DNA of 64,000 bases, from the NCBI GenBank assembly GCA_963836085.1, contig CAWIHT010000014.1, positions 296,773 to 360,772 of the forward strand. Reading direction: 5' to 3'. The DNA comes from an uncultured Actinomycetota bacterium (GTDB lineage: Bacteria > Actinomycetota > Acidimicrobiia > Spongiisociales > UBA5794). Below the pieces are notes generated by a model that was not told the DNA's origin, did not search any database, and saw nothing but the letters and a program-made list of their open reading frames with translations. The position numbers and the translations under genes were made by a program. Positions 1 through 64,000 of this stretch are shown here, in pieces (the first letter of the stretch is position 1; every line of letters begins with the position of its first letter).

Positions 1-600
1 TGCACGGACATCGATCGGCATCTGACCGACGGACTGACAGGCGTCGAGCAGGTAGGGGATACCGTGGGCGTTCGCGACCCGTCCGACCTCGGCAGCCGGG
101 TTCACGAGTCCGCTGTTGGTGGGGACATGGTTGATCGCGATCAGTCGCACCCGATCGTCGATCATCGCGTCGAGCACATCGACATCGATCTCGCCCGTCT
201 GGCGACTCGGAACGACCTCCACCGACGCACCCGATCGCCTCGCCACCTGCACGAACGCGATGACGTTGGATGCATACTCGCTCTCGGTGGTAAGGATGCG
301 ATCGCCGGCACGGAACGTCATGGCACTGAACGCAAGATCCCAGGCACGGGTGGCGCTGTCGACCAACGCGATCTCCGACCGATCGGCGCCGACGAGTTCG
401 CCCAGCGTGCCGTACACCGCCTGCAGGTCGTCACGGTGTGCCTCGGCGACCTCGTATCCCCCGAGGCGAGCCTCCTCGTTGAGGTAGCCGACGATCGTGT
501 CGAGGACCGGTTGAGGTGGCAGCGACGCGCCGGCGTTGTTGAAGTGGGTCACGAATGCGGCACCGGGCGTTTCGGCCCGCACCGATGTGAGATCGATCAT
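1..600 (-). CDS. Class V aminotransferase / cysteine desulfurase-like PLP enzyme; partial, 3' end lies outside the window.
   Basis: Minus-strand translation from the ATG at 600 reads MIDLTSVRAETPGAAFVTHFNNAGASLPPQPVLDTIVGYLNEEARLGGYEVAEAHRDDLQ..., which resembles SufS/CsdA-family N-termini. The +strand ORFs 64..663 and 116..487 are antisense artefacts. Confidence 0.7.
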   Translation of the reverse strand, partial: MIDLTSVRAETPGAAFVTHFNNAGASLPPQPVLDTIVGYLNEEARLGGYEVAEAHRDDLQAVYGTLGELVGADRSEIALVDSATRAWDLAFSAMTFRAGDRILTTESEYASNVIAFVQVARRSGASVEVVPSRQTGEIDVDVLDAMIDDRVRLIAINHVPTNSGLVNPAAEVGRVANAHGIPYLLDACQSVGQMPIDVRA

Positions 601-620
601 GGCCGCGACGCTAGCGGCGG

Positions 621-1564
621 GTGCTTGTCGAATCCGGTCATCGGCGCGACGATGCCATTGTGACGCTTCAACGCATTGCAGTTCTCGCCGTGACCATGGT
701 CGTCGTGACGGCCGGGTGCGGCGACTCCGAGCAGGAGGCGGCGACGCCCGACACGGAACCCTCGACGAGTTCGACGACCTCCTCGACCACAACCACGGTC
801 CCGACGACCACCACCACAGCGGTACCCAGCACACCACCACGACTGCGACGACGACCTCGACCACAACGACCACTGTTGCCACAACCACAACGACCAACGA
901 TCCGTCTCCGGGCACGGTCGGCGGACTCACGGTGGCAATCGGCGGCGGAAGCGGCGAGGTGATCCCCGAGTGGGATCGGGGGTCCGAGACCGACCTCAGC
1001 CTGTATCGGCTCTGGTACTCGGACGACCCGGGCGCCTCGAAGACACTCCTGGCCGAGATTCCGCATGACACGGCTTCGCTCCCTGCCCCGGCCTACAACG
1101 CCGGCGGTGGCCGCACCGCCTACGTCGACCTCAGAGCGCAGGAGGAGGGCAAACACTGCTACCAGGTCTCGGCCGTCGACACGGGCGGCAACGAAGGTTC
1201 GCGCAGCGGTGAGGAGTGCCTTCCCACGACACCACCTGCGACGCCATCCGGGTTCACGGTGGGATCCGGGGGCGGCAGCGGTGAGGTGATGATCTACTGG
1301 ACCCGGGTCTCCGACCCGAACGCCGTGGCCTACCGCCTCTGGTTCTCGGAGCTTTCCGGCGGTGCGAAGTCACTCCTGAACACGATCGCCCACGCAACGT
1401 CCTCGATCTCCGGACCTGCCTATGACATGGGCGGCGGTCAGACCGCCTACATCGACTTCCCGCGAGCGATCGAGAACGGTGTGAACTGCTATCAGGTCTC
1501 AACGGTCGACGCCGGCGGCAACGAGAGCCCGAGAACGAGCGAGGCCTGCCTGTCCGGTCTCTAG
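621..1564 (+). CDS. Secreted lipoprotein: Thr/Ser-rich linker followed by two tandem ~105-aa FN3-like domains. An apparent frameshift sits inside the Thr-rich linker (about 790-900).
   Basis: The frame starting at 621 gives a signal peptide and lipobox (IAVLAVTMVVVTAGC) then a poly-Thr region. The frame starting at 536 continues poly-Thr then two homologous domains, each with GGGSGEV..YRLW(Y/F)S..PAY..GGG.TAY.D..CYQVS.VD.GGNE..E.CL. The two frames are +1 apart. Confidence 0.5.
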
Positions 1565-1571
1565 CGTCGGG

Positions 1572-2009
1572 TCAGAGTCCCAACCGGTCGAGGAGATCGA
1601 GCATCGTCGGCGTGAGCGGCATCGCACGAACCTCGTCGAGCGGGACCCATCGGGCCTCGGCGGCATCGTCGCCGGCCCTGAGTTGTCCCCCGATCCTGAT
1701 CGCGGCGAAATCGACGACGGTGTAGTGGTAGGCGGGTGGTTGGGCGGGATCCAGGATGTCGCCGGCCCACACTAGATCTCCGACCTCGACGATGAGACCG
1801 GTCTCCTCAAGCGTCTCCCTTGCGGCTGCCTCGCGCATTGTCTCGCCGCGCCGCTGCCGCCCACCAGGGATTGCCCAGTGGTCGACGTAGGCCCCGCGGC
1901 CGCGCCGGACCAGCAGCAGCATGCCATCTTCGACAATAACGGCTCCGACCCCCGGTGTTGGATGGGACTCGTGCACGCCGTCACACACCTGCGGTTGAGC
2001 GGGCGGCAT
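1572..2009 (-). CDS. NUDIX hydrolase
   Basis: Nudix box GGRQRRGETMREAAARETLEETGL (GX5EX7REUXEEXGU). The start is uncertain: M at 2033 or 2009, overlapping the znuB 3' end. Confidence 0.8.
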   Translation of the reverse strand: MPPAQPQVCDGVHESHPTPGVGAVIVEDGMLLLVRRGRGAYVDHWAIPGGRQRRGETMREAAARETLEETGLIVEVGDLVWAGDILDPAQPPAYHYTVVDFAAIRIGGQLRAGDDAAEARWVPLDEVRAMPLTPTMLDLLDRLGL

Positions 2010-2844
2010 CGTCGAGTCTGCGCTCGCGGACACTCGCTGCGATGTTTCTCGAGGTGAGGACTGCGAAGAACAGCACGATCGGCACCACCGCCATCGTGGC
2101 CGAACCCGACGTGTTGGCGTGATACGAGATGATCAAGCCCGCCACCACGGAGAAGATTCCAATCAGAGCGGCGACCACCATCATCGCCGGGACCTTGCGT
2201 ACGAGCAGCGCCGCCGTTGCCGGCGGCCCGACGAGCAGGCCGAAAACCAGCAAGGTGCCAACCGTCTGGAAAGACCCGACGATCGATAGGACGACAAGCG
2301 CCAGGAGGAGCACGTGAGTGGCCCTGGGATGGAGTCCATAGAGGGAAGCCTTCTGCTCGTTGAACGACAACACCAGGAAACTGCGGTAGAAGACCACGGA
2401 GGCCACCACCGCGATAACGGTGATCACGGCGAGGACCACAAGGTCGGTAGTGGTGACGCCGAGCACATCACCGAAGAGAATGGCCGTGAGGTTCCCGCTG
2501 TAGGCGCTCGATTTCGAGATGAGGATCACGCCGAGTCCGAGCATTCCAACGAACAGCAAGCCGATTCCTGTGTCTTCCGAGAACGTCGTCTGCCGGTGGA
2601 CGAGATTGATCCCCCAGATCATCACCAGTGCCGCGATCGCAGCACCGAGCAACGGACTGAAGCCGAACAGGATGGCGAGCGCGATCCCCGGGATCACGCC
2701 GTGGACGAGTGCGTCACCGAGAAAGGTCATGCCTCGGATCACCACCCAGGTCCCAACGACGGACGTCGTCAGCGCCGCGAGCGATCCTGCCAGCAGTGCT
2801 CGCTGCTGGAATGCCAGTTCGAAAGGGGCGGTCAGCCAATCCAT
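1981..2844 (-). CDS. znuB: Metal (zinc/manganese) ABC transporter permease, ABC-3 / ZnuB-TroC family
   Basis: 287-aa polytopic membrane protein, MDWLTAPFELAFQQRALLAGSL... typical of ZnuB. Adjacent to znuA and to zur-znuC. Confidence 0.85.
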   Translation of the reverse strand: MDWLTAPFELAFQQRALLAGSLAALTTSVVGTWVVIRGMTFLGDALVHGVIPGIALAILFGFSPLLGAAIAALVMIWGINLVHRQTTFSEDTGIGLLFVGMLGLGVILISKSSAYSGNLTAILFGDVLGVTTTDLVVLAVITVIAVVASVVFYRSFLVLSFNEQKASLYGLHPRATHVLLLALVVLSIVGSFQTVGTLLVFGLLVGPPATAALLVRKVPAMMVVAALIGIFSVVAGLIISYHANTSGSATMAVVPIVLFFAVLTSRNIAASVRERRLDDAARSTAGV

Positions 2845-2881
2845 GCGACCGATACGGTACAGCGGCGGGGTGGGCGCCTGT

Positions 2882-3835
2882 TCACGGGGTTCCGAGTGCT
2901 TCCGCGATCCGGCTGACGTTCGTTGTGAGCATTCCGATCAGCGTGTCGCCATCGGTGCCCGACTCACCGAGCGAACCGGTGTACAACTCAACCACCGCGA
3001 CGTCGTAGCCGACCTCGGCAGCGACGGCCTGGGCGAGGGCGTCCGGCTCGATCGTCTCGGTGAAAATTGCAGGCACCTGTTCACGTTCGATGATGTCGAC
3101 GAGCGAAGCCAATTCTGCGGATGATGGGTTGGCGAGCGACGCGCCGCCCGGGATCACGGTCCCGATCATCTCGAACCCGTAGAGGTCGGAGAAATAGCCG
3201 AGCGACAGATGGTTGGTCACCAGTCTCCGATCGGTGACCGACACCACGGCCAACTGCTCGACGCTCTGGCTGTGCAACGCTTCGAGTTCGGCGGCGTACT
3301 CGTCTGCTGCCGCGGACCAGTCGACGTCCGGTGCGACTTCGGAGAGGTGTTCCGACATCAGCCCGGCGGCCGCAGCGACCCGGAGTGGGTCAAGCCAGAA
3401 GTGCGGGTCGAGGCTCCCGTGCTCGTGGCCGTCCTCGTCCTCGTGGCCGTCCTCCTCGTCGTTGTCGGCGGTGGCGAACAGCAGCGGGTCGAGATCGGCT
3501 GCGACCTCCCACACGAGCACCCCGTCGCTCTCTACCGCTTCGAGCACGTCGTGCAGTCCGGCCTCGAGTCCGAGGCCGTTCGCAACGACGAGATCAGCCC
3601 GCTGGATGGCTGCCACCTGCTGAGAGGACGGCTGGAAGTCGTGGGGGTTCACGCCGACGGGCATCAGGACTTCAACGTCTGCATTGTCGCCAGCGACGTT
3701 GCGGGCGATGTCGCCGAGAATCGTGGTCGTCGCAACGATCTGCACGGTGCTATCGGTTCCGTCATCGCTTGCACAACCGGTCAACAGAGCGGCGACCGAA
3801 CCAGCAATGACCACCAGAATCGCAACGCGTCGCAT
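2882..3835 (-). CDS. znuA: Metal ABC transporter substrate-binding lipoprotein (ZnuA/TroA family) with an acidic His-rich loop
   Basis: Signal peptide and lipobox LLTGC; the cluster-9 SBP fold; a His/Asp/Glu-rich loop DNDEEDGHEDEDGHEHGSLDPHFW typical of zinc-specific ZnuA. Confidence 0.85.
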   Translation of the reverse strand: MRRVAILVVIAGSVAALLTGCASDDGTDSTVQIVATTTILGDIARNVAGDNADVEVLMPVGVNPHDFQPSSQQVAAIQRADLVVANGLGLEAGLHDVLEAVESDGVLVWEVAADLDPLLFATADNDEEDGHEDEDGHEHGSLDPHFWLDPLRVAAAAGLMSEHLSEVAPDVDWSAAADEYAAELEALHSQSVEQLAVVSVTDRRLVTNHLSLGYFSDLYGFEMIGTVIPGGASLANPSSAELASLVDIIEREQVPAIFTETIEPDALAQAVAAEVGYDVAVVELYTGSLGESGTDGDTLIGMLTTNVSRIAEALGTP

Positions 3836-3845
3836 TCTCGACTCC

Positions 3846-3862
3846 TTGCACTAAATGAGAAT
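3846..3862. promoter_or_regulatory. Candidate Zur box in the znuA / zur-znuC divergent intergenic region
   Basis: AT-rich near-palindrome ATGAGAATGATTCCTAT in a 38-bp gap between divergent genes in a GC-rich genome. It resembles the actinobacterial Zur consensus (TGAAAATGATTTTCA-like). Confidence 0.4.
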
Positions 3863-3873
3863 GATTCCTATTA

Positions 3874-4338
3874 TTGAATGAACGCTATCACCGGGCGTCA
3901 CTAATGCAACATCTTGAACAGACCGTCGATCACCACCTCGCCGCTGCGGGCGTTCGCTTCACCAGGGGCAGGCGGGTGACCGTTCAGGTCATTGCCGAGG
4001 CAGGTGGTCCGAGGACCGCTGCAGAGATCCAGGCCGAGATCGGCGATGCCCTCCCCCTCTCTTCCCTGTACCGGTCGCTCTCGGTGCTCACCGACTCGGG
4101 GGTGCTCGTCGCCCAGCATGATTCCGGCGGCATCATGCGGTTCGAACTGGCTGAATGGCTCGCCGGACATCACCACCACTTCGTATGCGTATCGTGTGGG
4201 ACCGCCGTCGACGTGACACCGAATCCCGAACAGGAGCACGCCATCGAGAGACTCATCGAGGAGATGGCGTCCGCCAACGGGTTCGCCGTGACCGGGCACC
4301 GATTCGAGATCGAAGGCCGGTGCAACTCGTGCCGTTGA
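3874..4338 (+). CDS. zur: Fur-family zinc uptake regulator
   Basis: 154 aa with the Fur fold and metal-site motifs HHHFVCVSCG...C..C at the C-terminus. Co-transcribed with znuC, divergent from znuA. Confidence 0.85.
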   Translation: MNERYHRASLMQHLEQTVDHHLAAAGVRFTRGRRVTVQVIAEAGGPRTAAEIQAEIGDALPLSSLYRSLSVLTDSGVLVAQHDSGGIMRFELAEWLAGHHHHFVCVSCGTAVDVTPNPEQEHAIERLIEEMASANGFAVTGHRFEIEGRCNSCR

Positions 4339-5180
4339 GGAAAGCGGCCGTCGTGGTTGACGAGGCATCGTTCCGCTACGGATCGACGACCGCGGTCGCG
4401 CCATCGTCCGCCGAGATCCCCGAGGGCAGCATCACCGCCATCATTGGCCCAAACGGGTCGGGAAAGTCAACGATGCTGAACGGCATCGCCGGCCTGATCG
4501 CTCCGTCGACCGGTTCGATCACGACGATGCCCGTCGGCGACCGGTTGAGGCGGTTGGCCTACGTGTTGCAGTCCACCCGCGTGAACGAGTCCCTGCCGAT
4601 CACCGTGCGCGAGGTCGTCACGATGGGGAGATACCCATCGACAGGTCCCTACCGCCGGCTTCGCGGCGACGACCGGTCGGCCGTCACAGCCGCCATGGAG
4701 CGGATGAAGATCGCCAGCCTCGCCGACCGGCACCTCACCGAACTCTCCGGGGGTCAGCGCCAACGGGTCTTCGTCGCACAGGGCCTCGCTCAGGATCACG
4801 ACATGTTGCTGCTCGACGAGCCGCTGACCGGACTGGACATCACCTCGGCGCAGGCCATCGACGACGTCATTCACGAGGAACAGGCCGACGGGTGCACGAT
4901 CGTCCAGACGACCCACGACCTCACCGCGGCACAGGTTGCCGACTACGTGGTCCTGATGTCGGGGAGGATCGTGGCGTCTGGTCCGCCGAAGGCCGTTCTC
5001 ACCGAAGACAATCTGCGGGCCGCATACGGGCCGAGCCTGATCCACATGAAGGACACCCGTCTCTTCCTGGACGATCCGGCCCACCAGCACCCGACCGAGC
5101 GGCACGAGCACCAGGATCGATCGATCCATCTCGAGGTATCGCCGACCGATCGACATGCCGGAGACGCGGCGGTCGACTGA
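4329..5180 (+). CDS. znuC: Zinc ABC transporter ATP-binding protein with a His-rich C-terminal tail
   Basis: Walker A GPNGSGKST, signature LSGGQRQR, Walker B LLLDEP. A GTG start at 4329 overlaps the zur stop. The tail HQHPTERHEHQDRSIH is rich in His. The ORF-track start at 4155 is an upstream over-extension. Confidence 0.85.
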   Translation: MPLRKAAVVVDEASFRYGSTTAVAPSSAEIPEGSITAIIGPNGSGKSTMLNGIAGLIAPSTGSITTMPVGDRLRRLAYVLQSTRVNESLPITVREVVTMGRYPSTGPYRRLRGDDRSAVTAAMERMKIASLADRHLTELSGGQRQRVFVAQGLAQDHDMLLLDEPLTGLDITSAQAIDDVIHEEQADGCTIVQTTHDLTAAQVADYVVLMSGRIVASGPPKAVLTEDNLRAAYGPSLIHMKDTRLFLDDPAHQHPTERHEHQDRSIHLEVSPTDRHAGDAAVD

Positions 5181-5207
5181 ACCCTGCGCAAGGCAGAGCC
5201 GCGGTAG

Positions 5208-6275
5208 TCAGGCCGATGCGACCTGAGCCTTGCCCACCTTCGCCTTGTAGAAGAGGTACGTGCCGATCCCGATGAACACCTGTGGGAAGTAGGTGAGCGC
5301 CCGCCACACCATGACCGCGGCCAGTGCATCGTTGTTGACAGCGCCGAACCCCACCAGGATGCTGGTGATCACGGCATCGGTGGTTCCCAGGCCCCCGGGG
5401 GGCAGCGGGATGAACGTCGTGAGTCGCCCGAATGCGAAGGCAGCGAACGCCTCGAGGAACGTCACCGGTGCGTTCTCGGCGCCCTGGATGGCGAAGATCG
5501 CCGCCCAGAGGATCAGAAACTGCATGAACTGTTGGAGATAGCTGGTTCCGGTGATCCTGAGCCAGCCTTGGCTGACCACGTCGACCGTTGATGACCGGAA
5601 CTTCAGGACCTCGTCGACGACGCTGAAGGTGGGCTCCTTCTTGAACAGGCCGTACGCCCATCTGACAGCGCTGTCGCCCCATCGCCCGATCCTTCGGGCC
5701 GTATCCGGGCTCTTGAGAATCGCAGCGACCAACAGGACCACAGCGACAATGGCGGCCAACCCAATGAGGGCAACGACGAACGCCATGCCCTGGGCCTGTC
5801 CGATGAGAACGAGCCCGACGGCGGCAAAGATCGGCAGGCTGAGAGTGACGAACGTGTTCCAGGCGCTGACGATCCCGATACCGGCCGTCGACTCCGCCGG
5901 ACCGATCTTGTAGAAGTGAAGCATGGCGTACTGGACCGCGATGCCGAATGCGCCACCCAGCGGGATGACGTTGCTGATCATGAACGAAGTCTGACGGATG
6001 ATGAACGCCGGCTTGTACTTGAGGCCCGGCAGCGCAGCCTGATACGGCCAGACGTAGGCGATCACGTTGAAGACGGTCATGAGGAACAAGATGCCGAGAG
6101 CCACGGCCGACATGGCCTGGATTGCTGCCCAGGCATCGTCGTAGTCGCCGAACTGCGGCAGCACGATGCCGAACACGAGCACCAGCACGATGATCGTGAT
6201 GATCCCGCCGACGATGGTCTTGGTCTTGCTCGACTTCTGCGGAGCAGGAGGCGCTGCTGGTTGCTCGGTCGTCAT
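5208..6275 (-). CDS. Lysylphosphatidylglycerol-synthase TM-domain (flippase-like, UPF0104) membrane protein
   Basis: Polytopic membrane protein with the conserved PLPPGGLGTTDAVI motif. Real start is the ATG at 6275 (MTTEQPAAPP...). The ORF-track extension to 6731 reads through a repeat element. Confidence 0.65.
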   Translation of the reverse strand: MTTEQPAAPPAPQKSSKTKTIVGGIITIIVLVLVFGIVLPQFGDYDDAWAAIQAMSAVALGILFLMTVFNVIAYVWPYQAALPGLKYKPAFIIRQTSFMISNVIPLGGAFGIAVQYAMLHFYKIGPAESTAGIGIVSAWNTFVTLSLPIFAAVGLVLIGQAQGMAFVVALIGLAAIVAVVLLVAAILKSPDTARRIGRWGDSAVRWAYGLFKKEPTFSVVDEVLKFRSSTVDVVSQGWLRITGTSYLQQFMQFLILWAAIFAIQGAENAPVTFLEAFAAFAFGRLTTFIPLPPGGLGTTDAVITSILVGFGAVNNDALAAVMVWRALTYFPQVFIGIGTYLFYKAKVGKAQVASA

Positions 6276-6295
6276 GCCGGCGAGTGTAGCCCTGG

Positions 6296-6512
6296 ACGTC
6301 TCCCCTTCAGGGGGGAAGGCGAAGACACTCTTCGTCTCCCCCGCCACCAGGTGGGGGAGACGCGATCGAGCGACTGCTCGATCGCAGAGGGGCCACCTCA
6401 CCACACGGCAGGCCTCATCTTGGCGGTTCGATCTCCCAGAGCCCCCTCCGCTGCGCTCCGGCCTGGCGGCCGGTGCTCGCGCCTCCCCCACTTCGTAGGA
6501 GAGGCGAGGAGT
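6296..6512 (-). repeat. Composite GC-rich palindromic repeat element (full unit, reverse orientation) of the family also found at 18.0, 27.7, 47.5-48.7, 52.0 and 61.7-62.1 kb
   Basis: Contains the reverse complement of hairpin modules gcgatcgagc-N-gctcgatcgc, gtctccccc-N-gggggagac and cctctcccacg..cgtgggggagg, the ccggccgccaggccgg hairpin, and the closing inverted repeat ccccctctgc/gcagaggggg. Confidence 0.7.
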
Positions 6513-6519
6513 CGGACCT

Positions 6520-7410
6520 CTAGCTGCCGACTTCGATCCCGGACATCTTCTCCAGGGCTTTGACCAAGGCGTGGTTGCCTTCTGCGCCGAGGCCTTCGTT
6601 CTGGAGGGCCCGGTAGAGCTGGAAGACGAGGGCCGTCCCGGGGATCGGGGTTCCCGCAGCGTCTGCCGCCTCGAGAGCGAGACGCAGGTCCTTCTGCTGG
6701 AGATCGATGGTGAAACCGGGCCGCCAATCACGTTCGATCATCTGCGGACCGCGGTTCGCGAGCATCCACGAACCCGCGGCGCCACCCTTGACGGCGTCGA
6801 GCGTTGCCGAGAGGTCGAGACCGGCCGCCTGAGCGAACAGGAGCGCCTCGGACACCGCGAGTTGGTTCACCACGACGAGGATCTGATTGACGATCTTCAC
6901 CTGCTGGCCGGCGCCGACCGGTCCTACGTGGGTGATCGTCGTCCCGAACGCCTCCATGGCTGATGTCGCACGGGCGACGTCCTCGTCCGATCCGCCGACC
7001 ATGATCGAGAGCGTGCCCTTCGCCGCACCTTCGGAGCCGCCACTCACGGGGGCGTCGATCCACGCGCCACCGAGAACCCGAACTTCTTCTGCAAATTCGA
7101 CGGTTGCACCCGGGCTGATCGTCGAATGATCGACGACCAGCGATCCCTCGGAAATCCCTGCAAGCAGACCGTCTTCGCCATGAAGAACAGCGTCGACATC
7201 AGGCGTGTCCGAAACGCAGATCATCACAACCGAGCAGCGCCTGGCCACGTCGGCGGGCGAGTCCCCCGCCATGGCTCCGACCCCGACCAGCGGCTGCATC
7301 TTGGATCCAGTCCGATTCCACACCACAACGGTATGGCCCTTCTCTACGAGGTTCCTCGCCATTCCGGACCCCATGATCCCAAGCCCGACGAACCCGATCT
7401 GCTCCGACAT
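6520..7410 (-). CDS. NAD(P)-dependent oxidoreductase, 3-hydroxyisobutyrate / tartronate-semialdehyde reductase family
   Basis: MSEQIGFVGLGIMGSGMARNLVEKGH Rossmann N-terminus and a 6PGD-like C-terminal domain. Real start is the ATG at 7410; the ORF-track N-terminal extension is non-coding. Confidence 0.85.
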   Translation of the reverse strand: MSEQIGFVGLGIMGSGMARNLVEKGHTVVVWNRTGSKMQPLVGVGAMAGDSPADVARRCSVVMICVSDTPDVDAVLHGEDGLLAGISEGSLVVDHSTISPGATVEFAEEVRVLGGAWIDAPVSGGSEGAAKGTLSIMVGGSDEDVARATSAMEAFGTTITHVGPVGAGQQVKIVNQILVVVNQLAVSEALLFAQAAGLDLSATLDAVKGGAAGSWMLANRGPQMIERDWRPGFTIDLQQKDLRLALEAADAAGTPIPGTALVFQLYRALQNEGLGAEGNHALVKALEKMSGIEVGS

Positions 7411-7551
7411 CCACAGCCTCCGTATCTGGTGGCTCTCGACGGTACTCACTCCCGGGGCACCAAATGCGCTGGTTCGGCCTGCTCCACCATCACAATGGCG
7501 CCGCATCCGCCGTGACAGATCGACGGCGGGCGACGCCCGATAGGAGATTCC

Positions 7552-8683
7552 ATGTCGAAGGACAGCACAAGGCCGGTCATGCGAATTCAGTTGACCGGGA
7601 AGTCGATCTGGCAGGTCATCGGCGCCGTGCTGCTCACCCTCGGTCTGCTCTGGGCCATGGGGCAGATGCGCAGCCTGCTGTGGATGCTCATCCTGTCGTT
7701 CTTCTTCAGCCTCGCGCTCCAACCGGGCGTGAACTGGTGCGTCCAGCGTTTCGGGTGGCGCCGGGGATCGGCCGTGGGCGCGATCTACGGAATCGGCTTC
7801 CTCGGTGGCGGGCTCATGATCCTCATCCTCATTCCCGCAATCGCAGAACTCGCCCAGACCATCGGCGAGAGCGGCAGCGAATGGATCGCCAACGGAAGCG
7901 CATGGTTGTCGGATACGTTCGGCGTCGAGTTCCCGTCTCCCGGTACCGGAGATGACGTAGCCCAGAGCACCAGTCAGATCGTCGAGGACTGGGCGAAGGG
8001 AGCGATCGGCAACCTGGTCGGCATCGCGACCATCCGGCGTCGCGTTCATTTTCAACGTCGCGACGATTGCGATGTTCACGTTCTACTTCACCGCAGACGC
8101 CCCGCGATTTCAGCGGACCGTACTCTCGCACATGAGTCCCGATTCGCAGCAGCGGGTTGGCTGGACGTGGGATGAGGCGATTAAGCAGACAGGCGGTTAC
8201 TTCTACTCCCGCACGCTGCTCATGCTCATCAACAGCACCGGGTTCTTCTTCACCATGGTCCTGGTTGGCATGCCGGTGTCGATCGCCCTGCCGCTCGCGG
8301 CCTTCGGCGGATTCGTATCGGTGTTCATCCCGGCGATCGGCACCTACATCGGAGCCGCCATCCCCATCCTGCTCACGCTAGCGATCCAGGGATGGGGCGC
8401 CGCCCTCGTGGTGCTCGGGTATGCGCTCGTCTATCAGCAGATCGAGAACTACTGGCTGAGCCCGGCTATCAGTTCCAAGACCATGGCCCTCAATGGGGCG
8501 GTCGCATTCGGAGCGGCGCTCGCGGGTGGTGCCATCGCCGGCCCGATGGGTGCATTCATGGCGCTGCCGGTGGCGGCGCTCGTCATGTCGTTCGCTTCGA
8601 ACTTCACGAAGAGCTACGACGTCGTCTACCACAGCCCGAACGACGACAGCCCGGCAGACGAGTGGTCCGAGGCATCAACCTAG
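7552..8683 (+). CDS. AI-2E family transporter (PerM/YhhT-like); one apparent frameshift near 8030
   Basis: ORFs 7552..8175 and 8072..8683 are the N and C halves of a PF01594-like permease. They join by a single-base shift near GIAT/SGVAFIFNVATIAMF. Confidence 0.65.
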
Positions 8684-8782
8684 ATCGAGCAGCAGCCACC
8701 AAGCAGCGGCACGCGGTTCTGACGTCCGGAATCGGCGCAGCACCGAATGTGTTACAAGTACCCGACACCATGAGGAGATGCC

Positions 8783-9751
8783 GTGCCTGCTGTGACCGTC
8801 GACGACACGCTCGTCCTACCCCGAATCGATTCCGGCGCTCCCGATTCGACCGATCGTCCCGTGCGATCCGTGACGACGGGACCGACCGGTTTCGAAGGCG
8901 AGGGATTCCCGGTGCGTCGCGCGTTTGGTGGCGTTGACCTGGCTGATCTCGACCCGTTCATCCACCTCGACCAGATGGGTGAGGTCGAGTATGCGCCGGG
9001 TGAGCCGAAGGGCACGTCGTGGCACCCCCACCGGGGCTTCGAAACCGTCACCTACATGATCGACGGCACGATGGAGCATCAGGACTCGCACGGCGGCGGA
9101 GGGGTCATCACCAACGGGGACACGCAGTGGATGACCGCCGGCTCTGGGATTCTCCACATCGAGGCGCCTCCCGAGAAATTGGTCGTCAGCGGAGGACTGT
9201 TCCATGGTTTCCAACTGTGGGTGAATCTCCCGCGAGCCGACAAGTTCCTTGCGCCGCGATATCAGGACCTCAGCGCCGAGCGGGTCACGCTGCTCACCAC
9301 CCGGGACGGGGGAGCATTGGTGCGCCTCATCGCAGGAGACCTCGCCGGCCATCGTGGCCCTGGAGCCACGCACACGCCGATGACGATGTTTCACGCGACC
9401 TTGAGCCCCGGCGCTCGTCTCGAGGTTCCCTGGCGTCACGACTTCAACGCGCTCGCGTATGTGCTGAACGGCCGCGGTTCTTTCGGCGCGGAGCAGCGGC
9501 CGGCCGAGCCGGGGAATCTTGCGGTCTTCGGTGCTGGAGAGAGCGTGACGATCAGCGCCAGCGAGATACAGGAGTCGCGGAGCGCCGACATGGATGTGCT
9601 CGTGCTCGGCGGATTGCCGATCAGGGAACCGATTGCCTGGGCAGGTCCGTTCGTGATGAACACGCAAGCTGAACTGGTGACTGCATACGAGGACTATCAG
9701 GCCGGCCGCCTCGGCCAGATCCCACACCGTGGGATCGGAGGATTCGCCTAG
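8783..9751 (+). CDS. Pirin family protein (bicupin)
   Basis: HPHRGFETVTYMIDGTMEHQDS.GG motif and pirin N/C cupin domains; 322 aa. Confidence 0.9.
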   Translation: MPAVTVDDTLVLPRIDSGAPDSTDRPVRSVTTGPTGFEGEGFPVRRAFGGVDLADLDPFIHLDQMGEVEYAPGEPKGTSWHPHRGFETVTYMIDGTMEHQDSHGGGGVITNGDTQWMTAGSGILHIEAPPEKLVVSGGLFHGFQLWVNLPRADKFLAPRYQDLSAERVTLLTTRDGGALVRLIAGDLAGHRGPGATHTPMTMFHATLSPGARLEVPWRHDFNALAYVLNGRGSFGAEQRPAEPGNLAVFGAGESVTISASEIQESRSADMDVLVLGGLPIREPIAWAGPFVMNTQAELVTAYEDYQAGRLGQIPHRGIGGFA

Positions 9752-10020
9752 ACGGAACTCGTGGTCGGGTCGGATTCGGCCGAGATCTCAGCGGCCATGC
9801 GTTCGATGCGGGCACGGATCTGGTCTGCTTGCGAGGAGTCTTCCTCGACTTCTTTCGACGTCAAGCCGCGGAGACGACCGACGGTCCGTTCCTGATACCG
9901 CGCGGCATCCTCATCGTGCTTCTTGGACCAGAACGCCCGCATTCCCCACTCCTTCGAATCCCCAGCTGACGGGCATCCCGTGCACCGACCCCCACGGTCG
10001 GCAGGATCGCTCCGTCTCAT
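9748..10020 (-). CDS. Hypothetical small charged protein
   Basis: Open frame with a protein-like charged helical C-terminus; no recognisable family. Start uncertain. Confidence 0.25.
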   Translation of the reverse strand: MRRSDPADRGGRCTGCPSAGDSKEWGMRAFWSKKHDEDAARYQERTVGRLRGLTSKEVEEDSSQADQIRARIERMAAEISAESDPTTSSV

Positions 10021-10140
10021 GTAGGTGTCAGTATCCACGGCGCGCCGGCATCGCGTGAGACACAAGTCACGGGGTGCTCAAGGGACTAGTCCCCCAGAGG
10101 CTGGACCATTGGCGCGGCGGTCCAAGGACGGTGGGGTGGT

Positions 10141-10329
10141 CTACGCGGAGGTGTGAGCGAGCGCATCGTTCCGCCTGGCGTAACGGTCCATGTGCTCGAG
10201 ACGTTCGCGGACTCGAGCGGGATCGGCTCCGTCGAGAGCCCTCGTGCGCTCAGCCATCGTGCGCAGGCGGTCGGCCGTGCGCTCGAGATAGCCATCGTCC
10301 GCCTTGCTGCCCATCGTCAGGAATGTCAT
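10141..10329 (-). CDS. Hypothetical small helical protein
   Basis: MTFLTMGSKADDGYLERTADRLRTMAERTRALDGADPARVRERLEHMDRYARRNDALAHTSA; no family assignment. Confidence 0.25.
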   Translation of the reverse strand: MTFLTMGSKADDGYLERTADRLRTMAERTRALDGADPARVRERLEHMDRYARRNDALAHTSA

Positions 10330-10633
10330 CGGTATACCCCCGAAGTACGGTCCGACTGCCACGACGTTGGCTCGTGAACTGCCGTGGCTGCCCCGCTTGC
10401 TCGGGTCCATCGGCTGAGAGTCGGACGGTTGCTCATCTCCCTTTGATCGGCATTTGGCCAGCTGAGTAGAGAACCAAACTCGTCGCCATCGGACGGACTA
10501 GCTACCCGCGGCGACTGGATGGCCGTCGGACGCTCGGCGGGTTCCGCTGACTCGCTCAGAGAACCCAGACTTCCGTGAGAGAATTCCTCTGAGACACCCG
10601 TTTCTTGTCGCCCCCGGGACGTACGGTGTCGGT

Positions 10634-11899
10634 ATGTCCACGGCAGCGACACAGCTCTCCGAATCGACCGCTCGCTGGCTCGAGAACGTCGAACCCGGCG
10701 TTGAGTTGGCCGCCCGGCTGGCGGTCGTCGATGTGGCCTACTTGTCCGGCTACGACCGCATCGTCGTGCTTCAGGCGCACCAGCGGCTCGCCTCTCACTA
10801 CGCCGCGCAGGTGTACCGGGACATGGCCTCGGTGAGCGCATCGTTCGTCATCGAGGACGGTGTCGATCTGCAGTCGGCGGACGAGTTCGCTGCTGCCGAG
10901 ATCCGTGCAGCGTTGCGCCTCACCCGACGGGCGGCCGATGCTGAGCTCTCCTTCGCTCTGGATCTCCAACGCCGCCTCCCTCAGGCCTTCCGATCGCTGG
11001 AGGACGGGCACATCGACGTCCGCCGAGCGAAGGTTTTCGACCGCTGCACGATCGACCTGCCGATCGCGACGGCCCGAACGATCGTCGATCTGGTTCTGCC
11101 GGATGCGCCGAACCTCACCACCGGCCAACTCGGGGCCCGCCTCGATCGGCTCCGCATGGAGGTCGAACCGGAGGCCGCGCAGGATCGCTACGAGCATGCC
11201 GTGAACGACCGTCGCGTCGTCATGGAACCGACGCCCGCCGGCACGGCCAACATCCACGCGTTCGATCTTCCGCCCGACCGTGCCTCGGCGCTGATGAAGC
11301 GCATCAACCGCAACGCCCGGAGCCTTCGCCGGGCAGGCGACCAGCGTTCGATGGACCAGCTCCGCAGCGACGTCCTCCTCGACCTCGGCACAGCCGGGCC
11401 GGCGGATTCGCCGCCCGAAGGAGCCGTCGATCTCCTCGTCGATCTCGAGACGCTGGTCGGGTTGAACGACGATCCCGGAGAGCTCGCCGGGTACGGGCCG
11501 GTGATTGCCGACGTCGCCCGCGAGATCGCGAAGCGACAGGATCGAGGCGAGTGGACCTACACCGTCACCGATCCGGCGACCGGCAGACCCCTGGTCACCG
11601 GAACGACGAAACGCAGGCCCACGGCGGCTCAGCGCCGCGAGGTGGTGGCACGGAACCGCACCTGCATCTTCATCGGGTGCCGGTTGCCCGCCCGCGAGTG
11701 CGACCTCGATCATCGGATCCCGTGGGCACAAGGCGGGAAGACCAGGACGCAGGATCTCGGTCCATGTTGCAGACACGACCACCACATCCGCCACGCCGCC
11801 GGATGGTCCTACGAGATCCTTTCGGACGGCGACATTCTATGGAAGTCCGGTCTCGGCCACGTCTACCGGACGGGCAGTTCCACAGGCCTGCCGCCGTAG
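10634..11899 (+). CDS. DUF222 domain protein with C-terminal HNH endonuclease (REP13E12-family selfish-element-like)
   Basis: N-terminal DUF222-like region and a C-terminal HNH motif CRLPARECDLDHRIPWAQGGKTRTQDLGPCCRHDHHIRH. Typical of actinobacterial 13E12-repeat ORFs. Confidence 0.8.
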   Translation: MSTAATQLSESTARWLENVEPGVELAARLAVVDVAYLSGYDRIVVLQAHQRLASHYAAQVYRDMASVSASFVIEDGVDLQSADEFAAAEIRAALRLTRRAADAELSFALDLQRRLPQAFRSLEDGHIDVRRAKVFDRCTIDLPIATARTIVDLVLPDAPNLTTGQLGARLDRLRMEVEPEAAQDRYEHAVNDRRVVMEPTPAGTANIHAFDLPPDRASALMKRINRNARSLRRAGDQRSMDQLRSDVLLDLGTAGPADSPPEGAVDLLVDLETLVGLNDDPGELAGYGPVIADVAREIAKRQDRGEWTYTVTDPATGRPLVTGTTKRRPTAAQRREVVARNRTCIFIGCRLPARECDLDHRIPWAQGGKTRTQDLGPCCRHDHHIRHAAGWSYEILSDGDILWKSGLGHVYRTGSSTGLPP

Positions 11900-11971
11900 C
11901 CGGATGCGGGGCCGGTACGGCCCGGTTGACAGGAAGCCCGCATTCCACCGACCTGGAGATCAACGGACCGG

Positions 11972-12478
11972 TCAGCCGGTCTGAAGCTCACGGCTGTAGA
12001 CCGTGTCATTGGTGAAGAAGTTGTTCGTGGTGTCGCCCGAGCCGGCGAGTGCCCCGTAGGTGCCGGTCCCTCCCTCGATCTCCCACGCCCCGGCCTCTTG
12101 GGGAGTGTCGGATCCGACAAGGGCACTGGTGATCACTGTGTGCCACCTCATCGTGAACGTCCCAGACCCGTCGTCACACACGAAGTCCAGCACCGTGGCC
12201 CACTCGGCAACCTCGTCGTCGGCAAACGACGTGTTGTTGAAGATGGACCCTGTCTCGTCAGCAGTGATGACGTCACCCTCGACGGACTCGAAGTGGTCGA
12301 TCTCCATCAATCCACGCCCGCACACGACGCCACCGTCAACGGCATCGCCCGATGCCGAAAACGGCATGGTCTGCCAGGCCCACACCACGGAAATCTCCAC
12401 CGAGAGTGAATCCGAGGAAGAGCACCCGGCAACGCACGTCGCCAGTGCCGCGGCTACTACGAGGGTCCACCTACGCAT
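11972..12478 (-). CDS. Hypothetical secreted lipoprotein
   Basis: ATG at 12478; signal peptide and lipobox LATCVAGCSSS; 168 aa. Confidence 0.55.
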   Translation of the reverse strand: MRRWTLVVAAALATCVAGCSSSDSLSVEISVVWAWQTMPFSASGDAVDGGVVCGRGLMEIDHFESVEGDVITADETGSIFNNTSFADDEVAEWATVLDFVCDDGSGTFTMRWHTVITSALVGSDTPQEAGAWEIEGGTGTYGALAGSGDTTNNFFTNDTVYSRELQTG

Positions 12479-12500
12479 GACGCACCTCCTGTCTCTGGTC

Positions 12501-13343
12501 TCAGTAGCTCGGCGGTCCCGCGGCGATCCAGCGGGCGACCTCTTCGATCGTCTCGCCTTCGCCTGCAGGGCCGAAGTGAGCCCAGGTGACGCCGGCATCT
12601 GCGAAGTCCTTCAGTTGCTGCCGATCGGCGTCCTCATCGCCCGTTGGAACGATCGCGGCGCTCACCTCGTAGCCATCCATGCTCGGCCGATGCGACGCGA
12701 CCTCCGCTACCACCTCGCGCACACCCTGCGGCGTGATGAGGGTCGGGCTCCCGTTGTCGTCGGCGAGCGGGTAGACGCCCTCGTAGCGTGCCGCCCGGCG
12801 GAACGGGCCCTTGTTCGGCCAGGTTCCGGCAACCCAGATCGGAATGCGCGGCTGCTGAAGCGGCCGGGGCATGAACGTGGTCTCTTTCACCTGGTAGTAC
12901 GTGCCGTCATAGGAGAACGGCTCACCGGACCACATGCCGACGATCACGTCGAGCGCCTCATCGAGACGCTCCGCCCGTTCCCGCACACCGGTCGGTTCGC
13001 CGAAGGTGCCGAACTCAGGTTCCGGCGGGACTCCGATGCCAACACCGAGGACGAGACGCCCCCCACTCAGGTGATCGAGCGTCGCCGTCTGGCGAGCCAC
13101 CACCCACGGTCGGCGACGCGGCAGCGGCGTGACCATCGGACCGATCATGATGCGCTCGGTCGCCATCGCGACGGCGGTCAGGATCACCCACGGATCGCCA
13201 ACGGGCATACCGTCGGAGATCACGATGTGATCCCACACCACGAATCCGTCCCATCCGGATCGCTCGGCGGTGGCTGCGAGTTCGGCGACCGCGGCGGCGT
13301 CGGCATACGGGCCGAAGTTGGGGATGTTGAACGTGAACCTCAT
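12501..13343 (-). CDS. LLM-class (luciferase-like) F420-dependent oxidoreductase
   Basis: TIM-barrel LLM family hallmarks: N-terminal MRFTFNIPNFG and the glycine-rich RLVLGVGIG segment. Confidence 0.85.
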   Translation of the reverse strand: MRFTFNIPNFGPYADAAAVAELAATAERSGWDGFVVWDHIVISDGMPVGDPWVILTAVAMATERIMIGPMVTPLPRRRPWVVARQTATLDHLSGGRLVLGVGIGVPPEPEFGTFGEPTGVRERAERLDEALDVIVGMWSGEPFSYDGTYYQVKETTFMPRPLQQPRIPIWVAGTWPNKGPFRRAARYEGVYPLADDNGSPTLITPQGVREVVAEVASHRPSMDGYEVSAAIVPTGDEDADRQQLKDFADAGVTWAHFGPAGEGETIEEVARWIAAGPPSY

Positions 13344-13477
13344 GCGGCGAACCCTAGCGAGAGCACCTCGTCGCCCCCTGATGCGGGCTGCATTCGACTT
13401 GGTACGATATGCCGGTCTTCAGAGTCTGGCGCGCTCCAACGAGCGCCGCCCGTGCCCGAACGAAAGCGAGAGCCACC

Positions 13478-14806
13478 ATGACCGAGTTCTTCCCAGACGT
13501 TCAGCCGATCCGCTACGAGGGACCGGACGCTCAGAACGACCTGGCGTATCGCTACTACGACCCTGCGCGCATCGTGCTCGGCAAGCGCATGGACGAGCAA
13601 CTCCGCATCGCCGTCTGCTACTGGCACACGTTCAACTGGCCAGGTGCCGACGTGTTCGGCGCAGGGACGTTCGACCGCCCCTGGCTCGACGGTTCGATGG
13701 ACCCGATGGCCGCCGCCCGCATGAAGATGGATGCAGCATTCGAGTTCTTCGCAAAGCTCGGCACACCGTTCTGGACGTTCCACGATCTCGACATCGCACC
13801 CGAGGGCGCCACGTTCGCCGAGACGCAGCAGAACGTGAAGACGATGGTCGCCTACGCCGAGGAGAAGATGGCCGAGACCGGCGTCAAGCTCCTGTGGGGC
13901 ACCGCGAACCTGTTCAGCCACCCGCGCTACGCCGCAGGCGCAGCAACGAACCCGAACCCCGAGGTGTTCTCCTATGCCGCAGCGCAGGTCAAGAACGCCA
14001 TCGACGCCACCCACCAGTTGGGCGGCGCCAACTACGTGCTGTGGGGCGGCCGCGAGGGCTACGAGACGCTCCTCAACACGAAGCTGAGCAAGGAGACCGA
14101 CCAACTCGCCCGCTTCCTGCACATGGTCGTCGACTACAAGAAGTCGACCGGTTTCGAAGGCAAGCTGCTCCTCGAACCGAAGCCGCAAGAGCCGACCAAG
14201 CACCAGTACGACTACGACAGCTCAACGGTGCACGGATTCCTCGAGCGCTACGACCTGCTCGGCGAGTACTTCGTCAACATCGAGGCCAACCACGCGACCC
14301 TGGCGGGCCACAGCTTCCACCACGAGATCGCGTACGCCGTGGCAAACAACATCTTCGGCAGCATCGACGCCAACCGCGGCGACCCGCAGAACGGCTGGGA
14401 CACCGACCAGTTCCCGAACTCGGTCGAAGACGTGACCCTGGCGATGTACGAGATCCTCCAGGCCGGTGGCCTCACCAGCGGCGGTTTCAACTTCGACACG
14501 AAGCTGCGCCGTCAGAGCATGTCTCGCGACGACCTGTTCCACGGCCACATCGGGGGCATCGACACCCTCGCCTACTCGCTGCTGGTTGCGGCGAAACTGG
14601 TCGAGGACGGTGCGCTCAAGGCTGCCCAGGATGCCCGCTACGCGGGATGGGACTCTGCCCTCGGCGCCGCCATCACGGACGGCACCGCAGACCTCGCCTC
14701 GCTCGAGGCGAAGGTCGTCGCAGGCGAAATCGACCCGAGCGCGGTCTCCGGTCGCCAGGAGCAACTCGAGAACCTGATCAACCGGACGATCTGGAGCGCT
14801 TCCTAG
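13478..14806 (+). CDS. xylA: Xylose isomerase
   Basis: Near full-length collinear similarity to class II XylA ([61 protein letters not shown]). Confidence 0.95.
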
Positions 14807-16296
14807 CTGTCGAACGTCGACAGCTGATGGAATGACTCCCGCAGTGCGGGGTACAGGTCGCGGTACACGGGGTACAACGCGTCATACGTAGCCGTATCCA
14901 ATCCCGGCTCGGTCATCTCTCCGAGTTCGACGGCGACGTCACACGCTTCGGCGACGGAGCCGAAGACCCCAGCGCCGGTGGCGGCGAGGATGGCCGCCCC
15001 GTGTGCGGCCGACTCGGCCGTGCCGACGACGCGCACCGGGAGACCGATCACGTCGGCGATGATGCGGAGCCACAGATCGCTCGACGCTCCTCCCCCGGAG
15101 ACGCGGACCTCGCCCAACTCCATCTCGGCTGCCATCAACTCCACGGAGTCGCGCAGGCCGAAGGCGACGCCTTCCATGACCGCGCGGGCCATGTGTCCGA
15201 GGCCGTGGCGCACGGTGAGGCCGACGAAAGCGCCACGCGCCAGCGGGTCGGGGTGCGGCGTGCGCTCACCGGTGAGGTACGGGAGGAACACGAGGCCCTC
15301 CGAACCTGCCGGAGCGGCAGCAGCGGCATCGTTGAGTTCGTCGTAGCTGAGGTCGGAGGCGAACGTGTCTTTGAACCACTTGTAGCTGCCGGCAGCCGAA
15401 AGCATCACGCCCATCAGATGCCACATGTTGGGGACCGCATGACAGAAGGCGTGAAGGCGGCCGGCCGGTTCGATGATCGGGTGGTCGGCTGCAGCGAAGA
15501 CCACGCCGCTGGTGCCGACGCTCATCGCTACCACGCCGGGCGTCACCGCCCCAACGCCGACGCCGTTGGCTGCCTGATCGCCACCGCCCGCCATCACTGG
15601 AGTCCCGGGGCGCAGGCCGGTCAAGGCTGCAGCCGCTTCGGAGACGACACCGGTCACGTCGGGGCCTTCGAACGTCGGTGGCAGCCACTCGGTCGGGATG
15701 TCAAGCGCTGCCGCCACTTCGTCCGACCAGGTGCGGGCGGCGAGGTCAAACAGAATCGTGCCGGAACCACCGGCACGATCGACGGCGTACTCGTCGGTCA
15801 GGCGGAAGCGGACGTAATCCTTCGGCAGCAGAACGTGGGCCACCTGCGAGAACACGTCAGGTTCATTGTTCCGAACCCACAGGATCTTCGGTGCGGTGAA
15901 GCCGGTGAGCGCATCGTTGCCGGTGACCGCAATGAGGTTCTCCGATCCGACCCGGTCGCGAATCTCGTCACATTCGGCCTGCGTCCGCTGGTCATTCCAC
16001 AGAATCGACGGCCGGAGGACTACCCCTGCCTCGTCGAGGAGCACCAGGCCGTGCATCTGTCCGGTGAGGCCGATCCCCGCCACATCAGCGCCGTCGACGC
16101 CCGCCGCTGCAATCGCCTCGGTGATCGCGACCACGGTGGCGTCCCACCACAGGTCGGGCGACTGCTCCGACCAGAGCGGCCGCGGCGTCTCGAAGTCGTA
16201 CTCGGACCGACCGATCGCAACGACCGCTCCCCGTTCGTCCATCACCAACGCCTTGGTGGCTGTGGTGGACGAGTCGATTCCGATGAAGTAGCTCAC
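14803..16296 (-). CDS. xylB: Xylulokinase (FGGY carbohydrate kinase)
   Basis: [19 protein letters not shown]-terminal FGGY motif; 497 aa; convergent with xylA. Confidence 0.9.
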
Positions 16297-17189
16297 AGTG
16301 ACAGGACCTCCGGTACGGACGGCAAGGACTCGAGAACATCGCGAAGGTCTTCTTGAGGGACCTCGCTCAGCATCCAGATCTCACGATGCACCACGCTCTT
16401 GCCCGGTTGGACGGTGACCTTGGGTCCGAGCGTCTCGAGTTCGAGGAAGCGCTCATCGCGGTAGCACTGCGCGCTGGCGCCGAAGTCGCTGTAGAGATCG
16501 CCGTCTCGGTGCAGCGGGGACCATTTGACGAAGAGTTCGCCGTCGTGGGCATAGGCGATCCATCCGCGGCGGTTCGACACCCCCACCTTCGACTTTGACA
16601 CGCGGTCGGATGCGTGGACCGTCAGTTCATCATCGCGAATCGTGATCTCAGGACTCGAGGGGTCGGTGTAGGGCCACAGGACGATGTTGCGGTTGGGAAG
16701 AACGCCGTCCTTGTCCAGTGGGCCGATGGCCTGGGGCAGGTACGCCGTGCCGCCTGGTGCAAGTTGGGTGATCGCCCACGGTGCACACCGAACTGGCGTC
16801 CAGCCGTCATTGCGGAGCTCGTGGTCGACGATCGTGAAGGCTCCGGATTGGGTCACCGTGATGATCTTGGTGACGCTCTCGGAGTCGGGGGGTCCGACGA
16901 CTTCGACGCCACCATCCCGCTCGGTGATCGTGACGGCATCGTCATCTGGTGCGTAGGTGATGGCCGGCACCTCGGGTGCTCGCCAGAGCCGGTGTCCGCC
17001 GAGAAACCGGAACGTTCCAACGGCGGGGTGCTCGATCGCCTGGTCTGAGAGGGAGGCGAAGAGTTGCGGACCATCGTGGCGCGCATAGCTGAGGATTCGC
17101 GGGCCGGCGTCCGTGGCGATGGCGACGGCAACCGGTCCGAGATCGATCGTGGTGCTCTCGACCGGGTCTGAGACGTTGGGGTTGCTCAC
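16293..17189 (-). CDS. Aldose 1-epimerase (mutarotase)-like protein, co-transcribed upstream of xylB
   Basis: ~300-aa all-beta-looking protein. A GTG start at 17189 is preceded by GGAGGA. The 4-nt overlap with the xylB start suggests one operon. Family call is tentative. Confidence 0.45.
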   Translation of the reverse strand: MSNPNVSDPVESTTIDLGPVAVAIATDAGPRILSYARHDGPQLFASLSDQAIEHPAVGTFRFLGGHRLWRAPEVPAITYAPDDDAVTITERDGGVEVVGPPDSESVTKIITVTQSGAFTIVDHELRNDGWTPVRCAPWAITQLAPGGTAYLPQAIGPLDKDGVLPNRNIVLWPYTDPSSPEITIRDDELTVHASDRVSKSKVGVSNRRGWIAYAHDGELFVKWSPLHRDGDLYSDFGASAQCYRDERFLELETLGPKVTVQPGKSVVHREIWMLSEVPQEDLRDVLESLPSVPEVLSL

Positions 17190-17505
17190 GGATCCTCCGG
17201 GGATTGGCGATGAGGGGCGATGCCGCATGATGATACGGACTCACATCGCCTCGGCATCCCCGACCTCGGGATCGCCGACGCCGTGGCAACCGCGGTCTTC
17301 GCAGGTGGGCTTCGCGATGCCGCCTGGCTCGGCCGGTTCGGCGACTATCAGTTCATCGCGGTCACTGAAGACCGCCGCATCCTGCGTTCTCCCGCCGCGC
17401 GGTTCACCCCGTCCACCGCTCGATAGCCGAGCGATCGGGACGGTCGACCCTGGCGCGGTCGCAGCGACTCGGGGCACGATGCTCAGGACGATCGGGAGGA
17501 CCCAG

Positions 17506-18014
17506 ATGAACGCCCTCGTTGTCTACGAATCGCTCTACGGCAACACCAAACGGATCGCAGAGGCGATCGCCGAAGGACTCGCCCCCGAGTGCGACGTCAC
17601 AATCTCCGAAGTCGGCGTGGCTCCCGACGTACCCTCCGATGTCGATCTGCTCGTCGTGGGCGGCCCGACGCACCAGTTCGGCCTCAGCAGGAAGAGTTCC
17701 CGCCAGCAGGGCGCCGACGATCACGACGAGCCGGTGATCTCGCTCGATGTCGGCATCCGCGAGTGGATCGAAGGGCAGCCGCGCGTCTCGAACGGAGCAG
17801 CGGCAACGTTCGACACCAGCATCCGCAAGCCGAACCTTCCCGGGTCGGCCGCCGTGGTGCGGCGAAACGTCTGAAGAAGAAGGGCTACCGACTCGTCGTC
17901 CCCGGCGAACTCTTCCTCGTCGAGGGCGGCAAGGGTCCGATCACCGAAGGCGAGATCGACCGCGCAACGAAATGGGGTCAAGAAGTAGCGAACGCATTTC
18001 TAGCGAGTAGCTGA
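17506..18014 (+). CDS. Flavodoxin-domain protein; one apparent frameshift near 17860
   Basis: MNALVVYESLYGNTKRIAEAIAEGL... continues in another frame as ...AKRLKKKGYRLVVPGELFLVEGGKGPITEGEIDRATKWGQEVANAFL (ORFs 17113..17874 and 17589..18014). Confidence 0.6.
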
Positions 18015-18027
18015 ATCGTCACGAACG

Positions 18028-18090
18028 CAGCCCCCTCCGCTGTGCTCCGGCCAGCGGCCGGAACTCGCGCCTCCCCCACTTCGTGAGGGA
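18028..18090 (-). repeat. Partial copy of the palindromic repeat family (B module) between convergent genes
   Basis: cagccccctccgctgtgctccggccagcggccggaactcgcgcctcccccacttcgtgagggagacgaagg matches the reverse complement of the 47.5-48.7 kb B module. Confidence 0.65.
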
Positions 18091-18127
18091 GACGAAGGCG
18101 GTCGCTCGAGACACTCCATCACGTGTT

Positions 18128-19216
18128 TCACGACGGCGGGGTCGCGTTGCAGGGTGGCGTGGCTCGTCCGGCCGAAGACGGCCGCACTCGTCGGGGCCAG
18201 GTGGTTCCGTGCGGTGGCGCTGGACGGACGGACGACGAGATCGCCAACCGAGGCACCGAGCGGGTGTTTCGGATCCCCGTGATGGCGCCGGCGACGAAGT
18301 GGTGGTCGATCCCCGGCGGGAGCGAGTGGTCGCCGACGGTGTTGCGCAGAAGGGCATCCGGATCGCTGCCGAGCCAATCGTCCTCGACGATCGCTCCGAA
18401 TCGCAGATCCTTGATGCCGACGCTCCGACCGTTGAGGAAGTCGGCGAGTGGGCGCGTCTCCCTGGCGGCGCCGAGCGCCCAGGCCGTCGCGTTGACGAAC
18501 TTCTCGAGTGGGGCACCGCGGTGCGGTGTCCCGATCGTCACGACGCGATGGACGTCCCCGATCCACGGTGAACCGGTGTCCGATGCGACCGCACAAGCCC
18601 CCCGGATGACCAGGCCGCCAGCGGAGTGGCCGACCAGGGAGATCGACTCGACCGGAACCGGCCAGAACGAGTGGACGTCTTCGAGCAGCGCCGAAAGGAG
18701 CGCGCCGTTCTCCGAGATCCGCAGACCCGAGTTGTAGCGCATCATCACCGGAGTGAGGTCCGGATGATCGTCGAGACTCTCGAGCAGGCCCGGAGCCGAG
18801 TCAGTGCCGGCCCAGCATCGTTCGGTCTCGATGAGTCCGTGGACGAGCACGACCAAGTGCCCGGTCGCACCACAGAACGCGTCTCCGAGTTCATGATTGG
18901 CTGGGACGATGGCGCCGGAGCGGTCCCGAATAGCCATCTCGATCCCGAGACCGGACGCCCCCGGCCCGAGGTTGTCGCCCCACAGACCGTTCACGACGGA
19001 CTGCGCCGAATCCGCAGCTGCTGAGTGCCGACCCGTACGCGCTTCGACAACCGTTCCTGCGACGGCCCCTCCGAGGCGGATCGATCCGTACACGGCGTCC
19101 GAGACGCCGTCGTGCACCCGCCGTACCGGTCGTGCTGAGGGCCGCAGCCGAGAACCACCGGTCGGAGATTGCGCGATGCATGCCTTGAACCGGAGCGACG
19201 ACCCGTTGCGTCGCAA
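18128..19216 (-). CDS. Alpha/beta hydrolase, lipase/esterase-like (GHSAG nucleophile elbow)
   Basis: VVLVHGL...SLVGHSAGGLV...GTPHRG motifs. Start codon uncertain. Confidence 0.7.
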   Translation of the reverse strand: MRRNGSSLRFKACIAQSPTGGSRLRPSARPVRRVHDGVSDAVYGSIRLGGAVAGTVVEARTGRHSAAADSAQSVVNGLWGDNLGPGASGLGIEMAIRDRSGAIVPANHELGDAFCGATGHLVVLVHGLIETERCWAGTDSAPGLLESLDDHPDLTPVMMRYNSGLRISENGALLSALLEDVHSFWPVPVESISLVGHSAGGLVIRGACAVASDTGSPWIGDVHRVVTIGTPHRGAPLEKFVNATAWALGAARETRPLADFLNGRSVGIKDLRFGAIVEDDWLGSDPDALLRNTVGDHSLPPGIDHHFVAGAITGIRNTRSVPRLAISSSVRPAPPHGTTWPRRVRPSSAGRATPPCNATPPS

Positions 19217-19324
19217 CAGCTATGGAGTTGCCGATCACCATGCCGGCTCCGATCGTGGATGGGGTCCGAACCGTAGCGCAGACCACGGCCGGCCCCCGCC
19301 GGGATCAGCAGTGGAAACCATCTA

Positions 19325-19358
19325 GACAGGGGTTGAACAGTTGTTTATACTATTGAAC
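19325..19358. promoter_or_regulatory. AT-rich island with direct TTGAACA repeats upstream of tetR (candidate operator/promoter)
   Basis: ggttgaacagttgtttatactattgaacatgag is strikingly AT-rich for this genome. It lies in the divergent intergenic region between the hydrolase and tetR. Confidence 0.3.
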
Positions 19359-20075
19359 ATGAGTTCAGCCGAAGTGGCTCCGACCGGAGATGCGTCCGTG
19401 GATGACCGGACCACCAGGGCGAAGATCCGCGACGCCGCGATCGCCTGCTTCGCCGAGAACGGCATCACCGGGACGACCGCCCGCAAGGTCGCAGCCGCGG
19501 CCGGTGTCTCCCCCGGTCTCGTAATTCACCACTTCGGCACGATGGACGGTCTGCGCTCCGCGTGCGACGAGCACGTCGCCCTGACGATCAGGAACTTCAA
19601 GTATGAGGCCATGGACGAAGGGCCGAACCTCGACGTGCTCGCCGCCCTCCGCGGCGCGACCCAAGCGCCGCTGGTGGGCTATCTCGCTGCGGTGCTCGGC
19701 GACGACTCCCCAATCGTGAACAAGTTGGTCGACGACCTCGTCAGCGACGCCGAGGGCTACATCGAGCATGGCGTCGACACCGGGATGGTGCGTCCCTCCC
19801 CGAATCCGGGCGGACGGGCGGCGGTGCTCACGCTGTGGTCGCTCGGGGCCTTGGTCATGCACCGCCACCTCAAGCGAATCCTCGGCGTGGACCTCACCGA
19901 TCCAGATATCGGCGCCGACCCCGCAATGGCGGCGTACGCGATCCCGGTCTACGAGATCCTGGGCCAGGGCGTGCTCACCGAAGCCATCGCCACCCACCTC
20001 CAATCGGCGTTTGCCGACGCATCCGCAGATTTCCCGTCATCACCATCGGCAGCAACGAGCAAGGAAGACGCATGA
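19359..20075 (+). CDS. TetR/AcrR family transcriptional regulator
   Basis: N-terminal HTH IRDAAIACFAENGITGTTARKVAAAAGVSPGLVIHHFG. Its stop overlaps the start of the downstream ABC ATPase (ATGA). Confidence 0.85.
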   Translation: MSSAEVAPTGDASVDDRTTRAKIRDAAIACFAENGITGTTARKVAAAAGVSPGLVIHHFGTMDGLRSACDEHVALTIRNFKYEAMDEGPNLDVLAALRGATQAPLVGYLAAVLGDDSPIVNKLVDDLVSDAEGYIEHGVDTGMVRPSPNPGGRAAVLTLWSLGALVMHRHLKRILGVDLTDPDIGADPAMAAYAIPVYEILGQGVLTEAIATHLQSAFADASADFPSSPSAATSKEDA

Positions 20076-20971
20076 CCGACAACGTCGCAATCCACACCCA
20101 GGGACTCACCAAGCACTACGGCAAGGTCGAAGCCCTCGTGGACCTGAACCTCGACATCGTCCCCGGCGAGATCTTCGGATTCCTCGGGCCGAACGGCGCG
20201 GGCAAGACGACCGCGATCCGGACGCTCATGGACGAGATCCGGCCAACGAGTGGATCCGCCACGATCATCGGCCTCGATACGCACACGGACTCGGTCGAGA
20301 TCCGCAAGCACATCGGCTACATCCCCGGCGATCTCTCGATGTATCCGAACCTCACCGGCAGGGACACGCTCACCTACTTCTCGAATCTCCGCGGCGGCGT
20401 CGACTGGACCTTTGTCGATGCTCTTGCAGAGCGCCTCGAGGCCGACCTGTCGAGGAAGGTCGGGGATCTCTCGACCGGGAACCGCCAGAAGATCGGGATC
20501 ATCCAGGCGTTCATGAACAAGCCTCAGGTCTACATGATGGACGAACCGAGTTCAGGCCTCGACCCCCTCGTCCAGAGGGAGTTCCAGGGCATGATGAAGG
20601 AAGCCGTCGACGACGGAGCGACCGTCTTCCTCTCGAGCCACACGCTGTCCGAGGTCCAACGGGTCGCCGACCGCGTCGGCATCATCCGGACCGGCCACCT
20701 GGTTGCGGTCGAAGGCGTGCAGGAACTCCGATCAAAGGCGATCCGACGGGTCGATCTCTACTTCGACGGACCAGTAGACGGAAGCGTGTTCCTTCCCATC
20801 AACGGCGTTCGCGATGCCGAGGTCAGGAACCACCACGTCAACCTGTCGTTCGACGGGAGCATGGAGGAACTCCTCAATGTCGCCACGAGCAACTACACGC
20901 TCGTCGATATCAACACGCAGGAAGCGGACCTCGAAGAGATCTTCCTGACCTACTACCGCGAAGAGGCGTGA
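20072..20971 (+). CDS. ABC transporter ATP-binding protein (ABC-2 exporter type)
   Basis: Walker A GPNGAGKTT, signature LSTGNRQK, Walker B MMDEPSSGLD, H-loop SSHTL. Confidence 0.9.
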   Translation: MTDNVAIHTQGLTKHYGKVEALVDLNLDIVPGEIFGFLGPNGAGKTTAIRTLMDEIRPTSGSATIIGLDTHTDSVEIRKHIGYIPGDLSMYPNLTGRDTLTYFSNLRGGVDWTFVDALAERLEADLSRKVGDLSTGNRQKIGIIQAFMNKPQVYMMDEPSSGLDPLVQREFQGMMKEAVDDGATVFLSSHTLSEVQRVADRVGIIRTGHLVAVEGVQELRSKAIRRVDLYFDGPVDGSVFLPINGVRDAEVRNHHVNLSFDGSMEELLNVATSNYTLVDINTQEADLEEIFLTYYREEA

Positions 20972-20977
20972 CCCCGA

Positions 20978-22632
20978 TGCTTGCCAACGTATTCACCAAG
21001 ACCACCCTCGATCGGTGGAAGCCGCCCCTGATCGCGGCCGTCTCGCTCGCCGTGATACTCTTCTTCGGCATGGCGGTGTACCGCGGAATCGACGTCTCAT
21101 TCTGGGATGAACTCCCCGAGGCGTTCCGGAGCGTGTTCGGCATACCGGACGGAGCCGACGTCGGGGGCCTCGCCTACGGCGCCATCTACACGGGCTACGG
21201 CATGCTCACGATGGCAGCCGTTGCGCTCGCCGGAGGTGCGGTTTCGATCGCCGGCGAGGAGAAGAACGGAACGATCGGGCTTCTGCTCGGCAACCCGGTG
21301 AGCAGGACCACCATGGCCGTCTCGAAAGGGGCGGCGCTCGCCGCCGTGACCGCCGGGGCCTTCATCATCCTCTGGCTGGCCGGAATCGCCACCCCCGTGC
21401 TGCTCGACGTTGAGACCGGCACGATGGACATCAACGCACTGATCGTCATGATGTTCGTCAACGCCCTCTTCTACGGCTTCCTCGCGTTCGCCCTGAGTGG
21501 CTGGACGGGGAAGAGCTCGCTCGCCGGCGGCGTCACCGCCGGCATCATGGTGATCTCGTTCATCGCCGTCGGACTGCTGCCGCTGGTGGACAGCCTGGCG
21601 GGCCTCGCCAAGTTCTTCCCCTGGTACTACTTCAGCAGCAACGAGCCGGTCTTGAACGGCATCGATTGGGGCCACTTCGCCGTCCTGGCGGTTGGAGCCG
21701 CCGTGTTCTTCGCTGCCGGCGTCGTCGGCGTCAACCGACGCGACCTCCGGAGCCAGTCGGTCGGGACGAAGATGATCGACCGCCTGCGTGCCAACCCGAT
21801 GACCCACAAGGTCGCGGAGATGCTCGCCGGATCGGCGAGGGTGTCGAAGATCTGGATCAAGACGGCGTCGGAGCATCAGGCGCTGCTGTACGTGATCGTC
21901 CCGGTGATGTTCCTGATGTCCCTGATGATCGGTCCGATGTACACCATGATCGACGACACGCTCAAGTCGCTCGGAGAGCAGTTCCCGGAGACGCTGCTCG
22001 CGCTGTTCGGCGGTGGCGACATGGGCACCCCTGAGGGCTTCTATCAGATCGAGATGTTCGGAATGATGATCCCGATCAGCCTCCTCGTGGTCACCATCGT
22101 GATCGGGACGGCGGCTCTCGCCGGCGAAGAGAAGAACAACACGATGGGCCTGCTCCTCTCGAACCCGGTACGCCGGTCGACGGTCGTCCTCCAGAAGACG
22201 TGGACGATGATCCTGTACGCGGTGATCGTGGCACTCGCATCGTTCCTCGGAGTCGTTGCCGGATCACTGCTCGGCAATCTCGGCATGGACATCGGAAACA
22301 TCGCGGCTGCATGTGCCCTCGCCACCCTGCTCGGTCTGGCCTTCGGCGGCCTGGCCCTTGCGCTGGGCGCGGCTACCGGCCGCACGCAGATCGCCAGCTA
22401 CGGCGCGGTTGGCGTGGCGGTGGTCTCTTTCATCATCAACGGGTTCTTGCCGCTCAACGACAGCACCGCCGCATGGGCGAAGGTCTCGCCGTTCTACTAC
22501 TACCTGAGCAGCGATCCACTGCTGACCGGGATGCACTGGGGCCACGCCGCCGTCCTCGGCGGACTGTTCGTGATCCTGGTAACTGCGGCTGTCTGGTTCT
22601 TCCAGCGGAGGGATCTCCGGCAGAACGGATAG
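20978..22632 (+). CDS. ABC-2 family permease, internally duplicated (two 6-TM halves fused), 551 aa
   Basis: Two homologous halves (…IAGEEKNGTIGLLLGNPVSRTTM… and …LAGEEKNNTMGLLLSNPVRRSTV…). Immediately downstream of the ATPase. Confidence 0.8.
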
Positions 22633-22644
22633 CGGGGCCGTCAC

Positions 22645-22794
22645 TCAGCGGCGGTTCATCATCCCGAAGAGGAGAGACAGGCCGACGGTGAGCACGACGC
22701 TCCCGATGATCGAGATGTTCCAGCCGAAGAAGAACTTCAGCACCAGGAGCACGAGCACGAAGACGGCGAGCCGCCCGAACACTGAATTCTGCAT
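22645..22794 (-). CDS. Small (49 aa) membrane protein, GlsB/YeaQ/YmgE-like
   Basis: MQNSVFGRLAVFVLVLLVLKFFFGWNISIIGSVVLTVGLSLLFGMMNRR; below the ORF-track length cut-off. Confidence 0.35.
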   Translation of the reverse strand: MQNSVFGRLAVFVLVLLVLKFFFGWNISIIGSVVLTVGLSLLFGMMNRR

Positions 22795-22826
22795 GGCGCC
22801 TCCGTCTCGATCGAGGATCGGCGACC

Positions 22827-24203
22827 CTACCCCGAACTCGCCGCACAGCGAAGGGGCCGGCCATCTTCGAGCGCACTGACGCCTAGTGGAGGGTCTCCTC
22901 CTCCACGACGTCTACAACCTCGACGACCTTCTCCCTCTGCCGCGGGTGCGACGGCTTCGGGCTCCGGCGCCGCAAGGACTTCTGTGACAACGATGACGGC
23001 GAGGACGATGACGGCCGTCAGCAGCACAGAGAATCCGGTCGGCGGCGGTCCGAAGAGGATGAAGCCGAGCCCGATCACCACGGCAACAACCTCGATCGTC
23101 GGCTTCCAGTCAGCGACGAAGTCCGTCAACAAGTTGGGTCGGCTTCGGCAGGTTGCCGCCATCGCTGGATCGTGCCCGATACCCAGGTGCGGAGTTCACT
23201 GACCGGGACGACGGCCCCATGGCCCAGGCGATGATGCCGACAATCAACCCGAGGATCAGGCCTGCCCACATCATCTGCAGGAGCCGATTCAGGACGAGAT
23301 CCCAGGCTGCGCCGGCCGCCTGCTGCTTGGTTACGTCCTCGATCGCATTGACCACGTAGTTGCGTCCGTAGCGCAGCCCAATGAGGGTCACGACCAAGCC
23401 GATGGCGGTGCCGAAGCCGAGGAACGCCGTGGTGCTCCTGCGGTCACGGGAGATCCAGATGGCAGCTGCGATGAACAACAGGGCCAGCAGCGGCAGGAAC
23501 CACCCGAGCGTATCGATCGCCTGAGCCAACGACTGGACAGCAGCGAGCTGCCGGTCTTCGTACACCACGATCGATCCGAGTTGCAGCTCGGTGTCGGGCA
23601 ATTCGAGTCCGGTAGCCTCGACCTTCTCGATGACGACCCCGGCGATGTCGTCGAGGTTGATCGAGACCACACCGCCTTCGGACTCCAGAGCGCGCCGTTG
23701 CCGGAGACAATTGCACTCGCAGCCCTGTGGGTCACCCGGAGCGCTCCCGACCAGACCGAGCCGAAAGCATCCGAGACGATGACCTCGTTCGCCGCACCGG
23801 CGACCACAGCCGTGATCGATTCCGTCAGCGGAACCGAGAGGAACTTCAGGCCGTCGGGGAGGTTTCCCTGAACCCAGGCCTCGACATCGCCCGCCTCGAC
23901 GACGCCATCGGCAACAAGAACGGCAATGACCGAGGCAACCGACTCCTCCTGTGGAAGCGGCTCCAACGTCGCAACAAACTGGTCCTCGTCCTGGATCGTG
24001 GTCTTCGCCCACGCGACGCTGACCGATGCCACCATCGCAACGATCGCAAGCACCACCAGCAGCCCGACGACGGCCTTCCTCCACCACGGATTCGCCGTTG
24101 ATTTCGGCTTCGTCTTCTTGGATGCTGGCTGGGCGGCCAGTTGTCGCCGCAATTCCTCGTTCTCGGCTGAGAGTCGCCAGATCCTCGAGATCGACGAGTT
24201 CAA
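22827..24203 (-). CDS. Membrane protein with N-terminal coiled-coil; apparently split by two or more frameshifts (about 23160 and 23480)
   Basis: ORFs 23388..24203 (N-terminus MNSSISRIWRLSAENEELRRQLAA…TM), 23110..24087 (central/C-terminal TM segments) and possibly 22827..23162 form one protein across frames 2/0/2. Confidence 0.35.
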
Positions 24204-24411
24204 CCTCCGCCGCTACGAATCGTCGTCGGACGGTGTTTCGGATCCGGGGCTACCGGGCGTCGCCAGGTCTCGTCGGTGCTCATGTGGTGATCTCCTTCAC
24301 GTCAGAGCCTACCGTTGGCCGGCGGCGGACGGCCGAGTCGATTGACCGGGCGCAGGCACCGATCGCGGACGGTATCGTGCGGGTCACACGCAGGCACCTC
24401 AAGGGGTTCAC

Positions 24412-25260
24412 ATGACAGATTCAGCTGACTCGGTATTCGACACGATTGAACCGGTGAACAGCAACAAGAAGCCCAAGCTCCCCAAGAAGGTCTACGAAGC
24501 GGAACTCGAGCGGCTTCAGACCGAACTCGTCAAGCTCCAGAGTTACGTCAAGGAGGAGGGCCTCAAGGTCGTCGTGATCTTCGAGGGACGCGACGCGGCC
24601 GGCAAGGGCGGCGTGATCAAGCGGATCACCGAGCGCCTGAACCCCCGCATCTGCCGCGTCGTGGCGCTGGGCACGCCGACCGAGCGCGAGAAGACGCAGT
24701 GGTACTTCCAGCGCTACGTCGCCCACCTGCCGGCCGCCGGCGAGATGGTGCTGTTCGACCGCAGCTGGTACAACCGCGGCCTGCGTCGAGCGGGTCATGG
24801 GCTTCTGCACCGAGGACGAGTACACGGAGTTCCTGCGCTCCTGCCCCGAGTTCGAGCGCATGCTGGTCCGCATCGGGGATCATCCTCATCAAGTACTGGT
24901 TCTCGGTGAGCGACGAGGAGCAGGAGCGCCGATTCCAGGCGCGGATCGACGACCCGACCAAGCGCTGGAAGCTCAGCCCCATGGACCTGGAGTCGCGCGC
25001 CCGGTGGGTCGAGTACTCCAGGGCCAAGGACGAGATGTTCGACCACACGGACATCAAGCAGGCGCCGTGGTACGTCGTCAACGCCGACGACAAGAAGCGG
25101 GCGCGGCTGAACTGCATCAGCCACCTGCTGAGCATGATCCCCTACGAGGACCTCACGCCGGACCGATCGAACTGCCGCCGCGCCAGGACGACAGCGGCTA
25201 CATCCGGCCGCCGATCGCGGAGCAGACGTTCGTGCCCGACCACTACTGAGCGGCAGCGAG
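24412..25260 (+). pseudogene. ppk2: Polyphosphate kinase 2 (PPK2) interrupted by three single-base indels (pseudogene or sequence errors)
   Basis: Collinear PPK2 sequence ([69 protein letters not shown] | [26 protein letters not shown] | [39 protein letters not shown]… | PIELPPRQDDSGYIRPPIAEQTFVPDHY) spread over three frames. Shifts are near 24785, 24878 and 25160. Confidence 0.75.
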
Positions 25261-25320
25261 ATTCCGGCGATTCCACTCTGATACGCTTCGCGCCCCCGTC
25301 CGTGGAGCCGTTCGAGAACC

Positions 25321-27738
25321 ATGTCATACGGATACTTCGACGATGACGCCCGCGAGTACGTCATCACCACCCCGCGTACCCCGTACCCGTGGATCAACTA
25401 CCTGGGCATGGAGGAGTTCTTCGGGCTGATCTCGAACACCGGCGGCGGCTACACCTTCTTCCGCGATGCCCTCATGCGCCGTCTCATTCGCTTGCGCTAC
25501 AACAACGTGCCGACCGATGCCGGCGGCCGCTGCTACTACTCAACGACGGCGGCGACATCTGGTCCCCGACCTGGCCACCGGTCGGCGCAGAGCTCGACCA
25601 GTTCGAGGCCGGCACGGCATGTGCTACACGTCGATCACTGGGGAGCGCAACGGCATCCGCGGCGAGGTCACGTTCTTCGTGCCCCTCGGTGCCACGGCGA
25701 GATCCACGGGTTCGCTGACCAACACCACCGACTCTGCCCGGTCGTCCACCTGTTCTCGTTCGCCGAGTTCTGCCTCTGGAACGCCGCGGACGACTCGACG
25801 AACTTCCAGCGGAACCTCTCCTCGGCGAGGTCGAGGTCGAGGGCAGCGCGATCTACCACAAGACCGAGTATCGCGAGCGCCGCAATCACTACGCGTTCTA
25901 CAGCGTCAACGCCCCAATCCAGGGATTCGACACCGACCGGGAGAGTTCTTCGGCCTCCGCAGCAACGGGCTGCCCCCGAGGCGGTGGTCGAGGGCAAGAG
26001 CCGCAACTCCATCGCCAGCGGTTGGGCCCCCGTCGGGTCCCATCAACTGGACATCGAACTGGCGCCCGGCGAACAGCGGGACCTGATGTTCGTCCTCGGC
26101 TACGTGGAGAACGCCGAAGACGAGAAGTGGGAATCGCCCGGGGTCATCAACAAGACGAAGGCCGAGGAGCTCCTCGCACGGTTCTCGACATCGGCGTCCG
26201 TCGACGCGGCGCTCGCCGAACTGAGGGACTACTGGAGCGGACTGCTCGCGACACCGCGGTATCGAGCGGGGACCCGCGCCTCGACCGGATGATCAACATC
26301 TGGAACCCGTACCAGTGCATGGTCACCTTCAACATGTCGCGGAGCGCCTCCTACTTCGAGTCCGGACTGGGGCGCGGCATGGGCTTCCGGGACTCCGCTC
26401 AGGACCTCCTCGGGTTCGTGCACCTGATCCCGGACCGGGCCAGGCAGCGCATCCTCGATATCGCCGCCACCCAACTCCCGGACGGGAGCGACTGGCACCA
26501 GTATCAGCCGCTGACCAAGCGAGGCAACGAGGGCGTGGGCGGCGGATTCAACGACGACCCGCTCTGGCTCATCGAAGGGACCGCCGCCTACATCAGGGAG
26601 ACCGGCGACCTGACGATCCTCGACGAGGTCGTCCCGTTCGACAACGACCCGGAGGATGCGGCACCGCTGCTCGAACACCTCGCCCGCTCGTTCCACCACG
26701 TGCTCGCCAACCTCGGTCCGCACGGTCTGCCGCTCATCGGGCGGGCCGACTGGAACGACTGCCTGAACCTCAACGCCTTCTCGACCGAACCGGGTGAGTC
26801 GTTCCAGACAATGGAGACCCAGGACGGTCGAACCGCCGAGTCGATCTTCATTGCCGGCCTGTTCGTCCATGCCGGTGAGCAGTACGCCGACATCCTCGAA
26901 GCGCTCGGCATGGGCGACGGGGCGACCACGGCGGGAGAGCGGATCGCCGAGATGGCCGACACCGTGCTCGAGCACGGTTGGGACGGATCGTGGTTCCTCA
27001 GGGCCTACGACCATTTCGGCGACAAGGTCGGATCTGCGCAGAACGATGAGGGCCAGATCTTCATTGAGCCCCAGGGCATGTGCGTGATGGCCGGCATCGG
27101 TGCCGAGACATCTCACGCCAACCAGGCCCTCGACTCGGTCAATGCCCGGCTGAACTCCGACCACGGCATCCTGCTGCTCCAACCGGCGTTCACCCGATTC
27201 CACGTCGAGTTGGGCGAGATCACCACCTACCCGCCGGGGTACAAGGAGAACGGCAGCGTCTTCTGCCACACCAACCCGTGGGTGATGATCGCCGCGACCC
27301 GCCTCGGACGGGCCGAAGAGGCGTACGAGTACTGGAAGAAGATCGCACCGGCGTTCCGCGAAGGAGATCGCCGACGGGCATCGCACCGAGCCGTACGTCT
27401 ACGCCCAGATGATCGCCGGGCAGCGACGCGCCGCGTACGGGGAGGCGAAGAACTCCTGGCTGACGGGCACCGCTGCATGGAACTGGGTCGCGATCACCCA
27501 GCACATCATCGGCGTGCGCCCGGAACTTGAAGGACTCCGCGTCGAACCGTGTCTCGCCGCCGAGATCGGCGACCTCAGCTACGTGCGGCACTGCCGAGGC
27601 GCCGAGTACCGGGTGAACATCGCCAACGGGCCGGGAGACGGATCACCAAAGCTCACGGTGGATGGGTCGGCCCACGAGGGCACCCTGGTGCCGTATGCCG
27701 AGCCGGGTGCGGTCGTTGTGGTTGACGTGGTGGTCTGA
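25321..27738 (+). pseudogene. GH94 cellobiose/chitobiose phosphorylase interrupted by about five single-base indels (pseudogene or sequence errors)
   Basis: Very strong collinear similarity to cellobiose phosphorylase across ORFs 25321, 25389, 25466, 26022 and 27409: MSYGYFDDDAREYVITTPRTPYPWINYLG, LNDGGDIWSPTW, ITGERNGIRGEVTFFVPLG, FSFAEFCLWNAADDSTNFQRNLS, MINIWNPYQCMVTFNMSRSASYFESGLGRGMGFRDSAQDLLGFVHLIP, YVYAQMIAGQRRAAYGEAKNSWLTGTAAWNWVAI. Confidence 0.8.
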
Positions 27739-27780
27739 GCTACCAGCTAACAGCAAGATGTGGTCTCGCCTCATCGTGCT
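27739..27780 (+). repeat. Short fragment related to the linker module of the palindromic repeat family, ~110 nt upstream of hoxE
   Basis: gctaccagctaacagcaagatgtggtctcgcc shares ccaagatgtggtctcgc with the tandem-array linker and gctaccagct..cagcaag with 51.97-52.0 kb. Confidence 0.35.
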
Positions 27781-27883
27781 CGGGCTGCCCCCAGAGTCCT
27801 TGTTCCTCAAGTGATCGTGCCATTGGCCCCTACCCCCAGCTCACGCGTCCAGACAAGGTATGGCGATACGGAGACGGGGAACG

Positions 27884-28420
27884 ATGACTGACAGCACAAC
27901 GGCAACTGCTCGCCCACATCCAGCGGAGAAGCCGCATCCCTCCGGGGACGACCGGTTCAATCTGCTCGACAAGCAACTCAAGCGCGTCCGCTACGGCCAG
28001 GACCAACTCATCGAGATCCTGCACCTCGCGCAGGACGTGTTCGGCTACCTGGACGACGACATCCTGATCTACCTCGCCAGGAAGCTCATGCTCCCGCCGA
28101 GCATGGTCTACGGCGTCGCCACCTTCTACCAACTCTTCACCTTCGACCCGCCGGGAGACCACTCCTGCACCGTCTGCACCGGCACGGCATGCTTCGTCAA
28201 GGGCGCGGACGACATCGTGACCTCGGTCTCCGACGCACACTCGGTCGCAGTGGGGACGACCTCCGAAGACGGCACGCTGACGCTCAAGACCGCCCGCTGC
28301 ATCGGCTCGTGCGGCCTCGCCCCGGTGCTGGTCGTCGACGGCGAAGTCCTCGCACATCAGACACCGGAGTCGGCGCTCGAAGTCGTCGGTGCCGCACTCG
28401 CCACGGGAGGTGACGCCTGA
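27884..28420 (+). CDS. hoxE: Bidirectional [NiFe] hydrogenase diaphorase subunit HoxE (NuoE-like 2Fe-2S)
   Basis: NuoE/24-kDa fold with cluster cysteines CTVCTGTAC…CIGSCGLAP. First gene of the hoxEFUYH cluster. Confidence 0.8.
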
Positions 28421-30051
28421 TGGCCGCCCCAATCGATCTTCACGAAGTCAGCGAGCGGGAACTCTCCGAGCGATACCGCTTCCCATGGCGCGTGAAGGCC
28501 TGCATGAGCACCGCCTGCCTGTCGGCCGGTGCCGGCGCGGCGTTCCAGTCCATGGAACAGACGATCGAGCGTGAGGATCTCGCCCTCGAAGCACGCCTCA
28601 TCCCGACCGGATGCATGGGTCTCTGCAGCCGTGGACCGCTGGTCCGCGTTCTCCGCCGCGGCACCGAAGAGACGATGTACCAGGCCGTGAACGCCGAAGT
28701 CGGCATCGACATCATCAGCAGCCACGTCAAGGACCACAAGCCTGTCGAGACGAACATCCTCGACCACAAGATCCCGTTCTTCTCGAGCCAGGAACGCATC
28801 GTGCTCGAGAACGGCGGCGTCATCGACCCGAACCGCATCGAGTCCTACGTCGGCCACCGCGGCTACCAGGCGCTCGAACGGGTCATCACCCGCATGGCGC
28901 CGGAAGAGGTCGTCGAGATCGTCCGCGAGTCCGGACTCCGCGGCCGTGGCGGTGCCGGCTATCCCGCCGGATCGAAGTGGGCGCTCCTCGCCGCCGCTGA
29001 GGGGAAGACAAAGTACGTCGTCGCCAACGGTGACGAGGGCGACCCCGGCGCCTACATGGACCGCACGGTGATGGAAGACGATCCGCACCGCCTCCTCGAA
29101 GGCATGGCGATCGCCGCCTATGCCACCGGCGCCACCAAGGGCTACATCTACGTCCGTGCCGAATACCCGCGGGCCGTCGAACGCCTCGACCGGGCGATCA
29201 GCGTCGCCAGGCGGAAGCGCCTCCTCGGCAGGAAGATCCTCGACACCGACTTCACTCTCGACATCGAGGTTCGCATCGGGGCCGGCGCCTTCGTTTGCGG
29301 TGAAGAGACGGCGCTTCTGGCGTCGATCGAAGGCAGGCGCGGCATCCCACGCCTCCGCCCACCCTTCCCGACCGAGCGCGGCCTGTGGGGCGCCCCGACG
29401 ATGATCAACAACGTCGAGACGCTCGCCAACATCCCGACGATCATGCGCAAGGGTGCCGAGTGGTACTCGTCAATCGGCACCGAGGGAAACGCCGGCACCA
29501 AGGTGTTCGCGCTCGCCGGCGACCTCGTCAATACCGGACTCATCGAGGTGCCCATGGGCATCACGCTCCGCCACATCGTCGAAGACATGGGCGGTGGCAT
29601 CCCGGACGGCAAGGCCTTCAAGGCGGCCCAGACCGGCGGACCATCCGGCGGGTGCATCTCTGCCGAGTTCCTCGACACCAAGGTGGACTACGACAGCCTT
29701 CGCAACCTCGGATCGATCATGGGATCGGGCGGTCTGGTCGTCATGGACGAGGACGTCAGCATGCCGGAGATCGCCAAGTTCTTCATGGCGTTCTCCATGG
29801 ACGAGAGTTGCGGCAAGTGCTTGCCGTGCCGGGCCGGCACCGTCCAACTCCACGAGCTCCTCGAACGGATCACCGGAGGTTCCGGGACGCGTCAGGACAT
29901 GCGCGATCTCGAGCACCTCTGCCACGTGGTCAGGGACACGAGCCTGTGTGGCCTCGGACAGACCGCACCGAGTCCGGTGCTCAGCACGCTGCAGTACTTC
30001 CGCCCCGAATACGAGGAACTGATCGCCGGAGAGGAGGCCGCTCATGCGTGA
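28420..30051 (+). CDS. hoxF: Hydrogenase diaphorase subunit HoxF (NuoF-like; FMN/NAD-binding, 4Fe-4S, N-terminal 2Fe-2S domain)
   Basis: 543 aa: [20 protein letters not shown] motifs, C-terminal [10 protein letters not shown] 4Fe-4S, N-terminal CMSTAC…CMGLC thioredoxin-like cluster. Confidence 0.9.
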
Positions 30052-30787
30052 ACGGCGCAAGTCAGCGACCATCAGCTTCAACGGCGAGGAAGTCAAGGCG
30101 TACATCGACGAGACCGTCTTGCAGGCGGCACGACGCAACAACGTCTTCATCCCCTCGCTCTGCTACGTCGAAGGGCTCTCCGTGTGGGGCGGCTGCCGCC
30201 TCTGCATGATCGAGATCGAGGAAGACCGCAAGATGCGGCCGGCCTGCGCAACGCCGATCAACCCGGGCATGGAAGTCAACACGATGACCCCACGGCTGAA
30301 GGCGCATCGCAAGGCAATCCTCGAACTCCTCTTCGCCGAGGGCAACCACGTGTGTGCCGTGTGCGTATCGAACGGCAACTGCGAACTCCAGGACATGGCC
30401 GTGGCATGCGACATGGACCACGTCCGGTACGACTACCGCTCACCGTTGCGCAGAGTCGACGCCAGCCATCCGAAGTACGTGTTCGACGCCAACCGCTGCA
30501 TCCTCTGCACCCGCTGTGTCCGGGTCTGTGACGAGATCGAGGGCGCCCACGTGTGGGACGTCGCCTCGCACGGCGCCGACGCCATGCTCATCACCGACCT
30601 CAACCAGCCATGGGGCGAATCGATGTCCTGCACCTGGTGCGGAAAGTGCGTCGCCGTCTGCCCGACCGGGTCGCTGTCCTATCAGGGCACGGCCGTCGGC
30701 GAGATGGAACACTCAGTCGCAATGATCAGCCGCCTCGCCGTCGCCCGAAACCGGGGCGAATGGCTCAACCCGGAGTCCGTGTCATGA
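30044..30787 (+). CDS. hoxU: Hydrogenase diaphorase subunit HoxU (NuoG N-terminal-like Fe-S protein)
   Basis: 2Fe-2S ferredoxin motif [15 protein letters not shown] and 4Fe-4S motifs [23 protein letters not shown]. Confidence 0.85.
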
Positions 30788-31327
30788 GCAAAGTCCGACT
30801 CGCTACCGCATGGCTCGGAGGATGCTCCGGATGCCACATGTCGTTCCTCGACATGGACGCCTGGCTCTTCGATCTCGCCGCCGTCGCCGACGTCGTCTAC
30901 AGCCCGATCGCCGACGTCAAGGTGTTCCCACCGAACGTCGACATCGCGCTCGTGGAAGGTGCCGTCGCCAACGAGGACAACGCGGAACTCGCCAAGGAGA
31001 TCCGCGGAGAACTCAAAGCTGGTCGTGTCGTTCGGAGACTGCGCCGTCACCGGCAACGTCACCGCGATGCGGAATCCGCTCGGCGATCCGCTCGCAATTC
31101 TCGAAGCGGTCTACGTCGACGCCCCCGATCGGGACGGCCAACTCCCGATCGCACCGGGCATCGTGCCGCCACTCCTCCCGCAGGTGCTCCCCCTCCACAA
31201 GGTGATCAAGGTGGACGCGTACTTGCCAGGATGCCCGCCACCGGCGGATCGCATCCAGCGGGCGATTGAGGCCCTCCTCGATGGAGAGCCCTCCCGCATC
31301 ACCGGTGAAGACATCAGGTTTGGCTGA
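30784..31327 (+). CDS. hoxY: [NiFe] hydrogenase small subunit HoxY; one apparent frameshift near 31010
   Basis: [23 protein letters not shown]… then in another frame …[21 protein letters not shown]…YLPGCPP. A homopolymer G run at the junction. Confidence 0.75.
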
Positions 31328-31340
31328 GGAGGACGACAAC

Positions 31341-32779
31341 GTGAAGAACATGGTGGTGATCGATCCGGTCACACGCATCGAGGGTCACGCGAAGATCACA
31401 ATCGCGCTCGACGATTCCGGTCAGGTCTCCGACTGCCGATTCCACGTGACCGAATTCCGCGGCTTCGAGGAGTTCTGCAAGGGTCGGCCGGTCTGGGAGA
31501 TGCCGAGCCTCACGGCCCGCACATGCGGGATCTGCCCGGTCAGCCACCTCCTCGCTTCGGCGAAGGCAGGCGACGCCGTCATGGGCGTCAAGATCCCCGA
31601 CACGGCGGTGAAGCTCCGTCGCATCGTGAACCTCGGCCAGATCATCCAGTCCCATGCCCTCAGCTTCTTCCATCTCAGCGCTCCCGACCTCCTGCTCGGG
31701 TGGGATTCTGATCCTGCAGCCCGCAACGTCTTCGGACTCATGGCGGAAGAACCGGAACTGGCGAGACGCGGCATCATGCTGCGCAGCTTCGGCCAGGGAG
31801 TCATCGAATCGATCGCGGGCCGCAAGGTCCACTCCCCCGGCATCCTCCCTGGCGGCATCGCCGAGCCGATGACCCAGGAGACCCGCGAACGCCTCCAGGA
31901 AGGACTCGTCGAGGCCCGTCGCACCGCAGAGGACGCTCGGTGCTGTTCACCGGCATGCTCGACATGTTCAAGCGCGAGGTCCAGGCATTCGGATCGTTCC
32001 CCAGCTACTACCTCGGCCTCTCGAACGACGACGGCCTGTGGGAACACTACGACGGCTACTTGAAGATGGTCGATGCCGACGGAAACGTGGCCGCAACCGG
32101 CGTCGCGCCATTCGACTACCGCACGATCATCGGTGAAGCCGGGCGCCGCGACTCGTACCTGAAGTCCCCGTACTTCAAGCCAGCCGTCGCACCCGCCGAC
32201 GACCCGCTCAAGGGCATCTACCGCGTCGGACCACTCGCCCGTCTCAACGTGTGTGAGCGCATGGGTGCGCCGGCCGCAGACGAGGCGCTGGTCGAGTACC
32301 GCGAGCGTGCAGGCGGCATTGCCAGTTCGTCGTTCTTCTACCACTACGCCCGCCTCATCGAGATCCTCGGTGCCACGGAGCGGATGGCCATGCACCTGGC
32401 CGACGACACCGTGGTCGGCCCCCACGTGCGGGCCCGCGCCGGCGTCAATGAGCGTCATGTGGTCGGCGTCTCGGAGGCACCGCGAGGAACGCTCTTCCAC
32501 GAGTATCAGGTCGACGACCATGGCGTCCTGACCGACATGAACATGATCATCGCCACCGGTCAGAACAACCTCCCAATGAACGAGACCGTCCTCCAGATCG
32601 CCAAAGAATGGATCGACGGACCGGACATCCCCGAGGGCATCCTGAACCGGATCGAGGCCGGGATTCGCGCCTACGACCCATGCCTGAGTTGCTCGACCCA
32701 CGCGATCGGACAGATGCCCCTCGTGGTCAGCCTGCTGGCGCCCGACGGTGAGGTCCTCTCCGAAGTCCGGCGTGGCTAA
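31341..32779 (+). CDS. hoxH: [NiFe] hydrogenase large subunit HoxH (group 3d, NAD-linked); one apparent frameshift near 31940
   Basis: N-terminal [10 protein letters not shown] and C-terminal DPCLSCSTH Ni-binding motifs; RIEGHAKI motif. The junction between ORFs 31266..32063 and 31940..32779 is at a GGG/GG homopolymer. A GGAGGA sequence lies upstream of the GTG at 31341. Confidence 0.8.
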
Positions 32780-33209
32780 CAGCCTCGTTGTCGGATACGG
32801 GAACGACCTCCGCGGAGATGATCGCGCCGGGCGGCTCGTCGCTTCTCTGATCGAAGAAACCGATCTTCCTGGCGTCCACGTCCTGTCGCAGTCCCAGCTG
32901 ACGCCCGAGATTTCGCTCGAAATCGCCAAGGTCGATCTTGTGGTCTTCGTTGATGCGAGCGTCGAGACCGCGACACTCGACATCTCTGCCGTGGGGCCCG
33001 GGGTCGCCGGACCTACGACGATGAGCCATCATGCCGATCCGGCAACGCTCCTGCGCCTCGCTCGCGACCTCGGGAAGATGCCGAACGAGGCATACGTCGT
33101 CTCCATCCCCGCCTCGAACCTGGACCTCGGGTTCAACCTGTCACCGAAGACCGCGCGGGCCGTCGACGAGGCCGTTGGGGCAATCGTGGAGCTCGTGCGC
33201 GGTAGCTAG
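32772..33209 (+). CDS. hoxW: Hydrogenase maturation endopeptidase (HoxW/HycI family)
   Basis: VVGYGNDLRGDDRAGRLV motif (GNxxxxDDGxG) and a conserved His near the C-terminus. The GTG start overlaps the hoxH stop. Confidence 0.7.
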   Translation: MANSLVVGYGNDLRGDDRAGRLVASLIEETDLPGVHVLSQSQLTPEISLEIAKVDLVVFVDASVETATLDISAVGPGVAGPTTMSHHADPATLLRLARDLGKMPNEAYVVSIPASNLDLGFNLSPKTARAVDEAVGAIVELVRGS

Positions 33210-34087
33210 GGCACCACCGCCGGCATCCGACGCGCGCTCGCCGCAGTCAGGGAGACGGCTGCGACGGCGACGACGATCAGGACCAGACCGACCATCTGGA
33301 ATACGACGAGGGATTCGTCGAGGATCACCCAAGCGGTCAGCGCTGCGGCAACCGGCTCGATCGTGATGACGACACCGACGACTCGCGCCGGCGTCCTCGA
33401 CAGCGAAGCGATCTCGAGCGACAGCGGGAGTGCCATGGCGAGCGTCCCGAGGAGCACGACGGCCCAGATCACCTTGGGATCAGACGGAATCGGCATGGAC
33501 CACGGCCTCGCGATGAAGAATCCGACAGCGCCACCCATCGCGATCGCACCGGCCGCGAGCGGGAACCCGCCGACAATCGCCCCGACATCCTCGCTCAGTC
33601 TCAGATACGTGGCGAGGAAGACCGCCGACAGGAACCCGGCGAGAACACCGAAGACGTCCAGCGTTTCCAGATTCCCGACCTGGACCAGCAGACCAACCCC
33701 GATCACGGAAGAGACGACCGCTGCCCATGTGACCGGACGCGGATGGGCATGACCGGCGACCCGATCCCAGACCACCACAAGCACCGGCGCAAGGAACTCG
33801 AGACCCACCGCAGGGCCGACACCGATCCGGGAGATGGAGATGTAGAAGAAGCCGTTGAGCACAATCTGCAAAACGCCGACAACGGCGACCCGCGCCGGTG
33901 CGCGGCTGATCTGCGACCGGTATGCGATCGCCCACGGGAGCATGCACACACCGGCAATCGCGACGCGGAGCGCAGAGAGTCGGAACGGGTCGAACTCGTC
34001 GATCACGAAGCCGACAACCGCGGCACTCGTCCCGAAGATGATTCCGCCGATTGCGGCCATCACGATGCCGGTCGCGGTGCGGTTCAC
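33206..34087 (-). CDS. EamA/DMT superfamily transporter
   Basis: 10-TM protein with duplicated EamA halves; 293 aa. Confidence 0.85.
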   Translation of the reverse strand: MNRTATGIVMAAIGGIIFGTSAAVVGFVIDEFDPFRLSALRVAIAGVCMLPWAIAYRSQISRAPARVAVVGVLQIVLNGFFYISISRIGVGPAVGLEFLAPVLVVVWDRVAGHAHPRPVTWAAVVSSVIGVGLLVQVGNLETLDVFGVLAGFLSAVFLATYLRLSEDVGAIVGGFPLAAGAIAMGGAVGFFIARPWSMPIPSDPKVIWAVVLLGTLAMALPLSLEIASLSRTPARVVGVVITIEPVAAALTAWVILDESLVVFQMVGLVLIVVAVAAVSLTAASARRMPAVVP

Positions 34088-34268
34088 AGCGTCCGCCCGC
34101 GCCGACGTCTCGCCACTTGGGTCAGCGCCATAGGGGCAATCGTTTCATCGGTCGTCGTGCTGAGGTGGTCACGCCGTGACGGTAACCCCGGGTTGGAATC
34201 AACCCGCCGAACGCCGAGCTTGGCACTCGTGACGCGGGTATCGTCGAAACACTCACCGAGGAGCCCCC

Positions 34269-36965
34269 GTGACGACACAGATTGAACAGACCAGCGCCTG
34301 GCACTGCGTGACCGCCGGGGAGATCCCTGCCCGCTTCGAGACCGATCTCGAGACCGGACTGTCTTCAGCCGAGGTGGCGACGCGCCTCACCGAGTATGGA
34401 CCGAACTCGATTCCGAAGGAGCAGCCGCCGAGCACCTGGAAGATCGCGGTCAAGCAGATCCGCGAACCGATGAACCTCATGCTCATCGTCGTGACCGTCC
34501 TGAGTGTCGTCATCGGACAGGTATCGACCGCGATCCTGATCGGATTCCTCGTCCTCCTCAACGTCTGGATGGCCACCAGCCAGGCCCTCAAGGCTCGGGC
34601 AAGCGTCAACGCCCTCGACCAACTCCAGGTGCCGTCGGCACGGGTCGTCCGCGATGGACGCGTCGAGAGCATCGACTCGCTCGATCTCGTCCCCGGCGAT
34701 GTCGTCACCGTCGAAGCGGGCGACCTCGTCCCGGCCGACGGCCGCATCATCACCTCGGCCACGCTCGAGGTCCAAGAGGCAGCCCTCACCGGTGAGAGCG
34801 CCCCGGTCCCGAAAGACTCGGGCGTGCTCAGCGACCCGGAGACGGCACTCGGCGATCGCTCGAACATGCTGTTCCAGAACACGTCCGTGACCCGCGGAAC
34901 GGCCACGATCATCGTGACGGCAACCGGTTCACACACCGAGATGGGCAAGATCGCCGGGATGCTCCAGGGCGTCACCCGGGAGCCGTCTCCGCTCGAGCGC
35001 GAACTCGGGGAACTCACGAAATGGCTCGGAATCATCGCCTGGGTGTCCGTCGCGGTCATCTTCCTGGCAGGCTGGGCACGCGGCCTCGACATGGACACCC
35101 TGCTCCTGCTGTGCGTCCTGACGGCCATCTCCGCGATCCCCTCAGGCCTGCCCACGTTCGTTCAGATCATGTTGTCGTCGGGAGCTCAACGCCTCGCACA
35201 CGCCAAGGCTGTGGTGAAGAGCCTCAACGATGTCGAGACGCTCGGTTCAACCAGCGCCATCAACAGCGACAAGACCGGCACCCTGACCATGAACGAGATG
35301 ACCGCCGTTTCGATGTTCACGGGTGGTCGCTGGTACAAGGTCGAGGGCAGCGGCTATGAGAAGACCGGAGCGATCCTGCATTCCGCCGGTGACGAAGTCC
35401 CCGACTTCAACGCCCTGGGCTACGGCCTGACGTTGTGCAGCGATGCGGTTGTCGAAGACGACGGCACGGTGATCGGTGATCCCACGGAAGCCGCGCTCGT
35501 TGTTCTCGCCGCCAAGCTCGGGGTGGACGCCGAAGTCTCCCGTGCCGAGCTCCCGCGTCTCGCCGAAGTGCCGTTCGACTCCGCCTACAAGTTCATGGCG
35601 ACCTTCCACCGCATCCCGGATGCGGAAGGCGATCCCGTCATCGAATTGGTGAAGGGAGCCCCCGATGTGCTCCTGGACCGCAGCGCGACCGCCCTGTGGC
35701 ACGGCGAAGAGGTGCCGCTCGACGAGGTTCGGGACCAGATCATCGCGTCGAACCGGGAACTCTCGGAGAAGGGACTCCGTGTCCTCTCGTTCGCCGTGCG
35801 GCGCTACTCCGAATCCGCGGTGTCGACAATCCAGGACGACCCGATGGCGCAGGTCACCGACCTGGTGTTCATCTCACTCGTCGGAATCATCGACCCGCTG
35901 CGCCCTGAGGCCAAGGTCGCGGTCGACATCGCCAAGAAGGCCGGCATCGACGTTCGGATGATCACCGGCGACCACACGATCACGGCGCGGGCGATCGCGG
36001 ACGACCTCGGACTCGGCAGCGGTGTCATGACCGGCAAGGAGTTTCAGGCGCTCTCCGACGAGGAACTCACCGCACAGGTCCCGGACCTTCACGTCTTCGG
36101 CCGTGTCTCCCCGGAGGACAAGCTGCGGTTGGTCGATTCCATGCAGGCGACCGGCCAGATCGTCGCCATGACCGGCGATGCCGTGAACGACGCTGCTGCG
36201 CTGAAGAAGGCCGACATCGGCGTCGCCATGGGGTCGGGAAGCGAAGTATCCAAGCAAGCGGCGAAGATGATCCTCACCGACGACAACTTCGCCACGCTCG
36301 TCCACGCGGTGGAACTCGGCCGGGACATCTACGACAAGGTCAAGGCCTACATCAGCTACCAGCTGTCCGGAATGTTCGGGCTCCTGGCACTGATGCTGAT
36401 GGCGACGATCTTCAACGTCAACAAGGGCGTGGCCCTGAGTCCGGGGATGCTCATCTACGTGAGCTTGTTCATCACGATCTTCCCGGTGATCGCCATCATG
36501 AACGACGAACCCGATCCGGACTTGATGCTCCGCTCACCGCGCGATCCACGGGTGCCGATCTTCAACCGAAAGAGCGGCATCCGCTGGATCATCGTCGGGA
36601 TCCTGCTGGGAATCTGTGCAATCATCCCCCTCATCTGGGGACCGGACAAGCCGCAGATCGATGCCCCGTCAATCTCGATGACGATGACGTATGCGATCAC
36701 CGCCCTGACCACCGTCGGCATCGGCGTGGTGAGTCGGCGGGACCCGGGTCCGTTCTGGCGGGGTCCGGTCTATCCGTTCTTCGCATGGCTCGCGATCCCG
36801 GCAGTGATCACTTGGCTCGGTGTGGAGTTGCCGCTCCTGCAGCGCTGGCTCGATACGACCTCCCTCACCGGTTCGCAGTGGCTCGCCGTATTCGCCCTCT
36901 CGCTCGTCGTCCCGGTCCTCGTCGAATTAGAGAAGGCCTACCGCCGGAGCCGTCTCACGGCGTAG
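34269..36965 (+). CDS. Cation-transporting P-type ATPase, type IIA (Ca2+/Mg2+-type), 898 aa, intact
   Basis: DKTGTLT phosphorylation site, TGES, MTGD, GDAVNDAAALKKADIGVAMG hinge, 10 TM segments. GTG start. Confidence 0.9.
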   Translation: MTTQIEQTSAWHCVTAGEIPARFETDLETGLSSAEVATRLTEYGPNSIPKEQPPSTWKIAVKQIREPMNLMLIVVTVLSVVIGQVSTAILIGFLVLLNVWMATSQALKARASVNALDQLQVPSARVVRDGRVESIDSLDLVPGDVVTVEAGDLVPADGRIITSATLEVQEAALTGESAPVPKDSGVLSDPETALGDRSNMLFQNTSVTRGTATIIVTATGSHTEMGKIAGMLQGVTREPSPLERELGELTKWLGIIAWVSVAVIFLAGWARGLDMDTLLLLCVLTAISAIPSGLPTFVQIMLSSGAQRLAHAKAVVKSLNDVETLGSTSAINSDKTGTLTMNEMTAVSMFTGGRWYKVEGSGYEKTGAILHSAGDEVPDFNALGYGLTLCSDAVVEDDGTVIGDPTEAALVVLAAKLGVDAEVSRAELPRLAEVPFDSAYKFMATFHRIPDAEGDPVIELVKGAPDVLLDRSATALWHGEEVPLDEVRDQIIASNRELSEKGLRVLSFAVRRYSESAVSTIQDDPMAQVTDLVFISLVGIIDPLRPEAKVAVDIAKKAGIDVRMITGDHTITARAIADDLGLGSGVMTGKEFQALSDEELTAQVPDLHVFGRVSPEDKLRLVDSMQATGQIVAMTGDAVNDAAALKKADIGVAMGSGSEVSKQAAKMILTDDNFATLVHAVELGRDIYDKVKAYISYQLSGMFGLLALMLMATIFNVNKGVALSPGMLIYVSLFITIFPVIAIMNDEPDPDLMLRSPRDPRVPIFNRKSGIRWIIVGILLGICAIIPLIWGPDKPQIDAPSISMTMTYAITALTTVGIGVVSRRDPGPFWRGPVYPFFAWLAIPAVITWLGVELPLLQRWLDTTSLTGSQWLAVFALSLVVPVLVELEKAYRRSRLTA

Positions 36966-37050
36966 GAGCCGCTCCGATCACGGGGGCCGTCGATCTTTCG
37001 ATCGATCGACAGCTCGATAGGATTGGGTAATCCAACCGGTCGGAGAAGCC

Positions 37051-38280
37051 GTGTTCGCTGCCATCGTGTTGCTCGTCGTGGGCCTGTGGTCCGCGGCCGC
37101 CACGATCAACGCGTTCCGGCCGTTCCGCCAGACGCTGTTGCTGTTCCCGAGCATGTTCTGGTCGTGGCTGGTGATCGGACTCCCTCTCCAGCATGTGGCG
37201 CTGCAGATGATCATCACCGGTCTCCTGATCTGGTGGGGTGCCCTCGACCACGCCCTCGGGTGGATCGGGTTGGCCCTGTTGGTGGCCTCGTGGATCGGGT
37301 CGGCCGTCCTCGTGATGAAGACCAGGAAGTCGAGAGCGATCGTCGACACCACGCTCGATGCCCACGGCATCCAGCGCACCGGGATCCCCGTCGCCACGTG
37401 GCGGACCGTCCTCGCCGCTCCATTCCGCGGTCGCGACGTCGAGAAGATCGCGAACGTGCCCTACCGCACCGTGGCCGGTCGCATCCTCAAACTCGACGTC
37501 TACCGACCCGCCACCGGCGCGGCGGGTCGTCCGGCACTCCTTTACGTCCACGGCGGGGGATGGACGGTCGGCGACAAACGGGAACAGGGACTCCCCCTCC
37601 TCCACCACATGGCGAGGAACGGTTGGGTCTGCTTCACCGCGAACTACCGGTTGAGCCCGGGGGCGACGTTCCCCGACCATCTCGTCGACGCAAAGGCCGC
37701 GCTGGCCTGGATCCGCGAGCACGGGGTTCAGTACGGCGCCGACCCCTCGTTCGTCGCCATCGCGGGTGGATCGGCCGGTGGCCACCTCGCGGCCCTCGTC
37801 GGCCTCACGGAGAACGAGGCTCGATACCAACCAGGATTCGAGTCGGTCGACACGTCGGCGCAGGCCGTCGTCCCGATCTACGGCGTCTACGACGCAACCA
37901 ATCGGTTCGGTGCCCAGAGCGATCAGTACGTCCCCATGCTCATGGAGCCGCTCGTCATCAAGGCGTTCCTCGACGACGAACCCGACAAGTTCCGCGACGC
38001 GTCCCCCCTCGACCGGGTGCACGCCGACATCCCCCCGTTCCTCGTCGTCCAGGGAGATCGGGACACCCTCGCGCCGGTGGTAGAAGCCAGGGCATTCGTC
38101 GAGGCGCTCGAAGACCAGTCCGACTCGCGGGTCCTCTACATGGAGTTCCCGGGAGCCCAACACATCTTCGACCTCTTCTACTCACATCAGTCGGCGCAGA
38201 TGGTCGAAGGGGTGCTCGCGTTCCTCAACGACGAGTACACAGCGTCACGCGATTCGGACCCGACGGAGCCGACGGTCTAG
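37051..38280 (+). CDS. Membrane-anchored alpha/beta hydrolase (esterase/lipase, Abhydrolase_3 type)
   Basis: N-terminal TM helices, then HGGGWTVGD oxyanion motif and GGSAGGHLAA nucleophile elbow. Confidence 0.85.
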   Translation: MFAAIVLLVVGLWSAAATINAFRPFRQTLLLFPSMFWSWLVIGLPLQHVALQMIITGLLIWWGALDHALGWIGLALLVASWIGSAVLVMKTRKSRAIVDTTLDAHGIQRTGIPVATWRTVLAAPFRGRDVEKIANVPYRTVAGRILKLDVYRPATGAAGRPALLYVHGGGWTVGDKREQGLPLLHHMARNGWVCFTANYRLSPGATFPDHLVDAKAALAWIREHGVQYGADPSFVAIAGGSAGGHLAALVGLTENEARYQPGFESVDTSAQAVVPIYGVYDATNRFGAQSDQYVPMLMEPLVIKAFLDDEPDKFRDASPLDRVHADIPPFLVVQGDRDTLAPVVEARAFVEALEDQSDSRVLYMEFPGAQHIFDLFYSHQSAQMVEGVLAFLNDEYTASRDSDPTEPTV

Positions 38281-38762
38281 CCGGCCGACTCTTCGCTCCG
38301 CCAGTCGGCCTCGTCGTCAAGGTCGGCAAGGCGTTGTACCGCGAACTCGATCTGGCGCATGCAGTTCGTCTGCCAGATGCCCGATTCGATGAAGCGGTCG
38401 TGCTCCCCCGGCTTCCGAAGGTCGAGGCCGAGGAGACCGCGGCAGGAGGTCGAGCCGAACTCGACCTCGAACTCGTCCATCACCTCCATCATCATCTCGC
38501 GAGCCTTCGTCTTGGCCTCGGCGTGATCGGTGATGCGCCGGCCGGCGAGTTGACCGACCGCGAGTGCGGCCCCGGAGATCGCGCCACAGACACCCCCCGA
38601 GTAGGCCACCCCACCATTGAGCGCCATGGCGGCCGACGAGTCGTCAGCATCGGGGAGTCCGTAGGCAGTCTTGAGCGTGATATACGTGGCCTCGGCGCAA
38701 CCATGCGCGTTGTCGTCGGTGAGGAAGAGATCTCGTGCCTGAGCGATCGGGTCGTCGGTCAT
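38277..38762 (-). CDS. C_GCAxxG_C_C family protein (putative redox-active)
   Basis: HGCAEATYITL … GGVCGAISGA … C motifs characteristic of the family; 161 aa. Confidence 0.65.
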   Translation of the reverse strand: MTDDPIAQARDLFLTDDNAHGCAEATYITLKTAYGLPDADDSSAAMALNGGVAYSGGVCGAISGAALAVGQLAGRRITDHAEAKTKAREMMMEVMDEFEVEFGSTSCRGLLGLDLRKPGEHDRFIESGIWQTNCMRQIEFAVQRLADLDDEADWRSEESAG

Positions 38763-38935
38763 GGGCGCAGTATGGTCGAAATCATCGGATCACCCGCCGA
38801 CGGCCGGTCACGCTTCGCTACCGATTTCGCGCCAGGCGGATCGCCTGGGAACATGGGAGCCATGGGGTCCGAGTGAGGCAGGGAACGGCAATCGCTCATC
38901 TTGCTCGCTGCTGGCATGCCGACTACCATCGCGCT

Positions 38936-38949
38936 ATCGATAATCGATG
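38936..38949. promoter_or_regulatory. Instance 1 of the recurrent direct-repeat motif TCGATAATCGATGA (candidate operator), ~50 nt upstream of the cupin gene
   Basis: gctatcgataatcgatgatcgg in the divergent intergenic region. The same 14-mer occurs at 45.37, 50.13 (reverse complement) and 61.65 kb. Confidence 0.4.
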
Positions 38950-39000
38950 ATCGGGAGGACCGGTGCACCCGGGACGTCTCGACGAACTGCGAGGTGCAGC

Positions 39001-39363
39001 ATGCTCAAGGCCGTCACGAGAGACGAAGCGGAACTGTTCGAACTCCCCGGACGAAAGTGGTACCACTACAGCGGACCGGCCCTCACCGGCGCCGAGCACC
39101 TGACGGTCGGCTTCGCCATCTTCCCCCCCGGTTCAGCGCCCGAAGGCCACGTGCATCCCACGCAGGAAGAAACGATCTACATCACGGCCGGTCACGGTGA
39201 ACTCGTGACGCCGGAAGGCACCGTTGCCCTCGAGCCCGGCACCACCGTGTTCATCCCGATCGGACTGCACCACGCGACCGTATCCAACGGCCCCGGCGAT
39301 CTCGAGATGGTGACCGCCTTCGGTCCACCGGTGGTCCCCGGTTCCTACGAAGACGACAAGTAA
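39001..39363 (+). CDS. Cupin domain protein
   Basis: Cupin_2 motifs G(X)5HxH…(PEGHVHPTQEE)…G…H (LHHAT). Confidence 0.75.
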   Translation: MLKAVTRDEAELFELPGRKWYHYSGPALTGAEHLTVGFAIFPPGSAPEGHVHPTQEETIYITAGHGELVTPEGTVALEPGTTVFIPIGLHHATVSNGPGDLEMVTAFGPPVVPGSYEDDK

Positions 39364-39389
39364 TCATCCAGCCACGGAGGGCACCATCG

Positions 39390-40262
39390 ATGACTGATAT
39401 CGCGACCACCTACTCCCCCGACGACATGGCGGAGTTCGCCCGCCAAGCGCGGGTCCGGATTCTGGAAGCGGTCAAACATGCAGGCGGCGGCCACGTGGGT
39501 GGCCCCTACTCCGCCTCCGACATGCTGGCTGCGCTCTACTTCGGCATCATGAACGTCCGGCCCGACGAGCCAGACTGGCCCGACCGCGACCGGTTCATCC
39601 TGTCGAAAGGACACAGTTCGATCGCGCTCTACACCATGCTTGCGCTGCGCGGCTACTTCCCGGTCGAGGAGCTCCTCACATTCGACTCGATCAACTCGCG
39701 TCTTCAGGGGCATCCGGACATGACGGTCACCCCCGGTGTCGACATGTCCTCCGGTTCTCTGGGACTCGGCTTCGCCGGTGCCCTCGGCATCGCCCTCGGC
39801 GCCCGAGCCGAAGGCCGCGACTTCACCACCTATGTGATGCTCGGCGACGGCGAATGCAACGAAGGCGTCGTATGGGAAGGCGCACACGTCGCCGCCCGCT
39901 ACGCACTCGACAACATCGTCGCAATCGTTGACCACAACAAGTTGCAGCAGTTCGGCTGGACCGGCGAGTCGCTCACCGACCGCATCACGCCGTACACCGG
40001 AACCCAACTCGCCGACCGCTGGCGGGCCTTCGGGTGGGAAGTCATGGAGATGGACGGCCACCACATCCCGGAAGTCCTCGAAACCCTCGCCGCCGCGCGG
40101 GACTTCGAAGGCGGACCGGTCGCCGTGATTGCCCACACCATCAAGGGCAAGGGCGTCTCCTACATGGAAGGCGACTACACGTGGCACAGCAAAGTGCCGA
40201 ACGACGAGGAATTCGCCCTCGCCATGGAAGAACTCGGTGAAGCCGAAGGAGGTGCGGCGTGA
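39390..40262 (+). CDS. Transketolase, N-terminal (TPP-binding) subunit
   Basis: GGHVGGPYSASDMLAALYF, GHSSIALY, GSLGLGF, MLGDGECNEG motifs of split transketolase. Confidence 0.9.
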   Translation: MTDIATTYSPDDMAEFARQARVRILEAVKHAGGGHVGGPYSASDMLAALYFGIMNVRPDEPDWPDRDRFILSKGHSSIALYTMLALRGYFPVEELLTFDSINSRLQGHPDMTVTPGVDMSSGSLGLGFAGALGIALGARAEGRDFTTYVMLGDGECNEGVVWEGAHVAARYALDNIVAIVDHNKLQQFGWTGESLTDRITPYTGTQLADRWRAFGWEVMEMDGHHIPEVLETLAAARDFEGGPVAVIAHTIKGKGVSYMEGDYTWHSKVPNDEEFALAMEELGEAEGGAA

Positions 40263-41206
40263 CAACGCTTGCCAAAGGGAAGTCCCTCCGCATGGCGTTC
40301 GGTGAGACGATCACCGAACTCGCGGAGACCGACAAGCGACTCGTCGTCCTCGACGGCGACACCGGAAGTTCCACCTACACATCGATCTTCGAAGCCGCGC
40401 ACCCGGACCGCTTCTTCCAGATGGGCATCACCGAGCAGAACATGCTCGGCATGGCCGCCGGAATGGCGACCCTCGGGTTGGTTCCGATCGTCAGCACATT
40501 CTCGTGCTTCATCGTGTCAAGGGCCCATGACTCGATCCGGGTCCTCATCGCGCAGCCGAAGGCCAACGTCAAGATGATGGGCGGATACGCCGGCCTGCTC
40601 GCAGGCATGACCGGCAAGACACACCTGATGTTCGACGACATCTCAATCATGCGAGCCATGGCCAACATGACCGTCGTTGCACCCGTCGACGAGGTCGAGA
40701 CCCGCAGCGCCCTCAAGGCAATCATGGAGTACGACGGTCCGGTCTACTTCCGGCTCAACCGTCCCGACACGCCGATCATCTTCGACGACGACTACGAGTT
40801 CGAACTCGGCAAGGCCGTCGTTGTTCGTGAGGGAACCGACGTGACCGTATTCTCCACCGGCACCCAGACGTCACGCGCCTTCGAGGCGGCCGAGGCACTC
40901 GCCGCTGAGGGCATCGACGTGCACCTCGTCCATGTTCCGACGGTAAAGCCACTCGACGTAGAGACCGTCGTTGCGGCTGCCAAGAAGACCGGTCTGGTCG
41001 TGACGACCGAAGAGCACACCGTGGTCGGCGGTCTTGGCGGAGCCATTGCCGAGGCGCTGGCCGTCAACGCCCCGACGCCCATGGTCATCCACGGGATCAA
41101 CGACGTCTTCGGCGAGTCGGGTCCCGACGGTCCACTCCTGGAGAAGTACGGTATCTCCTCGGAGAAGACCGCAGCAGCAATCAAAGGCGCCGTCGCCAAT
41201 CGCTAG
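40259..41206 (+). CDS. Transketolase, C-terminal (pyrimidine-binding) subunit
   Basis: Start overlaps the upstream stop (GTGA). Transketolase_C / Pyr domain motifs, e.g. FGETITELAE…GITEQNMLGMAAGMA. Confidence 0.9.
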   Translation: MTTLAKGKSLRMAFGETITELAETDKRLVVLDGDTGSSTYTSIFEAAHPDRFFQMGITEQNMLGMAAGMATLGLVPIVSTFSCFIVSRAHDSIRVLIAQPKANVKMMGGYAGLLAGMTGKTHLMFDDISIMRAMANMTVVAPVDEVETRSALKAIMEYDGPVYFRLNRPDTPIIFDDDYEFELGKAVVVREGTDVTVFSTGTQTSRAFEAAEALAAEGIDVHLVHVPTVKPLDVETVVAAAKKTGLVVTTEEHTVVGGLGGAIAEALAVNAPTPMVIHGINDVFGESGPDGPLLEKYGISSEKTAAAIKGAVANR

Positions 41207-41239
41207 CCACAAACCAACGACCTCTCCGAAAGGACACCA

Positions 41240-42022
41240 ATGAGTATCGACATGTTCAAGCTGGACGGGAAGGTCGTGATGATTCCGGGCGGGAGCGGCG
41301 GCATCGGCTCCGCTCTCGCGCTGGGAGTCTGTGAGGCCGGAGCGCAGGTCGCCGTGGTCGATCGCGACGGCGACGGCCTCGAACGCTCGTGTAGTCGCAT
41401 CCGTGCCGTGGGATCGGAGCCGCTCGCCGTTGCGGCCGACCTCACGACCAAAGAAGGCGCCGACCGTGCGGTTGCCGAGACCGTCGACCACTTCGGTCAC
41501 GTCGACGTCATCATCAACGCTGTCGGCGGCGGAGCCGGCAAGGTGCTCTTCGACGCCCAGGACTACCCCCAGCCGGAGTGGGACTGGATCATGGAGTTGA
41601 ACCTTCGCGCCACGCTGCTGCCAACCCAGGCCGCGGTCAAGGCGATGATCGAAGCAGGGAACGGCGGACGGGTGATCAACATCTCCTCGGTACGTGCGAA
41701 CCTCGGCATCAATGCGGGCTACTCCGCGTACGTCGCTGCGAAGGGCGCGATCAGTTCCCTGACCCGCCAATGGGCCACGGAGTGGGCGAAGTACGGCATC
41801 ACCGTCAACGCAATCGCTCCGACGTTCGTCGACACACCGCAGGTCGCGATGTTGCTCGAGGACCCGGACTTCAAGGCGGGCGTCGTCAATCGCATCCCGA
41901 TCGGACGGGTCGGAGAGCCCAGCGACCTTGTCGGGCCGGTTGTGCTTTTCGCCTCAGATGCGTCATCCTTCGTGACGGGTCAGATCCTCGGAATCGACGG
42001 CGGACTGACCGCAACGCAATAG
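41240..42022 (+). CDS. SDR family oxidoreductase
   Basis: GGSGGIGSA cofactor motif, NAVGG, catalytic YVAAKGA. Confidence 0.9.
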   Translation: MSIDMFKLDGKVVMIPGGSGGIGSALALGVCEAGAQVAVVDRDGDGLERSCSRIRAVGSEPLAVAADLTTKEGADRAVAETVDHFGHVDVIINAVGGGAGKVLFDAQDYPQPEWDWIMELNLRATLLPTQAAVKAMIEAGNGGRVINISSVRANLGINAGYSAYVAAKGAISSLTRQWATEWAKYGITVNAIAPTFVDTPQVAMLLEDPDFKAGVVNRIPIGRVGEPSDLVGPVVLFASDASSFVTGQILGIDGGLTATQ

Positions 42023-42043
42023 AACGAACAGAGAGGCCGCCCC

Positions 42044-42895
42044 ATGGAGAATGTCACACCCACCATCTTCACCGAGACCAAGGTCCGTGGATGCAACCCG
42101 AGCTTCGTCGTGACGTCAGACGGCGTCGTCATCATCGACACGCCGCAGTTGCCGACCAAGGCCGTTGAGATGCGCGAGATGGCGGAGTCCTACGGGACAC
42201 TCCGCTATCTGATCAACACCGAGCATCACGTCGACCACATCTTCGGCAATTACTACTTCAAGGGCGGCCCCACGGTCGTCCACCATCAAGGCGTCTACGA
42301 CAACTTCATGGTGGTCGGCCCGGAACTCGACCCGTTTGCGTACGCCAAGGAGGCGCTGCCGACCGACGATCCGGAGGGCGAAGCGATCTTCCCCGACCGT
42401 GACGTCTACTACTCGGATCCGAACAAGGGCCAGATCGTCTTCACGGGTGATCTGACGCTTCGCGTCGGCGATCACACCTTCGAGTTGCTCCACACGCCTG
42501 GTCACACACCGGGCCAGATCGCGGTGTACTGCCCCGAGGAGCGGGCGGTCTTCACCGGAGACACGATCTTCAGCGAGTGCCAGACATGGCTGATGACGTC
42601 GAACGTCGACGAGTGGCTCGCCGCCCTTGATCGAATCGGTGAACTCGATGTCGACTACGTCATCCCTGGACATGGCCCGATCACCACGAAGGCCTACCTC
42701 GCGACCCAGCGGGCGATGCTGATGGAGTGGAAGACGGCCGTTGCTGTCGCCGTAGCGAAGGGCTGGACGAGGGAAGAGACGGTCGAGCGAGTCGAGTTCA
42801 AGGACCGCTACCCGGTCGACATCGGCCAGGAGTACATGATGGACTACATCAACTCCTACAACGCCGGCTCCCTCTACGACAAGCTCACGTCATAG
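42044..42895 (+). CDS. MBL-fold metallo-hydrolase
   Basis: HHVDHIFG (HxHxDH) and downstream His/Asp ligands. Confidence 0.85.
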   Translation: MENVTPTIFTETKVRGCNPSFVVTSDGVVIIDTPQLPTKAVEMREMAESYGTLRYLINTEHHVDHIFGNYYFKGGPTVVHHQGVYDNFMVVGPELDPFAYAKEALPTDDPEGEAIFPDRDVYYSDPNKGQIVFTGDLTLRVGDHTFELLHTPGHTPGQIAVYCPEERAVFTGDTIFSECQTWLMTSNVDEWLAALDRIGELDVDYVIPGHGPITTKAYLATQRAMLMEWKTAVAVAVAKGWTREETVERVEFKDRYPVDIGQEYMMDYINSYNAGSLYDKLTS

Positions 42896-42930
42896 GGCCT
42901 GAGGTGGCCGGGGAGACTTCCTCCCCCACC

Positions 42931-44115
42931 GTGGCATGGCGCGGGGTGACGCCCGCGCTCGTGGCAACGATCGTCGCCATGCTGCCGAGCTTCCTGACCG
43001 CCGCGCTCATCGTTCAGATCGGCGATGACACCGGCCTGACGGTGACCGGGCTCGGCGCCGTCATCAGCCTGTTCTTCGGTAGTGCGGCGCTGGTGTCTCC
43101 GGCGGCCGGTCGCCTCTCGGAGCGGGTGGGGTGGGCGAACGGCCTCCGGACCTCAACGCTGCTCTCCGCCGTCGCACTCGGCGCGATCGGACTCCTCGGT
43201 AGCTCGGTCGCCATCATCGGGATCTCGCTCGCCATCGCGGGCGTCGGGAGTTCGCTCACACAGACGGCCTCCAACCACACGATCGCGCGATGCGTCGTCC
43301 CGCGTCGACACGGCTGGGTGCTCGGGATCAAGCATGCCTGCGTGCCGGCAGCGATGTTCATTGCCGGTCTCGCCGTTCCGACCGTCGCTCTGACCATTGG
43401 CTGGCGTTGGGCATTCGCCGTCGCCGCGGTTCTGGCACTCGCGACCACAGCGTCCATCCCACGGCACGAGGGTTCGCACACGCTCACACCCCCACCGACG
43501 AGGGCCGGCAGAGCTGTCGGGAGGCCAACAACTCCGCAGCACCTGCTGGTCGTGCTCGCGGTTGCGGTCGGCCTCGGCATCGGTGCGCTCGATCCGCTCG
43601 GATCGTTCTTCGTCAGCTACTCGGTCTCGATCGGCGTTGAGGAACAGATCGCAGGCATCCTTCTGTCAATCGGTGGACTCTGCGGGATCATCGCCCGCCT
43701 CGTAGCCGGACGGCTCATCGACCGGATGGCCCAGGCCGACTTCACGGTGATCGCCTCGATGATGGTGGCGGGCGCGCTCGGCATCGTCATCTTGAACCTC
43801 GGCGGCTACCCGGGCCTCCTCATCGGAGCACTGATCGGCTTCACCGCAGGCTGGGGCTGGTCGGGGATCTTCACGTTCGCGGTGGTGAAGGACAACCCGG
43901 ACGCACCCGCCGCTGCGTGGGGCGTTGCCCAGACCGGGAAGTTCCTCGGCGCCGCCGTCGGGCCGCTCGTGTTCGGCGTGGTCGCAGACCGGATCTCGTT
44001 CGACGCGGCGTTCTGGATGTCCACGGTTGCCCTCCTCGCCGCCGCCGGGCTGATCCTCTACGTGAGGAGTCAACGGCCTGCGATCCCTACGCCGCAGCCT
44101 GGGTCCGCTCTCTGA
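42931..44115 (+). CDS. MFS transporter
   Basis: 12-TM MFS. A GTG start at 42931 follows the MBL gene; the ORF-track start at 42727 is an over-extension. A paralog is encoded convergently at 44087..45289. Confidence 0.75.
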   Translation: MAWRGVTPALVATIVAMLPSFLTAALIVQIGDDTGLTVTGLGAVISLFFGSAALVSPAAGRLSERVGWANGLRTSTLLSAVALGAIGLLGSSVAIIGISLAIAGVGSSLTQTASNHTIARCVVPRRHGWVLGIKHACVPAAMFIAGLAVPTVALTIGWRWAFAVAAVLALATTASIPRHEGSHTLTPPPTRAGRAVGRPTTPQHLLVVLAVAVGLGIGALDPLGSFFVSYSVSIGVEEQIAGILLSIGGLCGIIARLVAGRLIDRMAQADFTVIASMMVAGALGIVILNLGGYPGLLIGALIGFTAGWGWSGIFTFAVVKDNPDAPAAAWGVAQTGKFLGAAVGPLVFGVVADRISFDAAFWMSTVALLAAAGLILYVRSQRPAIPTPQPGSAL

Positions 44116-45289
44116 GCAGCGCCACCGTCATCAGGACCGCACCGAGGGCGAGGGCGGCGCTCATGATGACCCATGCGGCGGTGAACGATGCCTCCGCCAC
44201 CAGACCGAACAACGCGGGGCCGGCTGCGGCACCGACGTAGATCCCAGTCATCGTGATCCCGGTCGCTGCGGCGGGAGCAGCAGGGTTCCGGCGGACGACG
44301 GCGAAGGTGAACAACCCGGACCAGCCCCAGCCGAACGTGAAGGCAACCAGCGAGCCAACAACAATGGCCGGATCGGATCCGATGGCGAGCAGCGCCATAC
44401 CCGCTGCGCCGAGGGCGAGGAACGTGGCGACCGTTGCCAGACCACCGGCCGTGCGTCGGTCGATCAACCACCCCATGATGAGGCGCGTGATGATGCCGAG
44501 CACGCTTCCGGCTGCGAGCAGGATTCCGGCCGCGCCCTCTCCGAAACCGACCTCGACCGCATAGGGGACGAGGAACGTGGCGAGTGCATCCATTCCGAAT
44601 ATCCCGAGCCCCGCGCCGATCGCCATCAGGACGAGGAGCGACATCGGTGAACTCCGAACCACTGGCGCGTCGCTCTTCTTCGACTCGTCACGCGCAACCT
44701 CATACGACTGAGGTGAACGCGGAACGAGAAGCACGGCCACAAGGGCGAGGCCCGCACACAACACGTAGACCCACTGCCATCCGAGCGGGATCGCCACAAT
44801 GGGGAGAGCAAGTCCGGCAATGGCAGTCGCCGCCGGAATCGCCCCATGCTTGAACCCGTAAGCCAAGCCCTGGTGCCGAACGACCGTGGTTCTCGCGATG
44901 CCGAGGTTCACGGCCGGGTGGGCGAGCGCAAGGAAGAGTCCCCCGATGACCGTCACAACCCCGAGCATCGGCACCGACTGCCCGAGGAGCGGGGTCAGCA
45001 GCAGCGTTGTGGCTGCGCCAAGGGCGGCGATCCGCATCGCCGGAGCCCAGTCCAGGCGTTCGACCAGCCGACCGAGACGCGACGAGGCGAGGGCCGACAT
45101 GCCGAAGAACGCCCCCACGATCAGACCGACGCCGGCCTCAGCGATGCCAAGAGAGTCGGACAGTTGGACGGCGAGCGCACCGGGGAGAAAGCCGGGGAGA
45201 ATGGCGACCGTGATCGTGATGATCGAGGCAGCGATCACCCTCCACTGGATGGCTGGTCCGATGGTCGATGGAGTCAGAGGCACGGCCAT
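44087..45289 (-). CDS. MFS transporter (paralog of 42931..44115)
   Basis: 12-TM MFS sharing FTFAVV..NP.APAAA.G…GAA.GP..FG.VA with the neighbouring gene. The 3' ends overlap by 29 nt. Confidence 0.8.
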   Translation of the reverse strand: MAVPLTPSTIGPAIQWRVIAASIITITVAILPGFLPGALAVQLSDSLGIAEAGVGLIVGAFFGMSALASSRLGRLVERLDWAPAMRIAALGAATTLLLTPLLGQSVPMLGVVTVIGGLFLALAHPAVNLGIARTTVVRHQGLAYGFKHGAIPAATAIAGLALPIVAIPLGWQWVYVLCAGLALVAVLLVPRSPQSYEVARDESKKSDAPVVRSSPMSLLVLMAIGAGLGIFGMDALATFLVPYAVEVGFGEGAAGILLAAGSVLGIITRLIMGWLIDRRTAGGLATVATFLALGAAGMALLAIGSDPAIVVGSLVAFTFGWGWSGLFTFAVVRRNPAAPAAATGITMTGIYVGAAAGPALFGLVAEASFTAAWVIMSAALALGAVLMTVALLRERTQAAA

Positions 45290-45364
45290 GTCTGCTTCAG
45301 GCTCCGACCGGGCAAGAGACTGGCTGGGACACGCGGAATAGACCTCTCGCCGGCGGTGCGACTA

Positions 45365-45378
45365 ATCTTCGATAATCG
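45365..45378. promoter_or_regulatory. Instance 2 of TCGATAATCGATGA motif between the divergent MFS and E1-alpha genes
   Basis: cttcgataatcgatgatacgg. Confidence 0.4.
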
Positions 45379-45470
45379 ATGATACGGATTCGGCCAGCCA
45401 AACACCAACGGAAGGGCCTGCGGATGCGGGCGCTCCAAGGCTCCCCCGCCGCCAGCCCGAGGAGGCGTCC

Positions 45471-46478
45471 ATGAACGATATTCGCGGTTCACGACCCGAG
45501 ATTGCAGACTCCGTCCGCCTGGACATGTACTCCGCCATGGTGCGGGCCCGGGTCTTCGAGAAGCGCACATACGACCTCTTCATGAGCGGACTCGTCAAGG
45601 GGACCACCCACCTTGGAACGGGCCAGGAGGCCGTCGCAGCGGGATTCGCCACCGCTATGCGCGACGACGACATGGTCTTCTGCACGTATCGGGGCCACAA
45701 CCACACCCTCCTTCGCGGTGCCCCCATGGACTCGCTCATGGGTGAACTCCTCGGGCGCGAGAGCGGGTGCTGCGGGGGCAAGGGCGGATCGATGCACCTG
45801 ACCGACGTCGAGCAGTACGCCATGGGCTCGTATGCCATCGTCGGGGCGCACCTCCCCGTCGCGGCCGGTACGGCCTGGGCGTCGCAGGAGCGGGGAACCG
45901 GGCAGGTGACCGTCTGCTTCTTCGGTGACGGCACCACCAACATCGGCGCCTTCCACGAGTCCCTCAACATGGCGGCCGTGTGGGGACTCCCCGTCGTCTA
46001 CGTGTGCGAGAACAACCTCTATATGGAATACACGCCGATCTCGTCGGTCACAGCCGTACCGAATCCGGCCGCTGACCGCGCAGCGTCCTACGGACTCGAC
46101 CGAATCATCGTGGACGGCAACGACGCGGACGCCGTGTATCGGACAGCCCTCGCCGCCCTCGGTCGGGCCCGCGCGGGCGACGGACCGTCTCTCATCGAGG
46201 CCCAGACCTACCGCCACCACGGACACTCAAGAGCCGACCCTGGCAAGTACCGCCCCGACGAAGAGGTCGCGGCCTGGATGAACAAGGATCCTCTGGTGAT
46301 CTACCGGGATCGGCTCGAGGGCATGGGCTTCGCAGCTTCCGATCTCGATCGCGTCGAGGAGGAAGCCAGGGCCGAAATCGACGCCGCCACCGAGGCCGCA
46401 AAGGCGTCGCCCGAACCTGGCGAAGCGGTCCTGATGACCGATCTGTGGGCCGATGGAGGTTCCTCATGGCGACGCTGA
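45471..46478 (+). CDS. 2-oxoacid (pyruvate/acetoin) dehydrogenase E1 component alpha subunit, TPP-dependent
   Basis: TPP-binding GDG…N region (FFGDGTTNIGAFHESLNMA) and the HGHS phosphorylation-loop equivalent YRHHGHSRADP. Confidence 0.9.
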   Translation: MNDIRGSRPEIADSVRLDMYSAMVRARVFEKRTYDLFMSGLVKGTTHLGTGQEAVAAGFATAMRDDDMVFCTYRGHNHTLLRGAPMDSLMGELLGRESGCCGGKGGSMHLTDVEQYAMGSYAIVGAHLPVAAGTAWASQERGTGQVTVCFFGDGTTNIGAFHESLNMAAVWGLPVVYVCENNLYMEYTPISSVTAVPNPAADRAASYGLDRIIVDGNDADAVYRTALAALGRARAGDGPSLIEAQTYRHHGHSRADPGKYRPDEEVAAWMNKDPLVIYRDRLEGMGFAASDLDRVEEEARAEIDAATEAAKASPEPGEAVLMTDLWADGGSSWRR

Positions 46479-47440
46479 CCTACCGAGAAGCCGTTGCGCG
46501 GGGTATTGCGCAGGAGATGGCGCGCGACGATCGCGTACTCCTCATCGGCGAAGATGTCGCAGAGGCCGGCGGGGTCTTCAAGACCACGCAGGGACTGCGT
46601 GAGCAATTCGGCCCACGCCGGGTTCGCGACACCCCGATCTCTGAGGAGGCCATCACCGGCATGGTGATGGGCGCCGCGATGAACGGTCTCCGTCCGATCG
46701 GCGAGATCATGTTCAGCGACTTCCTCGCTACCTGCTGGGACATCGTGGTCAACCAGATCGCCAAGACCCGCTACATGACCGGCGGGCAGGTTGAACTGCC
46801 TCTCGTTCTGCGTTCTGCCAACGGTGGGGGCGCGAGGTTCGGGGGACAGCACTCACAGAGCATCGAGAACTGGGCGATGGCGATCCCTGGCCTCAAGGTG
46901 GTCGCCCCGTCCAGTCCGATCGATGTGGTTGGCCTCATGGCGGCCTCGATCCGGGATCAAGACCCCGTGGTCTTCCTGGAGCACAAGGCGCTCTTTGCGA
47001 CCAAGGGCGAAGTACCGGACGGCGAAATCGTTGACACCCTCGGCACGGCAAGGACCCTTCGACAAGGCGACAATGCCACGATCGTGGCGCTCGCCGCGAT
47101 GGTGCCGAAGGCAGTTGAGGCGGCCGAGATCCTGGCCGCGGAAGGGATCAACGCGGAGGTCATCGACCCTCGCACCCTGGTCCCCCTCGATGTCACCGCG
47201 ATTGCGACGTCGGTCTCGAAGACCGGTCGCTTGTTCACCGTCGAGGAGAACCCCCGTCTGTGCGGTTGGGGCGCCGAAGTGTCGTCGATCGTCGCAGAAG
47301 AATGCTTCTGGGATCTCGACGGCCCGATCGTCCGAATAACGACCCCCCACATCCCCCTCCCCGCGGCAGACGCCATCGAAGACCTGGCCATCCCGTCCGT
47401 AAACCGAATCGTAGAGACCGTCAGAACCTCGATGCAGTAG
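46466..47440 (+). CDS. 2-oxoacid dehydrogenase E1 component beta subunit
   Basis: Transketolase-like pyrimidine and C-terminal domains; MATLTYREAV start with GGAGG 6 nt upstream. Confidence 0.9.
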   Translation: MATLTYREAVARGIAQEMARDDRVLLIGEDVAEAGGVFKTTQGLREQFGPRRVRDTPISEEAITGMVMGAAMNGLRPIGEIMFSDFLATCWDIVVNQIAKTRYMTGGQVELPLVLRSANGGGARFGGQHSQSIENWAMAIPGLKVVAPSSPIDVVGLMAASIRDQDPVVFLEHKALFATKGEVPDGEIVDTLGTARTLRQGDNATIVALAAMVPKAVEAAEILAAEGINAEVIDPRTLVPLDVTAIATSVSKTGRLFTVEENPRLCGWGAEVSSIVAEECFWDLDGPIVRITTPHIPLPAADAIEDLAIPSVNRIVETVRTSMQ

Positions 47441-47486
47441 GCGCCTGATCTTCGCCTCTGCCGTGTGTGTTGCCTCGGGCGTGTAC

Positions 47487-47558
47487 GTCTTCGCCTCTCC
47501 CACGCAGTGGGCGAGGCGCGAGCACCGGCCGCCAGGCCGGAGCGCAGCGGAGGGGGCT
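47487..47558 (+). repeat. Partial copy (B module) of the palindromic repeat family
   Basis: gtcttcgcctctcccacgcagtgggcgaggcgcgagcaccggccgccaggccggagcgcagcggagggggct. Confidence 0.7.
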
Positions 47559-47562
47559 GTCC

Positions 47563-47946
47563 TCAGCGTTCTCGATTGAGTGGGTCCGGCACGGACGCCG
47601 GGTCTTCAAGAGCACGGGCAATGAGATGGAGCGTGTCGTCCATCTGATCGAGGACGTAGTCGTCCCAGAAGCGCAGCACGAACCATCCGTTGCGTCGGAA
47701 CCAGAGGTCTCGACCTCGGTCCCGCTCGCGTTGCTTGTCGGTGTGCGTGTCGCCGTCGACCTCCACGATGAGCCGGGCTGAGAGACACGCAAAGTCCGCG
47801 ATGAACGGCCCGATCGGCTCCTGGCGCCGGAACCTGACTCCCATGTGCTTGCGCCTCAGGTGATACCACAGACGATCCTCAGCAACCGTCGGATCCGCCC
47901 GCATCTCTCGCGCAAACCGCAGCGTTCTCCGCTCCCGATAGGCCAT
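47563..47946 (-). CDS. DUF559 (Vsr/restriction-endonuclease-like fold) domain protein
   Basis: RRQEPIGPFIADFACLSARLIVEVDGDTH…DRGRDLWFRRNGWFVLRFWDDYV matches DUF559; embedded between repeat copies. Confidence 0.8.
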   Translation of the reverse strand: MAYRERRTLRFAREMRADPTVAEDRLWYHLRRKHMGVRFRRQEPIGPFIADFACLSARLIVEVDGDTHTDKQRERDRGRDLWFRRNGWFVLRFWDDYVLDQMDDTLHLIARALEDPASVPDPLNRER

Positions 47947-47996
47947 GAACGAGTCGTACCGCGTCCGTACTCCCCATTCAAGACCCGTGAAAGCCG

Positions 47997-48700
47997 GAGG
48001 CCCCCTCTGCGATCGAGCAGCCGCTCGATCGCGTCTCCCCCACCTGACGGCGGTGGAGACGAAGACCTGTCTTGGCCTCTCCCACGCCGTGGGGGAGGCG
48101 CGAGCACCGGCCGCCAGGCCGGAGCGCAGCAGAGGGGGCTCACGGGGATTGAATCACCAAGATGTGGTCTCGCGTGTGGCGAGATGCCCCCTCTGCGATC
48201 GAGCAGCCGCTCGATCGCGTCTCCCCCACCTGACGGCGGTGGAGACGAAGACCTGTCTTGGCCTCTCCCACGCCGTGGGGGAGGCGCGAGCACCGGCCGC
48301 CAGGCCGGAGCGCAGCAGAGGGGGCTCACGGGGATTGAATCACCAAGATGTGGTCTCGCGTGTGGCGAGATGCCCCCTCTGCGATCGAGCAGCCGCTCGA
48401 TCGCGTCTCCCCCACCTGACGGCGGTGGAGACGAAGACCTGTCTTGGCCTCTCCCACGCCGTGGGGGAGGCGCGAGCACCGGCCGCCAGGCCGGAGCGCA
48501 GCAGAGGGGGCTCACGGGGATTGAATCACCAAGATGTGGTCTCGCGTGTGGCGAGATGCCCCCTCTGCGATCGAGCAGCCGCTCGATCGCGTCTCCCCCA
48601 CCTGACGGCGGTGGAGACGAAGACCTGTCTTGGCCTCTCCCACGCCGTGGGGGAGGCGCGAGCACCGGCCGCCAGGCCGGAGCGCAGCGGAGGGGGCTAC
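47997..48700 (+). repeat. Tandem array of about 3.8 near-identical copies of a 186-bp composite palindromic unit
   Basis: Unit boundaries at 48001, 48187, 48373 and 48559 (period exactly 186). Each unit carries hairpins gcgatcgagc/gctcgatcgc, gtctccccc…ggtggagac, cctctcccacg/cgtgggggagg, ccggcc/ggccgg and tctcgc/gcgaga, with the closing inverted repeat gccccctctgc/gcagagggggc. The period is divisible by 3, which creates spurious long ORFs in all frames. Confidence 0.85.
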
Positions 48701-49038
48701 TCCGCTGCCGGGAGGTAGCGGTCGGGTTCTTCGAAGATGTCGAGGCCACGGGTGCCTGGGGCGACCCAGGTGGTGTGGGGGATGCCGCCTGGGACGAAGT
48801 AGGTGTCGCCGCGGTGATACTCGCCGGTCTCATCACCGATCTGCATCCGGACCGTCCCGCTGAGGACGATCCCCCATTGGTCGCCGTGGACGTGTTCTGG
48901 CACGACGATCTCTCGATCGGTCGCTTCATAGAACATCACAAGACCGCGATCTCCCGACGAAAGGTACGCGTCGAGAGCGACATCCCCGTCCGGCCTCGGC
49001 AGCGCTTTGACGAAGGCGGGGAACTCGTTCTCCATCAA
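48697..49038 (-). CDS. Cupin domain protein
   Basis: Cupin_2 motifs (VPEHVHGDQWGIVLSG…GDTYFVPGGIPH). Confidence 0.8.
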   Translation of the reverse strand: MMENEFPAFVKALPRPDGDVALDAYLSSGDRGLVMFYEATDREIVVPEHVHGDQWGIVLSGTVRMQIGDETGEYHRGDTYFVPGGIPHTTWVAPGTRGLDIFEEPDRYLPAAE

Positions 49039-49049
49039 ACCTCCGTGAG

Positions 49050-50060
49050 TCAGGAGTACTGCTGCACCGCTTCGGGAACACCGCCCTTTTCGGCAGAGCG
49101 GACAAGGGCTTCGAGGATCGCCACGTTGCCGAGTCGCTCAGCGTTGCTGAAGCGGTAGTCGGCACGTCCTGCGACCGCGTCGGCCCAGTGCTCGTAGCCG
49201 GCCTTGACCGGACTGGCCGGCTCGAAGTCGATGCGAGCCTGGTCGGTGTCGCCGCGGTGGCGGGTGTAGAAGTGGGTCGTCCCGCCCGGATCGACATGCT
49301 GGGTCTCGCGGGCCTCGGCCCATGCGAGGCTACCGAACACTGCGAATCGGGCGTAGTCGGGGGTGGCGGAGAGAGCGGCGATGCTACCGGTCGAACCATC
49401 GGCGAAGCGGAAGTGCGCGGACACGACGTCACCAGTCGGAATCGCAAGGATGCGCTTGGCAACATGCGCCTGCACTTCGACGACCTCGCCGGCAAGGCTG
49501 AGCATCATGTCGCTGAGGTGAACACCCATGCCGGTCCATCCGGCGGCCGGGGACTCTTCCTTGCTCCCGCGCCAGTTGTCGGCTGCCATGTTGAGCCAGC
49601 GGTCGTGGCTCCAATGCGCCTCCATGTGGAGGATCGTGCCCAACTCGCCCGAATCGGCCATGCGCTTCATCTCTTCCCATGCTGGCTCGAAACGACGTTC
49701 GTGACCGATACCCATGATGATCCCTGCGCGATCACAGGCCTCGATCATCGTCCGGGCGCTGTCGACAGTGAGGGCCAGCGGCTTCTCGCAGAAGATCTCC
49801 TTGCCGGCTGCAGCAGCGCGGACAACGGCCTCTTCATGGAACAGGTGAGGAATGGTGAGGATCACGGCTTCGACGTTCGGGTCGTCGAGCGCGTCCTGGT
49901 AGTCGGGGTAGACGGGCAGGCCGTAGTCGGCCGTGTACTTCTTCGCCGTCTCTTCAAACGGATCGACGCCGCAGACGATCTCGATCTTCTCGCTGTCCTC
50001 CAGGACCTTGGTGACCTGGCTCCCCCACCAACCGAGCCCGACCTGGGCGGCCTTCAACAT
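49050..50060 (-). CDS. Gfo/Idh/MocA family oxidoreductase
   Basis: N-terminal Rossmann KAAQVGLGWWG and the EKP motif (IFCEKPLALT). Confidence 0.9.
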   Translation of the reverse strand: MLKAAQVGLGWWGSQVTKVLEDSEKIEIVCGVDPFEETAKKYTADYGLPVYPDYQDALDDPNVEAVILTIPHLFHEEAVVRAAAAGKEIFCEKPLALTVDSARTMIEACDRAGIIMGIGHERRFEPAWEEMKRMADSGELGTILHMEAHWSHDRWLNMAADNWRGSKEESPAAGWTGMGVHLSDMMLSLAGEVVEVQAHVAKRILAIPTGDVVSAHFRFADGSTGSIAALSATPDYARFAVFGSLAWAEARETQHVDPGGTTHFYTRHRGDTDQARIDFEPASPVKAGYEHWADAVAGRADYRFSNAERLGNVAILEALVRSAEKGGVPEAVQQYS

Positions 50061-50127
50061 GCGTGCTCCTTGTCCGCTCGGCCCCTTCTAGGCCGATTCG
50101 TTCCGGTGCGCATTGTAGGCACATTCA

Positions 50128-50141
50128 GATCATCGATTATC
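50128..50141. promoter_or_regulatory. Instance 3 (reverse complement) of the TCGATAATCGATGA motif. It overlaps the putative -35 of a TACAAT promoter for the Gfo/Idh/MocA gene and lies ~75 nt upstream of the PHP gene.
   Basis: +strand tcatcgattatcgt. On the minus strand: acgataatcgatgatctgaatgtgccTACAAT. Confidence 0.4.
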
Positions 50142-50212
50142 GTTTGTGTGGAATTGGCGGCGATTCACCGTGTACCATCCCCCTCGGCGGGCCACCAACC
50201 TTGAAGGGCACC

Positions 50213-51121
50213 ATGAGCGACTCCCATCTCCACCTCTACCCCCATCGCAAGGGCGACCCCCTGCCCGCTCCCCCGCCGACGACCTACCGACTCGACCATA
50301 TCGAGGCCTACGTCGACAAAGCGATACGCCGCGACGTTAACGAACTCACCTTCACCGAGCACCTCTATCGGTGCGTCGAGTCCGAGGAAGCGATCGGCAA
50401 TATCTGGGAACGCGCGTCCGACCCGACCATCCGCTCCAACACCGAGTACGACCTCCTCGCCGATCGCACGATGTCGCTCGAGCGATACGTCGAGGTCATC
50501 ACAAAGGCCAAAGATGCGGGTCTTCCCGTGCTGTTGGGCCTGGAGGTCGACTTCTTCTCCGACAACATCGAGGCCGTTCTCGAGCTCATCGAACCATATC
50601 CGTGGGATGTGCTGCTCGGTTCGATCCACTGGATCGATGGGTGGTGGTTTGACCGGGCCCACTCCGAGTTCGAGTGGGAACGCCTTGGGCCGCGCCGCGT
50701 CTACGAGCGCTACTTCGAACTCCTGTCCGAGATGGCCGCGTCTGGAACCGTCGACATCATCACGCATCCCGACCGGGTCAAGTACCTCCGCAAACCGTTC
50801 CTCACCGAGCAGACCGACCTGTACGCCGGTTTCCTCGCGGCAGCGCAGCAGACCAACATGGTCATCGAGATCAACACCGGGGGCCTGCGGCACCCGGTGC
50901 ACGAGATCTACCCGTCGCCGATCTTCATCCGCATGATTCACGAGGCCGGTCTCGCGATCAGTTTCGGGAGCGACGCCCACGCCCCGAAGCAGGCAGCGTG
51001 GGGATTGGACCTGGCCAGGGAGGAAGCTGCCGAAGCCGGCTTCACCCACCGCGCCCGGTTCGTCGGCCGGGAGCGAACGATGGTTCCATTCGAAGCCCCA
51101 CCCCAGTCGTTCACCGACTGA
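50213..51121 (+). CDS. PHP-domain histidinol-phosphatase family hydrolase
   Basis: MSDSHLHLYPH…FTEH…GLEVD…GSIHW…ITHPD…GSDAHAP metal-ligand pattern of the HisK/PHP family. Confidence 0.8.
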   Translation: MSDSHLHLYPHRKGDPLPAPPPTTYRLDHIEAYVDKAIRRDVNELTFTEHLYRCVESEEAIGNIWERASDPTIRSNTEYDLLADRTMSLERYVEVITKAKDAGLPVLLGLEVDFFSDNIEAVLELIEPYPWDVLLGSIHWIDGWWFDRAHSEFEWERLGPRRVYERYFELLSEMAASGTVDIITHPDRVKYLRKPFLTEQTDLYAGFLAAAQQTNMVIEINTGGLRHPVHEIYPSPIFIRMIHEAGLAISFGSDAHAPKQAAWGLDLAREEAAEAGFTHRARFVGRERTMVPFEAPPQSFTD

Positions 51122-51131
51122 CGGCGACACC

Positions 51132-51968
51132 ATGCGACTCTCCTTCAAGACGCGACCCCAACACAGCGAGTGGCAACCGATCGTCGACTTCTGGAAGGAA
51201 GGCGACCGGATCGACCTATACGACGCGGGGTGGACGTTCGACCACCTCGATCCCATCTTCAGCGATCGCTCGGGACCGGTGTACGAAGGCTGGACGATGC
51301 TGGCCGCGCTGAGCGGGATCGTGCACCGGCTTCGACTCGGCGTGCTCGTAACCGGCAATACCTACCGGCATCCTTCCGTCCTCGCCAACATGGCGTCGAC
51401 GCTCGATGTGGCATCCGGCGGGCGTCTCGAGATCGGCCTGGGCACCGGCTGGATCGAACCCGAGCATGTCGCCTACGACATTCCGCTTCCGTCGTGGAAG
51501 GAACGCTTCGACCGCCTGGAGGAGACGTGCGAGATCCTCCACCTGCTCTTTACCGAGGAGATCACGGACTTCGACGGGCCTTTCCATCGCCTCGAGAACG
51601 CGCGAGCCTTGCCGAAGCCGATCCAGAAGCCCCATCCCCCGATCGTCATCGGCGGCACCGGCGAGAAGCGGACCCTACGCATCGCCGCCCTGTGGGCCGA
51701 TCAGTGGAACCTGCCGGGAGGCGACCCCGACATGCTCCGTCACAAGATCGGGGTGCTCCACGCCCACTGCGCGGATGTCGGGCGCGATCCTGCCGAAATC
51801 GAGGTCTCGGCGAAGCTGGCGGCCGACGGCGATCCGGCCGAACTCGCGGACCTGGTCGGAGCCTTCCGCGAAGCCGGCGCCGACCACATCATCGCCATGT
51901 TCGAAGCCCCCTTCGATCCCGCACGGCTCGGCATCGTCGCCGAGCACCTGGAGCCGGTCATCCGTTGA
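51132..51968 (+). CDS. LLM-class F420-dependent oxidoreductase
   Basis: Luciferase-like TIM-barrel signatures (RLEIGLGTGW, IVIGGTGEKRTLRIAA). Confidence 0.85.
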   Translation: MRLSFKTRPQHSEWQPIVDFWKEGDRIDLYDAGWTFDHLDPIFSDRSGPVYEGWTMLAALSGIVHRLRLGVLVTGNTYRHPSVLANMASTLDVASGGRLEIGLGTGWIEPEHVAYDIPLPSWKERFDRLEETCEILHLLFTEEITDFDGPFHRLENARALPKPIQKPHPPIVIGGTGEKRTLRIAALWADQWNLPGGDPDMLRHKIGVLHAHCADVGRDPAEIEVSAKLAADGDPAELADLVGAFREAGADHIIAMFEAPFDPARLGIVAEHLEPVIR

Positions 51969-52029
51969 GGGAGCTACCAGCTGCCAGCCACCAGCAAGAG
52001 GCGATCCAGCCGCATCTTCGCGCTTGAAG

Positions 52030-52108
52030 CTCCCAGAGCCCCCTCCGCTGCGCTCCGACCTAGCGGCCGGTGCTCGCGCCTCCCCCACTGCGTGGGAGAG
52101 GCGAAGAC
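52030..52108 (-). repeat. Partial copy (B module plus linker) of the palindromic repeat family between convergent genes
   Basis: gagccccctccgctgcgctccgacctagcggccggtgctcgcgcctcccccactgcgtgggagaggcgaagac. Confidence 0.7.
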
Positions 52109-52128
52109 ACGTCGGGCTCGTAGCTCTC

Positions 52129-53172
52129 CTACGGCTCGATGATCACTTTCAACGCACCGTCTCGGCGCTCGTTGAAGGTGTCAATGGCGGTGCGGAAATC
52201 GTCGAGGGGGAAGGTGTGGGTGTGGAGTTCGTTCACGCGGATGCGTCCGTCCGATACGAGCGGCATCGCCCGGCGCATTCCGCCGGCTGTTGCTCGAACG
52301 CCGACCAGTTCCTTCTCGTAGAGCACGAGATCCTGGAGCGAGAGGGTCACATCCTCGACCGGGATACCGACCGAGGCACATCGCCCGCCCTTGTGGAGCA
52401 TGGCGAGCGCCCAGCGGTAGGAGTCCGGCACGCCGGCGCAGTCGAGCGCCACGTCGGGCCCGATGTCGTCGGTCATCGCTCGCACCGTCTCGACCGGATC
52501 ATTGACGGCGTAGTCGACCGTCTCGTATCCCAACTCGGCAGCCTTCGCGAGGCGCTCACCGCGCCCCACCACGATCACCCGTCCGGCGCCAAGCGCCTTC
52601 GCCGCGTCACAGGCCAACAGACCCACCGGTCCGGGACCGAGGACGACCACCGTTGCACCGGAACTGATATTGCCGCGCTCGGCCGTGTGGAGGGCGATCG
52701 CTGCCGGGTCGAGCAAGGCGCCCTCGTGAAAGCTCATCTCGTCCGGCAAGTGGAAGACCGATTTGACGCCGTGGACGACGTACTCGGCGAAGGCTCCCTG
52801 CCAGTTGTGCCCGTACTGGCGATGCACATCGGTGTTGCCGTAGTTCTCGCACAGGTTGTAGCGACCCTCGACACACTTCTTGCAGAACCCGCACGCATCG
52901 TGCGAAGTGCCGGCGACGCGATCACCGACCGCGAATCCGAGGGCGGCGGCACCCTCGCCGAGTTCGCACACCACACCGGCCCACTCATGGCCGGGGATGA
53001 ACGGATATGACGGTGGCCAGAAGCCCGGGTAGTCGCCTCGCAAGAGGTGGGCATCGGTGCCACAGATCGTGATGGCCTTGACGCGGCACAACACCTCCTG
53101 CGGCCCGGGAGCCGGCTTCTCGACATCTTCGATGCCGAACTCGTCGGGACCAGTGAGCACTAGAGCCTTCAT
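52129..53172 (-). CDS. Zinc-dependent alcohol dehydrogenase (MDR family)
   Basis: ATG at 53172 (MKALVLTGP). Catalytic Zn GHE motif (GHEWAG), structural Zn Cys cluster CGFCKKCVEGRYNLC, GPGPVG Rossmann. Confidence 0.9.
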   Translation of the reverse strand: MKALVLTGPDEFGIEDVEKPAPGPQEVLCRVKAITICGTDAHLLRGDYPGFWPPSYPFIPGHEWAGVVCELGEGAAALGFAVGDRVAGTSHDACGFCKKCVEGRYNLCENYGNTDVHRQYGHNWQGAFAEYVVHGVKSVFHLPDEMSFHEGALLDPAAIALHTAERGNISSGATVVVLGPGPVGLLACDAAKALGAGRVIVVGRGERLAKAAELGYETVDYAVNDPVETVRAMTDDIGPDVALDCAGVPDSYRWALAMLHKGGRCASVGIPVEDVTLSLQDLVLYEKELVGVRATAGGMRRAMPLVSDGRIRVNELHTHTFPLDDFRTAIDTFNERRDGALKVIIEP

Positions 53173-53185
53173 GAGCAGTCCCCGC

Positions 53186-54076
53186 CTAGAGCATCGCCAC
53201 CGGATCGACCATCGATCCGGTCGCACCCTTGATCTTCAGCGGGAGCATCACGAAGAGGAACTCGTACACCTTGTCGCGGGCGATCTCTTCCAGATAGATG
53301 CTCTCGAGCAGGTAGATCCCGTTCTCGATGAGCAGCTTGGTGTGAACCGGCTGCGGGTTCGCAGGCGATCCGCGGTCCGGCGTCGGCATGACCTCATAGG
53401 TCTCCGTGTCGGTTCCGGTCGCGACCACGCCCTTCTCCAGCAGCCACTCGGCGGCGGAGAGATCGGGGCCGGCCGTCTTGTGCTCCGCCATCGCCTCGGC
53501 ATCCGGCCAGTACTTGAGATAGCCGGTGCGGATCAACACGACGTCCCACGGCCGAATCTCGACGCCCTGTGCGTCTGCGATGGCTTGCAGTTCGTCGGCT
53601 CCGATCGGTTCGCTCGACGGCAACGCGTCGATACCCCGGTAGGCGGGCGGATCGAGCAGAACACCCCTGGTGAAGAACGGCGGGAGATGCGAGGCATCGC
53701 CGACGATCGGACCATGGTCGGTGAGGTGCTCGGCGGTGTTCCCTCCGCCGTACCAGTGGTTGTCGTCGCCGATCGTCATGTGACCGAGACCATCGATGTG
53801 GGCGCCCGAGTGCGAGCACGCCATGATGTACTCGGCCATGTAGCCGAGGCCGACCTCGTTCGGCGGGCCCCACGGCTGTACGCCGCCGGCCTTGATGCCG
53901 GGAGGCGTCCGATAGTTGAGAACCTGGAACGGCGGATGGCCTGGGAAGAGCGGCATCCCGGTGAAGCGAGGCACCGACAACGAGTAGGAGCGGCCCTCCT
54001 TCACCATCTGCGCTGCTTCGACCACCTTCTCGGCCGGCATGTCCCTCACAGGACCGACGTGCTGAATCTCACTCAT
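53186..54076 (-). CDS. Cyclase-family metal-dependent amidohydrolase (kynurenine formamidase / isatin hydrolase-like)
   Basis: HSGAHIDGLGH (HxGTHxDxPxH-type) motif; 296 aa. Its start overlaps the stop of the Mo-subunit gene. Confidence 0.8.
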   Translation of the reverse strand: MSEIQHVGPVRDMPAEKVVEAAQMVKEGRSYSLSVPRFTGMPLFPGHPPFQVLNYRTPPGIKAGGVQPWGPPNEVGLGYMAEYIMACSHSGAHIDGLGHMTIGDDNHWYGGGNTAEHLTDHGPIVGDASHLPPFFTRGVLLDPPAYRGIDALPSSEPIGADELQAIADAQGVEIRPWDVVLIRTGYLKYWPDAEAMAEHKTAGPDLSAAEWLLEKGVVATGTDTETYEVMPTPDRGSPANPQPVHTKLLIENGIYLLESIYLEEIARDKVYEFLFVMLPLKIKGATGSMVDPVAML

Positions 54077-56325
54077 GACTCCTGCTCCCTCATGGCTTCC
54101 CACACTCGCTGGGGTGTCAGCGGCAGATCACGGATGATCAGCCCGGTGGCGTCGCGAACCGCCGCTCCGACGGCCGGCGCCGTGCACAACAGGCTTCCTT
54201 CGCTGACTCCCTTGACCCCGTAGGGCCCGGGTCCGTCGTGATTCTCGATACTCGCGCTGATCAACTCGATCGGCAGGTCCTTGCTGGTTGGGATCCGGTA
54301 GTCGATGGCGCCCAGATTCCTGGTGCGGCCCTCTTCGTCGAGGATGTATCCCTCCATCAGCGAGTGGCCGAGGCCCATGATCGCTGCGCCGTCGTCCTGC
54401 CCGTGCACCTGCTGCGGGTTGAGGGCGGTTCCGACGTCGCCGACGGTGACGTGCTTGATGATCTGGATCTCACCCGTCTCGTCGTCCACCGTTGCCTCGA
54501 TCGCCGTGCAGTTGAATTCGAAGAACGCTGCCGAACCCGCGAGCGGGTGGCCCGGCACCTTGTCTTTGCGCATCTCGCCGTTGCCGATGACTTCTCCACC
54601 GAGCGGCCCGAGCCCCGCTGTGACCACGTCCATGATCGGCAGGTCTTCGCCCGCCATTCGGACGACGCCTCCGTCGACCTCGATCTCGGATTCGTCCACA
54701 TCGTGGACCCTTGCGGCCATGGTCTTCACCTTGCCGTGCACGTCCTTACAGGCTCGGTAGACCGACGTGCCCATGAGGACCGTCGACCGGCTTGCGGATG
54801 TCTGCTGGTCGTAGGGCACGGTGGCCGTATCACCCATGATGACATTGACGTTCTCGAGGGGAATGCCCATCTCCTGCGCGACAATCTGCGCGAACACCGT
54901 CCTGGCGCCCTGGCCCATGTCGGACGTCCCGCTGAAGAGAATCGCACTGCCGTCGGCCAGCAGGCGGACCGTCGAATAGGACAGACCGGTCGTCGGACCG
55001 GACTTCAGTCCGAGCGCGACTCCACGGCCGTGACCCTCGGGGAGTGGCGTGTCCCAGCCGATCAGTTCCGCGGCCTTGTCGATCGTCTGCATCCACTCGC
55101 CGTCGGCAGGTGTGTCTCCCGGCACGAATTCGTAGCCCTTTTCGGGGATGTTGCGACGTCTGATCTCGAACCGGTCGATGCCGAGTTCGAGCGCGGCTTC
55201 GTCCAACGTCGACTCACGAGCCCACGTGATCTGGGGAACGCCAAATCCGCGGAATGCGGTCGTCGGTGCCGTATTCGAGAGGATCGTCCTCCCGATGATC
55301 TTCACGACCGGGACCTTGTACGGGCCGGCCGCCACATAGGACGACTTGCTCGCGACACGATCTGCGATGTCGACGTAGGCGCCAATGAGGTAGTTCGTCT
55401 CGATGTCCTTGAACACCATGATGCCATCGTTGGTCAACCCCATCCGAACGCGAACACGGGTTGACGGACGGCGCACGGCCTGGAAGGTCTCTTCGAGCGA
55501 CATGATCAGCCGGACCGGCCGTCCGGTCTTCAGCGCCATGTAGCAAACCAGCGGTTCGAGCTTCGGATGCTGCTTGCCTCCGAAACCGCCACCGGGATCC
55601 GGAGCGAAGACCCGCAGCTTCGACAGCGGGATGTTGAGCAGCTTTGCGAGCGTCTTCTGGAGCTGGAATGGATGCTGGATCGTGCTCCAGACATTCAGTT
55701 CATCGCCGTCGGGCTGCGCGATGAACGCATGCGGTTCGATGGCGAAGTGGGTGATCATCGGGAACTCGTACTCCCGCTCGATCACGAAGTCCGCATCCGC
55801 TTCGACGTCCGCGATGTCGCCCCAGCCGAAGTTGATCTCGGTCTTGATGTTCGTGTTCGCGAACGGTTCACCAACCCGCAGCGACGGGTCTTGCACGAGC
55901 GGAGCATCGGGGGCGAGCGCCGCATCGATCGTGTGGACGTTCGGCAGCACCTCGTACTCCACGACCACGGCGGCAGCGCCTTCCTCGGCGGCCTCCTTCG
56001 TGTCGGCGGCCACGGCGGCCACCGGCTCGCCGTGGTAGTTGACCGTACCGACCGCCAGGACCGGTCGGTCCTGATACTGAGGTCCGAAGCGCGGCATCGG
56101 CGTCGGCAGGTCGTCAGGGGTCATGACGAGCCGGACGCCCGGCACCTGCTCTGCTTTCGTCGTGTCGATCGAGATGATCCTTGCCTTCGACTCGTCGATT
56201 GTGACGAGCTTGGCGTGGAGTTCGTCAACGAGATGGACGTCTGCGACGTACTCCTGCGCGCCGGTGACGCGGTCGCGGCCGCCGACGCGGTTCGGCGAGG
56301 ATCCGACGAACGTGTTCGATGTCAT
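54073..56325 (-). CDS. Xanthine-dehydrogenase-family molybdopterin-binding large subunit (CoxL/XdhA-like)
   Basis: ATG at 56325 (MTSNTFVGSSPNRVGGRDRVTGAQEY). AFRGFGVPQ motif, Ald_Xan_dh_C and C2 domains. The ORF-track N-terminal extension to 56676 is antisense/overlap read-through. Confidence 0.9.
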   Translation of the reverse strand: MTSNTFVGSSPNRVGGRDRVTGAQEYVADVHLVDELHAKLVTIDESKARIISIDTTKAEQVPGVRLVMTPDDLPTPMPRFGPQYQDRPVLAVGTVNYHGEPVAAVAADTKEAAEEGAAAVVVEYEVLPNVHTIDAALAPDAPLVQDPSLRVGEPFANTNIKTEINFGWGDIADVEADADFVIEREYEFPMITHFAIEPHAFIAQPDGDELNVWSTIQHPFQLQKTLAKLLNIPLSKLRVFAPDPGGGFGGKQHPKLEPLVCYMALKTGRPVRLIMSLEETFQAVRRPSTRVRVRMGLTNDGIMVFKDIETNYLIGAYVDIADRVASKSSYVAAGPYKVPVVKIIGRTILSNTAPTTAFRGFGVPQITWARESTLDEAALELGIDRFEIRRRNIPEKGYEFVPGDTPADGEWMQTIDKAAELIGWDTPLPEGHGRGVALGLKSGPTTGLSYSTVRLLADGSAILFSGTSDMGQGARTVFAQIVAQEMGIPLENVNVIMGDTATVPYDQQTSASRSTVLMGTSVYRACKDVHGKVKTMAARVHDVDESEIEVDGGVVRMAGEDLPIMDVVTAGLGPLGGEVIGNGEMRKDKVPGHPLAGSAAFFEFNCTAIEATVDDETGEIQIIKHVTVGDVGTALNPQQVHGQDDGAAIMGLGHSLMEGYILDEEGRTRNLGAIDYRIPTSKDLPIELISASIENHDGPGPYGVKGVSEGSLLCTAPAVGAAVRDATGLIIRDLPLTPQRVWEAMREQES

Positions 56326-56798
56326 TCCTTCCCCGCCTTCGCGGCCACGAGGACCGCCTCGGTGATCTGCAGGTACCCGGCGCAACGACAGAGGTTCCCG
56401 CCGAGAGCCTCGTGTACGTCGTCGATCGTCGGGTCTGGATTGCTCTGCAGCAACGCGTGTGCCGACATCAGCTGTCCCGGGATGCAGAACCCGCACTGCG
56501 GGGCGCTGACATCGAGGAACGCCTGCTGGAGCGCACTCAGGTGCCCGTCGACGGCAAGTCCTTCGACACTGGTGACATCCCGTCCGTCGACTTCGACGGC
56601 GAGCATGAGGCACGAGTTCATCGGGATGCCGTCGACGACGACCGTGCAGGCCCCGCACTCGCCAACCACGCAGCATTCTTTGGTGCCGGTGAGTCCGAGT
56701 TGGTCGCGAAGAACGTCGAGCAGGGTGTGGTTCGGTGCAACCTCAAATGAGCGATCGCGCCCGTTGATGGTTGCTTCGATCTCAATCAGTTCGCTCAT
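56322..56798 (-). CDS. (2Fe-2S)-binding small subunit of molybdenum hydroxylase (CoxS-like)
   Basis: CVVGECGACTV plant-type and CGFCIPG…CRCAGY second 2Fe-2S motifs. Confidence 0.9.
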   Translation of the reverse strand: MSELIEIEATINGRDRSFEVAPNHTLLDVLRDQLGLTGTKECCVVGECGACTVVVDGIPMNSCLMLAVEVDGRDVTSVEGLAVDGHLSALQQAFLDVSAPQCGFCIPGQLMSAHALLQSNPDPTIDDVHEALGGNLCRCAGYLQITEAVLVAAKAGKE

Positions 56799-57667
56799 GA
56801 CACTCCTTGCAGTTCCTGCAGGCGCTCGATGGCCCTGCGGATGGCCCGGGCGCCGAGCACCCGCAACATCGCCTGTCGATAGTCCGGACTGGCCCGCATC
56901 GAGCGTACCGACGGACTGGCGTCGGCGAAGATCTCCTCGAGCACCTCGGCCTTGGCCTCCTTCGAGGCCGCGGGATCCGCGAGCACACCGGTATCGTCGG
57001 TCCGGAGGAAGGCACGGGGCCCCACGCTTCCGAACGCAACCTGGGCGACACCGGCGTCGTCGACGGTTGCGCAGAGCGTCACCGATGCCAGGTCCGTACC
57101 CTTTCTACGCGTCATCCGCTCGTACGCGCCGCCGAGCATCCGCGTCGGCGTGGTGAGCTCCAGAGCGATGGCGAGTTCGCCCTCCTGGAGATCGGTCTTC
57201 CCTGGGCCGACAATGAAGTCGTTGATCGGTATGCGGCGCTGTCCGCTGGGACCGGCCACCACGATGACCGCTTCATACGCCAGGAGCGGAGGCGCGGTGT
57301 CGGCCGCGGGTGAGCCGTTGCAGATGTTGCCGAGCAGGGTCGCCCGGTTTCTGATCTGCACCGAACCGACCACGACCGCTGCCTCGACGAGTGCCGGGAA
57401 GTGCTTGTTGATCCCCGGGTCATTGACGATCTCGGTCATCGTTGCCGCGGCGCTCACCGTCAACGTGTCTCCGTCCCACCTGAGGGTCGGGTACAGCTCG
57501 ACGATCCGCTTCAGGTCGACGACGACCTTCGGCTGGCGGTACCGGTCCCGCATGGCGATCACCAAGTCGGTTCCGCCCGCGAGAATCTCGGTCTCCGAAC
57601 CACTCGCAGCAAGCACCTGAAGCGCCTCGTCGAGCGACTCAGGACGTTCGTAAGAGAACTCCTTCAT
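56795..57667 (-). CDS. FAD-binding medium subunit of molybdenum hydroxylase (CoxM-like)
   Basis: FAD_binding_5 (AGGTDLV) and CO_deh_flav_C domains. Confidence 0.9.
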   Translation of the reverse strand: MKEFSYERPESLDEALQVLAASGSETEILAGGTDLVIAMRDRYRQPKVVVDLKRIVELYPTLRWDGDTLTVSAAATMTEIVNDPGINKHFPALVEAAVVVGSVQIRNRATLLGNICNGSPAADTAPPLLAYEAVIVVAGPSGQRRIPINDFIVGPGKTDLQEGELAIALELTTPTRMLGGAYERMTRRKGTDLASVTLCATVDDAGVAQVAFGSVGPRAFLRTDDTGVLADPAASKEAKAEVLEEIFADASPSVRSMRASPDYRQAMLRVLGARAIRRAIERLQELQGVS

Positions 57668-57688
57668 GTCGTCACGCTTTCTCGATTG

Positions 57689-58576
57689 TCAGATGACCTT
57701 GTCGACCTCATCCATCAGCGCCTGCGGATTGGCGGCACGAATCATGTAGAACTTGCGGGGACCGCAGAAGCTCTCTGTGAAGTCGGCCCGCGCTTGGCGC
57801 AGCGCCTCGGTGTCCGTCAACGGCATCGTGTGGCCCGGTGCCAGCAACTCGTTGGTGAGGAAGTAGTTCTGGAGTGAGTGGAAGTTCTGGAATTGTGCCT
57901 CGAACTGACCGAGTTCGGAGGTCGTCGGATCGAAGTTGCCGTCGATAGCGGGAACGATGACGATATCGACGTTGCTCGGCTCGTCGTAGTCCTCCCACGT
58001 CGGCATTTCGTCACCGAAGAAGATCTGGGCGCCACGCTCGGGAGCGGCCTTGTCGGCCCGCTCGGTGCCCTTGGCCCGGCTCTTGATGAAGACCGTCTTG
58101 GATCCCATGATCACGGTTCCGGTCTCGTCGATCACCGTGGTCTCGGTGGAGACGAGCTTCCCGCCGCGCCGGCAGGCTTCGATCTGGCACATGCTCTTGC
58201 CGTGGTTGGATTCTCCGCCGAGGAACAGGACCGTCTTGCCCTGGTAGCGCACGGCAGACGAGTGGAACGGATGCAGGCCCTCGGCCTCCATGCGCAAAGC
58301 GAGCACGGTGACGATCGCCTTCTGGATGGGGCCCTCGGCCCAATCGCCGTCGAAGCGCATCGTCGTGCCGTCCCACGTAACCGACTTCTCGGTTGCGTCG
58401 CGGTCCCAGACCAGATCCGGTTCGCTGAGGATGGAATCGGGCTCGAGCGTGACGTCAGCGAGGCGGTAGTTCATGAAGTCCATGTTCTGGAGCACGTGCT
58501 CGGGAACCTCGGAACCGACGACGTCGATCCGAATTCTCGCGGTGCTGGCCGACATTTCCTCGGTGAGCATTGCCAT
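57689..58576 (-). CDS. HPr-kinase/phosphorylase C-terminal-domain-like P-loop protein (stand-alone)
   Basis: FHSSAVRYQGKTVLFLGGESNHGKSMCQIEACRRGGKLVSTE aligns with the HprK_C P-loop pattern (H-G-x-V-x3-G-x-V-L-h-x-G-x-S-x2-GKS-x3-E-x3-RG-x-LV). GGAGAG lies upstream of the ATG at 58576. Confidence 0.55.
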   Translation of the reverse strand: MAMLTEEMSASTARIRIDVVGSEVPEHVLQNMDFMNYRLADVTLEPDSILSEPDLVWDRDATEKSVTWDGTTMRFDGDWAEGPIQKAIVTVLALRMEAEGLHPFHSSAVRYQGKTVLFLGGESNHGKSMCQIEACRRGGKLVSTETTVIDETGTVIMGSKTVFIKSRAKGTERADKAAPERGAQIFFGDEMPTWEDYDEPSNVDIVIVPAIDGNFDPTTSELGQFEAQFQNFHSLQNYFLTNELLAPGHTMPLTDTEALRQARADFTESFCGPRKFYMIRAANPQALMDEVDKVI

Positions 58577-58800
58577 GGTGTTCTCTCCTCAATCGGTTGT
58601 TCGTTCTCTGTGTCATCAATCCGGGCGGCACGAGGGCTCCCGGCAATCGTGATGGATCGTTCGGCCCTTCGGGGGGCATATCAGGTGCCGATCACCCGGA
58701 GGACCCTCGTCAAGTCTCGGTTCCGCGGCGCCTCATCGCTCCCGGGGGTTCTCGTTCCAGCAGTCGGCGCCGCTCCTCCCCGTGATCTCTCGGAGTGTTC
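58577..58800 (-). other. 224-nt GC-rich, hairpin-rich intergenic leader inside the operon (between GntR and the HprK-like gene)
   Basis: No ORF longer than the cut-off; contains several inverted repeats (e.g. cccggg…cccggg, gggagccctcgtgccgcccgg). Possible attenuator, processing site or cis-regulatory RNA. Confidence 0.3.
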
Positions 58801-59493
58801 CTATGCCTCAACCGTCTCCTTGCGCACCTGGTCGATGCCCTCGATGAGAACCGCAGCTTCGGCAGCGTGCTTGCGGCTCAGGTCGGCAGCGAGTTCGGGA
58901 TCTTGGTCCCGTATGGCTGCGAGCAATGGCTCGTGCCGCTTCGAGAGCCAGTGCAGATCGATGCCGGGCGCAGAAGCCGTGATGTAGGTCCGCGAGAACG
59001 GTTCGAGCATCGACCACTGCCGCTCCAACGTCGGATTGTGCGCTGCCGCAATGATTCGGGCATGGAACCGGGTGTTGTTGAGCGCCTGGTCGTGAGCATC
59101 GCCCCGATCGGCCGCCTCGTCCATGGCCTCATACAGCATTTGGAGGTCGACGATGCATTGTTCAGTGCGTCGCTCTGCGGCCAGTCGGCCACCCAGCGCC
59201 TCGAGTTCAGCGCGTACCTCGATGGCCTGCGTGAGCTCTTCGCGGGTGGGCTTGCGGACCCGGGCTCCTTTGTGGGGTTTCATCTCGACGAATCCGAGGA
59301 TCGCCAGGTCGCGGAGCGCTTCGCGCACCGGAGCTTGACTCACGCCCAGTTCGCGGGCGACCCGGGTCTCGACGATGCGAGACCCGGGCGCCAGCTCTCC
59401 TTCGAGAATCCACGTGAGAATGCGGTCTTTGACCCCTTCGGAGAGCACTTCTCTCGTCACGGGTGCGGACTGATTCTCTTGCAGATTCGTCAT
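58801..59493 (-). CDS. GntR family transcriptional regulator (FadR/FCD-type C-terminal domain)
   Basis: N-terminal wHTH (RIVETRVARELGVSQAPVREALRDLAILGFVEMKPHKGARV) and an all-helical FCD C-terminal domain. Confidence 0.9.
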   Translation of the reverse strand: MTNLQENQSAPVTREVLSEGVKDRILTWILEGELAPGSRIVETRVARELGVSQAPVREALRDLAILGFVEMKPHKGARVRKPTREELTQAIEVRAELEALGGRLAAERRTEQCIVDLQMLYEAMDEAADRGDAHDQALNNTRFHARIIAAAHNPTLERQWSMLEPFSRTYITASAPGIDLHWLSKRHEPLLAAIRDQDPELAADLSRKHAAEAAVLIEGIDQVRKETVEA

Positions 59494-59530
59494 ATCAACT
59501 CTCAGGTCCTTCTGGGACCTGCTCCTATCG

Positions 59531-61282
59531 CTAGAGGATCTCTACGACACCATTCGTACCGTCGACCCGCAGGCGGTCGCCGGTCTTGATCTCGCGGGTG
59601 GCGACACCGGTGCCGGTGACACCCGGAATGCCGAACTCGCGAGCCATGACGGCGGGGTGCGCAACCATACCGCCGGCGTCACACACAATTCCGCCGATGA
59701 TGGCGAACACCGGCGTCCAGGCCGGGTTGGTCATCTGGCAGACCATGATGTCGCCCTGCTTCAACTGGTCGAACTCGGCCGGTGAGGAGACGACTTTCGC
59801 CACGCCCTCGATGACGCCTGGCGAAACGCCGATGCCTTCGATCCTGCCCTTGGTCTCGGTGTCGTGACCAAGCTTCTCGGGGAAGCCCCAGAGGTTCAGG
59901 TAGGGGAACTGCAACTGGTCTTCAGTCGCCGTGCCGATGAAGTCTGGCGGGCGGATCATCTCTTGTTCGGCGCGCAGCGCCCGGCGCTCGGCGACGATGC
60001 TCTTGGCCTCGTAGCCCTCCGGATCGCCCATCAGATAGCGCAGCTCGTTGTAGCGGAGGAACATGACGTCGTCCGCCTCGGTCAACGCGCCCATCTCAAC
60101 CAGCTTCCGACCGATGCACATCAACACCACACGAGTGTGCTGGTGCGTGCCCTGGTCGATGTAGAAGTGGTGGTCCGGAGTGAGCGGGGCCATCTTCAGG
60201 TTGATCTCGTTCGCTGCCTTCAGGGCCTCGAGGGCGTCGCCCTCTTCGATCCCCTCGAGGAGCTCCTCGGCCGCGGCCTGAATATCCGTCGCGAGATGCG
60301 CAACGATCGGGCGATGGTCGTAGTCGGAGTCGAGGTAACCCTTGATCACGTCGAGGACCGGTTCCGGCGTCTCGAACCGTGACGGGTAGATGAACTCGTG
60401 GCTCCAGACGGCGTGCCAGCCGAACTCGCGCTGGTAGACCTTCAGGCCGGACTCGATGAAGTCGCGCCCTTCCTCGGTCGCTTCGAGTGCTGCCAGGATG
60501 TCGGCGCCGGCCTCGTTGGCGAATGCCGCCATGAGAACGGGGTCGGCCTTGATCCGATCCTTCAGGTTGACGAGCAACTCGATCGCATCCCAGTTGCGGT
60601 CCGAGGACGAGTTCTGCAGACGGCCGAGGATCTCCTCGTGCTTCTGCGTGATCTCGCCGCCGAGCGCCTCTTCGAGCGTGGCGCGCAGCGCCAGTGTCGA
60701 CGAGAGCTGCGCGAAGTTGAGCATCCAGTGGATCTTCCAGTGGCGATCGAGCATGTCGATCGCGTCCTCGAGAACCACGGCCCACTCCATCAGCGAGATA
60801 TTCTCGTAGTCGTCGATCTTCTCTTCGAGATAGGCCAGATTCCGAGCCATCTCGGGGACGAGGCGATCTCGCCACCAGTCGGGGAAGTTGGCTCCGTAGA
60901 CGGGGAGCACGGCGCCGAGGTAGGCACCGATCTTCTCTGCGTAGTCGGGATCGGCATCCGTCGGCACACGCGGCGAGTACGTAAATCCGAGTTGGACGGT
61001 CGGGACGACCATGTCCGCGTCCGCTGGGATGGCGGCTGTGAACAGGTAGCCGTTGACGACCTTGCCGATCCAGTCGGTCGCGAACGGCGTACCGAAGCGA
61101 CGGAACATGTGATCACACGTGAGCACCCAGTTGCCGATGTCGTCATACATCGGAGAGACGGGGCGCGGGCAGTGCAGATCGTCGTAGACCCAGAACAGCT
61201 TCTTCTCTTGCTCCGATTCCCAATCAACCGGGAAACTCTCGTCTCCGAAGAACTCCGCTACAACCTTGCTGTTATCTGCCAT
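59531..61282 (-). CDS. PEP-utilizing-enzyme family protein: ~500-aa uncharacterised N-terminal domain plus C-terminal swivel phosphohistidine (mobile) domain; no ATP-grasp domain
   Basis: The C-terminal ~90 aa match the PEP-utilizers mobile domain (GDIMVCQMTNPAWTPVFAIIGGIVCDAGGMVAHPAVMAREFGIPGVTGTG), with the catalytic His present but the preceding Thr replaced (VAH instead of TSH). ATG at 61282 (MADNSKVV…). Confidence 0.65.
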   Translation of the reverse strand: MADNSKVVAEFFGDESFPVDWESEQEKKLFWVYDDLHCPRPVSPMYDDIGNWVLTCDHMFRRFGTPFATDWIGKVVNGYLFTAAIPADADMVVPTVQLGFTYSPRVPTDADPDYAEKIGAYLGAVLPVYGANFPDWWRDRLVPEMARNLAYLEEKIDDYENISLMEWAVVLEDAIDMLDRHWKIHWMLNFAQLSSTLALRATLEEALGGEITQKHEEILGRLQNSSSDRNWDAIELLVNLKDRIKADPVLMAAFANEAGADILAALEATEEGRDFIESGLKVYQREFGWHAVWSHEFIYPSRFETPEPVLDVIKGYLDSDYDHRPIVAHLATDIQAAAEELLEGIEEGDALEALKAANEINLKMAPLTPDHHFYIDQGTHQHTRVVLMCIGRKLVEMGALTEADDVMFLRYNELRYLMGDPEGYEAKSIVAERRALRAEQEMIRPPDFIGTATEDQLQFPYLNLWGFPEKLGHDTETKGRIEGIGVSPGVIEGVAKVVSSPAEFDQLKQGDIMVCQMTNPAWTPVFAIIGGIVCDAGGMVAHPAVMAREFGIPGVTGTGVATREIKTGDRLRVDGTNGVVEIL

Positions 61283-61643
61283 ACGGCAAATCTCCTTCCT
61301 CGACGGACCTCCGCCGGGACCGGCCCGCAACGGGCACAATCAGACTCCGACGCTCTTGTGCGTTCTTTGAGATAGCCGACTTCTGTGTTGGTGCTCCTCT
61401 CGCTACGTCGGTCGGACCGACCCGAGGCGAAGCCCTCGGAGGGCACGGCGCGCTCGAGCCTTCAATACGGGTGGTGCGGGCATATCGAGGAGGGCGACGG
61501 CAACCATGCTCACATCCCCAACACCGCTGGAAACCCAGGCGAAACAAAGAGAATCCGCCGGACGGTCGCTGGGACCGGGAGGGGCGTCACCGAGAGAGCC
61601 ATCACCATGGCACGGTTGTTCTCGACACCTGCACGCATCATCC

Positions 61644-61692
61644 TCGATAATCGATTACTTGCAGTTTACGGCCGAGAATCGCGATCCGTCAA
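61644..61692 (-). promoter_or_regulatory. Candidate sigma-70-like promoter (TTGACG-18-TAAACT) with instance 4 of the TCGATAATCGAT motif immediately downstream of the -10 (operator-like). It drives the PEP-utilizer/Mo-hydroxylase operon via a ~360-nt leader.
   Basis: Minus strand: aagTTGACGgatcgcgattctcggccgTAAACTgcaagTAATCGATTATCGAgg. The +strand motif tcgataatcgatta is at 61644..61657. Confidence 0.35.
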
Positions 61693-61704
61693 CTTGAGAT
61701 GAGG

Positions 61705-62115
61705 CGCCAGTCGCCAGTCGCCAGTCGCCGGTTCGGGGTCGGTCGCAGGCCTTCGCCTCTCCCACGGAGTGGGAGAGGCGCGAGCACCGGCCGCCAGGCC
61801 GGAGCGCAGCGGAGAGGGCTCTGGGAGCGCGAGCGCGCAGATGAGGCCTGGCGTGTGGCGAGACGCCCCCACTGCGATTGAGCAACCGTCTTCGCCTCTC
61901 CCACGCAGTGGGAGAGGCGCGAGCACCGGCCGCCAGGCCGGAGCGCAGCGGAGAGGGCTCCTCGCCTCGACACCACCTCAATCCTGAAGAACGCACCAGA
62001 GCTCATCCTCGCGATCCCATCCCCCAGGCCGCCCCCTCTGCGATCGAGCATCCGCCCGATCGCGTCTCCCCCACCTGGCGGTGGGAGAGACGAAGACCGC
62101 GACTGGCGACTGGTC
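61705..62115. repeat. ~410-bp composite repeat block bounded by inverted heptamer tandem repeats (ccagtcg x3 … cgactgg x2); candidate MITE-like insertion
   Basis: The left end is gcgccagtcgccagtcgccagtcgcc and the right end gcgactggcgactgg (its reverse complement). Inside are two B modules (61750..61820, 61890..61960), a linker-like segment and one A module (62030..62098) of the palindromic repeat family. Confidence 0.6.
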
Positions 62116-64000
62116 TCAGTCCGCCTCGAGCTCCCCCATCGCTTTCAGGATCTTCTCCGGGGTGATCGGGAGGTCACGGATGCGCACACCGATGGCGTCA
62201 TAGAGCGCGTTCGCGATGGCGGGTGGTGTTGCGGCGGCTGCCGGTTCGCCGACACCCTTGGCACCGTACGGGGCCTCGTCATGGACCGACTCGACGATGA
62301 TCGGAACGATCGGAGGGATGTCCATGATCGTCGCGACCTTGTAGTCCGCAAGGTTGCCGTTCTCGATGCGACCGTTGTCGTATGAGAATCCCTCGAGGAT
62401 TCCATTCGACAGGCCCATCACGACGCCGCCCTCGATCTGTTGCTCGACGGTCATCGGGTTGATGGCCTTCCCGACGTCTGCGGCTGCGGCCACCTTGAGA
62501 ACGCGAATCACGCCGGTATCGGTGTCAACCTCGATCTCGGCGGCCTGGGTGCACAGCATCCAGAAGATGCTGCTCATCCACTCCTCACCGGGATCGGCCT
62601 TGAGGAGCGGCGAGTTCGCGCTCGAGAACCGCGCCCCTGCCGTGATCGAGTAGTACTCGCCGTAGAACTTCGCGAGGAGGTCCTTGAGCGTGATCTGGAG
62701 TTCGCCGTCGAGGTCGCAGATGATGCCATCGCGCATCTCGAGCGTCTCCGGTTCGACTTCGAGCACCTCGCCGGCGAGGCTGAGGACCTGTTCGCGGATC
62801 TCGCCGCCTGCGTCGAGGATCGCATTGCCCATGTGATAGGTCGTGCGACTCGATGCCACGGGTCCGTTGTACGGAGTCAACAGCGTGTCGGTGGCAGGGA
62901 CCGAGACGTCCGAGAGGGGTACGCCGATCGCGTCCGCCGCGATCTGGGCGAGCACCGTGTCCTGGCCAGAGCCGATCTCAGGGGCTGCACAGATCACTGT
63001 GGCCCGACCGTCCTGCTCGAGGTTGATCACGACGTTCGAACTCGACGGAGTCATCGTGGGCTTGATCATCGTGGCGATGCCTTTACCGCGACGCAGGTTG
63101 GGCGCCGGCTCGCGCTCGACCGATCCCCAACCGATCTCGGCGGCTGACCGTTCAATGGTCTCGCGGAGGCCGACGGAGCGCATGATCTGGCCGTTGAGAT
63201 AGGCGTCGCCCTCTTCGTACCCGTTCATGAGGCGGATCTCGACGGGATCGATGCCCAATTCGACGGCGATCTCGTCCATCTGCGTTTCGCAGGCCCAGGT
63301 GACCTGGGTCGTGCCGTACCCGCGGTACGAACCGGTGATCGACTTGTTGGTGTAGACCTGGCGGGAGAGGATCTTGAGATCGGGGATCCGATAGGGCCCG
63401 ATGATGGTCTGCGACCCGCGGATCGCGACGCCGACCGTATACGCCGTGTACGCACCGCTGTCCCAGAGGACTTCGGCGCTCCGCGCAACCATCAGGCCGT
63501 CTCGGTTGACGCCGGTCTTGAGCTTCATGATGGCGGGCACGCGCAACTGGGACGCAACCAGGTCTTCCTCGCGGGTGAACTCGACCTTGACGGGACGGCC
63601 GCCCGAATGGCGCGCCAGGGCAACAGCGATCGCTTCGGCAACGGGAACACCCTTGGCTCCGAACGAACCGCCGACCTGGGCGACGATCAGGCGGACGCGG
63701 CTGCTGTCGACGCCGAGACCGGTCGCGAGTTCATTCCGCAGCAGGAACGGCCGATCCGTGGAGACCCAGAGGGTGTAGCCCCCGGAACCGGAGTCGTACT
63801 GGGCAATGGCAGCATGCACCTCGAGCGCGACGTGGCTGATCGCGTGGGCGGAGTACTCGCCCTCCACGACGACGTCGGCCGCAGCGAATCCGGCCTCGAC
63901 GTCGCCGCGCTCATACGTATAGAGCGTGTTGATGTTGGTGTGGGGGACGATCTCACTCGGCCCCCGCTTGTAGGTGTGGAGATCGGGATGGACGAGAGGG
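62116..64000 (-). CDS. Second xanthine-dehydrogenase-family molybdopterin-binding large subunit (paralog); N-terminus lies beyond the window end
   Basis: SYRGYGTTQ motif and Ald_Xan_dh_C/C2 domains. The ORF-track start at 63867 is internal; homology continues upstream to the window edge. Confidence 0.75.
   Translation of the reverse strand, partial: PLVHPDLHTYKRGPSEIVPHTNINTLYTYERGDVEAGFAAADVVVEGEYSAHAISHVALEVHAAIAQYDSGSGGYTLWVSTDRPFLLRNELATGLGVDSSRVRLIVAQVGGSFGAKGVPVAEAIAVALARHSGGRPVKVEFTREEDLVASQLRVPAIMKLKTGVNRDGLMVARSAEVLWDSGAYTAYTVGVAIRGSQTIIGPYRIPDLKILSRQVYTNKSITGSYRGYGTTQVTWACETQMDEIAVELGIDPVEIRLMNGYEEGDAYLNGQIMRSVGLRETIERSAAEIGWGSVEREPAPNLRRGKGIATMIKPTMTPSSSNVVINLEQDGRATVICAAPEIGSGQDTVLAQIAADAIGVPLSDVSVPATDTLLTPYNGPVASSRTTYHMGNAILDAGGEIREQVLSLAGEVLEVEPETLEMRDGIICDLDGELQITLKDLLAKFYGEYYSITAGARFSSANSPLLKADPGEEWMSSIFWMLCTQAAEIEVDTDTGVIRVLKVAAAADVGKAINPMTVEQQIEGGVVMGLSNGILEGFSYDNGRIENGNLADYKVATIMDIPPIVPIIVESVHDEAPYGAKGVGEPAAAATPPAIANALYDAIGVRIRDLPITPEKILKAMGELEAD

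Follow-up and report, generated by a model that had tools for sequence, protein, structure and literature searches.

An orphan HprK/PEPCK-fold protein encoded with a predicted split-dikinase component and a molybdenum hydroxylase in a conserved gene cluster

The 64-kb stretch of DNA analyzed here (the window) carries an eight-gene cluster that we read as a variant of catabolism initiated by a dikinase, in which a new protein family takes part. From its sequence, the PEP-utilizer encoded at the head of the cluster is predicted to be the H/A-type component, which binds the substrate and carries the phosphohistidine, in a split small-molecule dikinase of the type exemplified by HpeH, CreH, PpsA and rifampin phosphotransferase. 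In aerobic lineages the genes for this protein and an HprK-like P-loop protein lie among those for one or two XDH-family molybdenum hydroxylases, a cyclase-family amidohydrolase and a Zn-dependent alcohol dehydrogenase (Zn-ADH). The HprK-like proteins constitute a small orphan family, previously undescribed, that has neither a profile nor an assigned function. The best explanation of the cluster, in which we place about even confidence, is that it forms half of a widely conserved catabolic gene set with a dikinase component, an HprK-like partner and one or more molybdenum hydroxylases. The literature searched gives no description of this gene set, in keeping with the original prediction that its members have no characterized joint function.

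Organization and conservation of the gene cluster

Open reading frame translations and profile searches confirm eight co-directional minus-strand genes within 52129-61282. The cluster and its surroundings, in the order of transcription, are as follows:

62116..64000, minus strand: CoxL2, second XDH-family large-subunit paralogue, continuing past the window end
61283..61700, minus strand: non-coding leader upstream of the PEP-utilizer gene; the ORFs there lack coding GC3 bias
59531..61282, minus strand: PEP-utilizer, 583 aa; substrate-binding (rifampin-binding-like) domain and C-terminal swivel phosphohistidine domain
58801..59493, minus strand: GntR regulator, FadR/FCD type (PF00392, 57 bits; PF07729, 81 bits)
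58577..58800, minus strand: 224-nt spacer between the GntR and HprK-like genes, conserved in close relatives
57689..58576, minus strand: HprK-like orphan P-loop protein, HprK/PEPCK fold, 295 aa
56795..57667, minus strand: FAD-binding medium subunit, coxM-like, 290 aa (FAD_binding_5, 150 bits; CO_deh_flav_C)
56322..56798, minus strand: two-[2Fe-2S] small subunit, coxS-like (Fer2, Fer2_2; Cys motifs C43-x4-C-x2-C and C102-x2-C)
54073..56325, minus strand: molybdopterin large subunit, coxL-like, 750 aa (Ald_Xan_dh_C, MoCoBD_1, MoCoBD_2)
53186..54076, minus strand: cyclase-family metal-dependent amidohydrolase (PF04199)
52129..53172, minus strand: Zn-dependent medium-chain alcohol dehydrogenase (ADH_N, ADH_zinc_N)

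This layout corrects the original prediction in several respects. The PEP-utilizer gene leads and the GntR gene is second, the reverse of the order first given, and the span once drawn to 61700 holds as far as 61282, the remaining 61283-61700 being the leader. The 4-nt start/stop overlaps that were thought to run throughout are found at three of the seven junctions (coxM/coxS, coxS/coxL and coxL/cyclase); in order, the junctions measure +37, +224, +21, -4, -4, -4 and +13 nt. Seven of the eight family assignments are upheld by profile searches, those of the molybdenum hydroxylase, cyclase and alcohol dehydrogenase among them, whereas HprK_C falls below thresholds and stands at the level of fold and motif.

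The leader contains a sigma-70-like site (61692-61663) and a perfect palindrome, GTCGGT-CCG-ACCGAC (61421-61407), which is a candidate GntR operator. The 224-nt spacer that follows the GntR gene probably harbours a second promoter and suggests two transcription units in place of the single GntR-controlled operon first proposed. RNAalifold gave weak support for structure in this spacer (-10.9 kcal/mol, covariation term +0.8), and Rfam returned nothing at E≤1 across 51900-62300; given the absent Rfam match and the positive covariation term, we claim no riboswitch or structured leader. The 78-nt inverted copies flanking the cluster are a dispersed REP-like repeat that also occurs elsewhere in the window, not specific transposon ends, and tblastn of the HprK-like protein gave no match on plasmids.

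The arrangement is far beyond chance: each related locus of sufficient length repeats the order, at protein identities down to about 55-65%. The complete eight-gene order is present in ten loci (L004, L005, L007, L008, L011, L012, L015, L022, L023, L024); L020 keeps the order with GntR missing from its place, and L001 and L006 have no close ADH at that position. Acidimicrobiia share the cluster order with MAGs of Chloroflexia and Micromonosporaceae. In Acidimicrobiia and Chloroflexia, GntR lies between the PEP-utilizer and HprK-like genes, a position that it does not occupy in the Micromonosporaceae locus (L020). Wherever the HprK-like gene has 8 kb or more of flanking sequence on each side, the locus contains the PEP-utilizer as well. 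On the question whether the pair co-occurs with coxMSL-like genes elsewhere, gene-neighbourhood comparison shows it linked to a three-subunit XDH-family enzyme in every one of the bacterial loci sampled and also in Nitrososphaerales. A coxM2-coxS2-coxL2 set lies upstream of the PEP-utilizer gene in five full-length relatives (L001, L004-L006, L008).

The molybdenum hydroxylase is not a universal partner of the pair, because Thermococcus sibiricus has tungsten AFOR genes instead, alongside genes for the PEP-utilizer, the HprK-like protein, a cupin, a cyclase and PPDK_N, and one subsurface lineage has no XDH-family genes nearby. The subsurface lineages contain the PEP-utilizer, HprK-like, cupin and cyclase genes.

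The eight-gene cluster makes up one half of a wider conserved set of genes, which is also represented at 38-47 kb in the window:

38301..47440, strand unassigned: co-occurring module belonging to this conserved set
38301-38753, minus strand: C_GCAxxG_C_C protein
39001-39360: cupin
39390-41206: split transketolase
41240-42022: SDR
42044-42895: metallo-beta-lactamase-fold (MBL) hydrolase
45471-47440: 2-oxoacid dehydrogenase E1 alpha/beta

On contig JAJCYA010000041 (L036+L008), and likewise in L015, L016, L020, L022 and L023, this module and the PEP-utilizer cluster form one contiguous stretch. The SDR resembles KduD/gluconate-5-DH, and tartrate/IPM-dehydrogenase-like and IPMS-like genes also co-occur. 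Together with the transketolase and E1 genes, these look like sugar-acid or 2-oxoacid metabolism, which counts against aromatic catabolism. A vitamin B6 pathway, with the SDR and MBL proteins as pyridoxal dehydrogenase and 4-pyridoxolactonase, was rejected: a PDB sequence search did not match the MBL protein to the lactonase, its NF047925 score is 27 bits where 325 are required, and the SDR is of the KduD/gluconate-5-DH-like type.

The predicted dikinase component and the HprK-like protein

The mobile domain proposed for the PEP-utilizer is supported by a profile match (PF00391, 76 bits, residues 508-578), with H542 as the predicted catalytic histidine (motif CDAGGMVAHPAVMAREF). The dikinase motif near the C terminus is defined as T/S-x-x-G-G-x-x-x-H (PMC12167813); the window protein carries it as CDAGGMVAH542, with Cys in place of T/S, while other lineages have T[DN][AST]GGxx[AS]H, and the His motif is conserved from Actinomycetota to Thermococcus. 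The protein has no ATP-grasp domain and displays the two-component dikinase architecture, in which a PEP-utilizers swivel domain lies C-terminal to a rifampin-binding-like domain; by fold it is closest to rifampin phosphotransferase (RPH), which is alone in superposing over most of it. The expected chemistry, by analogy, would be the phosphorylation of a small-molecule hydroxyl, since this is the HpeH/CreH/PpsA architecture of two-component phenol dikinases, described together with a ping-pong His mechanism (PMC12167813). The original suggestion of such a phosphorylation was thus a plausible one. HpeHI, CreHI and AcvAB of the PEP-utilizer family already start aromatic catabolism in aerobes (PMC12167813), and phosphorylation-initiated catabolism is therefore not a new idea. 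Scores against all PRK08296/Rph/PigC models are far below cut-offs, so the substrate class of the PEP-utilizer may differ from phenols.

Neither tblastn nor HMM searches found a PPDK_N gene in the 64-kb window, and the dikinase is incomplete as read from the window because it holds no ATP-grasp gene. Relatives do encode a PPDK_N protein beside the pair or close to it, namely in L014, L016, L022, L023/24, L027-29, L030 and L031-33. In two contexts a Y_phosphatase3 gene adjoins this partner, which fits an aryl-phosphate intermediate. Because the ATP-grasp partner exists in relatives, the HprK-like protein is probably not the ATP module of the kinase.

For the HprK-like protein, two profiles fall below threshold: Hpr_kinase_C (PF07475) gives 13 bits (E=0.078) where its cut-off is 33.3, and TIGR00679 gives 16 bits where 240 are required. 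It nonetheless has a PEP-carboxykinase-like P-loop fold with a Walker A motif (G121-E-S-N-H-G-K127-S), an upstream His and a downstream acidic residue. H105, K127, E145 and eight Arg residues are invariant. It is not a member of the PEP carboxykinases, scoring 12.6 bits against 26.5 for PF01293 and measuring 295 aa against about 530-600 aa for the two-domain enzyme. An exact look-up of the window's HprK-like protein found no identical record; about 2,900 HprK-like proteins were matched at E ≤ 0.001, and about 4,200 PEP-utilizer matches, the latter possibly taking in other PEP-utilizer families. Long proteins that might be taken as fusions indicating a complex (P0246, P0267, P0290, P0295, P0343) are artefacts, being frameshifted, Arg/Pro-rich mistranslations.

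We propose that the HprK-like protein may be a catalytic phosphotransfer enzyme of the same pathway, acting on a phosphorylated intermediate or with the swivel protein, and that it would leave the ATP-grasp module in place with no substitution. A more specific version, which we advance tentatively and think more probably wrong than right, is that it represents a new type of phosphotransfer enzyme working directly with the swivel phosphohistidine protein, carrying phosphoryl groups from or to the dikinase or its phosphorylated product via ADP/ATP or Pi/PPi. With PPDK_N and the PEP-utilizer it would then form a three-component activation system, found from Thermococcus to Actinomycetota and coupled to molybdenum or tungsten oxidoreductases.

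We think it unlikely that the HprK-like protein instead binds a nucleotide or pyrophosphate and donates the phosphoryl group to the swivel His in place of the missing ATP-grasp protein, which would be the two-gene kinase that the original prediction implies. HprK/P can use ATP or PPi, and the P-loop, His and acidic residue are intact here; PPDK_N is absent from the window and, in most Acidimicrobiia loci, from the nearest 10 kb, and in the subsurface lineage that lacks XDH-family genes the PEP-utilizer and HprK-like genes are directly adjacent, 6-10 nt apart. However, PPDK_N is next to or near the HprK-like gene in Nitrososphaerales, Thermococcus, Dormibacterota and several Acidimicrobiia, and in L008/L036 it lies about 20 kb from the cluster on the same contig, so that the ATP-grasp component appears to be retained rather than replaced.

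A regulatory protein kinase/phosphorylase that switches the dikinase or another pathway protein, as HprK/P does HPr and PSRP/PDRP do PEP synthase and PPDK, is similarly improbable. HprK/P provides the best fold matches, and the window's P-loop surroundings (GESNHGKSMCQIEACRRGGKLVSTE) parallel a 25-residue stretch of HprK/P; regulators of PEP-utilizing enzymes are, moreover, often encoded beside them. Against this, the PEP-utilizer lacks the canonical regulatory Thr that would stand two positions ahead of the catalytic His; residues there are not conserved (V, S, L, L, T, V), and the PPDK_N-swivel proteins have Ala. PSRP-type regulation was rejected for want of this site. Structure comparison superposes 213-230 residues of the HprK-like protein, N-terminal domain included, on PEPCK, a small-molecule enzyme, and R16, D18, Y37, R38 and D54 in the N-terminal domain, invariant between Archaea and Bacteria, suggest a ligand pocket. 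No HPr gene is annotated in the neighbourhoods with called genes.

Oxidoreductases, hydrolase and the proposed pathway

The large, small and medium subunits together have the domain composition of a three-subunit XDH-family molybdenum hydroxylase. The large subunit contains the FRGFG and GVSEG (catalytic-Glu context) motifs; its best PDB match is the alpha subunit of 4-hydroxybenzoyl-CoA reductase (1rm6_A, 331 bits), followed by 6-hydroxypseudooxynicotine dehydrogenase and quinoline 2-oxidoreductase. The enzyme is not an aerobic CO dehydrogenase, as the VAYRCSFR loop is absent and TIGR02416 scores 235 bits against 991. Nor is it 4-hydroxybenzoyl-CoA reductase itself: the 290-aa medium subunit has no [4Fe-4S] insert, with its TIGR03195 match split in two, and the equivalogs are under cut-off (alpha 450 against 995, gamma 176 against 258). 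The cyclase scores 86.5 bits against a PF04199 cut-off of 23.1 and carries the HxGxHxDxxxH metal motif as HSGAHIDGLGH; the arylformamidase equivalog was rejected (20 bits against 223), and its single PDB sequence relative is the uncharacterized 5ibz. For the Zn-ADH, threonine 3-DH and scyllo-inosose 3-DH are the closest NCBIfam models, and neither match reaches its cut-off.

In the pathway that we favor, an ATP-grasp (PPDK_N) partner encoded elsewhere in the genome, as relatives have one 0-20 kb away, would pyrophosphorylate His542, and His542~P would phosphorylate a (hetero)aromatic substrate on an acidic hydroxyl group, whether phenolic, enolic or lactim. The molybdenum hydroxylase(s) and ADH may then oxidize the substrate, the cyclase may hydrolyze an amide or lactam bond, and the GntR protein may sense a pathway metabolite. 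An N-heterocycle is only one possibility among several for the substrate; support from gene context for indole/isatin, tyrosine-derived phenolics or sugar acids is too weak to assert any of them. The nearest solved relative of the molybdenum subunit, 4-hydroxybenzoyl-CoA reductase, acts on a phenolic substrate, which counts for this explanation.

There is a small chance, in our estimation, that the redox enzymes are aldehyde oxidoreductases and that the set degrades a non-aromatic sugar acid, polyol or 2-oxoacid, with the dikinase making an enol phosphate like PEP synthase and the PEPCK-like protein using it for carboxylation or ATP recovery. Tungsten AFOR genes stand where CoxMSL would be in Thermococcus, and aldehyde oxidation is the activity that the two enzymes share, which argues for an aldehyde oxidoreductase role over ring hydroxylation. 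The adjacent Zn-ADH, the superposition of PEPCK over most of the HprK-like model and the co-occurring split transketolase, E1 alpha/beta, KduD/gluconate-5-DH-like SDR, tartrate/IPM-dehydrogenase-like and IPMS-like genes point the same way, as do NCBIfam glyceraldehyde dehydrogenase alpha/beta/gamma matches (339/152/176 bits), although these are far below cut-offs. The solved relatives of the molybdenum subunit, however, are 4-hydroxybenzoyl-CoA reductase and then N-heterocycle hydroxylases, such a scheme offers nothing obvious for the cyclase-family amidohydrolase to do, and characterized enzymes of the PEP-utilizer architecture all act on phenolics/aromatics or rifampin (PMC12167813).

A maturation or assembly factor for the molybdenum hydroxylase, akin to the accessory ATPases of cox clusters, is a very improbable role for the HprK-like protein: its gene is immediately upstream of coxM in every bacterial locus, including Dormibacterota (HprK-like, coxM, XdhC), but the family occurs with PEP-utilizer, cupin and cyclase without XDH-family genes in Thermococcus and a subsurface lineage, and in Nitrososphaerales, where the order is coxM-coxS-PEP-utilizer-coxL, it sits in a separate, divergent SCP2-HprK-like-PPDK_N unit.

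Dikinase-initiated catabolism has been recognized only recently, for a few phenolics in cultured bacteria. The cluster described here would represent a distinct, deeply conserved dikinase branch in abundant uncultured Acidimicrobiia, Dormibacterota, Chloroflexia, Gaiellaceae and Nitrososphaerales, and in one cultivable archaeon, and points to a breakdown pathway common to bacteria and archaea. Its logic may combine phosphorylation with oxygen-independent molybdenum or tungsten hydroxylation. The reaction of the HprK-like protein, once defined, would be a fourth functional type on the HprK/PEPCK fold, and HprK-like and PEP-utilizer proteins now labelled 'hypothetical protein' or, misleadingly, 'pyruvate, water dikinase' could be annotated.

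Comparison with known systems

The HprK-like protein shares with HprK/P and PEPCK a P-loop alpha/beta fold in which a His precedes Walker A by about 16 residues and an acidic residue follows it by about 17. It differs from them in having no above-threshold profile match and in its 295-aa length with an N-terminal domain of its own; it is about half the size of PEPCK and is always encoded with a swivel-domain protein, with no HPr gene annotated in the called neighbourhoods.

The hydroxylase resembles HcrABC and the N-heterocycle hydroxylases in its three-subunit Mo/FeS/FAD architecture, with HcrA as the best solved relative of the large subunit (331 bits). In contrast to HcrB, which has a defining [4Fe-4S] insert, the window FAD subunit has none; all equivalog scores are less than half of their cut-offs, and the cluster has no CoA ligase gene.

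RPH (PDB 5fbs, 5hv1), PigC and RedH each carry an N-terminal ATP-grasp domain within a single polypeptide of 850-890 aa; the 583-aa window protein lacks that domain. Its closer counterparts are the two-component dikinases HpeHI (Rhodococcus rhodochrous), CreHI (Corynebacterium glutamicum), PpsAB (Thauera aromatica) and AcvAB (Sphingobium), with which it shares an H/A component made up of a rifampin-binding-like helical domain and a C-terminal swivel with the catalytic His. The superposition over most of the protein with RPH alone is as reported for HpeH (PMC12167813). As in those systems, there is a separate ATP-grasp protein, here in relatives of the cluster, and the genes are encoded inside a catabolic cluster with oxidoreductases, plus a phosphatase in some relatives. 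The window PEP-utilizer, far under the PRK08296 cut-offs, nevertheless belongs to a distinct subfamily, and the ATP-grasp partner is a 340-aa protein in the known dikinases but a fusion of about 710 aa (PPDK_N, swivel and an extra domain) in many relatives here. The HprK/PEPCK-fold protein, always present here, receives no mention in the HpeHI paper (PMC12167813). Finally, phosphorylation is followed by a carboxylase or P450 in the known dikinase pathways, whereas molybdenum hydroxylases and a cyclase are linked to the dikinase component in the present cluster.

Organization of the eight-gene cluster

The PEP-utilizer, a substrate-binding and swivel phosphohistidine protein, is encoded at the head of eight co-directional minus-strand genes (61282 to 52129), whose GC3 coding bias is that of the surrounding genome. 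Families were assigned with Pfam and NCBIfam profiles. The original prediction listed the genes correctly but inverted the first two; the PEP-utilizer gene comes first and is followed by GntR.

Genes of the cluster (window coordinates, strand, product)
61282-59531, minus, PEP-utilizer, 583 aa; the sole Pfam domain is the PEP-utilizers swivel, residues 508-578
59493-58801, minus, GntR/FCD regulator (PF00392 and PF07729)
58576-57689, minus, P-loop (HprK-like) protein, 295 aa; no family above any cut-off
57667-56795, minus, FAD subunit (coxM-like), XDH-family molybdenum hydroxylase
56798-56322, minus, [2Fe-2S] subunit (coxS-like), XDH-family molybdenum hydroxylase
56325-54073, minus, molybdopterin subunit (coxL-like), XDH-family molybdenum hydroxylase
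54076-53186, minus, cyclase-family hydrolase (PF04199)
53172-52129, minus, Zn-dependent alcohol dehydrogenase (ADH_N and ADH_zinc_N)

The gaps between these genes are, in order, +37, +224, +21, -4, -4, -4 and +13 nt. The packing by 4-nt overlaps that had been claimed for the whole cluster thus holds for the hydroxylase-cyclase core only. The 224-nt spacer 3' of GntR probably carries a second promoter; structured RNA had no support in this spacer or anywhere in the region. The non-coding leader (61283-61700) contains a sigma-70-like site (61692-61663) and a perfect palindrome, GTCGGT-CCG-ACCGAC (61421-61407, minus strand), 125-139 nt upstream of the PEP-utilizer start. The position of the palindrome is kept in the related loci L001 and L006, and palindromic variants occur in L004 and L010; we regard GTCGGTCCGACCGAC as a candidate GntR/FadR-type operator and nothing more.

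Directly upstream of the sigma-70-like site lies a run of 3.6 copies of the heptamer CGCCAGT (61705-61729). The cluster is flanked, in inverted orientation, by copies of a REP-like element about 78 nt long with the palindromic core CGCCTCTCCCAC-N3-GTGGGAGAGGCG (52029-52106, 61751-61828 and 61888-61960). Further occurrences in the window (6480-6506, 47492-47518 and 48000-48698) include a 186-nt unit present 3.8 times at 99% identity, and the element seems to be an intergenic repeat dispersed through the source genome.

Conservation of the cluster and the larger gene set

Twenty-two related loci came from a scan of species-representative genomes, and an HMM survey covered all 35 loci. All eight genes are found in window order in ten loci (L004, L005, L007, L008, L011, L012, L015, L022, L023 and L024), with protein identities down to about 55-65%. 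L020 keeps this order without GntR between the PEP-utilizer and HprK-like genes, L001 and L006 have no close alcohol dehydrogenase in the corresponding position, and the shorter contigs are consistent with the window order as far as their sequence extends. In the HMM survey, wherever a locus extends 8 kb or more in both directions from the HprK-like gene, the PEP-utilizer is present. The idea that this pair would accompany coxMSL-like genes elsewhere is borne out by the ten loci and by the Nitrososphaerales, which also link all of them: here the PEP-utilizer gene lies between coxS and coxL in a single operon, and a divergent unit encodes SCP2, the HprK-like protein and a stand-alone 317-aa protein with PPDK_N, the ATP-grasp domain of two-component dikinases.

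Other lineages show further arrangements. A subsurface lineage has an IPMS-like gene followed by the PEP-utilizer and HprK-like genes, 6-10 nt apart, and then by cupin and cyclase genes; in Dormibacterota a PPDK_N-swivel gene is followed in turn by those for cupin, split transketolase, SDR, MBL-fold hydrolase, HprK-like, coxM and XdhC, with a partial PEP-utilizer at the contig edge. The cultured anaerobic archaeon Thermococcus sibiricus (CP001463.1, 1466195-1487085) encodes in one region a formamidase, DUF1097, a stand-alone PPDK_N protein, ThiS, a cyclase, two tungsten oxidoreductase (AFOR) genes with a ferredoxin, DUF169, and IPMS-like, HprK-like, cupin, UPF0261 and PEP-utilizer proteins, together with a 2-oxoacid dehydrogenase E1 alpha/beta with E2, and is a possible experimental entry point. 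Taken together, these data show that an HprK/PEPCK-fold protein, catalytically intact by sequence, is the obligate genomic partner of the PEP-utilizer, and that the pair is linked to molybdenum (or tungsten) oxidoreductases, a cyclase-family amidohydrolase and dehydrogenases.

In other genomes, a second module of the window directly adjoins the PEP-utilizer cluster.

Genes of the second module (window coordinates, product)
38301-38753, GCAxxG protein
39001-39360, cupin
39390-41206, split transketolase
41240-42022, SDR
42044-42895, MBL-fold hydrolase
45471-47440, E1 alpha/beta

Its products are 68-77% identical to those of L036, a locus on contig JAJCYA010000041 (52% for the GCAxxG protein). 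E1 alpha/beta belongs to the conserved set, since the T. sibiricus copies are 44-48% identical to those of Acidimicrobiia. In the window an MFS transporter gene (44087-45289) interrupts the module, and genes for a GFO/IDH/MocA oxidoreductase, a PHP-domain phosphoesterase and a luciferase-like monooxygenase lie between the two modules (49050-51968). Upstream of the PEP-utilizer gene, a second XDH-family large-subunit gene (62116-64000, minus strand) runs off the window end. Its product is 34% identical to the in-cluster large subunit and 86% to CoxL2 of L004; compared with the in-cluster subunit, it is slightly closer to the archaeal large subunit that is linked to the PEP-utilizer.

No PPDK_N gene was found anywhere in the 64-kb window. 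A PPDK_N-bearing protein is encoded nearby in L014, L016, L022, L023/24, L027-29, L030 and L031-33. Further homologues were sought with the 718-aa PPDK_N-swivel protein of L023 as query, and the longest of their contigs coincide in length with cluster-bearing ones (36662, 59334, 20762, 100003, 125190, 29382, 58417 and 52363 nt). Co-occurrence was confirmed on JAJCYA010000041, which carries, in this order, genes for cupin, Y_phosphatase3, PPDK_N-swivel, tartrate/IPM-dehydrogenase-like, E1 beta/alpha, MBL, SDR, split transketolase, a further cupin, GCAxxG protein, Liv-type ABC transporter and coxMSL-2, and then PEP-utilizer, GntR, HprK-like, coxMSL, cyclase and ADH. Because PPDK_N lies near the cluster in relatives and on this contig, the ATP-grasp module is retained in the system; that of the source genome is most likely encoded outside the window.

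A 179-aa cupin and Y_phosphatase3 are encoded directly upstream of PPDK_N-swivel in L036 (8417-12142) and on the 125-kb JGI contig of the homologue P0493. By analogy with the Cre, Hpe and Acv phosphatases, a tyrosine-phosphatase-family gene in this position would fit an aryl-phosphate intermediate. The proteins of about 710 aa annotated 'pyruvate, phosphate dikinase' (L023 5150-7306; P0423-P0542) combine PPDK_N and swivel (GGLASHAAVVARG) with a C-terminal segment of about 220 aa without family assignment in place of the PEP/pyruvate barrel, and the label is probably wrong.

Properties of the PEP-utilizer, HprK-like protein and hydroxylase

Neither a PPDK_N ATP-grasp domain nor a PEP/pyruvate TIM barrel was found in profile searches of the PEP-utilizer. 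Among NCBIfam models the protein aligns end to end with the PRK08296 'hypothetical protein' models of about 600 aa, and its last 380 or so residues align with rifampin phosphotransferase, PigC and RedH in their C-terminal parts, in each case far below cut-off. Its catalytic motif, CDAGGMVAH542PAVMAREF, is conserved in all lineages examined. The regulatory threonine of PEP synthase and PPDK lies two positions before the catalytic histidine; in the PEP-utilizer this position varies across the lineages examined. Two-component small-molecule dikinases have a component of this architecture that binds the substrate and carries the phosphohistidine, as reported for HpeH, CreH and PpsA (PMC12167813). 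The PEP-utilizer sequence shows both the architecture and the motif of such a phosphohistidine component of a small-molecule kinase.

The HprK_C membership originally assigned to the 295-aa protein was not upheld (Hpr_kinase_C, E=0.078, 13 bits against a cut-off of 33.3); PEPCK_ATP scored 12.6 bits and TIGR00679 16 bits (cut-off 240), and the only PDB match of the family profile was T. thermophilus PEPCK (E=0.011). In the P-loop surroundings, FHSSAV...FLGGESNHGKSMCQIEACRRGGKLVSTE, Walker A is preceded at a distance of about 16 residues by a histidine and followed at about 17 by an acidic residue, a pattern that we take to parallel both HprK/P and PEPCK. Aligned sequences from Actinomycetota, Dormibacterota, Nitrososphaerales and Thermococcus (36-64% identity) share 48 invariant positions, including H105, G121-E-x-N-H-G-K127, E133, R137, E145, D212-G213, eight arginines, the loop R167-x2-G-T-E-R-x-D175 and N-terminal R16, D18, Y37, R38 and D54. 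A word-indexed search returned 2,853 members, all unnamed and without Pfam assignment, and an exhaustive HMM scan of 1.84 billion representatives gave just 205 matches, mostly fragments, with no bridge to HprK or PEPCK. Full-length sequences form about five clusters at 50% identity; the family has many members and narrow diversity. Named members belong to Acidimicrobiia, Gaiellaceae, Dormibacterota, Chloroflexia, Nitrososphaerales, WOR-3, Thermotogota and cultured Thermococcus species (WP_015849898 in T. sibiricus), and none was found on 72,556 plasmids.

The three hydroxylase subunits have the complete XDH-family domain set and cofactor motifs. Among solved structures, 4-hydroxybenzoyl-CoA reductase alpha scores best (331 bits), ahead of 6-hydroxypseudooxynicotine dehydrogenase (255 bits) and quinoline 2-oxidoreductase (247 bits). 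CO dehydrogenase is ruled out because the AYRCSFR loop is absent, and 4-hydroxybenzoyl-CoA reductase because the FAD subunit has no [4Fe-4S] insert and no equivalog score reaches half of its cut-off. Tungsten AFOR genes take the place of the hydroxylase in Thermococcus, which raises aldehyde oxidation as an alternative for the conserved redox step.

Proposed pathway and comparison with known systems

We propose that phosphate would pass from ATP to His542 through the PPDK_N protein and from there to an acidic hydroxyl of the substrate, which may then be oxidized by the molybdenum enzyme(s) and the alcohol dehydrogenase; the cyclase would cleave an amide or lactam bond, and the GntR protein would provide metabolite-responsive control. 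The substrate may be phenolic/heteroaromatic or a sugar acid/2-oxoacid, and each reading has supporting and contradicting context.

For the HprK-like protein we favour a catalytic phosphotransfer role in the pathway, either on a phosphorylated intermediate or in exchanging phosphate with the swivel protein. A regulatory protein kinase ranks lower, as the canonical site has no conserved Ser/Thr and most of the length of the HprK-like protein superposes on PEPCK. Also ranked below catalytic phosphotransfer is a factor for molybdenum-enzyme maturation, a role at odds with the occurrence of the family without XDH-family genes. Retention of the ATP-grasp module weakens the case for the HprK-like protein as the kinase's nucleotide module, and its substitution for ATP-grasp is likewise placed below the catalytic role.

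In HpeHI/CreHI/PpsAB-type dikinases, a separate ATP-grasp protein (HpeI, CreI or PpsB) pyrophosphorylates the swivel histidine, the gamma-phosphate is lost, and the phosphohistidine then transfers its phosphate to a phenolic hydroxyl (PMC12167813). Two-component dikinases are already known to start aromatic catabolism by phosphorylation (PMC12167813), and XDH-family hydroxylases, cyclases and GntR regulators are ordinary. In the literature we found no description of this PEP-utilizer subfamily combined with the HprK/PEPCK-fold family and a molybdenum hydroxylase. There is a real chance of a new phosphotransfer function in the HprK-like protein. Three features appear to be new: the PEP-utilizer subfamily is distinct, it is invariably paired with an HprK/PEPCK-fold family that has no profile, and the pair is embedded with molybdenum hydroxylases in a conserved gene set that bacteria and archaea share.

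Follow-up and report, generated by a model that had tools for sequence, protein, structure and literature searches.

The window considered here (i.e., the whole 64-kb stretch of DNA that was analyzed) carries a conserved catabolic block of eight genes, three of which make up the finding described below. Read along the minus strand, the block encodes a candidate H component, a GntR-family regulator, a P-loop protein, the FAD, FeS, and Mo subunits of an XDH-family enzyme, a PF04199 hydrolase, and a Zn-dependent alcohol dehydrogenase (Zn-ADH). The features are:

59531..61282, minus strand: putative H component, 583 aa, with an RPH-like helical domain for substrate binding and, at the C-terminus, a phosphohistidine swivel domain
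59657..59659, minus strand: codon of the predicted catalytic His542, in GGMVAHPAVMAREFGIP, aligned with the RPH catalytic His in GGLMTHGAVIAREYGLP
58801..59493, minus strand: GntR/FCD-family regulator, 230 aa (PF00392, E 1.5e-15; PF07729, E 1.2e-22)
58577..58800, minus strand: 224-bp intergenic gap upstream of the P-loop gene
57689..58576, minus strand: P-loop protein, 295 aa, PEPCK/HprK fold ("mini-PEPCK")
56795..57667, minus strand: FAD-binding subunit of the XDH-family molybdenum enzyme (PF00941, PF03450)
56322..56798, minus strand: [2Fe-2S] subunit of the XDH-family enzyme (PF01799, PF00111)
54073..56331, minus strand: molybdopterin-binding large subunit of the XDH-family enzyme, start codon approximate (PF01315, PF02738, PF20256)
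53186..54103, minus strand: PF04199 "cyclase" family protein (E 2.7e-24)
52129..53172, minus strand: Zn-dependent alcohol dehydrogenase family protein, with which the block ends (PF08240, PF00107)
62116..64000, minus strand: second, paralogous XDH-family large subunit, upstream of the block and continuing past the window end (PF02738, PF20256)

Both the 583-aa and the 295-aa ORF are real, with the coordinates and strand given above; their third-position GC (0.84-0.85) is typical for genes of the window, and their homologues are conserved and number in the thousands (2853 and 4228 clusters, respectively). While the original prediction placed the two genes next to each other, they are separated by the GntR/FCD gene, which holds the same place in 38 of the 41 orthologous loci that have long flanks, and by the 224-bp gap. 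This gap probably holds the promoter of an operon that begins with the P-loop gene, continues with the XDH and cyclase genes, and ends with the ADH gene; the matching gap in orthologous loci is 83-252 bp long and contains partly conserved blocks. No clear GntR palindrome was found in the gaps upstream of the P-loop gene in orthologous loci, and the 224-bp gap held no match to the sigma-70 consensus. The P-loop gene lies directly upstream of the XDH-family trio in about 80 orthologous loci, and the FAD-subunit gene begins 3-79 bp past it in 78 of 78. For the Mo large subunit, the NCBIfam equivalogs (4-hydroxybenzoyl-CoA reductase alpha, XdhA, and others) all score below cut-off. The PF04199 protein is a metal-dependent amidohydrolase of the kynurenine-formamidase type; its gene and that of the P-loop protein occur together in 29 of 41 orthologous loci and in 18 of 22 loci of a divergent subfamily of P-loop proteins (only 36-55% identity); the Zn-ADH gene is present in 25 of the 41 orthologous loci. 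In some divergent loci (L152, L158, and L091), CoxG and XDH FAD genes come after the P-loop gene. The second XDH-family large subunit shares 34% identity with the Mo subunit of the block, and a second XDH-family enzyme occupies the same position upstream of the block in L006, L009-L011, L013, and L016.

As originally predicted, a PEP-utilizers mobile domain (PF00391, E 1.3e-21, residues 508-578) forms the C-terminal part of the 583-aa protein, which has no ATP-grasp domain of its own; a Pfam scan gave no PPDK_N match, and the structure model is helical as far as the swivel domain. The alignment of the swivel domain places the catalytic His at His542, in a GGxxxH motif close to the C-terminus. 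N-terminal to the swivel domain, a RIF-binding-like helical substrate-binding domain lies at about residues 110-440; the RPH-like domain accounts for about 480 residues. The protein matches RPH residues 528-866 in sequence, with the catalytic His aligned, and its match to the PRK08296 family spans its full length. PpsA, CreH, and HpeH show the same architecture, with the ATP-grasp partner on a separate protein, and HpeH by itself moves phosphate between aryl phosphates and phenols (PMC12167813). Judged from its sequence, the 583-aa protein is the H (substrate-binding) component of a two-component RPH-type small-molecule dikinase; the missing ATP-grasp domain, initially read as non-canonical, is therefore canonical for this known class. 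The replacement of T-S-H by V-A-H at the catalytic His, also part of the original prediction, holds for the window's clade (V-A in 20 loci) and does not extend to other H orthologues, which carry T[VT]SH (i.e., T-T-S-H or T-V-S-H), or to H proteins of the divergent subfamily, which have Ala (20 of 33) or Ser before the His; the corresponding residue is Ser in PpsA and CreH and Cys in HpeH (PMC12167813).

The 295-aa protein gave no match at all in a Pfam scan and has no Pfam or NCBIfam match to PEPCK. Its structure model (pLDDT 91.8) contains a two-domain PEPCK fold with a P-loop nucleotide domain; fold matches place ATP-dependent PEPCK first (226 aligned residues) and HprK/P second (114-143 aligned residues), and the N-terminal domain aligns with PEPCK and not with HprK. 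A local profile match to ATP-dependent PEPCK (1j3b, E 0.0015) spans the YAGEIKK...H...GxxGxGK[TS] region, while the HprK model TIGR00679 reaches only E 0.0056 and 16 bits against a cut-off of 240. Residues predicted to act in catalysis are K86, H105, those of the Walker A motif (GGESNHGKS; G121-S128, including K127), and E145, with H105, K127, and E145 invariant. HprK/P enzymes have a His some 21 residues ahead of the Lys in the P-loop, a GxSGxGKS motif, and an acidic residue in LVADD; this constellation is matched by H105, G121-ESNHG-K127-S128, and LVSTE145. By motif position, not superposed coordinates, E145 would correspond to PEPCK Asp269 or HprK Asp179. Conserved Arg/Tyr residues are R16, R38, R110, Y111, R173, and R263; in E. 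coli PEPCK, the oxaloacetate/CO2-binding residues are Arg65, Tyr207, and Arg333. Of the HprK_C-type P-loop first proposed, the Walker A motif and the HprK/PEPCK fold class stand; by structure and profile, however, the protein resembles ATP-dependent PEPCK more than HprK, both being of the same fold class, and the family of miniature PEP-carboxykinase-like proteins of which it is a member is undescribed.

Comparison across loci upheld the proposed link between the swivel and P-loop proteins. Rather than being lost from orthologous loci, the pair is conserved, with the H gene and the P-loop gene found together in 36 of 38 such loci with long flanks. Among the 22 divergent loci with long flanks, all carry a dikinase gene (H or I) and 17 carry an ATP-grasp gene, whereas any XDH gene is present in only 3; by these counts, the P-loop family is linked to the dikinase rather than to XDH. 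The commonest immediate upstream neighbor of the P-loop gene in the divergent subfamily is a stand-alone ATP-grasp (I) gene (27 of 58), with an H gene in 11 of 58. The two genes may be very close; for example, H precedes the P-loop gene by 10 bp in L086 and I overlaps it by 4 bp in L088, and H is also directly followed by the P-loop gene in L095-L109. The link between swivel and P-loop proteins is thus real, and as far as could be found it has no description in the literature; the P-loop protein, consistently found with such dikinases, is probably their third component.

The window itself contains no homologues of ATP-grasp, UPF0261, or PEP-hydrolase proteins across its 64 kb (tblastn, E up to 1), and in six orthologous loci, all from the window's clade, no ATP-grasp gene lies within 10 kb. 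Of the long-flanked orthologous loci, 24 of 38 encode a protein of 718 aa that combines an ATP-grasp with a swivel domain. On a syntenic contig from the window's clade (CAZONX010000003.1, L175; P-loop protein 92% identical, nucleotide identity 78-84%), the H gene is preceded, at a distance of about 11 kb, by a gene for an ATP-grasp and swivel protein of about 712 aa; this gene adjoins UPF0261 and Y_phosphatase3 genes, at a position equivalent to about 9 kb past the window's end. The 100,003-bp contig with L013 apparently also has a gene of the 718-aa type, away from that locus. From this relative, we infer that the ATP-grasp that loads the H-component His in the window's lineage is most probably a truncated-PPDK-like protein of about 712 aa. 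Known I components, unlike the 718-aa protein, have no swivel domain of their own; a classical I protein was found in L088 and in Thermomicrobium roseum, where a syntenic cluster encodes an H protein (47% identical) and a classical 323-aa ATP-grasp protein and no P-loop protein.

These data bear on the original suggestion that a P-loop kinase replaces the ATP-grasp domain, which in its most specific form would have the 295-aa protein phosphorylate His542 from ATP, HprK-like, doing the ATP-grasp's job in some lineages. The strong linkage of H and P-loop genes, including their direct succession in L086 and L095-L109, would suit such a role, as would the absence of a nearby ATP-grasp gene in the window and the six loci of its clade and the presence of the protein kinase HprK/P in the same fold class; a series of replacement stages could be seen in T. 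roseum (I only), L088 (I and P-loop), and the window block (P-loop only). We nonetheless consider this reading unlikely, as ATP-grasp genes are the commonest immediate neighbors of the P-loop gene and occur in most well-flanked divergent loci, the 718-aa protein is found in most orthologous loci, contigs of the window's clade encode an ATP-grasp (11 kb away in L175), and the two-domain architecture fits PEPCK, a closed-cleft enzyme that acts on small molecules, better than HprK. The P-loop protein is a companion of the ATP-grasp, not a substitute for it.

An HprK/P- or PDRP-like regulatory kinase/phosphorylase that switches the dikinase through a swivel Ser/Thr, also raised initially, appears very unlikely. 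While the fold class, the tight coupling to dikinase genes, and the PPDK-like T-T-S-H or T-V-S-H of some orthologues are consistent with such a role, the window's clade has V-A before the His, and most divergent H proteins have Ala there and yet are accompanied by P-loop proteins with an intact, fully conserved active site; the N-terminal domain, moreover, is PEPCK-like and not HprK-like. Least probable of all is that XDH employs the P-loop protein as an accessory subunit or for maturation, the link to the swivel protein being only a shared operon, as the P-loop gene, despite lying immediately upstream of the FAD-subunit gene in every orthologous locus compared and preceding CoxG and XDH FAD genes in L152, L158, and L091, is far more often found with dikinase than with XDH genes in the divergent loci, and the protein's invariant catalytic residues argue for an enzyme over a scaffold.

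We thus return to the reading in which an H component and a separate ATP-grasp form a dikinase, with a mini-PEPCK-like P-loop phosphotransferase as a conserved third partner, and to which we give about even chances. It builds on domain architectures, folds, conserved catalytic residues, and gene linkages that the analysis shows; the substrate, the direction of phosphotransfer, and the ATP-grasp protein that serves the H component are what we infer from them. The helical domain of the H component would bind a hydroxylated substrate, possibly one with a phenolic, enolic, or N-heterocyclic hydroxyl group, as the XDH neighbor suggests, and His542, loaded by the ATP-grasp on a separate polypeptide as in PpsAB, CreHI, and HpeHI, would hand its phosphate to this substrate. 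The most likely role of the P-loop protein would be to move a phosphoryl group between nucleotide and the enol-, aryl-, or heteroaryl-phosphate product of the dikinase, by PEPCK-type chemistry at an enolate or phenolate oxygen; this transfer could recover ATP or be coupled to (de)carboxylation. The XDH-type enzyme may then hydroxylate the activated or released compound, with the PF04199 hydrolase and the ADH processing the product. With an ATP-grasp gene so often tightly coupled to its own, the P-loop protein might equally well, or better, be directed at a protein than at a small-molecule product. HpeHI, CreHI, PpsAB, and the T. roseum cluster have no P-loop protein, which is therefore not essential to dikinase chemistry.

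More tentatively, the P-loop family may represent an unrecognized three-component class of small-molecule dikinases in which the mini-PEPCK exchanges phosphate between nucleotide and either the swivel phospho-His or the enol-/aryl-phosphate product. If so, ATP could be recovered from the activated intermediate, or dephosphorylation could be coupled to PEPCK-like carboxylation; this would provide a new ATP-sparing activation/carboxylation route for phenolic and heteroaromatic compounds, used by uncultured Acidimicrobiia, Chloroflexota, and Dormibacterota. The architecture of the H component, with the ATP-grasp on a separate protein, is already known; the P-loop family and, as far as could be found, its link to dikinases are undescribed.

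With regard to known systems, the P-loop protein has its best fold match, over both domains, in ATP-dependent PEPCK, whose catalytic Lys, metal-binding His, P-loop, and an acidic residue have counterparts in it, but it is shorter (about 295 vs about 530 residues), only about 13% identical, and unmatched by PEPCK Pfam models. Compared with the C-terminal domain of HprK/P, it scores far below cut-offs, has a different N-terminal domain, and is better fitted by PEPCK; no PTS components were found among the neighboring genes scanned. The aromatic kinase MarK (UPF0261) has an unrelated fold and is absent from the window. UPF0261 genes adjoin the H or the 718-aa gene in many related loci, L175 included, which points to aromatic-hydroxyl phosphorylation as a theme of these clusters. 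RPH (PDB 5hv1, 5fbs) has all its domains on one chain, including an ATP-grasp of about 310 residues at the N-terminus, the part that is missing from the 583-aa protein. The H component resembles that of PpsAB(C), CreHI, HpeHI, and AcvAB, which share its architecture, a swivel His less than 50 residues from the C-terminus, the absence of an ATP-grasp, and a catabolic cluster setting; the block differs from these two-component dikinases in that neither it nor the window has an I-type ATP-grasp gene, and in that they have downstream carboxylases or P450s where the block has an XDH-family hydroxylase and a PF04199 hydrolase. PpsABC provides a precedent for a third, stimulatory protein, although PpsC is a CBS-domain protein and the third protein of the window has a PEPCK/HprK fold. 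The 3hpd cluster of Ensifer adhaerens (HpdA1-4, orf9/orf10) likewise combines an XDH-family hydroxylase, a GntR regulator, and a split dikinase made up of a PEP-utilizing mobile-domain protein and a PPDK-like protein; it differs in that HpdA has a separate SRPBCC subunit and in its downstream maleamate-pathway genes, which are absent from the window block, and the text of the paper names no P-loop protein (bioRxiv 10.1101/2020.01.08.898148). In that cluster, the hydroxylase activity of the XDH-type HpdA genetically requires both orf9 (ATP-grasp) and orf10 (swivel) (bioRxiv 10.1101/2020.01.08.898148), and an XDH enzyme that needs such a dikinase therefore has precedent.

The 583-aa and 295-aa genes belong to an eight-gene block on the minus strand, which is laid out, together with a neighboring gene of the xanthine dehydrogenase (XDH) family, as follows.

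59531-61282, minus strand: 583-aa protein (H component), first gene in transcription order
58801-59493, minus strand: GntR/FCD regulator, second gene in transcription order
224-bp gap within the minus-strand block, between the GntR/FCD gene and the 295-aa gene
57689-58576, minus strand: 295-aa protein (P-loop), third gene in order
56795-57667, minus strand: XDH-family FAD subunit, after the P-loop gene
56322-56798, minus strand: XDH-family [2Fe-2S] subunit
54073-56331, minus strand: XDH-family molybdopterin subunit
53186-54103, minus strand: PF04199 "cyclase" family hydrolase
52129-53172, minus strand: Zn-dependent alcohol dehydrogenase (ADH), last gene of the block
62116-64000, minus strand: second, paralogous XDH-family large subunit, beyond a 776-bp gap and cut by the window end

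Third-position GC is 0.84-0.85 in both the 583-aa and the 295-aa ORF, a codon bias typical of genuine genes, and conserved homologues of both proteins number in the thousands; we thus consider both proteins real. An exact-sequence look-up found no entry identical to either one in the collection. The two genes had been described as adjacent in the original prediction, which is incorrect, as the GntR/FCD gene and the 224-bp gap, a probable promoter gap for the P-loop gene, lie between them. Alignment of the GntR-to-P-loop intergenic gaps revealed conserved blocks, but a convincing GntR operator palindrome was not found. 4-hydroxybenzoyl-CoA reductase was rejected as the identity of the XDH-family enzyme, with every equivalog score far under the cut-off and the FAD-subunit match confined to the N-terminal third of the HcrB model. 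The second XDH-family trio (window 62116-64000; ~3100-6900 in the fetched loci L006, L009-L011, L013, and L016) is 33-35% identical to the first and, in the window's clade alone, immediately precedes the H gene; two molybdenum hydroxylases may operate in one pathway. The 776-bp gap upstream of the 583-aa gene contains repeat elements, and a REP-like palindrome, GCGCCTCTCCCACNNCGTGGGAGAGGCGAAG, occurs in 9 copies in the window versus none expected by chance (sites 6479, 47489, 48071-48659, 52076, 61751, and 61890). Copies of this palindrome flank the eight-gene block, one just beyond the ADH stop (52076) and two upstream of the H gene (61751 and 61890). The palindrome is also present in every unit of a tandem repeat at 48000-48698 (186-bp unit, 3.8 copies, 99% identity), located within a 357-aa "ORF" (47856-48929, minus strand) that has no Pfam match and is probably not a gene.

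The 583-aa protein, whose family carries the database label "pyruvate, water dikinase", is the H component of a two-component small-molecule dikinase and thus a known kind of subunit. Its sole Pfam match is the PEP-utilizers mobile domain (residues 508-578; E 1.3e-21), in agreement with the C-terminal swivel domain proposed previously, and no Pfam match to PPDK_N was obtained. Among NCBIfam models, PRK08296 aligned over the full 583-aa length, while the RPH, PigC, RedH, and "PRK06241 PEP synthase" models cover the C-terminal two-thirds. A phmmer search against PDB sequences matched residues 528-866 of Listeria RPH and aligned GGMVAHPAV with RPH GGLMTHGAV, which identifies His542 as the predicted catalytic His. 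[quoted passage not shown] The AF2 model of the 583-aa protein is moderate overall (pLDDT 67) with a good helical core at 110-440. An RPH-like substrate domain and the swivel domain fill the chain and leave no stretch for a degenerate ATP-grasp, and the previous claim that this protein lacks such a domain holds. HpeH, PpsA, and CreH show the same architecture, with the ATP-grasp in a separate "I" protein, and HpeH by itself passes phosphate between aryl phosphates and phenols (PMC12167813). The "VAH" before the catalytic His, to which regulatory meaning had been attached, is indeed found in the window protein but is not diagnostic, as this motif varies among orthologues and H proteins; in orthologues beyond the window's clade it reads T[VT]SH, and Ala or Ser precedes the His in H proteins found with the divergent P-loop subfamily (i.e., homologues 36-55% identical to the window's P-loop protein). 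The corresponding residue is Ser in PpsA and CreH and Cys in HpeH, and the HpeH C580A variant is faster than wild type (PMC12167813).

The 295-aa protein has no Pfam match and reaches the HprK model at 16 bits only; its family is labeled "hypothetical protein" and has no Pfam model. A whole-library phmmer search returned a tight family of 158 representative clusters with no bridge to any named family, a single-sequence search against PDB sequences yielded only a chance match, and a family profile was needed to reach Thermus ATP-PEPCK (E 0.0015) and HprK (E 0.057). The AF2 model is confident (pLDDT 91.8, pTM 0.89), and in a Foldseek search with this model the top 34 matches, and 36 of the top 37, were ATP-PEPCK (E from 3e-8), with HprK/P found from E 4e-5. 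In the PEPCK alignment, GDWAEGPIQK86 falls on the PEPCK-specific lysine motif GTKYAGEIKK, H105 on the metal-binding His, and GGESNHGK127S on the P-loop, while LVSTE145 is the positional counterpart of HprK LVADD; H105, K127, and E145 are invariant across the family. The protein is a P-loop protein of the PEPCK/HprK fold with an intact predicted catalytic set. Its original classification as "HprK_C-type" is right at the level of fold class only, since by Foldseek and by profile the protein is nearer to ATP-PEPCK, and "miniature PEPCK" is the better description.

The family comprises 2853 clusters at 90% identity and 158 representatives, mostly fragments, at 50% identity, and is present in 422 GTDB species representatives; the best 80 of these 422 genomes are MAGs with proteins at least 63% identical to the window's, labeled mostly as Acidimicrobiia/Actinomycetota, Chloroflexota (including Limnocylindria), or Dormibacterota. 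No match to the P-loop protein was found among PLSDB plasmids. Three database entries joining the P-loop protein to XDH FAD or FCD sequences (P0127, P0233, and P0241) were rejected as true fusions, as they look like frameshift read-throughs of neighboring genes in error-prone assemblies. A remote relative with 29% identity and a weak PF27840 "ScmC" label (467-1333 in locus L087) adjoins genes for a glycosyltransferase and an AP-endonuclease-fold protein, and no dikinase is encoded nearby; the wider superfamily thus evidently has other roles. Literature searches on HprK- or PEPCK-like proteins with PEP-utilizing enzymes, and on ScmC, found nothing relevant, and no publication on the P-loop family, or linking it to two-component dikinases, was found.

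Neighbors of close orthologues were scored by tblastn in 80 genome loci. The XDH FAD subunit gene follows the P-loop gene by 3-79 bp in 78 of 78 loci. Among the 38 loci with at least 8 kb of upstream and at least 9 kb of downstream flank, 36 contain the H gene, which bears out the proposed linkage of the H and P-loop genes, 24 encode a 718-aa protein, and 15 encode a member of UPF0261, a family that includes MarK, for which aromatic hydroxyl kinase activity was recently demonstrated (PMC12624787). The 718-aa protein, which matches the truncated-PPDK model PRK05878 above cut-off, contains an ATP-grasp as well as a swivel domain of its own (GGLASH); the remaining C-terminal domain of ~230 residues is unassigned and has only a weak HVO_A0261_N match. 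A separate gene for this C-terminal domain is found in L135 (9163-9522, ~300 bp downstream of the P-loop gene), L137 (8953-9525) and L139 (1111-1683), in both directly after the P-loop gene, as well as in L116 (257-895) and at ~5140-5470 in L119-L121 and L125. Six of the 38 loci, all closely related to the window, carry H alone.

Homologues of the ATP-grasp, UPF0261, and PEP-hydrolase proteins were not detected in the 64-kb window (tblastn, E up to 1), which reaches only 2.7 kb upstream of the H gene. A search with the 718-aa protein of L016, however, identified a homologue on a 66,607-bp contig, CAZONX010000003.1, that carries one of the "H only" loci (L009), and apparently another on the 100,003-bp contig carrying a second such locus (L013). 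CAZONX010000003.1 encodes a P-loop protein 92% identical to the window's and is collinear with window positions 51008-63999 at 78-84% nucleotide identity. About 11 kb upstream of the H gene, this contig encodes a 712-aa protein with ATP-grasp and swivel domains, after the second XDH trio, an ABC transporter, and Y_phosphatase3 and before UPF0261; projected on the window, the 712-aa gene would be ~9 kb past position 64000. Given this syntenic placement, the missing ATP-grasp most likely reflects the window edge and a more dispersed cluster. In the fetched locus covering this region (L175, 8527-13419), the ABC transporter is followed by a CMD-like gene, Y_phosphatase3 (tyrosine-phosphatase-like), the 712-aa gene, and UPF0261 (MarK-like kinase); Y_phosphatase3 is a candidate enzyme for a dephosphorylation step.

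As the XDH link is confined to one subfamily, the deeper family was also sampled, through 80 metagenome loci with members 36-55% identical to the window's P-loop protein. All 22 of these loci with at least 5 kb on both sides contain a dikinase gene (H in 18, I-type ATP-grasp in 17, both in 13), and 18 of the 22 encode a PF04199 protein, while any XDH gene is found in 3. A stand-alone ATP-grasp gene directly precedes the P-loop gene in 27 of 58 loci, and an H gene does so in 11. Individual loci fit this picture: H precedes the P-loop gene by 10 bp in L086; L088 has the order H, GntR, cyclase, 273-aa ATP-grasp, and P-loop, with a 4-bp overlap between the last two genes and a convergent XDH trio; and the ATP-grasp gene in L005 is transcribed divergently. 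These counts identify dikinase components and the PF04199 protein as the constant companions of the P-loop family, with variable downstream catabolic enzymes (XDH, or HMGL-like with cupin). Metagenome loci L095-L109 share a conserved H, P-loop, cupin run, headed by an HMGL-like gene where the upstream flank suffices, with a PF04199 gene downstream, a second HMGL-like gene adjoining the I-type ATP-grasp, and no XDH genes; this looks like a different catabolic pathway with the same phosphotransfer module.

The 583-aa and 295-aa proteins are thus genetically linked across deep divergence, and ATP-grasp genes usually accompany the P-loop gene. We propose that the P-loop protein would serve as a third component and pass phosphate between a nucleotide and a phosphorylated small molecule made by the dikinase. 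To our knowledge, every known pathway of the dikinase type requires a phosphate-disposal step. Its chemistry would preferably be PEPCK-type, at an enolate or phenolate oxygen, since the whole two-domain cleft architecture is PEPCK-like, and a carboxylation-coupled variant is possible. That the P-loop protein loads His542 directly, as originally put forward, now seems unlikely. This idea drew on the apparent lack of an ATP-grasp, an argument no longer available, and substitution of a P-loop kinase for this domain is not supported, given the ATP-grasp immediately upstream in 27/58 divergent loci, the 718-aa protein in 24/38 orthologous loci, and the 712-aa gene in the syntenic relative. PDRP-like regulation of the swivel protein, the other role initially suggested, is disfavored, as the window protein has V-A-H and most partner H proteins have Ala immediately preceding the catalytic His. 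The 19 of 22 divergent loci that have no XDH genes likewise speak against a role confined to XDH maturation.

The finding is thus a dikinase system with an added mini-PEPCK-like component, in which the swivel protein itself is of a known kind. Two-component dikinases start the breakdown of phenol, cresol, and lignin-derived acetovanillone, and, by genetic evidence, of 3-hydroxypyridine, and what purpose this phosphorylation serves and what later happens to the phosphate are open questions (PMC12167813; bioRxiv 10.1101/2020.01.08.898148). Its association with dikinases and its PEPCK-type catalytic residues make the P-loop family a concrete candidate for the missing phosphate-handling step, and this question thereby becomes testable with a handful of purified proteins. 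We consider the system to be of moderate specialist interest and readily testable.

Among reference systems, the XDH-type 3-hydroxypyridine dehydrogenase of the 3hpd cluster shows no activity unless the ATP-grasp and swivel proteins encoded next to it are present (bioRxiv 10.1101/2020.01.08.898148). A related cluster in a cultured organism is located on the Thermomicrobium roseum megaplasmid (NC_011961.1, 56118-68463; L094), in the order ABC transporter, UPF0261, PEP-hydrolase-family gene, GntR, cyclase-family gene, classical 323-aa ATP-grasp, 205-aa hypothetical protein, XDH FAD, fumarylacetoacetate hydrolase family, small monooxygenase, H, and XDH Mo and FeS subunits. The 205-aa protein, which occupies the equivalent position, is unrelated to the P-loop protein (hhalign probability 0.3%), and its candidacy as a phosphohydrolase substitute was dropped, its DUF4202 match being sub-threshold. 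The T. roseum H protein is 47% identical to the window's 583-aa protein, and the cluster has no P-loop homologue, making this organism a possible natural control or comparison strain; its cluster indicates that the H family works with an ordinary I protein and that the P-loop protein is an addition in some lineages.
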